28,812 nucleotides of DNA from Planctomycetota bacterium (GTDB lineage: Bacteria; Planctomycetota; SZUA-567). Positions 1 through 28,812 of this stretch are shown piece by piece (position 1 is the stretch's first letter; each line of letters opens with the position of its first letter). Location of the stretch: assembly GCA_031547475.1 (NCBI GenBank), contig JAVBRW010000421.1, forward strand, positions 1 to 28,812. The letters are read 5' to 3'. A program made the position numbers and the translations under genes. The notes beneath the pieces are model-generated. The model was not told the DNA's origin and ran no database searches. It saw only the letters and a program-made list of their open reading frames with translations.

Positions 1-156
1 TAGTATCCGATTCCTGTTCGTCCCGTCCGAGTTTTGCCGCCGGCTTCCTTCACACACCGCGTTACCGCGACGCATTGGCCTTGGGCTAGCGATTCCGTTT
101 CACCACGGCTCGCAGAGGACTCTAACCTCATTAGACGTACGTCGTGCCCGGCGTAC
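1..156 (-). mobile_element. 5' end (domain I) of a probable class C group II intron, running off the left edge of the window
   Basis: The minus strand from 156 reads GTACGCCGGGCACG...GAGGTTAGAGTCCT...GCGTCGCGGTAACGCGGTGTGTGAAGGAAGCCGGCGGCAAAACTCGG...GAACAGGAA. This parallels, in order, the IIC domain I landmarks as I recall them from B. halodurans/O. iheyensis introns: GUGCGCCCGGCA start, GUGAAAGUCC, GNRA-capped Ic stem, UGAAGGAAGC and GGCAAA. The site also lies 7 nt downstream of a stem-loop, as expected for IIC. The RT ORF and domains V-VI are not in the window. Confidence 0.8.
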
Positions 157-163
157 AATAGGA

Positions 164-182
164 GGGTCATTGTCAACGACCC
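164..182 (-). terminator. Stem-loop immediately upstream of the intron insertion site (IIC-type target hairpin)
   Basis: Minus strand GGGTCGTT-GAC-AATGACCC forms an 8-bp stem with one G-U pair, followed by TCCTATT and then the intron 5' end. Confidence 0.6.
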
Positions 183-268
183 GAGAGAGAAAACAAGGTG
201 GGTATCGCCGGACGTTTACGAGAACCACTATGTTTTGGGTATACACCCGAAACCGGCAGCAACATTTA

Positions 269-328
269 GGAATTCGGGGACACGTAACGCAATTGAACCG
301 CCAATTGCGCAACATGTCCCCGAATTCC
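269..328. repeat. 60-bp imperfect palindrome (REP-like element)
   Basis: Arms 269-295 (GGAATTCGGGGACACGTAACGCAATTG) and 302-328 (CAATTGCGCAACATGTCCCCGAATTCC) are complementary at 24 of 27 positions around a 6-nt loop. Confidence 0.85.
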
Positions 329-416
329 CGAATACGATTGACAATGAATTATAGGCGGCTATCAATAGCATCACGGCCGGCGCGGCCATCGACAAACAAC
401 CCGGAGGGCTCAGACA

Positions 417-1526
417 ATGGAATATTACGAACATCCGTTGAAAGTCGGAGGCGAACGGGTGTGGCGCACGTGGCGCGGCGGCAGAACGCTGGACATCATT
501 CACGGCGTCTCCGATCCGAAAGACGGGCCTTTTCCCGAGGAATGGATGATTTCCACCACCCGCGCGGTCAACGCCGGGCGGGAGAATATCGAGGAAGGAC
601 TGTGCCGGCTGGCGGACGATCCGGCCCGCCCCACCCTCAAGGAAATCATCGGCGCGCATCCCGAAAAAATGCTCGGCCCCGCCCATGTCGCCGCACACGG
701 AACCGCGATGGGATTTCTGGTCAAGCTCCTGGACTCGCAGTCCCGGCTCCAGATTCAGGCCCATCCGGACAAGGAAACGGCCAGGCGCCTGTTCGACTCG
801 CCGTACGGCAAGACGGAATGCTGGCACATTCTCGCCCTCCGGGACGACGGCGACGAGCCGCCCGCCCTGTTCCTCGGCTTCCGCGAGGGCGCGGACAGGA
901 AAAAGCTGGAAGACCTTTTCCACCGCCAGGACAGCGCCGGCATGTTGGCCATGATGAACCGCATCTCGCCGAAAGCGGGCGAAACATACATTGTCCCCGG
1001 CGGCACGCCGCACGCCATCGGCCCCGGTTGTTTCATTGTCGAAATCCAGGAGCCGACCGATCTGACCATCCGGCTCGAGCGCACCAGCCCCAACGGCCCC
1101 GATCTGCCCGATCGCTCCATCCACAACGGCCTCGGATTCGATCGCATGTTCGAATGCTTCCGGTACGTCGGCGTTCCGGCCGACGAGGCGGCGGGCAAAT
1201 GGCTGATCCCGCCACGGATAATCAAAAAGACCGACTCCCACCTGATCGAATGCCTGGTCGGTTACGATGCGACGGATTTTTTCCGCATGGACAGACTGAC
1301 CATCGGCGGCGCCTTGTCCGCATCGGGAAAAGGCGGTTTTCATGGTATGTGTGTACTCGAAGGCAAGGGAAGAATGGAATACGACGGGATCCGCCTGCCG
1401 ATAGGGCAGTGGGATCAATTTTTCATTCCCTTCTCCTGCCGCGAATTCAGCATTGCCAATGACGGAACCGGCCCTTTGCGCATCATGCGTTTCATGGGAC
1501 CGAAGACGTCGCAAAGCTTTCAGTGA
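417..1526 (+). CDS. manA: Class I mannose-6-phosphate isomerase-like cupin protein
   Basis: 369 aa with PEEW, FLVKLLD, Zn-ligand motifs QAHP / KTECW / PHAIG and EIQEPTD; GGAGG RBS at 403-407. The sugar-phosphate substrate is not proven. Confidence 0.8.
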   Translation: MEYYEHPLKVGGERVWRTWRGGRTLDIIHGVSDPKDGPFPEEWMISTTRAVNAGRENIEEGLCRLADDPARPTLKEIIGAHPEKMLGPAHVAAHGTAMGFLVKLLDSQSRLQIQAHPDKETARRLFDSPYGKTECWHILALRDDGDEPPALFLGFREGADRKKLEDLFHRQDSAGMLAMMNRISPKAGETYIVPGGTPHAIGPGCFIVEIQEPTDLTIRLERTSPNGPDLPDRSIHNGLGFDRMFECFRYVGVPADEAAGKWLIPPRIIKKTDSHLIECLVGYDATDFFRMDRLTIGGALSASGKGGFHGMCVLEGKGRMEYDGIRLPIGQWDQFFIPFSCREFSIANDGTGPLRIMRFMGPKTSQSFQ

Positions 1527-1596
1527 TTCCTTTCGAATAAATGAGCTACCCGATGTAACCAAGACGGCGGGATCAACGTAAATCCGTTATTTTACC

Positions 1597-1626
1597 TTGT
1601 CGCCAACCGAATTTGTATGGTATAAT
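1597..1626 (+). promoter_or_regulatory. Sigma70-type promoter of the MCP gene
   Basis: TTGTCG(1597-1602)-N18-TATAAT(1621-1626) with an extended -10 TG. It makes the GTG at 1632 an unlikely start. Confidence 0.6.
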
Positions 1627-1664
1627 TCCAGGTGGGATGCATGGATACATGGGAAATGGGAAAA

Positions 1665-4370
1665 ATGAAACAATCGCGGAACCATACCCGAAAATTCGAT
1701 AGGCTGGAAGGGCATTACAGTCTGTCCATGCAGACAAAGCTCATCGGCATCTTTCTTTTGGCGAAAGTCATCCCCCTGGTCCTGCTCGCCATCCTCGCCT
1801 GGCACCAGTTTCTCCTGCTGGGCGAAACGCTGCGGGAAATCGCCATCAGCGATTCCACCGCCTCCCTCAACGCCAGCGCGGTCAAAAATATCGAACGCAT
1901 GACGACCGACACCGCCCTGCGCGTCGCAGACTTCCTCTACGCCCGCGACGACGACATTCTCTATCTCGCCAAACTGGAACCGACCGAGGAGAATTACGCC
2001 GCGTTCGCGACCAATTCCAGAAAAAGACTGACCAGACAGGGACGCTGGGAATTGGCCCCCGACGGCGGCTCGTGGATAGACGCCGAGAAACCGCCGGCAG
2101 GCAAGCTTGCCGTCTCCACCAATGTCGAAAACAACGATATGGACGGCTTCCATTCCGTCCCCGCCAGTTCGTTCGAATATTCCAATATCCCCATCTACGA
2201 CGAAATCACCTTCGTCGGCCTCGACGGCAAGGAATCGATCAAAATTGTCCCGCCCGATTCGCCCAAGCGGCATTTCCGCCCCGATCCGGCCAAAAAGGAC
2301 GTGTCCAAGCGGGAAAACACCTACGTCAAGGCGGAAAACTATTTCCCCGCGCTGAAAAACCTGCGCCCGGGGCAAATATATGTTTCCGACGTCATCGGCG
2401 CCTATGTCGGTTCCAATTTCATCGGCATGTACACGCCCGCCAAGGTGGCGAAAGCGGCGGCCGATCGCGGCTACCCCATCGAGTACAAGCCGGAGGAACA
2501 GGCGTTCGCCGGCATGGAAAACCCCAACGGCCGCCGCTTCGAAGGCATTGTCCGCTGGGCCACGCCGGTCGCGGACGAAAACGGCAAAATCATCGGCTAT
2601 GTCACGCTGGCGCTGAACCACGATCACATCATGGAGTTCGTCGACCATATCACGCCGATGGACGAACGCTATACCGAACTCTCGTCCGCCTACGAAGGCA
2701 ATTACGCGTTCATCTGGGACTACAAGTGCCGAAGCATCGCCCACCCGCGCCACCATTCCATCGTCGGCTTCGATCCGGAAACGGGCGATCCGCAGGTGCC
2801 GTGGCTCGAAGCGTCCCTATACGCCGGCTGGCAGAAAAGCGGCATGAAGAAATGGACCGACTACGTCAAGGACTACCCGATATTCAACGAGCAGTCGCGC
2901 ACCAAGAAACCGGCCGCCGAACTGACCAAGGCCGGACTGGTCGGGCTCGACGGCCGCTATCTCAACAACGCGCCGCAGTGCACGGGCTGGATGGATCTGA
3001 CCGGCGCCGGCGGCTCCGGCTCGTTCTACATCCTCTGGAGCGGGCTGTACAAGCTGAACACCGCCGCCGCCATCCCCTACTACACCGGGCAATACGCGCC
3101 GTCGGCGGGCAACGGCAATTCGCGGCGCGGCTTCGGCTTCGTCGCCATCGGTTCCGGGCTCGACTATTTCACCAAGCCGGCCAAGGAAATGGAAGTCAGG
3201 CTGGTCCACTCCATCAACGAAAACCTGAAGAACACGCTGGCCCGGCTCACAGTCACCACCGGCGTCCTCACCATCATCGTCATCCTGATCGCCATCTGGA
3301 TGGCGTGGCATATCAGCCGCCCGATCAAGAACATGGCCGAACACATGTCGCGACTGGCCATCGGCGACATCGCGTCCAACGACGTTCCGGAGGCGGCGCG
3401 GAAACGCCACGACGAAATCGGGCTGCTGGCGCGCTCGCTCCAGGATCTCACCCTGTCGCGCCGGGAGGAGCTGGACATGGCCAACGCCATCGCTTCCGGC
3501 GATTATACCCGCTCCATTCCCCTCAGATCGGAACTCGACATGCTGGGGAAAGCGCTGAACGCCATGATCCGGATAAACAAGAACGCGCTCTCGCAGGTGA
3601 ATCAGGCGGTGACGGAAGTCGGCTACGGCGCCACCTCGGTGTCGGAAGTGTCGGTGTCGGTGTCGCAGGGCGTGGAAACGTCCGAAAGCGTGCTGGGCAT
3701 GATTTCGCAAACCGTCGAAACGGTCGACAAGCAGGCGCAGGAAAACGCCGTCCACGCCCAGGACGCCACCAGGCTGGCCGTCGACAGCCAGGGCGCCGCC
3801 TCCCGCGGCTACCAGGCTGTGAGCGAACTCGCCTGCGCCATGGAGGAAATCCGCCAAGCCGGCAAGAAAATCGCCACCGTCGCCAAGCTGATCGACGATA
3901 TCGCGTTCCAAACCAACCTGCTGGCGCTGAACGCGTCGGTGGAGGCGGCGCGGGCGGGCAGGCACGGCAAAGGCTTTTCCGTCGTGGCGGACGAGGTGAG
4001 AAGCCTGTCCTCGCGGTCGGCCAAGGCGGCCCACGAGACGGAGGAAATGGTCGCCGCCATGCTGGAACTGATGGAAAAGGGAACGGCGCTGGCCGGGCAT
4101 TCGGACCGCGAATTCCAGGAAATCGTCGAAACCACCACCTATGCCGCCCAACTGTTCAAAAGCATCACCGACGCGTCTAACGCGCAGTCGTCCGCCATGT
4201 CCCAGATTGTCCACAGCCTCGGCCGCATCGACGCCGTCACCCAGGAAAATTCGCGGAACGCCAAGCAGATGGCGTCTTCGGCGGGAACGCTTTCCCGCCA
4301 GGCGGAAGAATTGCAGCAAATGTTGTCGCGCTTCCGCCTGTATTCGGCCTCGGATGATGACTCCGAATAA
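1665..4370 (+). CDS. Methyl-accepting chemotaxis protein with a very large extracytoplasmic sensor domain
   Basis: TM1 ([21 protein letters not shown]), ~480-aa periplasmic region, TM2, HAMP ([17 protein letters not shown]...[10 protein letters not shown]), a second HAMP-like segment, and the canonical signalling hairpin [34 protein letters not shown]. Start uncertain (1641/1656/1665). Confidence 0.92.
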
Positions 4371-4521
4371 ATCAATGTAACCATGCGCGATAATGGAAAA
4401 TCCGCCCTGTCCGCTTTTTCCAAGATGTTTCGTTTCAGCGGATCACCTTTTTTCGATCCTGCGGAATCGTCCATGACGTTCAGGATTAATCATAAAAAAC
4501 GATGCGTGTTGCAAAAAAAGT

Positions 4522-4559
4522 TGGCAAAATTTTGCCATAGCTGGTACTTTCGATACAAT
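4522..4559 (+). promoter_or_regulatory. Promoter of the diguanylate cyclase with an overlapping perfect palindrome
   Basis: TTGCCA(4532-4537)-N16-TACAAT(4554-4559). The palindrome TGGCAAAATTTTGCCA (4522-4537) covers the -35. Confidence 0.55.
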
Positions 4560-4653
4560 GGAATAAATGTATCCTACAGCCGCAGCCCCTCGTGGCGGGG
4601 AAATGAGCAGCAACCGCCTATGCCGGCAATATCGATTTGAGCGAGATAACCGG

Positions 4654-5832
4654 ATGAATGTCATTTCCGAAATGAATTTGCTATTGGCGCCGCTGGGTGC
4701 GCTGCTGATGGTCCTGGCCGATTATTCCCGCAATCGGGCAGCCGACCCGGTTCAGCGCGGCAGCATGCAGGTGATAGCCGGATCGGCCATTCTCGCCATC
4801 CTGGCCGAAATGGTTTCGACGACCCGCAGCGGCATGCCGGGCGTGGACATGCGAATCATGGTGGACGTTTCGTGTTTCCTGTTTTTCATTTTCCAGTTCA
4901 TCGCTTTCGCGGCCATTCCGCTTTTCATAGACTATTATGTAAACCGGGATACCGGCCGGCTCAAAAAGCTGGGCGCCATCATGCTCGTCCTTTTCTCCCT
5001 CAACATGGCGGCGCTTTTTCTCAATATCGGCCGCGGCTTCTATTATTACATAGACGGCAACAACATGTACCATAGAGGTTCGCTGCACATTATCCGCGTG
5101 CTGGCGGTCTATTCGGTGTTTGTCGTCGCCCTTGTCGACTTCGTCCTGTGCCACAGAAAAATCGGCGCGCAAAAGTTCGTCATGCTCTTTTTCTCCATCC
5201 TGCCGGCCGGCGTGTCCGGCGCGGTCGATTTGCTGGTGCCGGGCAGCCGCCTGCTGTGGCCGTTCTTCAGCATGTCGCTCCTGTTCGCCTACCTGTTCAT
5301 CGTCAAGTCCGACTACTGCCTCGACGACCTCACCGGCCTCCCGAACCGCCGCCGCTGCAACGAATACATCGCCGAACTGGAGCGGATGGGCAGGAACGTC
5401 GGCTACCTGTTTCTCATGGTGGATTTGGACAATCTGAAATGGATAAACGACAATCTCGGCCACAACGAGGGCGACAACGCGCTGAAGGACGCGGCCATGG
5501 TCCTGAGGAACGCGACGCGGCGGCATGATTTCATCGCCCGCTACGGCGGGGACGAATTCCTCGTCATCATCCGCAACTGCGACAGCGCCGAACCGTTCAC
5601 CTACCGCGCGGAGAAAATCACGGCCGAACACAACGGGCGGGGCGAGAGACCGTATATTCTTTCCCTGAGCGTCGGAGCGGGCATGTACTCGCCGGCCAGT
5701 GAAGTGAGCATTACCGAACTGCTCGAACAGGTGGATCGCCGCATGTACCAATGCAAGAACGAAAGAAGGAAATCCGGAAAAACCAACCCGTCGTTCCACG
5801 GCAAGACGGAGGTGAAAAGCACGGCGGTGTGA
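4654..5832 (+). CDS. Membrane-bound (about 7 TM) GGDEF diguanylate cyclase
   Basis: About seven hydrophobic helices, then DDLTGLPNRR, MVDLDNLKWINDNLGHNEGD and RRHDFIARYGGDEF (intact A-site, with an RxxD I-site five residues upstream). Start uncertain (4567/4603/4654). Confidence 0.92.
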   Translation: MNVISEMNLLLAPLGALLMVLADYSRNRAADPVQRGSMQVIAGSAILAILAEMVSTTRSGMPGVDMRIMVDVSCFLFFIFQFIAFAAIPLFIDYYVNRDTGRLKKLGAIMLVLFSLNMAALFLNIGRGFYYYIDGNNMYHRGSLHIIRVLAVYSVFVVALVDFVLCHRKIGAQKFVMLFFSILPAGVSGAVDLLVPGSRLLWPFFSMSLLFAYLFIVKSDYCLDDLTGLPNRRRCNEYIAELERMGRNVGYLFLMVDLDNLKWINDNLGHNEGDNALKDAAMVLRNATRRHDFIARYGGDEFLVIIRNCDSAEPFTYRAEKITAEHNGRGERPYILSLSVGAGMYSPASEVSITELLEQVDRRMYQCKNERRKSGKTNPSFHGKTEVKSTAV

Positions 5833-5838
5833 AAAACC

Positions 5839-6903
5839 TTATCCTTCCGCCGGATACCAGTGCGGCAGCGGGAACGACAACCCGCACATTTCCCCCGCCT
5901 CCGGGCCGGGCGCGCGGCGGCTTTTCTGCACGCGCACTTCCTGCGAACCGATTTTGATCTGGTAATCGATTATTTCCCCGAGGAACGATTTCCGCGTCAC
6001 CGCGCCCCGCAGACCGCCCGAGGCGGCGAAATTGATTTCCGACGGCCACGACGCGAGCGAAAGCGGCTTTCCCGACGCGGCCAGCTCGGGCGGCGGGGTC
6101 AATTCGGCGGGAAGCGGGATGTCGCCGTCCGTCGTTTTCAGACCCGCCCCGTCCATCCCGACGGTGAGGAAATTCGACAGCCCGATAAAGCTGAACACGA
6201 ACTGGTTCGCCGGCCGGTTGTAGACCCGGAGCGGCGTGTCTATCTGCTGGACGACGCCGTCCCGCATGACCAGGATGCGATCGGACAAGGCCATCGCCTC
6301 GGACTGGTCGTGGGTGACGTAGATGATGGAAAAGCCGTATTTCCGCTGCAGATCCTTTATTTCGAAACGCATTTCCTCGCGGAGATGCGGATCGAGGCTG
6401 GACAGCGGTTCGTCCAGGAGCATGACGTCCGGGTTGATCGCGAGCGCCCGCGCCAGCGCAACCCGCTGCTTGCCGCCGCCCGACAGATCGGCCGGGCTTC
6501 CGGCGGCGGCGTCGAGCAAGTTGGTGGAGGACAAGGCGTCCTTGGTCCGCTTCTCGATTTCGGACGACGACAGCCGGCGGATGCGGAGCGGGAACGCGAC
6601 GTTTTCGTAGATGGACAAATGCGGCCACACCGCGAAAGCCTGGAAAACCATGCCGAAATCGCGCTTTTCCGGCGGCAGATAATAGTTTTTCCGCTTCGAC
6701 GACAAGAGGCGCTCGCCCACGTGGATTTCGCCGACATCGAGATCCTCGAAGCCGGCGACCATGCGGAGGGTGGTCGTCTTGCCGCAGCCGGAAGGGCCGA
6801 GCATCGAGAAGCATTCGCCCCGGCCGATCTCCATGTTCAGATCGTTCACGGCGGTGACCGAGCCGAAGCGTTTGGTGACGTTTATCAATCGCACATAGGA
6901 CAT
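5839..6903 (-). CDS. ABC transporter ATP-binding subunit 2 (FbpC/PotA-like)
   Basis: Starts MSYVRLINVTKRFG after an AAGGAA RBS that overlaps the permease stop. Walker A GPSGCGKT, signature LSGGGKQ (non-canonical), Walker B VMLLDEP, H-loop YVTHD. The ORF-track extension to 7308 is off-frame shadow. Confidence 0.92.
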   Translation of the reverse strand: MSYVRLINVTKRFGSVTAVNDLNMEIGRGECFSMLGPSGCGKTTTLRMVAGFEDLDVGEIHVGERLLSSKRKNYYLPPEKRDFGMVFQAFAVWPHLSIYENVAFPLRIRRLSSSEIEKRTKDALSSTNLLDAAAGSPADLSGGGKQRVALARALAINPDVMLLDEPLSSLDPHLREEMRFEIKDLQRKYGFSIIYVTHDQSEAMALSDRILVMRDGVVQQIDTPLRVYNRPANQFVFSFIGLSNFLTVGMDGAGLKTTDGDIPLPAELTPPPELAASGKPLSLASWPSEINFAASGGLRGAVTRKSFLGEIIDYQIKIGSQEVRVQKSRRAPGPEAGEMCGLSFPLPHWYPAEG

Positions 6904-6914
6904 GGTTGGATTCC

Positions 6915-8612
6915 TTACGCCCCCGTCTTTTTCCTGGTCAGGCGGTTGATCAGCAGTTGGCCGATGACGATGAGGATAAGGGTGATGCCGGCCATCGCGG
7001 CCGACCGCACCGTTTCGCCGTCCTCGTTCAGGGTGTAAATCGCCACGCCGATGGTGCGGGTGGTCGGGGCGTAGAGCATGATGGATACGGTCAGTTCCCG
7101 CAAGGACGGCAGGAAGATGAGGAAAAAGGCGGCCAGCATGCCCGGCCTCACCAGCGGAAGCACGATATCCTTCAGCGCCTGCCACATGGTGGCACCGGAC
7201 GCCCGCGCCGCCTCGACGAGCGAATCGTGCACCTGCTCGAGGGCGGCCGAATTGGCTTTCAGGGAAAACGCCATGTAGCGGGCGATGTAGGCGACCAGGA
7301 TGATCCAAACGGTATTATAGATGTTGACGCCGTACTTGCCGCTCCACGCCAGGATGACGCCGAGGGCGATGACCGATCCCGGCACCGAGAAGGGAAGCAT
7401 GCCGAGGAATTCCAGCAGCCATTTGCCGCGCACCTTCATCTTGACGATGACGTAGGAAATCATGACGCCGGCGAACATGGTGATGACCGCCGCCGACAGC
7501 CCGAGGGTCACGCTGTTCCAGATGGCGTCCTTGGTGACCTTGTAGTCGAAGAGGACGAAGCGGTAGTTTTCGAGGGACAAATTCTCCCAGGTGAACGGCA
7601 GGCCGTAGGTGCGGAGGCCGCCGACCAGGAAGATGACAACGGTCGGGAGCACGATGGTGAAGGCGATGTAGGCGAAGCACAGAATCATGAGCGGGACGCG
7701 GAGGCCGCGCAGCTTCAGTTCCATCGGGCGGAAGCTTTTGCCGGCGATAATCTGGTAGCGGCCCTTGCCCTGGATGCGGTTCTGGAGCCAGATGATGAAG
7801 CCGGCGGTGACGACGAGAATAGACGCCAGCACCGTGCCGGTCCGGATGGAGGCGAAGTTGCCGGCGCTTTCGTGTATGCGCTGATAGATGAGGGTCGGGA
7901 TGTTGAAAATCCCGTTCTCGATGCCGAGGACCGCCACCGTGCCGAAATGCGCCATCGAATAGAGCATAATCAAAAGGGCGCCGGACAGGATGCTCGGCAG
8001 CACCAGGGGAATGGTGATTTTCCGGGTGATGGTGAACAGCCCCGCCCCCGAAATGCGGGCCGATTCCTCCAGGGTCGGGTCCATCCGCTCCAGCGCGCCG
8101 CAGACCTGGATGAAGACGAAGGGGAACAAATACATTATCTCGACCATGACGATGCCGAGGTAGCTGTAGACGTTGAACACCGGGCCGTCGAAGCCGAGGG
8201 CGTCCATGAAAAAGCGGTTGATATAGCCGGCCCGGGGCGACAGCAGCATTTTCCACGCCAAAGCGCCGATGAACGAGGGCAGCATGAACGGGATAAGGAA
8301 CATGCCTTTCATCAGGCTTTTGTAGGGAATGTCGGTCCGCGTCACCAGCCAGGCGAAAAAGGTGCCCACCGCCGTGCTGCCGATGGTGGTGCCGGTGGCG
8401 ATGATGATCGAGTTCAAAAGCGCTTCGTAGGTGTCCTGTTCGCCGAGGATTTTCCCGACGTCCCGGATGTTGAAGCTGCCGCCGGCGAAAAAGGCGTTGA
8501 GGAAAATCAGCAGCACCGGCACCGCCACCACCACCACCAGGATGCCGATGGACAGGAACAGGATAAGGTGGGCGACGCTGAGGCCGCCGTGCTTTTTTTT
8601 GTCGAGGCTCAT
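6915..8612 (-). CDS. ABC transporter permease with two fused TM domains (FbpB/AfuB-like)
   Basis: 565 aa from MSLDKKKHGG, ATGA-overlapping the upstream ATPase stop. Two EAA loops (LEESARISGA, LVEAARASGA). Confidence 0.92.
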   Translation of the reverse strand: MSLDKKKHGGLSVAHLILFLSIGILVVVVAVPVLLIFLNAFFAGGSFNIRDVGKILGEQDTYEALLNSIIIATGTTIGSTAVGTFFAWLVTRTDIPYKSLMKGMFLIPFMLPSFIGALAWKMLLSPRAGYINRFFMDALGFDGPVFNVYSYLGIVMVEIMYLFPFVFIQVCGALERMDPTLEESARISGAGLFTITRKITIPLVLPSILSGALLIMLYSMAHFGTVAVLGIENGIFNIPTLIYQRIHESAGNFASIRTGTVLASILVVTAGFIIWLQNRIQGKGRYQIIAGKSFRPMELKLRGLRVPLMILCFAYIAFTIVLPTVVIFLVGGLRTYGLPFTWENLSLENYRFVLFDYKVTKDAIWNSVTLGLSAAVITMFAGVMISYVIVKMKVRGKWLLEFLGMLPFSVPGSVIALGVILAWSGKYGVNIYNTVWIILVAYIARYMAFSLKANSAALEQVHDSLVEAARASGATMWQALKDIVLPLVRPGMLAAFFLIFLPSLRELTVSIMLYAPTTRTIGVAIYTLNEDGETVRSAAMAGITLILIVIGQLLINRLTRKKTGA

Positions 8613-9709
8613 GTTCCCACCTCCGCCAGGCTTTGTTTGTCGAACCAATGCAGGTTGTTGAAGCGGAGCGCGCAGCGCTCGCCCTCCTTGAACATAAGGT
8701 CGCGGGCGATGGCTTCGTGCGTTTCCACCGCCGTCCGCAGGGTGGCGCCGTCCACCTCGACCAGATAGTCCATCATGGCGCCGAGGAAACTGGCGCGGCG
8801 CACCACGCCCGCCAGCGCGCCTCCCCCGCCCTCCCCGGCCCGGCCGATGGCGATGTCCGACGGCCGGAAGCCGGCGACCCATTCGGCCGCGCCGCCCTCC
8901 GGCTTCCGCCACGGCACCGGCTGGGTTCCGTCGCCGACGACGAAATCGTTGTCCTTCCGCCGCACCGGCAGGAAGTTGGCTATGCCCATGAAATTGAAGA
9001 CAAAGCTGTCTTTCGGATGTTCGAATATCTCGGTCGGCGCGCCGATCTGGCGCACCGCGCCCTGGGCGTCGAGGACGGCCATGCGGTCGGAAATGGCGAG
9101 GGCGATTTCCTGATCGTGGGTGACGTAGAGGACGGTGATGCCGAGCTTCCTTTGCAGCTCCTTGATTTCGAAACGCATTTCCTCGCGCAGGTTGGCGTCG
9201 AGGTTGGACAACGGTTCGTCCAGGAGCATAAGGGTCGGCTTGGCCACAAGCGCCCGGGCGAGTGCGACGCGCTGCTGCTGGCCGCCGGACAGTTCGGACG
9301 GCAGGCGCTTGTCCAGCCCCGCCATGTTGACCATGGCGATGGTGTCCAGGGTGCGGCTGGCGAGTTCGCCCGCCTCCGCCCGGGCGATCTTCAGCGGGTA
9401 CGAAACGTTCTCGAACACGGTCATGTGGGGCCAGACCGCGTAGTCCTGAAAGACGACGCCGAGATCGCGGCTGTCGGGCGGCACGTTGATGTCGGCCGCT
9501 ACGTCGGAGACCACGGTGTCGCCGATGCGGATGGAACCGGCGTCCGGCGATTCGAATCCGGCGATGAGGCGGAGAAGCACGGTTTTTCCGCAGCCCGACG
9601 GGCCGAGCAGGGTAAAGCATTCGCCGTGTTCGATGGTCAGGGACAGGTTGGACAGCACCTGGCGGGCGCCGTAGGCTTTCGAGACGTTTTGGACGTGAAT
9701 GGTGGCCAT
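8609..9709 (-). CDS. ABC transporter ATP-binding subunit 1 (FbpC/PotA-like)
   Basis: 366 aa; GPSGCGKT, LSGGQQQRVALARAL, LMLLDEP, YVTHD, C-terminal TOBE-like region. Confidence 0.93.
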   Translation of the reverse strand: MATIHVQNVSKAYGARQVLSNLSLTIEHGECFTLLGPSGCGKTVLLRLIAGFESPDAGSIRIGDTVVSDVAADINVPPDSRDLGVVFQDYAVWPHMTVFENVSYPLKIARAEAGELASRTLDTIAMVNMAGLDKRLPSELSGGQQQRVALARALVAKPTLMLLDEPLSNLDANLREEMRFEIKELQRKLGITVLYVTHDQEIALAISDRMAVLDAQGAVRQIGAPTEIFEHPKDSFVFNFMGIANFLPVRRKDNDFVVGDGTQPVPWRKPEGGAAEWVAGFRPSDIAIGRAGEGGGGALAGVVRRASFLGAMMDYLVEVDGATLRTAVETHEAIARDLMFKEGERCALRFNNLHWFDKQSLAEVGT

Positions 9710-9735
9710 GGGTTCCCCGGGGATGAAATGACTTA

Positions 9736-10728
9736 CTACCTTCCCTGCATGACATCGGTGAACTTCTTCACCAGCGTTTCCTTCTGGGTGAGAATGGTCT
9801 GGTAGTTGATCGGGATGGCGCGCTTCATCGCTTCGGCGGCCGGCGGGATTTTGAACTGGGCGGGAACCTGGACGTCCGCCCTGACCGGCAGGGTGCCTTC
9901 CGCCGCGATAATTTCCTGCGCTTCCTTCGACAGCAGGAAATCGACGAATTTCTTGGCCGGCTCCATGTTCAGGGCATCCTTGAAAATAGCCACCGGGCTC
10001 GGCACGACCAGCATTTCCGGCGGATAGACGAGCGCCATGGTGGCGCCCTTCGAAATCTTGTCGTTGGTGATGTAGTCGACGGCCAGGCTGGCGACCAGAT
10101 CGCCCGACGCGGTGTCGTCAATCACCTGCCCCGATCCCTTGCCGATGCGGGCCTTGTTCTTGGCCAGCGATTCGAAGAATTCCCAGCCGAACTTGTCGGC
10201 CAGGATGGCGACGCTCATGAACGAGGTGCCGGACAGGGCCGGGTTGGCAATGCCGAAAGCGCCGTTGTATTCCTTTTTGGTCAAATCGGACCACTGTTCC
10301 GGCGGCGTTTTGATGAAGCGGGTGTTGTAGGCGATGCCGAGGGTGCCGAGGCGGGCGGCGATGAAATGGCCGTCATACTCGGCGCCGAACGGGTTGAACA
10401 CCTCGCCCGCCCTTTTCGACTCGTATTTGGCGAGAATGCCGTCGGCGCGCATTTTGAAAAAGTCCGGCACTTCGCTGGTCCAGATGACGTCGGCGAGGAT
10501 TTGCCCGGATTCGCGCTCGGCGGCGATTTTCGCCATCAGCTTGCCGGCGCCGGCCGACTGGTAGTCGACGGCGAGGCCCGGGTTCTGCTTCACAAACAAA
10601 TCGCACAGACCGCCGATGAGCGATTCCTTCATGGAGGTGTAGATGATGAGTTTTTCCCCCGCCATGCCGGCGGCGGCGGACACGAACAGCACCATTCCCA
10701 ACAGCAACGCTTTCCAATGCGATTTCAT
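9736..10728 (-). CDS. ABC transporter periplasmic binding protein (Fe3+/sugar-phosphate/polyamine SBP family)
   Basis: 330 aa from MKSHWKALLL after an AAAGGAG RBS. Signal peptide, LIIYTS, GIANPALSGTS, VYPPEMLVVPSPVAIFK and AKKFVDFLLSKEAQ. Ligand not determinable. Confidence 0.9.
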   Translation of the reverse strand: MKSHWKALLLGMVLFVSAAAGMAGEKLIIYTSMKESLIGGLCDLFVKQNPGLAVDYQSAGAGKLMAKIAAERESGQILADVIWTSEVPDFFKMRADGILAKYESKRAGEVFNPFGAEYDGHFIAARLGTLGIAYNTRFIKTPPEQWSDLTKKEYNGAFGIANPALSGTSFMSVAILADKFGWEFFESLAKNKARIGKGSGQVIDDTASGDLVASLAVDYITNDKISKGATMALVYPPEMLVVPSPVAIFKDALNMEPAKKFVDFLLSKEAQEIIAAEGTLPVRADVQVPAQFKIPPAAEAMKRAIPINYQTILTQKETLVKKFTDVMQGR

Positions 10729-10911
10729 GGCATCTCCTTTTAAGTATGCGGACGAATACACCGGTTGCGAACAGGAATCATGAAAAGGGCTGTTACAAAA
10801 TAACTGCACCAGGCCCAAACCTCGTATCATTTTATGAAGGCTCGCGAATCATGAAGGTTCGCGAACTTTCTTAAAACGCTTCAATTGCGGGAATGCGCGA
10901 GACGGCTTTCA

Positions 10912-10939
10912 GTTATAACGCGTAAGCGGGAAAGTGCAA
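10912..10939 (-). promoter_or_regulatory. Possible sigma70 promoter of the ABC operon
   Basis: Minus strand TTGCAC(10939-10934)-N16-TATAAC(10917-10912). Confidence 0.4.
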
Positions 10940-11156
10940 AGCATAATTTGCCAAAAAACGGAATGACGAAAATGGCGCGCAGAAACCGAGTTGCATGGCA
11001 TTTTCATATTATAACGAATCACACCATTGACCTACCGCCAGAGGAAACATCAATCACGAATGGAGGCGGCAAGACGGGAGAAAAACAGCCGGGGAAAATA
11101 AATATAAACCGCAAGCCTCTCGGGCTGCGGCCGCCGGGGTGGTCAAATGCATTGAT

Positions 11157-11207
11157 GCAAAAGCCCCGGAACGGGAGAAAGCGATCGCTTTCACTCGCCC
11201 GTTCCGG
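11157..11207 (-). terminator. Strong nested hairpin, probable minus-strand intrinsic terminator
   Basis: Perfect 10-bp outer arms CCGGAACGGG/CCCGTTCCGG (11166-11175, 11198-11207) enclose the perfect palindrome GAAAGCGATCGCTTTC (11177-11192). On the minus strand it is followed by GGCTTTTGC, a short U-tract. Confidence 0.55.
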
Positions 11208-11244
11208 CGGCACGCACGAAGATATCGTTTAAGCAATCGCTCAA

Positions 11245-11297
11245 TATGTTTTATTAGTAAAACATAAGTATACTACCTGACTTTCGCGCATTGTCAA
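11245..11297 (-). promoter_or_regulatory. Sigma70 promoter with an inverted-repeat operator at the start site
   Basis: TTGACA(11297-11292)-N16-TAGTAT(11275-11270), an AT-rich UP region, and the perfect inverted repeat TATGTTTTA-N4-TAAAACATA (11245-11266). Confidence 0.55.
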
Positions 11298-11399
11298 GTT
11301 TTTTGTTTTAATAATAATACTTTTTTTTTTACCGGGAGGCGCCCATCGGTGGGAGGCCGCTTCCGGGAAAGGAATGGCATGCAAAACAACGGAGTGGAT

Positions 11400-11729
11400 T
11401 CATCCCAAACATTCCTCGAAAAGACGATCGCATTGTTTGGTCGCTTTTTTCAAAAAGGCCCGGTATCCATCCAGCAGGCGTTTCCCTTCCGGAGTCAGGT
11501 CGGAACCGCCGCCGCCGCTGCCGCCGCGCCGGCTACGCACCAGCGGGAAACCGGCCAACGCCTCGAAATCGGTCACGATGCGCCAGGCCTTGGAATAGGA
11601 CATGCCCATTTCCTGCGCGGCCTGCCGGAGGGATAGGCCGTTTTCGATATGATCCGCCAGGCACATGACGCCCGGGCCGAAAAACGCCTTGCCGTCGCTC
11701 AGCAGGCGCAAAGTCAACTTGTAGTTCAT
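11400..11729 (-). CDS. modE: Short ModE-family winged-helix regulator (N-terminal DNA-binding domain only)
   Basis: 109 aa: FFGPG...SLRQAAQEMGMSYSKAWR...RRGGSGGGGSDLTPEG. No TOBE/Mop domain; divergent from modABC. Confidence 0.9.
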   Translation of the reverse strand: MNYKLTLRLLSDGKAFFGPGVMCLADHIENGLSLRQAAQEMGMSYSKAWRIVTDFEALAGFPLVRSRRGGSGGGGSDLTPEGKRLLDGYRAFLKKATKQCDRLFEECLG

Positions 11730-11876
11730 GGCGGTCGCCTTTCGGGGGACGATTGATTGAACCCAACCGTATGGCAACACAATGTAATCCGTCCGCCTCG
11801 CATGGCAAGCGGGAACGCGAATATTCATTCAAAAACAATTTTCTTGCGTAATCCGGAAGGGAGGGTACAGTACATT

Positions 11877-11902
11877 TCGTTATCCTTGGAAAAACATAAC
11901 GA
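11877..11902. promoter_or_regulatory. ModE binding site
   Basis: TCGTTAT-N12-ATAACGA is a perfect inverted repeat with the same CGTTAT-N12-ATAACG geometry as the E. coli modA operator (from recall). It lies just downstream of a candidate TTGCGT-N16-TACAGT promoter (11844-11871). Confidence 0.85.
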
Positions 11903-11931
11903 GCCAACATCTTCTTCAGAGGAGATCATCA

Positions 11932-12696
11932 ATGCGCAACGCCCTTGCCGCTTTCATTCTCGCCGCCGCTCTCGCCGCACCCTTCGCCCGCGCGGGCGAA
12001 CAGCCCAGGCTTCTCCTTGCCGCGGCGGCAAGCCTGCGCTATTCCTTCGACGACAAGCTCATCCCCCTGTTCGAGGCGAACAACCCCGGCGTGAAAATCG
12101 AAGCCACCTACGACAGTTCGGGAAAGCTCCAAGCCCAGATCGAAAGCGGCCTGGAAGCCGACATATTCATGTCCGCCGCCCCGAAACAGATGAACGAGCT
12201 CAAGGACAAGGGATTCATCGAACCCGCCAGCGTCAGCAACCTGCTGGAAAACAGAATCGTGCTCATCCGCCCGGCGGGCAATCCCGGCAAGGTGACGGGA
12301 TTCGAGAACATTCTCGACGCCGACATGATTGCCGTCGGCGATCCGGCCTCGGTCCCCGCCGGCCAGTACGCGAAAGAGGCGCTCGCCTCGCTTGGCGTCT
12401 GGGACAAGGTCGCCGCCAAGGCCAGCCTCGGCACCAACGTCACCGAAGTGCTCAACTGGGTCGCCGAAGGCAGCGCCGACGTCGGCATCGTCTATGCCAC
12501 CGACGCCGCCACCACCAAACGCGCCGTTGTCATCGCCTCCGCCCCGGCCGGCAGCCTCAAGGCACCCGTCCTGTATCCGGTCGGCATGCTGGCGAAATCC
12601 CGGGCGCCGGAATTGGCGAAGGAATTCCTCGCTTTCCTGGTTTCGCCCGAAGCAATGGCCGTGTTCGAGGAATACGGATTCGCGGCCGCGAAATAA
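11932..12696 (+). CDS. modA: Molybdate ABC transporter substrate-binding protein
   Basis: 254 aa; signal peptide, AAASL, YDSSGKLQAQIESG, GDPASVPAGQYA, NVTEVL, DVGIVYATDA; AGGAG RBS. Confidence 0.95.
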   Translation: MRNALAAFILAAALAAPFARAGEQPRLLLAAAASLRYSFDDKLIPLFEANNPGVKIEATYDSSGKLQAQIESGLEADIFMSAAPKQMNELKDKGFIEPASVSNLLENRIVLIRPAGNPGKVTGFENILDADMIAVGDPASVPAGQYAKEALASLGVWDKVAAKASLGTNVTEVLNWVAEGSADVGIVYATDAATTKRAVVIASAPAGSLKAPVLYPVGMLAKSRAPELAKEFLAFLVSPEAMAVFEEYGFAAAK

Positions 12697-12711
12697 TCAA
12701 GGACATCATTC

Positions 12712-13401
12712 ATGCTGTGGCCGGCCCTTCTCGTCTCGCTTCAAACCGCCGCCGTTTCCATCGTCGCCACCTTTTTTCTCGGGCTGCTCGCCGCCCGCTG
12801 GGTCGCCGGCATGCGATCGCACGGCGTCAGGGCCGGAGTCGACTGCGTGTTCACCCTTCCCCTGGTGCTGCCGCCCACCGTCGTCGGGTTTTTCCTGCTT
12901 TTCGCGTTCGGCGCCAACCGTCCGGTCGGAAAATTCTTCATCGATTTCTTCGCCTACCGCATCGCCTTTTCCTGGTCGGCGACCGTTCTCGCCGCCGTGG
13001 TCATTTCGTTCCCCCTCATGTACCGATCCGCCCGGGGTGCGCTCGAACTGGTCGATCCCGATCTCATCCACGCCGCCCGCACCCTCGGCCTCTCCGAGCG
13101 CCGCATTTTCTGGCGCATAACCTTCCCGACCGCCCTGCCCGGCATCGCCGCCGGCGCGGTCCTTGCCTTCGCCCGGGGCATAGGCGAATTCGGCGCCACC
13201 GCCATGATCGCCGGCAATATCGCCGGGCGGACGCGCACCCTTCCCCTGGCCGTCTACTCGGCCGTGGCGGCGGGCGACATGGACGCGGCCCGCGACTGCG
13301 TCATCGTCATCGTGGCCGTCTCCTTCGTGGCGGCGGGGCTGCTCAACTATTTTCTCGCCCGCGAAAAACGCCGCACGGCAATCCGGAAAGGGCGCCGATG
13401 A
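12712..13401 (+). CDS. modB: Molybdate ABC transporter permease
   Basis: 229 aa; PLVLPPTVVGF, FPLMYRSAR, AARTLG, AFARGIGEFGAT, GNIAGRTRTLPLAVY. Confidence 0.95.
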   Translation: MLWPALLVSLQTAAVSIVATFFLGLLAARWVAGMRSHGVRAGVDCVFTLPLVLPPTVVGFFLLFAFGANRPVGKFFIDFFAYRIAFSWSATVLAAVVISFPLMYRSARGALELVDPDLIHAARTLGLSERRIFWRITFPTALPGIAAGAVLAFARGIGEFGATAMIAGNIAGRTRTLPLAVYSAVAAGDMDAARDCVIVIVAVSFVAAGLLNYFLAREKRRTAIRKGRR

Positions 13402-14450
13402 GTATGGAAGTGAGCATCGACAAGCGTTTCGGCAGGTTTCATCTCCGCGTCGATTTCCGGAGCGGGGGCGGCGTCCTTGGCCTGCTCGGCCCGTCCGGCT
13501 GCGGCAAAAGCATGATCCTGAAATGCATCGCCGGCGTCGAAACGCCCGACAGCGGGCGGATAGTCCTGAACGGCCGCGTTCTCTACGACTCCACGGCGGG
13601 CATCGATATCCGCCCGCAACAGCGCCGCGTCGGCTACCTGTTCCAAAGCTACGCACTTTTTCCCCGCATGAACGTGGCGGAAAACATCGCCGCCGGCGTC
13701 CGGGGCACGGCAACCGACAAGGCGGCGGCGGTCGAACAGTGGATCCGGCGCCTCCGCCTCGAAGGGCTGCAGCGGAACCTCCCGGACCAGCTTTCCGGCG
13801 GGCAGCAACAGCGCGTCGCCCTCGCCCGCATGCTGGCGGCGGAACCGGAAGCGGTTCTCCTGGACGAGCCGTTTTCCGCCCTCGACGCGCATCTCCGCGA
13901 ACACATGCAGCTTCTTCTCCTCGACACGGTGAAGGATTGCGCCGACGTGTTCATGGTGTCGCACAGCCGCGACGAAATCTACAAACTCTGCGAACAGACC
14001 TATGTGCTTTCCGACGGGAAAATCGCGGCCGGCGGGGGCACCCGCGATCTGTTCCGCCGCCCGGGGCGTCTGGAAGTCGCGCGGCTTCTCGGCTGCAAGA
14101 ATTTCTCCCGGGCCGAAATACTCGACGACTTCACTCTCCGCGCCCTGGATTGGGATCTCGTATTGAAAACGGCCGAACGGATTGCCCCCGATGTCCGGCA
14201 TGTCGCCATCCGCGCCCATGATTTCGTGCCGTGCGCGGCCAATCCGGGCCAGTGCGACAACCTGGTCGCCCTTCGCGTGCGGGAACGCTCTGAAGATCCG
14301 TTCGAATGGAATATCCTGTTCACCAATGCCCGCGCCGCGAATGAAAACGCCGCCGCCAGCCTGTGGTGGAAATTCAGCAAATACGCCAACCGCGATATTC
14401 CCGCCTTTCTCCGTCTGCCCCCGGAAAAGCTGCTGCTGCTTACAGAATAA
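13398..14450 (+). CDS. modC: Molybdate ABC transporter ATP-binding protein
   Basis: 350 aa from MSMEVSIDKRFGRFHL, ATGA-overlapping modB. GPSGCGKS, GYLFQSYALFP, LSGGQQQ, LLDEPFSALD. Confidence 0.92.
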   Translation: MSMEVSIDKRFGRFHLRVDFRSGGGVLGLLGPSGCGKSMILKCIAGVETPDSGRIVLNGRVLYDSTAGIDIRPQQRRVGYLFQSYALFPRMNVAENIAAGVRGTATDKAAAVEQWIRRLRLEGLQRNLPDQLSGGQQQRVALARMLAAEPEAVLLDEPFSALDAHLREHMQLLLLDTVKDCADVFMVSHSRDEIYKLCEQTYVLSDGKIAAGGGTRDLFRRPGRLEVARLLGCKNFSRAEILDDFTLRALDWDLVLKTAERIAPDVRHVAIRAHDFVPCAANPGQCDNLVALRVRERSEDPFEWNILFTNARAANENAAASLWWKFSKYANRDIPAFLRLPPEKLLLLTE

Positions 14451-14517
14451 TGCCGTTTCCGCCATCATCCTGTCCACAGCGCGCCTGCAACCTGTTTGTC
14501 GCCACCCGCATTTCCGG

Positions 14518-15636
14518 TCAAACAACGGCTTTCTTGTGGGAAACGCAGTTCTTTTCGATCAGGTTCCAGTCGAGTTCGACGCCGAGCCCGGGCTTGTCCG
14601 GCACGGTGATGACGCCGTTGCCGTCTATCGGCAGGTTGCCGAGCATGGGGAAGCGGAAATCCTCCTCGGGGACGAAGTATTCGAAGAATTCGCAGTTGCG
14701 GACGGCGCAGGAGACATGGAGGTTGGCGATGTCCATGTAGTTCATGGTGGTGGTGTGGATTTCGCAGCGCATGCCGAAACTCTCGGCCAGATGGGCGATT
14801 TTCAAGGTCCCGGTCACGCCGCATTTCCACGACACGTCGGCGCGGACAATGTCGGCGGCCTTGCGGGCGATGGTCTGGGCGACGCCCCAATGGCAGCCGC
14901 GCGTCGTCTCGGTCGCGGCGACGGGGAGATCGAGGGCGGCGCACAGTTGCGAATACTTCTCCAGCTCGAAGTCGCGGAACGGCTCCTCCAGCCAGACGTA
15001 GTCCAGTTTTTCCAGATCGCGCCCGACCCGGATCGCCTCGTCCAGCGTGTATTCGCCAACCGGATCGCTCATCAGAAGCATGTCCGGGCCGACCGCCTCG
15101 CGGAGCGCCCGGTGGATTTCCATGTCGAAACGCCAGGGGCCGGGCGGGTGCGCCTTATAGCATGAAATGCCCCTCTTCTTGTAGAGGAGCGCCTCCTCCA
15201 CATACTCGTCGACGGTGGCGTGAAACAGTCCGCTGGCGTACACCGGCAACGTGTTCCGGTACGCTCCCAGATATCGGTAAAGCGGCAGGCCGGCCGCCTT
15301 GGCCGCCATGTCCCACAGGGCGGTGTCCACCGGCCCGGGAAGGTATACGGGGAAAAAGGTCAGGTGCCGATCCATGTTCCAGAATTCGTGCCAGATCTTT
15401 TCGCGATCATGGGGCGAACGGCCCAGCACCACCGGCGCGATGTTGTCGTGGAGATACGCCTCCGTCACCTTCCCCGACCGGGCGGCAAGCACCGTGGCGA
15501 TACCTTCCACGCCCGAATCGGCGGTCAGTTTCAGCACCACCACGTCCCAGGCCATGGCGCTCTTGCCTGTCCGCCGCTCGTCGAACAGCGACTTGTCCCT
15601 CTTCACCCACCAGGTTTCGAATGCGGTTATATTCAT
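14518..15636 (-). CDS. Enolase-superfamily (mandelate racemase subgroup) enzyme, probable acid-sugar dehydratase
   Basis: 372 aa from MNITAFETWW. VDTALWDMAAKAAGLPLYRYLG, metal ligands D/E/E (MSDP, WLEEP, ATET), His (CEIH), PDKPGLGVELD. The beta-2 motif is K-x-H. Confidence 0.9.
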   Translation of the reverse strand: MNITAFETWWVKRDKSLFDERRTGKSAMAWDVVVLKLTADSGVEGIATVLAARSGKVTEAYLHDNIAPVVLGRSPHDREKIWHEFWNMDRHLTFFPVYLPGPVDTALWDMAAKAAGLPLYRYLGAYRNTLPVYASGLFHATVDEYVEEALLYKKRGISCYKAHPPGPWRFDMEIHRALREAVGPDMLLMSDPVGEYTLDEAIRVGRDLEKLDYVWLEEPFRDFELEKYSQLCAALDLPVAATETTRGCHWGVAQTIARKAADIVRADVSWKCGVTGTLKIAHLAESFGMRCEIHTTTMNYMDIANLHVSCAVRNCEFFEYFVPEEDFRFPMLGNLPIDGNGVITVPDKPGLGVELDWNLIEKNCVSHKKAVV

Positions 15637-15662
15637 TGTCCGGCAACCTTTCCTTGATGATG

Positions 15663-17063
15663 TCAAAATCCGAAATACTCTTTCGCATTGTTGTAGCAGA
15701 TGTTTTGGATGACTTTTTTGATGTCCGCCTCGCTCGAGAAATACTCGCCGCGCTCGATCAGATTGCCGAGGTAACTGCACAGGACGCGGCGGTACAACTC
15801 GTGGCGCGGATAGCTGAGAAAGCTGCGGCTGTCGGTGAGCATTCCCACGGACAGTCCGACCGGATAGAGGTTCGCCGCCGCCTCGAACTGGCGCATAATG
15901 CCGTAGGACTGGTCGTTGAACCACCAGGGGGCGCCCAGTTGCACCTTGGCCCGGGTGCCGCCGCCGCAGAACCCCGCCGCCAGGACGGCGAACGTTTCTA
16001 TATTGGTCGGATCGAGAGGGTACAGGATGGTCTTGGGCAGGCTGTTCTGCCGGTTCAGGCGATCGAGAAGGGCGCCGACGCTCTTCACGCCGGTCGAGTC
16101 GTCGGTGCAGTCGAAGCCGCAGGCGGCGCCGATCTCCCTCTCCCCCTTCCGGTTGGCGCCCTGGTAGGTGCCGATGTGCAATTGCATGACAAAGCCGTGA
16201 CGGCTGTAGAGCCCGCCCAGCGCGGTCAGGAAGGCGCTCCGGTATCGGGCTTTCTCGACCTCTGTGATCGCCTGCCCGTTCAGCGCCTTTTTGAACACCG
16301 CTTCTATTTCGGCCGGTTCGAAGTCGCTCCACGCGAAATCCTCGATGCCGTGATCGGAGACGGTGGTGCCGAAGGTTTTGAAAAAGACCAGCCGTTTCTC
16401 CAGCGCCTGGATCAGCGCGGCGAATGAGCCTATTTCCATGCCCGCCGCCTTGGACAACAGGGGAATATACTGCGTGAAATAGGGCTTTTCGCAGTAAAAC
16501 GCCTTGTCCGGCCGGAAGGCGGGCAGGACGCGGGTTTTGAAGCCGGTGCCGTCCCGGAAGGCGGAATGGTGTTCCAGGGTGTCGACGGGATCGTCGGTGG
16601 TGCAGACGATCTCGACATTGGAATGCTCCATGCACCAGCGCGGCGTCATGCCCTTCTCGGCGATGGCCGCCCTGGTGCGGCGGTAGATGTCGTCCGCATT
16701 GGTGGCGGAAAGCGGTTCGTCGATGCCGAAATAACGCTTGAGTTCGAGCGCGCACCAGATGTAGAGGGGGTTGCCGATCAGCTCGGGGAAAATCCGGGCG
16801 AAGGCCAGGAATTTCTCATAATATCCGGCGTCGCCGGTGATGAACTTCTCGTCGATGCCGAATGTGCGCATCGCCCGCCATTTGTAGTGGTCGTGGGCGA
16901 GCCACATCTCCCCCAGGTCGGTGAACACCTTGTTTTCCCTGATTTCGGAAGGGAGAAGGTGACAATGATAGTCGATGATCGGCATGTCTTTGGCATAGGC
17001 GTGGTACAGCCGCTTGCCGGTGGGGTTGGTCAGCAGCAGATCTTCGGAAAAAGCGTTGTTCAC
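15663..17063 (-). CDS. uxaC: Uronate (glucuronate/galacturonate) isomerase
   Basis: 466 aa from a GTG after an AGGAGA RBS. PIIDYHCHL, HDHYKWRAMR, GNPLYIW, CTTDDP, FRPDKA, QLGAPWWFNDQ, GMLTDSRSFLSYPRHE. Confidence 0.96.
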   Translation of the reverse strand: MNNAFSEDLLLTNPTGKRLYHAYAKDMPIIDYHCHLLPSEIRENKVFTDLGEMWLAHDHYKWRAMRTFGIDEKFITGDAGYYEKFLAFARIFPELIGNPLYIWCALELKRYFGIDEPLSATNADDIYRRTRAAIAEKGMTPRWCMEHSNVEIVCTTDDPVDTLEHHSAFRDGTGFKTRVLPAFRPDKAFYCEKPYFTQYIPLLSKAAGMEIGSFAALIQALEKRLVFFKTFGTTVSDHGIEDFAWSDFEPAEIEAVFKKALNGQAITEVEKARYRSAFLTALGGLYSRHGFVMQLHIGTYQGANRKGEREIGAACGFDCTDDSTGVKSVGALLDRLNRQNSLPKTILYPLDPTNIETFAVLAAGFCGGGTRAKVQLGAPWWFNDQSYGIMRQFEAAANLYPVGLSVGMLTDSRSFLSYPRHELYRRVLCSYLGNLIERGEYFSSEADIKKVIQNICYNNAKEYFGF

Positions 17064-17089
17064 GAAAATGTCTCCTCGCTGGAAGTGTC

Positions 17090-17854
17090 CTAAAATCCGA
17101 TGAGCGCCCCGCCGTCGACAGGCAGGCAGACGCCGTTGACATAGGCGGCGGCGGCGCTCGACAGGTAGACGGCGGCCATGCCGATGTCGTCGGGCGTTCC
17201 CGTCCGCTTCATCGGGATGCGGCCGAGAATTTTGGCCAGGCGCGGCGCGTCGTTGTCGGTGGCCTGGTGGAACATGGGCGTCTCGATCCAGCCGGGCGCG
17301 ATGGCGTTGACCCGCACGCCGTGCGGCCCGCACTCGCTGGCCAGGGTATGCACCAACCCGAGCACGCCCGCCTTGGCGGTGGAATAACCGGCGACGTTGG
17401 GCTGGCCGATGAAGCTGGTCATGCTGGCCTGGAAAATGACGCTCCCCCGCCCCGCCGCCTTCATCCCCGGAATGACCGCCTTGGCCAGGGCGAAGGCGCC
17501 GACCAGGTGGACGTTCAGGACGCGGGTGAAATCGTCCACCGTCATTTCCTCCACCGGCTTTTTGCAATGGTTGCCGGCATTGTTGACCAGAATGGTGACG
17601 GGGCCGTGCTCGGCCGCTATGGAATCGACCGCGCGCCCGGTGTTGGCGGTGTCGGTGACATCGAATTGGCGGTAGAATACGTTCCCGCCGAGTTCGGCCA
17701 ACGTCTCGGCGTTCGCTTCGGCGGGCCGCGTCCCCAGCGCCACCACCCTGGCGCCGGCCCCGGCCAGACAGCGGGAAATGGCCAATCCCAGCCCGGTGAC
17801 GCCGCCGGTCACGATTGCCGTGCGGCCGGACAATGAAAACAGTTCCAATGCCAT
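17090..17854 (-). CDS. Short-chain dehydrogenase/reductase (KduD / gluconate 5-dehydrogenase-like)
   Basis: 254 aa from MALELFSLSG; TGGVTGLG, LVNNAG, GYSTAK (YxxxK), VNAIAPGWIET, PVDGG. Confidence 0.9.
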   Translation of the reverse strand: MALELFSLSGRTAIVTGGVTGLGLAISRCLAGAGARVVALGTRPAEANAETLAELGGNVFYRQFDVTDTANTGRAVDSIAAEHGPVTILVNNAGNHCKKPVEEMTVDDFTRVLNVHLVGAFALAKAVIPGMKAAGRGSVIFQASMTSFIGQPNVAGYSTAKAGVLGLVHTLASECGPHGVRVNAIAPGWIETPMFHQATDNDAPRLAKILGRIPMKRTGTPDDIGMAAVYLSSAAAAYVNGVCLPVDGGALIGF

Positions 17855-17873
17855 ATGCGTTCGCTTCTCCTTG

Positions 17874-19085
17874 TCATGTCCCGCACGCGCGGCACGCGGC
17901 GGGCGGTTCCTGGTATTTGTACGGTATGCAGTATTCGCGGTGGCCCAGCAGTTCGCCCTTGGTCTGCGTCCCGGCGGCAACCGCCGCCACCATTCCGGCC
18001 AAATCCATGGCGGCTTCGTCGGAGCGGCGATCGCCCCGCAGCACCACGCCGGCGTCGAAGTCCATGTCGTCGGCCATGCGCGCGAACGTGTCGCTGTTGC
18101 CGGTCACCTTGACGACCGGCGTCACCGCGTTCCCCACCACGTTGCCGCGCCCGGTGATGAAAAGAAGCAGATGGCAGCCGGAGGCGGCGAGGGCGGTGAG
18201 GCCCTCGTTGTCGTTGGGGTTGGATATGCCGTATTGCAGCCAATGCGGATCGGGGATGGTGTCCAGGAGCCACAGGCCCGGCCGGGTCGGCCGCATCCCG
18301 ACCTTGAGAATGCCCTGGATCGGGCGGCTGCCGCTCTTGATCACGGCGCCCATGCTTTTTTCCTCGATGCTGGACAGGCCGCCGACAAAATTGCCCGGGC
18401 TGATGGAGTACTGCCGCGTCGCCTTGCAGTAACCAAGCGCCTTGTCGTAGGCTTGCCGGATCGCCTCCTTCGCCTCGGCGTCGGCGCCGCGTCCGCACAG
18501 CAGATCGCCCAGGCCGATGGCTTCGAGTATCTCCTCGAACATCGCCGTCCCGCCGGCATCGACTAGAAGATCGAAAAAACGGCCGACAACCACGTTCCCG
18601 GCCAGGCCGCTCGTGTAATCGCTGCCGCCGCACTCGCCGCCCACCACCAGATCGGCCATGCCCATCTCGACGCGGGGCGTATGGCGCAGTCCGTCCAGGA
18701 GGCGTTTGGCGGCGGCCGCTCCCTTCTCTATCGACTTGAGCGTGCCGCCCGCTTCCTGGATGAACAGCCAATCGGCCTCTTTGCCGGCGCTTGCCGCCGC
18801 CTCGGCCAGTTTGGCGGGCTGGATGTATTCGCAGCCCAGGCCGACGGCCAGGACGGCGCCTATGTTGGGATGGCGGATCAGGGCGGACAGCAGGCGCACG
18901 GCATAGGCGTTGTCGTTGCAGCCGTGAAAGCCGACGACATCGGCATCGTCGCCCGCAAGGGCGGCGATCCTTTTCGCCACGAATGAGGCGCATTCAACCG
19001 TGTAGACGACGAGCAGACGGTTGCGTATGCCTTTCCCGCCGTCCGCCCGCGCGTAACCAAGCCAGCGGAAATCCCGCATCGCCAT
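17874..19085 (-). CDS. UxaA/GarD-family dehydratase, catalytic (beta) subunit
   Basis: 403 aa; GIRN, TVEC, HGC, HPNIGAVLAVGLGCE, ECGGSDYTSG, EEKSMGAVIKSG, FITGRGN. No N-terminal SAF domain. Confidence 0.92.
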   Translation of the reverse strand: MAMRDFRWLGYARADGGKGIRNRLLVVYTVECASFVAKRIAALAGDDADVVGFHGCNDNAYAVRLLSALIRHPNIGAVLAVGLGCEYIQPAKLAEAAASAGKEADWLFIQEAGGTLKSIEKGAAAAKRLLDGLRHTPRVEMGMADLVVGGECGGSDYTSGLAGNVVVGRFFDLLVDAGGTAMFEEILEAIGLGDLLCGRGADAEAKEAIRQAYDKALGYCKATRQYSISPGNFVGGLSSIEEKSMGAVIKSGSRPIQGILKVGMRPTRPGLWLLDTIPDPHWLQYGISNPNDNEGLTALAASGCHLLLFITGRGNVVGNAVTPVVKVTGNSDTFARMADDMDFDAGVVLRGDRRSDEAAMDLAGMVAAVAAGTQTKGELLGHREYCIPYKYQEPPAACRACGT

Positions 19086-19111
19086 TGCCTGCTCCCGGCC
19101 CGCTCCGGCCA

Positions 19112-19447
19112 TCAGTACCGCGTCTCGGCGGACGTGCCGGTGGCGGGATCGAGTTTGTTGGATTTTTCGTCGAAGTTGCTGCCCATGCAATGCAGATGGA
19201 CCCAGCCGCCCTTGCGGATAGGGGCGGTCGCCCTGCCGATGGGCACGCCGTATTTGACAATGTTCTCGCCGGCGGCGATGTCGCGGATCGCGATCTTGTG
19301 TCCGGCCGGCACCTCGTCCACCGCCACCATAAACGGTTCCGCCGCGTCGCCGCGCAGGCCGACGCGCGCGCCGGCGGGCACAGGCCCGAGCGCGGTGGCG
19401 ACATTGTCTTTCGCGTCAATCTGGAAAGCGGTCGGCTCTTTTGGCAT
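19112..19447 (-). CDS. SAF-domain protein, small (alpha) subunit of the split UxaA-family dehydratase
   Basis: 111 aa; DAKDNVATAL, VPAGHKIAIRDIAAGENIVKYGVPIG, GGWVHLH. Confidence 0.92.
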   Translation of the reverse strand: MPKEPTAFQIDAKDNVATALGPVPAGARVGLRGDAAEPFMVAVDEVPAGHKIAIRDIAAGENIVKYGVPIGRATAPIRKGGWVHLHCMGSNFDEKSNKLDPATGTSAETRY

Positions 19448-19461
19448 TGAAAACGCTTCGT

Positions 19462-20127
19462 TCACAGAATGCCGAATTTGGCGAAAGCGGCGGTGGCGGT
19501 CATGCCGTTCTCGATGGCTTTGCGGACCATTTTTTCGCCCGCCGCCTTTTCCAGGGATTTCTCCAAAACCTCGCCGGCGATCTCGGCCGGAATGACCAGG
19601 ACGCCGTCGACATCGCCGAACAGCAGATCGCCGTTCTTGATGGTGGCCTGCCCTACCTCGATGCGGCAGCGGAAATCGACGACCTGGGTGCGGACGCCCG
19701 AATCCTGGGCGTAGCAGCCGCGACTGAAGACGGGCCAGTTCTGTTCCAGCACCTGCGGCGTATCGCGGTGCCAGCCGTCGACCACCGCCCCGACCGCGCC
19801 GCGTACGCGGGAGGTGGCGGTCAACAGCTCGCCCCAGTAGGCGCAACGTTTGGCGCCGCCGGCGGCGACATAAATATCGTTCTTCTCGAGCTGGTCGAGC
19901 GCCTCGGTCAGCAGGCCGAACGGCTTTTTCTGCGGGCCGAAAACATCGATCATGAGGACGGGCATCGCCTTCCCCGCCAGCTTCATGTCGGGCCGGAGCG
20001 GCCGGATCTCGGGCGGCAGGAATTGATGGTAATAACCCATCGTGTCCAGAATATCGCCCACCACCGGCGTATAGAGCTTTTCCCGCATGAGCGCGAACAT
20101 CTCGTCTTCGTTTTTCCAAACAGCCAT
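19462..20127 (-). CDS. RraA-family protein (HMG/CHA aldolase-like, putative 2-keto-3-deoxy acid aldolase)
   Basis: 221 aa; [43 protein letters not shown]. Confidence 0.88.
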
Positions 20128-20158
20128 GTCTGCCCCTCTCGGAATGGGAAATGAATTT

Positions 20159-20905
20159 TCAAAAGCCGAAAGCCAGCGCGCCGCCGTCGACGGCGTAGTC
20201 CTGGCCGGTTATGTATTTCGCCGCGTCGGACACCAGGACCAGGGCCATGGCGCCGATGTCGGCGGGATCGCCGAATTTGTGCACAGGCATGCGGGCGAGA
20301 ATCTTCGCCTTGCGGTCGGCGTCCATGACCTGCTTGCTCATCTCGGACGGGAACCAGCCGGGCGCGATCGAGTTGACTGTGATATTGTCCCCCGACCATT
20401 CCACCGCCAGCCCCCGGGTCATGGCGAGGACGGCGCCCTTGCTCGAACAATACGGGACGACTTCGGAAAAGCCGAGATGCGCGGCCATCGAGGATATGTT
20501 GACGATCCTGCCGACGTGCGGCGACGCTTTCAGATGCGGAAAGCACAGGCAGGACAGTTTGAATACGCTCGAGACGTTGACCTTGTGTATTTTTTCGAAA
20601 TCCTCGTCCAAAAACGCTTCCGCCCGCTTCTTGACGGTGACGCCGGCGTTGTTGACGAGGAAGTCCAGCCCGCCCCGCCCGGCCGCCTCTTCCACCGCCC
20701 GGCCCAGCGCCGCGTAATCGCACACGTCGACCGCCCTGTGCATGACGCCGGCGTGCGACTGTCCCGATCCTTCCTTCACCTTGCCGGTGCGGCTGAACCC
20801 GAACACCCTGGCGCCGGCCGCGGCCAGCGCGTTGGCGATGGCCAAACCGAGCCCGCTCGAGGCGCCGGTGACAATGCCGGTTCTTCCGTCGAGGTTGAAC
20901 ATCAT
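20159..20905 (-). CDS. Short-chain dehydrogenase/reductase
   Basis: About 248 aa from [13 protein letters not shown]-overlapping the esterase, with an [42 protein letters not shown]. Confidence 0.9.
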
Positions 20906-21690
20906 CCATTCTCCTTGGCAAAAATCACATCCAGCCATTCCACGCATTGCCGGAACCAGCCCGCCACGTGCGGATCGACCAGGCGGTTCTCCTCCGGCTG
21001 GGCGACCTCCCCGGTCGCCAGCGACAGTCCATGGACGCCGAAGGGATAAATATGCATTTCCACCGGCACCCCGTATTCGATGAGCGCTTCGGCGAAGCGG
21101 AGCGAATTCTGCACCGGCACCGTCTGATCCGCGGCCGTGTGCCACAGGAAGGTCGGGGGCGTGTCGAGGTTCACATGCTTTTCCAGGGAAAAGTAGCGGG
21201 TATCGCTATCCGTGCCGGCCAGCCGCTCGAAACTGGTCGGATGGCGGTGAAGGCCGTCGGTGATGACGGGATAGCCGAGGATAAGGGCGTCGGGCCGGTG
21301 CCGCCGCCGCTCCTCCGCATCGGGGAACAGCGCCGCGTCGTTCCAATGCACTCCGAGGCTGGCGGCGAGGTGGCCGCCGGCGGAAAAGCCGCACACGGCA
21401 AGCGGCTTGCCGGACAACCCCGTCTCCTCCCCCAGCCGCCTGGCCGTTTTGACCGCCCAGGCTGCCTCCCGCAAGGGTTTTGTGCCCAGCGCCTCGTCCT
21501 CCACCGAATAGGTGAGGACGATAGCCTGCCACCCCGCCCCGGCGAAGGCCCGCGCCACCGGTTCCGCCTCGCGGGGCGACACGAACCAGTAGCCGCCGCC
21601 GGGACAGACGACGACCATCCCTTTCGCGCCCGGGAGGGGCGTGTATTCGAGCCGCGCCCCGGTCTCCGGGCTGTCAATGCGTTTTTCCAA
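20902..21690 (-). CDS. Alpha/beta hydrolase (carbohydrate esterase-like, BD-FAE/Aes type)
   Basis: About 262 aa from a TTG after an AAAGGA RBS. Oxyanion CPGGGY, nucleophile GFSAGG, Asp (ADQTVP), His (HGLSL). No signal peptide. Confidence 0.87.
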   Translation of the reverse strand: MEKRIDSPETGARLEYTPLPGAKGMVVVCPGGGYWFVSPREAEPVARAFAGAGWQAIVLTYSVEDEALGTKPLREAAWAVKTARRLGEETGLSGKPLAVCGFSAGGHLAASLGVHWNDAALFPDAEERRRHRPDALILGYPVITDGLHRHPTSFERLAGTDSDTRYFSLEKHVNLDTPPTFLWHTAADQTVPVQNSLRFAEALIEYGVPVEMHIYPFGVHGLSLATGEVAQPEENRLVDPHVAGWFRQCVEWLDVIFAKENG

Positions 21691-21719
21691 AATGCCCGTC
21701 CTTTTCTCCAGCGTTTCCG

Positions 21720-23033
21720 TCAGCCGCCCACCTGCACCGGCATAAGCAGGTCGGGCAGGAACATGACAATCCCGGGGATATAGGTGATGATCAACAGCAC
21801 CGCAATCATGACCACGAAGAAGGGAAGGAGCGTCTTGGTCAGGCGCTCGATAGGCACGCCCGACACGGCCGATCCGACGAACAGCGTCCCTCCCACCGGC
21901 GGGGTGATGAGGCCGATGCCGAGGTTGAGGATGACCACCACGCCGAAATGCACCGGATCCATGCCCGCCTTGATGGCGATGGGAAGGAGTATGGGCGTCG
22001 CGACCAGGATGATGGCGGACATGTCCATTATGGTGCCGAGCATGAGCATGAGCAGATTCAGGATCAGCATGATCAGGTACGGGTTCTCGGTCAGGCCGAG
22101 GATGGCGCTCGCCACCATCTCGGGCATTTTCAGATAGGTGAGGAGCCAGCCGAACACCTGCGAGGTCGAGATGAGGATCATGACGATTGCCAACGTGCCG
22201 AGCGATCGCTCGATGACATGCCACATCTTCACCAGCGTCAATTCGCGGTAGACGAGCGAACTGACGAGCATCGCCCACACCACGGCGATGGCGGCAGACT
22301 CGGTGGCGGTGAAAATGCCGGTGACCACGCCCACCACCACGATAAAGACGGTGATCAGCCCCCATACGGCGTCGACGAAAGCGGCGCCGACATTGCGGAG
22401 GCTGAAGGCGTCGCCCTTCGGGTAGTTCCGCTTCACCGCCAGGTAATAGCTGTAAACCATGAGCGCGAGGCCGAGGAATATGCCGGGCACGATGCCGCCG
22501 AGGAACAGCCGGCCGACCGACACGCTGCCCGCCACCATGGCGTACATCACCATGTTGTGGCTGGGCGGAATGAGCAGGCCCTGGACCGAGCTGGTCATGG
22601 TGACGTTGGTGGAAAACTCGTCGTCATACCCCTGTTTCCGCATGATGGGGATGAGGAGGGTGCCGAGGGAGGCGGTGTCGGCGGTCGACGATCCGGAAAT
22701 GCCGCCGAAGAACATCGAGGCCACGATATTGACCATGGCCAGGCCGCCCCGAAGCCAGCCCACCAGCGCGTCCGACAGCCGGATAAGCCGGGCGGAAATG
22801 CCGCCGGCGCCCATCAGCTCGCCCGCGATGATGAAGAACGGCACCGCCATCAGGGTGAACACGTTCACGCCCTTGACCATGATCTGGGCGATCTGCGTGA
22901 GGGGAAGCCCGAGGTAGAGGGTGGTGATCAGGCTGGACAGGCCGATGGCGAAGGCGATGGGGAAGCGGCAGATCAGCATGATGAAAAAACTGCCGACCAG
23001 AAGGAACACGGCGATTGTGTCTGTGCTTTGCAT
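21720..23033 (-). CDS. dctM: TRAP transporter large permease
   Basis: 437 aa; LMAVPFFIIAGELM, FGGISGSSTAD, IPPSHNM, GIFTATE, DPVHFG, GLITPPVG. Confidence 0.96.
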   Translation of the reverse strand: MQSTDTIAVFLLVGSFFIMLICRFPIAFAIGLSSLITTLYLGLPLTQIAQIMVKGVNVFTLMAVPFFIIAGELMGAGGISARLIRLSDALVGWLRGGLAMVNIVASMFFGGISGSSTADTASLGTLLIPIMRKQGYDDEFSTNVTMTSSVQGLLIPPSHNMVMYAMVAGSVSVGRLFLGGIVPGIFLGLALMVYSYYLAVKRNYPKGDAFSLRNVGAAFVDAVWGLITVFIVVVGVVTGIFTATESAAIAVVWAMLVSSLVYRELTLVKMWHVIERSLGTLAIVMILISTSQVFGWLLTYLKMPEMVASAILGLTENPYLIMLILNLLMLMLGTIMDMSAIILVATPILLPIAIKAGMDPVHFGVVVILNLGIGLITPPVGGTLFVGSAVSGVPIERLTKTLLPFFVVMIAVLLIITYIPGIVMFLPDLLMPVQVGG

Positions 23034-23036
23034 AAT

Positions 23037-23603
23037 CTAGTTCTCCCCCGCCAACTGGGTGGCCGCATCCTCCACCAACTCCTTGGCCTCCTCCTCGATG
23101 GTGCCGCCCTTCAGGGTGACGCCCCGGCGCAGGCGGTCGAAGAAGTTGATCAGCCGTTCGATCTCCATCAGGCAGATGGCGACGCCCGCCACCGGGTTCG
23201 CCAGGTACAGCCAGGTGGAGCGGATGCCGACGCCGGTGATGATGTTCCGCCTCGCAACCCGGACAATGAAATCCCAGCCGTAGTAGATCATGAACAGGCC
23301 GAAGACGAATATCCCGATATGGGCGGCGCAGCGCATGACGGCGATGGCCCACTTGGGCGCGACAAAATCGATGACCATCATGCGGATATGGGTGTCTTTG
23401 CGGATGGCCAGGGCGGCGCTGACCAGGGACATGTACACCATGCACATCAACACCACCGGCTCGCCCCAAACCATGCTGCCCTTGAGGACGTAGCGGTTGA
23501 AAACGACAGCGGCGGTGATGGCCACCATGCCGATAAAGCAGAGCTTGCACGAAGTCATGAAAAACCAATAGACCGCATCGAAAAACCTGGTCACAATCCT
23601 CAA
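23037..23603 (-). CDS. dctQ: TRAP transporter small permease
   Basis: 188 aa with four TM segments; VFNRYV...WGE, HIRM; lies between dctP and dctM. Confidence 0.92.
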   Translation of the reverse strand: MRIVTRFFDAVYWFFMTSCKLCFIGMVAITAAVVFNRYVLKGSMVWGEPVVLMCMVYMSLVSAALAIRKDTHIRMMVIDFVAPKWAIAVMRCAAHIGIFVFGLFMIYYGWDFIVRVARRNIITGVGIRSTWLYLANPVAGVAICLMEIERLINFFDRLRRGVTLKGGTIEEEAKELVEDAATQLAGEN

Positions 23604-23640
23604 GATTCATCCTCCCCGCAGCATTGTCGCGGACCGGGAA

Positions 23641-23671
23641 GCCGCGGCCCCGCGCCGGGCGGGGTCGCGGC
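23641..23671. other. Intercistronic GC-rich stem-loop between dctP and dctQ
   Basis: GCCGCGGCCCCGC-N5-GCGGGGTCGCGGC, 13-bp arms with one non-Watson-Crick position. Confidence 0.65.
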
Positions 23672-23685
23672 TCTTTGGAAACAGC

Positions 23686-24696
23686 CTACATGCCCTGGAT
23701 GGCTTCGACATATTTCTCGTAGCCGGAGGCGTACTTCTTGACCACGCCCTTGGTGGCTTCGATGAACGGCGTCTTGTCGGGGATTTCGATGACGTTGGCG
23801 CCGGCGGCCTTGATTTTCGCGAGAAGATCGTTGTCGAGCTTTTCGATGCTCGCCTTGTTCCAGATCTCGGTCTCCTTGCCGGCGTCCATCAGGATTTTCT
23901 TGTCCTCGTCGTCCAGCTTGCCCCAGGCGTCGGAACCGATGAGGACGATGGAGGGGCTGTAGGTGTGGCCGGTCAGCGAATAGTTGGGCGCGACTTCATA
24001 GAACTTGTTGGAAAAATAGCCGGAATGCGGCTGCTCGGCGCCGTCGACCGTGCCGGTCTGGAGCGCGGAGTAGAGTTCGGAAAAGCTGATGGGGGTGGAC
24101 TGGACGCCCAGGGCGGAAGCGGTGTCGGTCAGCAAATCGTTGGTGGGAACGCGCAGCTTCAGCCCCTTCAGGCTGGCCAGGCTGTCCACCTTCACGTTCT
24201 TGACGGTGAAGAAATTGCGGGCGCCCTCGTCCAGATAGAACAGCCCGACCATGCCGGCGTCGATGTCCTGCGGCTCGTGCAGGAACTCCTGGCCGATGTC
24301 GCTATGGAGCACTTTCCACAGGTGGTCGCGATCGCGGAAGATGAACGGCATGCCGAACAGGGCAAGCTTGTTGATGCCGAAGTCGGCGAGGGAGTTGGTG
24401 TTGCCCCGGCACATGTCCAGGGCGCCGCCGCCCATCTGGAGCGTCTGGTACATGCCTTTCTCGTCGGCGAGCTGGCCGGCGGGATAGACTTCGATGACGA
24501 TGCGGCCGCCGGATTTCTCCTTGACCAGTTCGGCGAACTTGTCGCCGCACAGATCCATGATGTGGCCGTCCGGATTCACTTCCGCGTATTTGAAACGGTA
24601 GCTCTTCTTCTCACCGGCCGGGGAAACGCCGGCGATCAGCGCGAAGGCCAGGGAAAACACGGCTACCGCCAGCACCGCAGTCGACATTCTTTTCAT
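23686..24696 (-). CDS. dctP: TRAP transporter substrate-binding protein
   Basis: 336 aa from MKRMSTAV after a GGAGGA RBS. Signal peptide, VYPAGQL, GARNFF, conserved carboxylate-binding Arg in GLKLRV, ELYSALQTGTVDGAE. Confidence 0.95.
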   Translation of the reverse strand: MKRMSTAVLAVAVFSLAFALIAGVSPAGEKKSYRFKYAEVNPDGHIMDLCGDKFAELVKEKSGGRIVIEVYPAGQLADEKGMYQTLQMGGGALDMCRGNTNSLADFGINKLALFGMPFIFRDRDHLWKVLHSDIGQEFLHEPQDIDAGMVGLFYLDEGARNFFTVKNVKVDSLASLKGLKLRVPTNDLLTDTASALGVQSTPISFSELYSALQTGTVDGAEQPHSGYFSNKFYEVAPNYSLTGHTYSPSIVLIGSDAWGKLDDEDKKILMDAGKETEIWNKASIEKLDNDLLAKIKAAGANVIEIPDKTPFIEATKGVVKKYASGYEKYVEAIQGM

Positions 24697-24821
24697 TTGC
24701 AATCCTCCATTGACGAGAAAGAAAAACCGCCGTTCCAGCCACGAACAAAAAGACATCCATCCGCCGACGCAACGCGCCGGGGAGAAGACAAGAGAGGTTT
24801 TGCACAAGTATTATCGCCTTG

Positions 24822-25904
24822 TCAGGCAATGACCGCGTTCAATGTCCGTTGTCCGGATTGAAACAGGGGAAGGGCGCTCCGGAAGACTATCTCGCTTCCC
24901 ACCGTCAAGGTATCCCGGGACGGCGGCACTCCCTTCAGCAAATATTCAAGCAGGCATTTGGCCGCCATATAGGATTGGGAATACGGGTTTTTGTGAAGCA
25001 GGTTGGTGAACGTCCCCCGTTCGAGGAACCGTATGTTCTCCTCGAACACATCGCAACCGATCGCCGGCATCCCGCCCGCCCTGCCGGTCTTTTCCAGCGC
25101 CTTGCCCAGCATGACGCTGCCGCGCGCATAGACGCAACAGCAGGCGGATATGCCCTGGTTCCGCATGAGCGCGCCCACGATGTCCTGATAGACGTCCCGC
25201 ATATTGCCGTTGTCGTGGACGCGGATGACCTTCCCCCGGCGGTCGCGCTCTTCGAAATACGCTTCCAGGCCGAGGCAGATCTGGTAGTGCGCCGGGGTCA
25301 GCGCATTGCCGGCGCAGAGCAGGACATCGCCGGCCGACGCCTGCCATGACAGCAGCTCCGCCACCGTCCTCCCGACCACGTCGTAATTCGGCTCGACGCA
25401 GCACAGCCGGCCCGCTTCGGGGACATCGCTGCCGACCAGGACCATGGGGATGTCGCGCTGCCTGAACCGCTGCAGCAGCGACCGGCACCCGCTGTCCATA
25501 TAACCCAGAGTCAATATGCCGTCGACATCCTGGCGCTCCAGCAGCTTGGCCAGCTCAATCGCCTGGCCTTCGGCGTCATTGTAATACGGGAACTCCAAAA
25601 CCTCGACCTTGAAGTCCCGCATCGAGGACAGATAGTCGTGGAATCCGTCCCAGACATAGGTGAAATAGAACCGGTTCTCGTTGGTGGGCCCGGGAAAGGC
25701 GGCGGCGATGCGAATCGTCTTGCGCTTCAACGAGGCGGCCACCGCGTTCGGGCGATAGCCATGCAATTTGGCGATATCCATGATTCTAAGGCGCGTCTCT
25801 TCGCCGACGCCGGGCTTGCCGGCCAGGGCGCAATGCACTGTCCCGATGGAAACGCCCGCCTTTTCGGCAATATCCTTGATGGTCACACGCTTGGTCAATG
25901 TCAT
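24822..25904 (-). CDS. LacI-family transcriptional regulator
   Basis: 360 aa; HTH VTIKDIAEKAGVSIGTV, hinge YRPNAVAASL, periplasmic-binding-protein-like C-terminal domain. Confidence 0.95.
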   Translation of the reverse strand: MTLTKRVTIKDIAEKAGVSIGTVHCALAGKPGVGEETRLRIMDIAKLHGYRPNAVAASLKRKTIRIAAAFPGPTNENRFYFTYVWDGFHDYLSSMRDFKVEVLEFPYYNDAEGQAIELAKLLERQDVDGILTLGYMDSGCRSLLQRFRQRDIPMVLVGSDVPEAGRLCCVEPNYDVVGRTVAELLSWQASAGDVLLCAGNALTPAHYQICLGLEAYFEERDRRGKVIRVHDNGNMRDVYQDIVGALMRNQGISACCCVYARGSVMLGKALEKTGRAGGMPAIGCDVFEENIRFLERGTFTNLLHKNPYSQSYMAAKCLLEYLLKGVPPSRDTLTVGSEIVFRSALPLFQSGQRTLNAVIA

Positions 25905-25913
25905 TGCCTTATC

Positions 25914-25930
25914 GCAACAAAAACGTTTTT
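25914..25930. promoter_or_regulatory. LacI-type operator O1
   Basis: Perfect palindrome AAAAACGTTTTT (25919-25930) with a central CG, just downstream of the predicted transcription start. Confidence 0.7.
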
Positions 25931-25944
25931 TCCCATATTTTTAT

Positions 25945-25973
25945 ACTATACTCCGCCATGAGCGGTAAGTCAA
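25945..25973 (-). promoter_or_regulatory. Sigma70 promoter of the sugar-acid operon
   Basis: TTGACT(25973-25968)-N17-TATAGT(25950-25945). Confidence 0.75.
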
Positions 25974-25979
25974 ACATAG

Positions 25980-26008
25980 TTTACAATAGAATTTATTTTT
26001 TATATCAT
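25980..26008 (+). promoter_or_regulatory. Divergent sigma70-like promoter with no obvious downstream gene
   Basis: TTTACA(25980-25985)-N17-TATCAT(26003-26008). Confidence 0.5.
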
Positions 26009-26087
26009 ATTACATTTAAAAATGTTACAAAAACATCATTCATCTTTCCCTGCGATATACGGCAAAAAACAGCCAAATATCCCAGAC

Positions 26088-26103
26088 AAAACGTTTTTGT
26101 TGC
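26088..26103. promoter_or_regulatory. LacI-type operator O2 (inverted copy of 25914-25929)
   Basis: AAAACGTTTTTGTTGC is the exact reverse complement of GCAACAAAAACGTTTT at 25914-25929. Confidence 0.65.
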
Positions 26104-26215
26104 ATGACAATAATGGCGATGCTTTTGGCGGCCGGGCATTTTTGCCAGCGCCATGCTCCGCAATCGTCCGGGCAGGCATCGGCCTGCGGCTTCATCCCGG
26201 GCGGCACGGCTCACG

Positions 26216-26243
26216 AAAAACCGGCGCCCCGTTCGGGCGCCGG
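26216..26243 (-). terminator. Rho-independent terminator of the upstream minus-strand gene(s)
   Basis: 9-bp GC stem CCGGCGCCC/GGGCGCCGG with a 5-nt loop, followed on the minus strand by TTTTT. Confidence 0.8.
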
Positions 26244-26427
26244 ACCGGAATACATGCATCGGAACGGCAATTCCGCCGTACCCCTCAACCCAACTCAATC
26301 GCATCAAGCCGGTTTTGAATATAGTGGAACAACCCGCCCTGTTCGCAGATGGCGGCGATGAAATCGATAACATTGCGGGTTTTCCCGTACCGATGAGACC
26401 ATCAGCCGGATGGAGTTTGCGGAATCC

Positions 26428-27918
26428 TCAGCGCCAGCCGACGCTGAAATGCCCGGCGGCCGTGCGCTCGCCGTAGAAGTTGACGGCCTCGAACACCACC
26501 TTATAGGCGCCGTAATCGAAGTCCTCGACGTCGAGTTCCTTCCAGTACGAGCCTTTCCTGATATGTTCGTTCCGGCTGTCGATCAGCTTTTTCACCACCC
26601 TGCCGCGCTTGTCGTACACGGTCAGCTTGATCATGCTGTCCTGGTCGAGGGAATAGCGCACCTTGACGATCATCCGCCCGCCGCCAATCACCACATGCTC
26701 GGGCTCAAACGAAAGTTTGAGGTTGGGGATGCCGCGCTTCGCTTCCCGCCTGACCGGCTGTTTCGGCTGCGGCTTCGGCGCGGGAGGCTTCGGGGCCGGC
26801 GCGAGCGTCACCCGATTCGATTCGACAGCCGTCTCGTCGCCCGCCAGGGGCCGGACGACGGCCCGCAGCCAATGCGTTCCCGTCTCGTAGAACTCGAATT
26901 CCTCGGTGTCCACCCGTTTCCACGTGAATTCGTGCGTGCCCTTGGGGTACAGAATGGATGTCCTGCCCTCGACGCTTTCGCCTATCAGGTCGGTCTTGCC
27001 GTTGTCCGCCACGTGCCGGAGCTCGACGTATGCCGGCTGGTTCAGGGTCAGCGTGAAAGGCACGACGTCATCGTCCTTCACCTTCAGGTTCGCCGGCGCG
27101 TTCAGCTTCACCGCCGCCGCCAACTGCGGCGGCGCGGCCAGTTCGTACTCGAAGGTCAGCGTTTCCGATTCGCCCAGCGTGTTCTTGATGGCAATCCGGG
27201 TCGTATAGCGTCCGGGCTCGAGAGGCTTCTCGTCCTCGCCCATAAGGTCGGATCGCACTGTATGCTTGCCCGGCGACATGGGGCCTTCCCAGCGGGAGAC
27301 TTCGTTTCCTTCCGCGTCGGTATCGGTTATCTCGGCCAGGCCGAAGCCGGTGGAGGTGAAGGTCAAAGCCGGCGCGCCGCCGTACTCCAGCACCGCCTTG
27401 CGGGTGGAAATCGACGGATCCGACACGGTGGGCGGCGCCGAGACGACGTTCAGCGGGAAAATCGCCCCCATCAACAGTCCGCCGTAGCGCTCGCCCTTGA
27501 TGTTCATGAGCACCTTATAGGCGCCGTCCTTGACTCGCCTGCCTTCCCTGTCCTTTGCGTCCCAATTGAAGAGAACCGGGCCGGATCTTCTCACGCCGCC
27601 GCCAAGAATGGGGCTTATCTGGTTGAATTTGGAGTCCATGACCATAAAGGCGGTTTCCATCTTTTCCGGCTGGTCGCCATTCTCCGCCTCCCTGAACTCG
27701 AATTCCACCGCCGCCACCGGGATCTCGCCCTCCTGGCTGGCGTCCAGCCATTCCTCGACCAGGGCGATCTTGAGCGTGACATACTTGTTTTCGCCGAACT
27801 CGCCGCGCAAACAATTGCTTTTGATTCCTTCGGGGATCTCGGCCGCGCCGGCCACCCCCGGCATGAGCAAGATTGAAAGGAGAAACAGATGGGCCAATCC
27901 AAGCGAGCGCATTTTCAT
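26428..27918 (-). CDS. Secreted hypothetical protein with four FlgD-like Ig repeats
   Basis: 496 aa from MKMRSLGLAH after a GGAGAC RBS. Signal peptide ending VAGA, FNWDAKDREGRRVKDGAYKV, a Pro-rich linker, and C-terminal IKLTVYDKRGRVVKKL...GAYKVVFEA. Confidence 0.8.
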   Translation of the reverse strand: MKMRSLGLAHLFLLSILLMPGVAGAAEIPEGIKSNCLRGEFGENKYVTLKIALVEEWLDASQEGEIPVAAVEFEFREAENGDQPEKMETAFMVMDSKFNQISPILGGGVRRSGPVLFNWDAKDREGRRVKDGAYKVLMNIKGERYGGLLMGAIFPLNVVSAPPTVSDPSISTRKAVLEYGGAPALTFTSTGFGLAEITDTDAEGNEVSRWEGPMSPGKHTVRSDLMGEDEKPLEPGRYTTRIAIKNTLGESETLTFEYELAAPPQLAAAVKLNAPANLKVKDDDVVPFTLTLNQPAYVELRHVADNGKTDLIGESVEGRTSILYPKGTHEFTWKRVDTEEFEFYETGTHWLRAVVRPLAGDETAVESNRVTLAPAPKPPAPKPQPKQPVRREAKRGIPNLKLSFEPEHVVIGGGRMIVKVRYSLDQDSMIKLTVYDKRGRVVKKLIDSRNEHIRKGSYWKELDVEDFDYGAYKVVFEAVNFYGERTAAGHFSVGWR

Positions 27919-28243
27919 GGTGAGTCTCCGACTGCAAGGCGAAATTGTTGGCATGGAACTGCCGCCCAAGGGCATTTCCGGGCGGTCGAAAACAGAATAT
28001 GTGGTTTAGCCATGACCGTCAATGCGCAATGCCATTTTTGGAACCGGCGGCATATGGCGCAATGGCGGAGCGTTCGGTCAATCGGGTGAATGGCGCACTT
28101 TAGGTTCTGTCAGATAATAAATGAAGCACCGGGGCCTTTATCGAATGCGCTATAGCTGCGTTTCTATTGAAAAGGTGCTATAGTTATTTCCTGACAGGCC
28201 CTTACGCGTAGTCCACTCTCCTGCCCATGCATGATCTCCGGCC

Positions 28244-28812
28244 TCAATCTTCCGGCTCATACGAGGCGCGGAAGGCGGCAAGGTTGTTTTCATGGCTTGA
28301 AAGCGAGACGGAGCCCCGGTATTTCTTGCCCTTCCAGGTGAAAATCCTCTCCCGCTCCTGATCGGCCTGGATGTCGGGCTTTTTCCATCCCTTGCCTTCC
28401 AGCAGGCGGAAATAGGCGGCTATTCCCTTCTCGCCCATGCCGTGGCAGGTGAAGCGAACGGTGCCGCCGGCCTCCTCGTAGACGTCCATATCCACCTCCC
28501 GGTCCAGCCAGCAGTTTTGCGGCGGGACGATGTCGGGAGGCAGTTTCGCGGCCGGCCACACGGCGGCGTCCAGGTTTTCGTATTCGACGCGGAAGGCGGT
28601 CAACTTTCCCTCCCGCGAGTAGTTGGAGATCGCCGCCTTGTAGCGGCTCTTGCCGTTCCGGAAACGCTTTTCCATCGCGACGTCGCCGGAATAGTCTTCC
28701 AGGCGCTCCCATCCCTTGGACTGCAAAAGCGCATAGTATTCCTCTTCGCCGGCGTCGCCGAGGCCATAGCAGACGAAACGGAACCGGCCGTTCCTGGCGG
28801 AGATGTCGTCGG
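28244..28812 (-). CDS. Hypothetical protein with an internal tandem domain repeat, 5'-truncated by the window edge
   Basis: The frame is open from the window edge (DDISARNGRFRFVCYG...) to TGA at 28244-28246. The ORF-track start at 28726 is an internal Leu. Confidence 0.8.
   Translation of the reverse strand, partial: DDISARNGRFRFVCYGLGDAGEEEYYALLQSKGWERLEDYSGDVAMEKRFRNGKSRYKAAISNYSREGKLTAFRVEYENLDAAVWPAAKLPPDIVPPQNCWLDREVDMDVYEEAGGTVRFTCHGMGEKGIAAYFRLLEGKGWKKPDIQADQERERIFTWKGKKYRGSVSLSSHENNLAAFRASYEPED

Follow-up and report, generated by a model that had tools for sequence, protein, structure and literature searches.

What is the short element that runs off the end of this contig, and why does the contig stop inside it? 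The window analysed here is a stretch of 28,812 nt (C283:1-28812) from a short-read MAG of 474 contigs, 75 % complete, and window position 1 is the contig end. From its letters, a preliminary description had read the first 156 nt, on the minus strand, as the 5′ end of a group IIC intron with a variant GUACG start. In a search of the window against the Rfam covariance models, RF02001 (group-II-D1D4-3) alone was found and no further family matched; its match spans window 71..1 with 51 bits and E = 1.1e-7 (gathering score 32), and is flagged as cut off on the RNA 3′ side, so that the covariance search proposed for this locus did return an intron model, truncated at the contig end. The same model scores 85.6 bits (E = 4.9e-17) on C229, the longest 5′ copy of the element in this genome (224 nt), and 110-126 bits on homologues. 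The match to RF02001 and eight sibling repeats identify window 156..1 (minus strand) as the first 156 nt of a group IIC (class C) intron, the 5′ part of domain I. Read on that strand, the sequence runs ...GGGTCGTTGACAATGACCC TCCTATT / GTACGCCGGGCACGACGTACG... to position 1, and all letters and coordinates of the landmarks named earlier (GTACG, the GTAA-capped stem, GGCAAA and others) check out. The features are as follows, all on the minus strand.

157..219: exon segment of 63 nt, with an intron-free paralogue at C120:4806-4868 (95 % identity)
164..182: 5′-exon stem-loop of 8 bp, including one G-U pair, with a 3-nt loop (RNAfold, -10.4 kcal/mol), ending 7 nt before the insertion point
163..157: TCCTATT, between the hairpin and the intron
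157..160: UAUU, the last four exon bases (IBS1 position)
1..156: 5′ part of the intron, domain I, by RF02001 and by siblings C229, C277, C115, C44 and C361 at 96-99 % identity
152..156: GUACG, the 5′ splice-site pentamer, at which the repeat unit begins in 9/9 copies
129..117: GAGGTTAGAGTCC, letters checked
115..129: GAGG/CCUC hairpin with UUAGAGU loop (IIC landmark RRGGUNANAGUCC), the motif being the survey pattern that recovered at least 82 IIC 5′ ends elsewhere
56..71: stem of 6 bp with a GUAA tetraloop (GNRA class), aligned to positions 1-16 of RF02001, where the consensus loop is GUGA
45..55: GUGUGAAGGAA, a bulge of 11 nt that is specific to IIC introns and contains AGGAA (the 'epsilon-prime region'), at unpaired positions 17-27 of RF02001
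38..33: GGCAAA, letters checked
22..11: GACGAACAGGAA, letters checked
1..10: UCGGAUACUA, a stem strand and the start of an internal (coordination-type) loop after GAACAGGAA by the RF02001 structure line, including GAUA at 7..4

The 11-nt AGGAA bulge is a hallmark of IIC introns (PMC1702495), and the boundary itself is of the class C type. Against the class C 5′ boundary consensus GUNYGCCNRGCAUGG (PMC4028801), the window 5′ end, GUACGCCGGGCACGA, agrees at all but two of 15 positions, having C where the consensus has U (position 13) and A where it has G (position 15); the sibling 5′ ends (...CACGG) agree at 14 of 15. The window copy carries a private substitution, reading CACGACG where all siblings read CACGGCG.

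As window position 1 is the contig end, the RT gene and domains V/VI cannot occur in the window; the RT had been expected outside it, rightly, given that contig C283 ends 156 nt into the intron. Eight other contigs carry this 5′ end at 96-99 % identity, each repeat starting exactly at the G of GTACG. On C229, C277, C115, C44 and C361 the 5′ segment lies at a contig end, and C229:68-122, identical to window bases 1-55, runs further into domain I; the copies on C36, C149 and C256 are truncated or have internal deletions, and were assembled through into unique DNA. All nine 5′ junctions begin GTACGCCGGGCACG, directly behind different hairpins, and the preceding exon base is U in every case. Matching 3′ ends were found on four further contig ends (C305, C340, C382 and C458), where RF00029 (domains V/VI, 47.4 bits) is preceded by the final 58 codons of a maturase ORF. 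These 3′ ends read ...GGCGGGAACCGCGAGGAACCCGCCUACUCGAU/U, with terminal CCUACUCGAU/U, and fit the class C 3′ boundary consensus CCUACYCGAU (PMC4028801). Their domain VI has a 3-bp basal helix and then G at -3, as in most IIC introns (PMC4748821), and their domain V (CCGCCGUAU...; conserved stretch CCGCCGTATGCC...) carries CGC in place of AGC, a IIC trait (PMC1702495). No intact RT gene of the GUACG-start intron family was found in the bin, where the RT remnants are a C-terminal stub of 58 aa and, in the deleted copy C149, an X-domain piece of 42 aa. Such a pattern is typical of a multicopy repeat in a short-read MAG, and intron copies account for the end points of this contig and of about ten others in the bin.

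We consider it very probable that window 156..1 belongs to a mobile, multicopy, hairpin-seeking group IIC intron, one copy of which begins here and was cut by the assembly. Such an intron would be a self-splicing ribozyme, normally with an RT/maturase gene in domain IV, and its family would have spread by retrotransposition, in this genome to at least nine sites, a few bases behind stem-loops that are mostly intrinsic terminators. With the repeat left unresolved by the assembler, the contig stops 156 nt into the intron, and the remaining ∼1.7 kb (judged from the complete homologue L030) is missing from the window and, for the most part, from the bin.

The analysis establishes the identity of the element, its copy number and boundaries, the pattern of its target sites and the position of EBS1. 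The window copy itself is probably complete, in which case it would be a full-length intron that may splice and be mobile. Somewhat unlikely, by our estimate, is that it is instead a dead 5′ fragment, truncated or internally deleted, and not the start of a complete intron. Three of the nine junctions in the genome do lead to defective copies (C36, of 107 nt; C256, of 35 nt; and the deleted C149), same-genus genomes also hold ORF-less or deleted copies (G008:C278 and G010:C28), and the CACGACG substitution is private to the window copy. Against a dead fragment, the window is colinear with the full-type copies over all 156 nt, and its first 55 bases are those that C229 carries on into domain I. 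Furthermore, a break at this place is what would be expected of a multicopy repeat, whereas the truncated copies were assembled through into unique DNA.

To place the family we turned to its homologues and their proteins. Homologues at 80-87 % identity are present in 4 of 11 other same-genus genomes, with a marginal match in a fifth, and the GUACG start is conserved in those of G001, G008, G010, L029 and L030. One junction (G001:C118, L016), …GCTGCCGCATATTT/GTACG, is identical to the junction in another Planctomycetota bacterium MAG (L109). Using the 58-aa C-terminal stub as a query we retrieved 427-aa proteins at 84-86 % identity, with whole introns on their contigs; the C-terminal stubs of the window's own genome are 86-88 % identical to one of these proteins (P0001). 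L030 is a complete homologue of 1,874 nt behind a hairpin, containing RF02001 (125.6 bits), RF01998 (66.6 bits), the 427-aa IEP and RF00029, and L029 is like it apart from an insertion of ∼95 nt. The IEP (P0005, P0001; 427 aa) has RVT_1 and GIIM domains and the YADD motif, with no endonuclease domain and no room for one, and clears TIGR04416 with 402 bits. Among solved structures its best relative is the GsI-IIC RT (6AR1; E = 6.6e-143); the IIC enzymes of E. rectale and R. intestinalis come next, whereas the IIA enzyme LtrA and a IIB enzyme are matched at only ∼1e-35. As the RNA models and the IEP relatives agree, the intron family was placed in class C.

The GUACG start, which had been presented as a departure from the usual pentamer, is present as described, but its novelty was overstated. 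The class C consensus leaves the third position free (GUNYG), and published primers at the 5′ ends of the IIC-attC introns G.s.I1 and Sh.ba.I2 begin GTACGCC (PMC3001079). We also surveyed one genome per species with the IIC 5′-end pattern, leaving positions 3 and 4 free; the 82 matches listed comprise GTGCG in 58 cases, GTGTG in 17, GTACG in five and GTTTG in two, and the GTACG cases among them come from Negativicutes, Planctomycetota and Gammaproteobacteria MAGs. From the consensus, the published introns and the survey cases, A at position 3 (A3) is a minority variant that was already known and has become fixed in this lineage, neither an error nor a novelty. As for a base that might compensate for it, we rejected pairing of intron nt 3-4 with the RU that opens the AGGAA bulge as the epsilon-prime partner, as GUGCG, GUGUG and Negativicutes GUACG introns all carry AAUCU there; among the survey matches listed, the AGGAA bulge showed no change shared across A3 lineages. 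A candidate partner for A3C4 is a GU that 9 of the 11 distinct A3 sequences carry at nt 15-20, in a register that shifts by one base between lineages, although the literature sets epsilon-prime in the bulge.

The sites occupied by the nine copies provide a within-genome illustration of IIC target choice. All nine lie 0-9 nt behind a hairpin, in keeping with the stem-loop noted earlier at the window junction, and two are just downstream of tRNA 3′ ends. The other eight copies follow strong, perfect, GC-rich hairpins with T-rich tails (-11 to -33 kcal/mol by RNAfold), and strong hairpins with T-tails are the usual sites of IIC introns (PMC1702495, PMC4424553). Class C introns insert behind intrinsic terminators or other stem-loops and show little sequence specificity. 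The window hairpin is the weakest of the nine (-10.4 kcal/mol). Its 8 bp, followed by TCCTATT, were confirmed as the 5′ exon, with the qualification that one pair is G-U; no T-run follows, and no terminator-like site was called at this hairpin. There is no same-strand gene upstream of the window intron, the nearest ORF (417-1526) being divergent. By the rule for IIC introns, the RNP would recognize the upstream hairpin.

These sites also bear on whether the intron belongs to the IIC-attC sublineage and targets attC-like sites rather than terminators, which we regard as very unlikely. G.s.I1 and Sh.ba.I2 share its GUACG start (PMC3001079), and a 13-protein IEP tree, small and with long branches, gave GUACG a single origin in 30 % of bootstrap trees and did not separate one origin from two. 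At eight of the nine sites, however, a perfect palindromic stem rich in GC leads into a T-run, in two cases behind a tRNA gene, and these are not the attC sites by which IIC-attC introns are defined.

The boundary at the window junction was fixed with an intron-free counterpart. The comparison with intron-free alleles that had been suggested yielded a paralogue, C120:4806-4868, and not an orthologous allele; it continues TTGGAGGGCGTATC-ATG exactly where the window has GTACG, and its divergence at that G fixes the 5′ boundary of the window intron. The intron-free joint predicted for an empty allele would run from ...CCTATT directly to TTGGAGGG. An assembly or binning chimera, with an intron stub misattached to the contig, is extremely improbable even for so fragmented a MAG (474 contigs, 75 % complete) and for repeats at contig tips, which misjoin readily, since the join falls at the intron's first base, 7 nt behind a hairpin and after U as in the other copies, at the very base where the C120 paralogue diverges, and a random misjoin would not respect an element boundary so exactly. 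In searches for further copies of the site, the 63-nt segment was found nowhere else in the genome besides the window and C120, and an identity search with the 63-nt leader and the C120 ORF returned only partial family matches of 25-40 nt. In related genomes only the isomerase-like neighbour was alignable (66-70 % identity) in the search for an orthologous empty site, and not the intergenic region; metagenomes scanned for the exact intron start, and for the exact exon site in filled or empty form, gave no match.

Class C introns use a short EBS1-IBS1 pairing (3-4 bp) made from a terminal loop, and have no EBS2/IBS2. The EBS1 had been assigned to GAUA (7..4), pairing with the exon end UAUU, and this assignment did not hold. 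In the RF02001 structure, GAUA closes one strand of a 6-bp stem and opens the internal loop after GAACAGGAA, a region in which IIB and IIC introns carry the coordination loop with EBS3 (PMC4024640). The motif at this site is nearly invariant (CAUA or GAUA) across surveyed IIC introns with different exon ends, and pairs with those ends at a mean of 1.29 of four positions versus 1.38 when exons are permuted. The EBS1 of IIC introns lies in the loop of a stem-loop (PMC4424553) and is 4 nt long (PMC4024640). In agreement with this, the four bases after 'GC' in a terminal hairpin loop covary with the last four exon bases, with a mean of 3.11 of four pairs over 28 distinct loop/exon combinations; the permuted-exon expectation is 1.99 ± 0.17 pairs, and 0 of 5000 permutations reached 3.11. 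The row for L027 in this table was mis-parsed by the regular expression, and by eye reads CUUG / GAAG, with three pairs. Examples of the combinations are as follows.

Terminal loop AUUA, exon end UAAU
Terminal loop ACAA, exon end UUGU
Terminal loop AAUA, exon end UAUU
Terminal loop CAUA, exon end UAUG
Terminal loop GACU, exon end AGUC
Terminal loop ACGA, exon end UCGU

Within the GUACG-start family, the first EBS1 base forms a Watson-Crick pair with exon position -1 as A-U in C229 and C149, C-G in L030 and L027, and U-A in L029. The covariation establishes the terminal-loop tetranucleotide as the true EBS1, which in the window copy would lie ∼200 nt into the intron and ∼45 nt beyond the contig end. 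Within the genome, the C229 loop AUUG makes three of four pairs with its exon end CCAU, and the C149 loop AAUG three of four with UUUU. The window exon end UAUU would pair at four of four positions with AAUG and at three of four with AUUG; the window's own loop lies beyond the contig end. Under the IIC rule, the domain ID hairpin would present a 4-nt EBS1 in its terminal loop for pairing with the last three to four exon bases, and a single EBS3-IBS3 pair would read the first 3′-exon base (U); among the survey matches listed, nearly all IIC 3′ exons begin with U.

Judging by the C120 paralogue, the window copy was inserted 14 nt ahead of a start codon and directly in front of the Shine-Dalgarno sequence GGAGGG. 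The corresponding locus (L157, C120:4806-4962) comprises the 63-nt leader, GGAGGG and an ORF starting MEPERARSRR, with the contig ending 94 nt later. From this arrangement we suggest, as an unlikely proposal, that the window copy may sit between a weak hairpin and GGAGGG in the 5′ leader of a gene and not behind a terminator, in which case expression of that gene would depend on splicing. An equally unlikely addition is that the EBS1 alleles AUUG and AAUG may coexist in one genome and split sites by the exon -2 base.

Compared with known systems, the window element is an ordinary member of the IIC kind, multicopy and hairpin-seeking. It resembles the terminator-homing IIC introns B.h.I1 (Bacillus halodurans), O.i.I1 (Oceanobacillus iheyensis) and GsI-IIC (Geobacillus stearothermophilus) in the RF02001 landmarks and AGGAA bulge, and the family resembles them in the CGC domain V, 3-bp domain VI base and CCUACUCGAU 3′ end (PMC1702495, PMC4748821). 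Further likenesses are the 4-nt terminal-loop EBS1, insertion behind U-run hairpins and many copies per genome, as well as, for GsI-IIC, the ∼427-aa En-less IEP closest to its RT. It differs from these three in having A at position 3 (GUACG) where they have G, in the domain V apical loop of the GUACG-start family (AUAAAA), in its Planctomycetota MAG host and in the absence of a U-run at the window's own site. With G.s.I1 (Geobacter sulfurreducens) and Sh.ba.I2 (Shewanella baltica) it has the GTACGCC start in common, compared through promoter-mapping primers alone (PMC3001079), but those introns are defined by insertion in integron attC sites whereas the copies here follow terminator-type hairpins. 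The window site resembles that of B.h.I1(X), a B.h.I1 copy behind a mispaired stem-loop that lacks a U-run. In both, the stem-loop is weak, the IBS1 is short and an extended U-run is missing; B.h.I1(X) gave no ligated exons in vitro (PMC1702495). The locus points to a retroelement family that was recently active in an uncultured lineage, probably a planctomycete one, and its value is mainly corrective, in that position 3 of class C introns varies and EBS1 belongs in the terminal loop, not beside GAACAGGAA.

Several minor observations were made on intron copies in this and related genomes. Incomplete reverse transcription usually leaves 3′ pieces, and 5′-only stubs are thus unusual; two were seen here, at C36:4176-4281 (107 nt) and C256:142-175 (35 nt), alongside an internally deleted copy that keeps a maturase fragment (C149:1-247). 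In a related genome, L025 (G008:C278) is an ORF-less mini-intron of ∼300 nt in which the start of domain I is joined to domains V/VI. The ∼95-nt insertion of L029 (L029:1197-1293) lies just 3′ of the domain I EBS1 hairpin and leaves the 427-aa IEP intact. The window's genome also holds a second, different domain V/VI (L013, G000:C48:494-609), matching RF00029 at 35 bits, below the cut-off, with the domain V loop GAAC.

Beyond the intron, window 417-1526 (+) holds an ORF of 369 aa, divergent from the intron, with weak Pfam matches to the catalytic and cupin domains of type I phosphomannose isomerase; a 444-aa minus-strand ORF overlapping it had no family match and looks spurious. Between this ORF and the intron, window 264-333 (core 269-328) is a palindromic, REP-like repeat of ∼60 bp with 32-nt arms that are 84 % complementary. 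More than 40 copies of this repeat are spread over many contigs of the genome, often in pairs that face each other across ∼100 nt; two same-genus genomes have weaker copies.

Follow-up and report, generated by a model that had tools for sequence, protein, structure and literature searches.

The operon described here is a new and genuine variant of hexuronate catabolism, for which full-text literature searches returned no matching published pathway, in line with a preliminary description of the locus that had suggested an undescribed route. We tentatively read it, with a probability of about 0.45, as a LacI-repressed system for the uptake and breakdown of hexuronate-type substrates, in which an RraA-like protein would catalyze a retro-aldol step that does not involve a kinase. 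The operon extends over positions 14518-25904 of the window, by which we refer to the entire analyzed stretch of 28,812 nucleotides, where Pfam searches matched 12 minus-strand open reading frames and none of the 8 competing ones tested (Table 1). The gene models were set by a survey of start codons and ribosome binding sites and are separated by gaps of −4 to 125 bp. The earlier coordinates proved exact, although the number of genes had been given as 11 despite a list naming the 12 that are confirmed here. Family assignments equally support the proposal of a sugar-acid operon that is self-contained, headed by LacI and equipped with a TRAP binding protein of the hexuronate type. They recover a bona fide UxaC together with a pair of SDRs, two dehydratases unrelated to each other and a protein of pyruvate-aldolase fold with intact catalytic residues.

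Table 1. Features of the operon and its upstream region, with genes listed in operon order.
Feature	Length (aa)	Position	Strand	Basis or remark
LacI-family repressor	360	24822..25904	-	PF00356 HTH LacI and PF13407 Peripla_BP_4 effector domain
TRAP solute-binding protein DctP	336	23686..24696	-	signal-like segment at N-terminus
TRAP small membrane subunit DctQ	188	23037..23603	-	Pfam
TRAP large permease DctM	437	21720..23033	-	TIGR00786, 419 bits vs cut-off 268
Serine esterase, cytoplasmic	262	20902..21690	-	GFSAG motif; Abhydrolase_3/BD-FAE type
SDR1	248	20159..20905	-	classical SDR, KduD/gluconate-5-DH/glucose-1-DH neighbourhood
RraA-like/HMG-CHA-aldolase-fold protein	221	19462..20127	-	PF03737
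SAF-domain small subunit	111	19112..19447	-	corresponds to N-terminal part of UxaA/GarD
UxaA/GarD-family dehydratase large subunit (UxaA-large)	403	17874..19085	-	GD_AH_second and GD_AH_C
SDR2	254	17090..17854	-	SDR accompanying the RraA-SAF-UxaA core
UxaC glucuronate/galacturonate isomerase	466	15663..17063	-	NF002794, 533 bits vs cut-off 387
Enolase-superfamily (MR-type) acid-sugar dehydratase candidate	372	14518..15636	-	family match
Proximal operator candidate AACAAAAACGTTTT		25916..25929	.	12-25 nt before LacI start; downstream of -10 box
Sigma-70-type promoter TTGACT-17-TATAGT		25945..25973	-	10/12 matches
Distal operator candidate AAAACGTTTTTGTT, containing palindrome AAAACGTTTT		26088..26101	.	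sequence and conservation
Terminator-like intrinsic hairpin		26221..26243	-	9 G-C pairs and T run; ends upstream gene 26428-27975

In E. coli and B. subtilis, the Ashwell isomerase pathway comprises UxaC, UxaB/UxuB, UxaA/UxuA, KdgK and KdgA/Eda. The operon shares with it an orthologous UxaC and a UxaA-family dehydratase, and its genes would fit two reductase/dehydratase branches that meet at a keto-deoxy acid. In contrast, Pfam and curated models detect no Mannitol_dh (UxaB/UxuB), UxuA, PfkB or KDPG-aldolase domain in the operon, which confirms the previously claimed absence of UxaB/UxuB, UxuA, KdgK and Eda. The long-chain mannitol-dehydrogenase-type reductases are replaced by two classical SDRs, UxaA is split into a SAF and a large subunit, enolase-superfamily and RraA-like proteins are added, and the regulator is of the LacI rather than the ExuR/UxuR type.

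The operon is predicted to be LacI-repressed from a single promoter, the top-scoring minus-strand site within 14200-26500, with two candidate operators, and the hairpin marks its upstream border. The repressor itself passed no equivalog model. In 11 of the 14 related loci examined, the operator AAAACGTTTT is found with at most one mismatch in the 100 bp preceding the LacI orthologue, and in 8 of these 11 a second site follows 110-185 bp further upstream, whereas the three loci without a site encode LacI proteins that are only 34-37% identical. Other phyla show this two-site layout ahead of their LacI orthologues as well.

By family assignment, import proceeds via a TRAP transporter whose binding protein has as its top two solved relatives 4X8R and 4N8Y (E = 7e-51), both described as binding glucuronate or galacturonate (PMC11668362). 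The subsequent aldose-ketose isomerization is likewise assigned to UxaC, which is 43% identical to its E. coli counterpart over the full length. The esterase, whose closest models are the lp_1002 arylesterase and the PaeX pectin acetylesterase, with a score below both cut-offs, is present in 8/8 related loci that carry the same TRAP and is found fused to an RraA-like protein in one relative (P0125). It may strip an O-acyl group off the imported acid or open a lactone. In the steps that follow, SDR1 and SDR2 would take the place of UxaB/UxuB in reducing keto-uronates to aldonates, perhaps along the two stereochemical branches suggested earlier, and the split UxaA-type and enolase-superfamily enzymes would dehydrate the aldonates to 2-keto-3-deoxy-hexonate(s). 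Both SDRs, both dehydratases and the esterase fall short of every curated equivalog cut-off.

The RraA-like protein is the informative part of the operon, a widespread aldolase-like protein whose relatives at 66-86% identity span about ten phyla. Its residues Gly99, Arg121, Asp122 and Glu198 align with Gly101, Arg123, Asp124 and Glu199 of the HMG/CHA aldolase from P. putida F1 (3NOJ; LigK/PcmE/GalC), a class II pyruvate aldolase with which it shares the PF03737 domain and the RraA fold, and for which Arg-123 is described as essential and Asp-124 and Glu-199 as metal ligands (PMC5065237). The RDT motif is found in 120/120 RraA-like homologues among the matches listed. The substrates of HMG/CHA aldolase are 4-hydroxy-2-keto acids, the functional class of keto-deoxy sugar acids. 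In contrast to this enzyme, Phe and Thr occupy the aligned positions of its pocket residues Asn-71 and His-75, which are thus not conserved, and the gene resides in a sugar-acid operon instead of a context of aromatic ring cleavage. The protein scores 42.6 bits against 3NOJ and passed no curated aldolase model (78.7 vs cut-off 304.5 on ligK_PcmE). We infer that it would act, as a metal-dependent protein of class II pyruvate-aldolase fold, on the keto-deoxy acid, the likeliest reaction being a kinase-free retro-aldol cleavage to pyruvate and a C3 aldehyde, although none of the enzymes is assigned to this aldehyde. FlDet from Flavobacterium sp. UMI-01, described as a 2-keto-3-deoxy-hexarate dehydratase/decarboxylase of the RraA family (PMC8563752), provides a precedent for such an enzyme taking a 2-keto-3-deoxy sugar acid as substrate, and it is the only family member found for which action on a keto-deoxy sugar acid of uronate metabolism is reported. 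Compared by its description, FlDet differs in that it generates 2-oxoglutarate semialdehyde from an aldarate derivative, belongs to an oxidative alginate route and has a mass of 27 kDa.

The conservation of this arrangement is reflected in 80 genome loci whose RraA-like gene is 66-86% identical. SAF is found in 55 of these loci, and UxaA-large and an SDR2-like gene in 53 each, with RraA, SAF and UxaA being directly consecutive in 50. UxaC is encoded in 27/80 (34/80 if divergent copies are counted) and the enolase-superfamily gene in 28/80. Dehydratases of a divergent UxuA type are encoded in 14 loci, of which 12 lack the UxaA type. Altogether, a sugar-acid dehydratase from one of three unrelated families is present in 69/80 loci (a count that includes L027, L083 and L085), usually accompanied by an SDR. 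Close homologues of SDR1 occur in 14/80 loci; 12 of these also encode the enolase-superfamily protein, and the remaining two lie on cut contigs. Homologues of DctM, esterase, RraA-like, SAF, UxaA-large, SDR2, UxaC and enolase are united in 7/80 loci, which originate from Clostridia and Sphaerochaetaceae and in four cases also encode SDR1; since it recurs in these loci, the arrangement reflects more than chance. A truncated Planctomycetota contig contains the part from LacI to UxaA-large. Variant cassettes combine AraC, UxuA-like, RraA, SDR, DctPQM and UxaC (L038), UxuA-like, SDR, RraA, SAF, UxaA and SDR (L033), an enolase-superfamily gene, RraA, SDR and SMP-30 lactonase (L083), UxuA-like, SDR, RraA and lactonase (L069), fucosidase, aldo/keto reductase, RraA, amidohydrolase_2 and UxaA-large (L085), or RraA, SDR and an RpiB/LacAB-type isomerase (L077), and in these six no aldolase besides the RraA-like protein was found. 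The RraA-SAF-UxaA-SDR core is a mobile module distributed across many anaerobe phyla.

The host genome, in an assembly that is 75% complete and comprises 474 contigs, encodes a KdgK-like kinase adjoining Eda on contig C291, UxuA next to another TRAP on C441, a second UxaC and three unsplit UxaA/GarD genes, two of which pass the GarD equivalog model. The operon is thus an extra system rather than the only route. Eda is present in 16/16 other carrier genomes compared to 9/14 control genomes, and a Mannitol_dh_C gene equally in 16/16, in a non-random sample picked as isolates or long assemblies. The RraA module is therefore added to these genes rather than substituted for them, and gene content does not demand a kinase-free route. 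The non-phosphorylative step that had been proposed remains plausible but unproven. In its favour, the Arg/Asp/Glu residues are retained, and KdgK-like and Eda-like genes lie near the RraA-like gene in 1/80 and 3/80 loci. Since a conventional set stands beside the module, the operon is probably dedicated to a substrate or stereoisomer outside the range of the conventional enzymes.

KDG generated by the operon could, alternatively, simply pass to KdgK/Eda. In such a non-orthologous version of the Ashwell route, UxaC, the SDR reductases and the split UxaA and enolase-type dehydratases would supply KDG to the proteins encoded on C291, and the RraA-like protein would be accessory, acting in C4 epimerization by reversible aldol chemistry, tautomerization or ring opening, oxaloacetate decarboxylation, or regulation. 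Although we consider this somewhat unlikely, it is consistent with the adjacent genes on C291, the distribution of Eda among carriers and the rare, accessory nature of the module, found in 1/151 genomes of the sampled order. Moreover, hexuronate clusters of the conventional kind, such as that of B. subtilis, often lack kdgK and eda. Co-regulated genes for this kinase and aldolase elsewhere in the genome, together with an inactive RraA protein, had been named as an argument against the proposed pathway, and the result is divided: the pair exists, but the operator motif is absent from both C291 and C441. An accessory role is further at odds with the retained catalytic residues and with the RraA-like gene being the best conserved of the module (66-86% identity vs ~55-73% for UxaA-large and 50-73% for SDR2). 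It also recurs in dehydrogenase/lactonase/dehydratase cassettes with no aldolase or kinase nearby (L083, L069), and on the RraA RNase E regulator model the protein reaches 30 bits, far short of the cut-off of 136.

An oxidative route appears improbable. There, SDR1 would oxidize the uronate to an aldarolactone, which the esterase would open, thereby gaining a lactonase role, and the aldarates would be dehydrated to 5-keto-4-deoxy-glucarate by the split UxaA/GarD-type and enolase-superfamily enzymes, as described for GarD and GudD in E. coli (PMC11775122), whose gar/gud genes are present in the annotated K-12 region. The RraA-like protein would replace GarL, yielding pyruvate and tartronate semialdehyde, and SDR2 would replace GarR; alternatively, the former might resemble its precedent FlDet in coupling dehydration and decarboxylation to form 2-oxoglutarate semialdehyde. 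The E. coli system (GarD/GudD/GarL/GarR/GarK) similarly pairs these two dehydratase superfamilies with one metal-dependent class II pyruvate aldolase and one reductase, an architecture shared by loci containing both dehydratases, one SDR and RraA but no UxaC (L039, L043, L052). A non-homologous enzyme is known to take the place of GarL (GudL, DapA-like; PMC11775122), and a glycerate kinase is encoded on contig C75. However, this route leaves UxaC without a role, despite its location directly after SDR2 here and its presence in 27-34/80 loci. Unlike the E. coli system, the operon also encodes a hexuronate-type TRAP. The dehydratases fail the respective models, with 177 bits vs 731 for UxaA-large on GarD and 36 vs 829 for the enolase-superfamily protein on GudD, the latter protein also passing none of the ManD, TalrD/GalrD or other equivalog models. 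UxaA-large shows slightly more similarity to UxaA of E. coli (33% identity, 174 bits) than to GarD (31%, 155 bits), aldolase and reductase are of other folds, and proteins passing the GarD model are already encoded elsewhere in the genome. Finally, several relatives have glycosidases (GH2 or GH42) and ABC importers of the sugar type as neighbours, not aldarate transporters.

Very unlikely is a scheme in which SDR2, akin to L-KDF or L-KDR 4-dehydrogenases, oxidizes the keto-deoxy acid at C4 and the RraA-like protein, in place of the usual FAH-family hydrolase, cleaves the 2,4-diketo acid to pyruvate and glycerate: the constant SDR-RraA-dehydratase triad, the NCBIfam model NF009399, which connects the two folds by describing FAH-family proteins that match RraA-like domains in their C-terminal part, the glycerate kinase and the fucose-type locus L085 would fit, but minimal UxaC clusters (L038, L041, L049) contain a single SDR that is needed as keto-uronate reductase, SDR2 matches only generic SDRs among the solved structures listed, with no specific similarity to solved KD-acid 4-dehydrogenases found, and we know of no RraA-family hydrolase.

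Watanabe is said to have described, in 2019, bacterial non-phosphorylative routes for L-fucose, D-arabinose and L-galactose that employ UxaA-family dehydratases. The fungal D-galacturonate pathway GaaA-D is likewise described as kinase-free (PMC5488244). The known aldolases of such routes are of the DHDPS/NAL or HpcH type and not of RraA fold, and UxaC is not used. The kinase-free retro-aldol reading preferred here shares with these routes the sequence of reductase or dehydrogenase, dehydratase and aldolase leading to pyruvate and a C3 or C2 aldehyde. In fucose-type loci, one of which L085 resembles, an SDR likewise accompanies a split UxaA-type dehydratase.

The region between positions 14518 and 25904 is a genuine operon that encodes a new form of hexuronate catabolism, its main point of interest being the uncharacterised RraA-like member. 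Anaerobes, human gut Clostridia among them, draw on uronic acids from pectin, hemicellulose, gums and host glycans as major carbon sources, and the textbook catabolism of these acids ends with KdgK and Eda. Since the window is rich in G+C (about 0.53–0.67 per kb), it contains many long spurious ORFs and the real frames were therefore picked by third-position G+C and Pfam, which matched 12 minus-strand ORFs in this region and none of the eight overlapping alternative ORFs submitted. The gene models, for which start codons and ribosome-binding sites were surveyed, are separated by gaps of −4 to 125 bp. The preliminary description had named these genes correctly, whereas its count of 11 did not hold, as its own list names 12. 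The absence of UxaB/UxuB, KdgK and KdgA/Eda, on which it had built its proposal, is corroborated by Pfam, which among the operon ORFs found neither KdgK nor KdgA/Eda and no match to PF01232 or PF08125 that would reveal a long-chain UxaB/UxuB reductase. The operon converges with a molybdate-type ABC operon on the plus strand (11932–14450), with 67 bp between the respective stop codons.

Features of the sugar-acid operon and of the surrounding window
Feature	Position	Strand	Basis or remark
LacI	24822-25904	-	Pfam, start/RBS survey
DctP	23686-24696	-	Pfam, start/RBS survey
DctQ	23037-23603	-	Pfam, start/RBS survey
DctM	21720-23033	-	Pfam, start/RBS survey
Esterase	20902-21690	-	Pfam, start/RBS survey
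SDR1	20159-20905	-	Pfam, start/RBS survey
RraA-like	19462-20127	-	Pfam, start/RBS survey
SAF	19112-19447	-	Pfam, start/RBS survey
UxaA/GarD large part	17874-19085	-	Pfam, start/RBS survey
SDR2	17090-17854	-	Pfam, start/RBS survey
UxaC	15663-17063	-	Pfam, start/RBS survey
Enolase-superfamily protein	14518-15636	-	Pfam, start/RBS survey
Promoter-like TTGACT-17-TATAGT	25945-25973	-	best minus-strand site in 14200-26500
Candidate operators, inverted copies of AACAAAAACGTTTT	25916-25929 and 26088-26101		flanking promoter
Strong hairpin and T-run	26221-26243		terminator of upstream gene 26428-27975
Unrelated 515-aa protein upstream of operon	26428-27975	-	only short FlgD Ig-like and DUF2271 matches
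Molybdate-type ABC binding protein SBP_bac_11	11932-12696	+	
Molybdate-type ABC permease	12712-13401	+	
Molybdate-type ABC ATPase	frame ending 14450	+	
Small HTH_1 gene	11400-11828		divergent from molybdate-type ABC operon
ABC importer	5839-10830	-	two ATPase genes, double permease, SBP_bac_6 binding protein
GGDEF diguanylate cyclase	4567-5832		
Methyl-accepting chemotaxis protein, 912 aa	1632-4370		
Mannose-6-phosphate-isomerase-like gene	417-1526		

The RraA-like protein (PF03737) shares the residues that underlie catalysis in the HMG/CHA aldolase 3NOJ, where, according to a passage on this enzyme, an essential arginine (Arg-123) stabilises the pyruvate enolate and Asp-124 and Glu-199, both acidic, bind the metal (PMC5065237). 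These residues, together with Gly-101, align with Arg121, Asp122, Glu198 and Gly99, and the distal pocket residues Asn-71 and His-75 of 3NOJ are replaced by Phe and Thr. The protein passes neither the LigK/PcmE model TIGR02798 (78.7 bits, cut-off 304.5) nor NF006731 (82.5 bits, cut-off 179), it scores 30.2 bits against the model for RraA as inhibitor of RNase E (NF006875, cut-off 136) and 90 bits against NF006093, its best NCBIfam model (cut-off 208), and it matches the solved RraA 3C8O with E = 2.5e-4. With its catalytic residues retained, two residues of its distal pocket replaced and its scores to RraA and LigK below the cut-offs, it thus appears to be an active enzyme of the pyruvate-aldolase type that depends on a metal and takes a different substrate. 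Long homologues also exist, among them a 486-residue fusion of an esterase (Abhydrolase_3/BD-FAE/Peptidase_S9) with an RraA-like domain (P0125, 18 member sequences), the latter being 61% identical to the protein of the window, and forms containing DUF3826 (P0122) or a sulfatase domain (P0126).

Among the eight enzymes encoded downstream of the transporter, UxaC alone passes a curated equivalog (NF002794, 533 bits, cut-off 387), and it is 43% identical to its E. coli K-12 counterpart over its full length (467 residues). The TRAP set matches PF03480, PF04290 and PF06808 in three adjacent genes, the subfamily models TIGR00787 and TIGR00786 being passed by DctP and DctM. The two best solved relatives of DctP (176 bits, E = 7e-51) are 4X8R and 4N8Y, which are described as bound to glucuronate and galacturonate (PMC11668362). 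Assignments are less specific for the remaining proteins. The esterase is a serine hydrolase of the Abhydrolase_3/BD-FAE type with a GFSAG motif and, as judged by eye, no signal peptide at its N-terminus; its nearest models, the arylesterase lp_1002 and the pectin acetylesterase PaeX, both remain below their cut-offs. Similarly, SDR1 and SDR2 fall among models of KduD, gluconate-5-dehydrogenase and glucose-1-dehydrogenase without passing any of them. The full UxaA/GarD domain set (SAF, GD_AH_second and GD_AH_C) is found by Pfam to be split over two genes, the larger of which is about as related to E. coli UxaA (33% identity, 174 bits) as to GarD (31%, 155 bits), near-equal scores by which altronate and galactarate specificity could not be told apart; against the GarD model it reaches 177 bits (cut-off 731). 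The enolase-superfamily protein fails the models of ManD (NF043051, 128 bits, cut-off 550), GudD (TIGR03247, 36 bits, cut-off 829), TalrD/GalrD and the galactonate, rhamnonate and arabinonate dehydratases. Its best solved relative is an 'isomerase/lactonizing enzyme' from A. tumefaciens (1RVK/4HCD, 181 bits), codes for which a full-text search returned unrelated papers only, 4HCD presumably being titled a D-glucarate dehydratase.

As UxaC is present, the remaining steps can be arranged around it: import by the TRAP transporter would be followed by de-esterification, isomerisation by UxaC, reduction by the SDRs, dehydration by the two dehydratases and, finally, cleavage by the RraA-like protein. 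We infer all of these steps except for import and isomerisation. The product class shared by the dehydratases that accompany RraA-like genes (see below) is a 2-keto-3-deoxy acid, which is a 4-hydroxy-2-keto acid and hence belongs to the substrates on which, to our knowledge, the only known RraA-fold aldolases act. In those related loci that form cassettes of dehydrogenase, lactonase and dehydratase, the RraA-like gene occupies the slot which the aldolase has in known kinase-free routes. Product class, fold and position in the cassette together suggest that the RraA-like protein probably acts on a keto-deoxy acid, with the most likely reaction, at odds slightly short of even, being an aldol cleavage to pyruvate and a C3 aldehyde. 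By extension, and with a probability of roughly 0.4, the clade would provide a last step that needs no kinase and can be combined with any sugar-acid dehydratase, whether of the UxaA, UxuA or enolase type, in the present case completing a non-phosphorylative hexuronate route in anaerobes.

A scan with one genome per species yielded 80 loci with an RraA-like copy of 66–86% identity, whose record titles cover Bacillota (Clostridia, Negativicutes, Bacilli), Spirochaetota, Synergistota, Planctomycetota, Deferribacteraceae, Chloroflexota (Flexilinea), Bifidobacterium, Fusobacterium, Bacteroidota, Kiritimatiellia and two Pseudomonadota. That this level of identity is maintained from Planctomycetota to gut Clostridia, Sphaerochaeta, Synergistota, Bifidobacterium and Fusobacterium, combined with a patchy occurrence, points to a horizontal spread of the gene. 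When the 12 operon proteins were compared to the 80 loci by tblastn, SAF was found in 55, the large UxaA part and an SDR2-like gene in 53 each, and RraA, SAF and UxaA were directly consecutive in 50. UxaC turned up in 27 loci, or 34 if divergent copies are included. The enolase-superfamily gene was detected in 28 loci and SDR1 in 14. Nine loci encode the esterase and eight a TRAP system of the window's type; all eight also contain the esterase, and the ninth esterase locus is cut at a contig end. Transporter, esterase, RraA-like protein, SAF, the large UxaA part, SDR2, UxaC and enolase-superfamily protein occur together in seven loci (L007, L016, L019, L023, L040, L053 and L058), four of which also carry SDR1, and the closest locus overall (L055) resides on a truncated Planctomycetota contig.

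Clustering of the neighbouring ORFs of these loci, with Pfam run on representatives, showed that 69 of the 80 loci encode a sugar-acid dehydratase, which belongs to one of three families unrelated to each other; of the remaining 11, five comprise less than 2 kb of sequence to one side of the gene, and another less than 3 kb. A KdgK-like gene was detected in a single locus and an Eda-like gene in three. A divergent UxuA-type dehydratase adjoins RraA and an SDR in 14 loci, 12 of which are devoid of a UxaA-type enzyme, as in L038, with the order AraC, UxuA-like, RraA, SDR, DctPQM, UxaC. In L033, both pairs surround a single RraA gene (UxuA-like, SDR, RraA, SAF, UxaA, SDR), and L027 combines TRAP, UxaC, RraA and a conventional UxuA. 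Other combinations contain a different enolase-superfamily enzyme together with RraA, SDR and an SMP-30 lactonase (L083), a UxuA-like enzyme, SDR, RraA and a beta-propeller lactonase (L069 and kin), or RraA, SDR and an isomerase of the RpiB/LacAB type (L077), and a locus of the fucose type (L085) encodes a fucosidase, an aldo/keto reductase, RraA, an amidohydrolase_2, two SDRs and the large UxaA part. The constant unit consists of a dehydratase, an SDR and the RraA-like protein, with the dehydratase being interchangeable. A figure legend on a haloarchaeal mannanase cluster places manD next to an RraA-family gene (PMC10963439), and in the full-text literature searched, which has most subscription journals outside its range, this legend and work on FlDet were the only ties of the family to metabolism of uronate, altronate, KDG, fuconate, galactonate or arabinonate.

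The strongest alternative to a non-phosphorylative cleavage emerges from the gene content of carriers of the clade. The KDG produced by the operon may join the ordinary KdgK/Eda route, with the RraA-like protein serving another function, since Eda was found in all 16 carrier genomes chosen as isolates or long assemblies (compared to nine of 14 control genomes) and since a search of the window's own genome, as advised in the preliminary description, has located a KdgK-like/Eda pair on another contig (C291). In this pair, a PfkB kinase whose best model is the KDG/KDGal kinase (212 bits, cut-off 400) directly precedes Eda (153.3 bits, cut-off 156.05). A mannitol-dehydrogenase-family gene is likewise found in all 16 carriers, and since none of them is devoid of Eda or of UxaB/UxuB-type genes, gene content does not force a bypass. 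The non-phosphorylative cleavage put forward in the preliminary description stands as the best single hypothesis. A wider comparison with the absence of Eda or UxaB-type genes did not permit cross-tabulation, as only one of 151 genomes in the order around Marasmitruncus massiliensis (G002, the source of L016) carries the clade, namely that genome itself. It encodes three RraA-like paralogues of 84%, 69% and 50% identity.

The own assembly (474 contigs, 3.3 Mb, 75% complete) is rich in sugar-acid genes, to which the operon adds one more system. On C441, a UxuA that passes its own model precedes another TRAP system, a second UxaC is broken over two contig ends, a glycerate kinase is encoded elsewhere, and the sole mannitol-dehydrogenase-family match (C81) is distant and scores 93–134 bits against UxaB/UxuB models with cut-offs of 359–603. 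Three unsplit UxaA/GarD genes are found, two of which pass the GarD model. The latter two, on the short contigs C315 and C185, encode near-equal full-length galactarate dehydratases (770.9 and 770.0 bits in the GarD model), which may have arisen by duplication or from the merging of two strains in a single bin. Four RraA-like paralogues (C79, C140, C409, C53) proved uninformative with respect to the protein of the window owing to their unrelated contexts, which include a 2-hydroxycarboxylate transporter with a GntR regulator and an aconitase-family protein, an IclR regulator with TRAP and an amidohydrolase, a fusion to an OMP-decarboxylase/HUMPS domain and a location beside Ser/Thr protein kinases.

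The operon also resembles the oxidative gar/gud system of E. coli, where GarD and GudD are likewise combined with one class II aldolase and one reductase, and in such an arrangement the esterase would serve as lactonase. However, UxaC would then be left without a role, the aldarate models are passed by neither dehydratase, and genuine GarD genes are located elsewhere in the genome. As shown by FlDet, an enzyme with the RraA fold can also catalyse dehydration and decarboxylation of a keto-deoxy hexarate (PMC8563752). GudL, a newly described 5-KDG aldolase of gut Clostridia, was considered as counterpart and discarded, as it is DapA-like and not of the RraA fold (PMC11775122). A variant employing a diketo-hydrolase is the least likely of the alternatives.

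Homologues of the RraA-like protein exceed 5,700 at E ≤ 1e-10, and among the best 120 of these matches, which are 78–100% identical, the only names, where a source gives one, are RraA family protein, regulator of RNase E activity RraA and (putative) 4-hydroxy-4-methyl-2-oxoglutarate aldolase. Should the protein act as a keto-deoxy-acid aldolase, a function would be assigned to thousands of genes that bear only labels such as the first or last of these, a kinase-free sugar-acid branch would enter metabolic reconstructions, and a new aldolase scaffold, dependent on a metal and directed at keto-deoxy sugar acids, would become available. If its role is accessory, the finding would come down to a further non-orthologous version of a pathway that is well known.

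A ready handle on the search for the inducer is offered by a conserved candidate LacI operator. The LacI protein contains the expected HTH and sugar-binding domains in Pfam, and the promoter of its operon is surrounded by two sites with the core palindrome AAAACGTTTT and its central CG, one of the two AACAAAAACGTTTT copies being located between the −10 box and the start codon of LacI. Of 14 related loci examined, 11 contain AAAACGTTTT, with up to one mismatch, in the 100 bp preceding the LacI orthologue; in eight of these 11 a second copy lies 110–185 bp further upstream, and in the three loci without a site LacI is just 34–37% identical to that of the window. We thus take these sites as putative operator of an autoregulated operon, to which LacI would bind. 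In the own genome, the 10-nt palindrome is present in 11 copies. A motif search of this genome found no site on C291, with the kdgK-like and eda genes, or on C441, with uxuA, so that the co-regulation of kdgK and eda contemplated in the preliminary description is not seen for this repressor and a regulon link of LacI to either contig was rejected. The third exact copy of the 14-mer in this genome, on C173, was judged to be a chance match because it falls within the first part of a fliH-like gene that belongs to a flagellar operon.

Intergenic AAAACGTTTT palindromes are also present on C410 near position 1270 (L096) and on C382 near 1659 (L095), one of them preceding a third TRAP operon (DctPQM) by 84 bp and another lying 15 bp upstream of a tripartite TctCBA transporter, and both may be further targets of the same repressor. 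The TctCBA genes follow a split transketolase and precede a Zn-dependent alcohol dehydrogenase, genes that adjoin the RraA module in some other genomes as well. Finally, a repeat of about 90 nt with nearly identical flanks, each copy of which includes AAAACGTTTTGT, was found at three positions, on C160 (about 3080–3170), C402 (about 5560–5650) and C91 (about 13320–13410).
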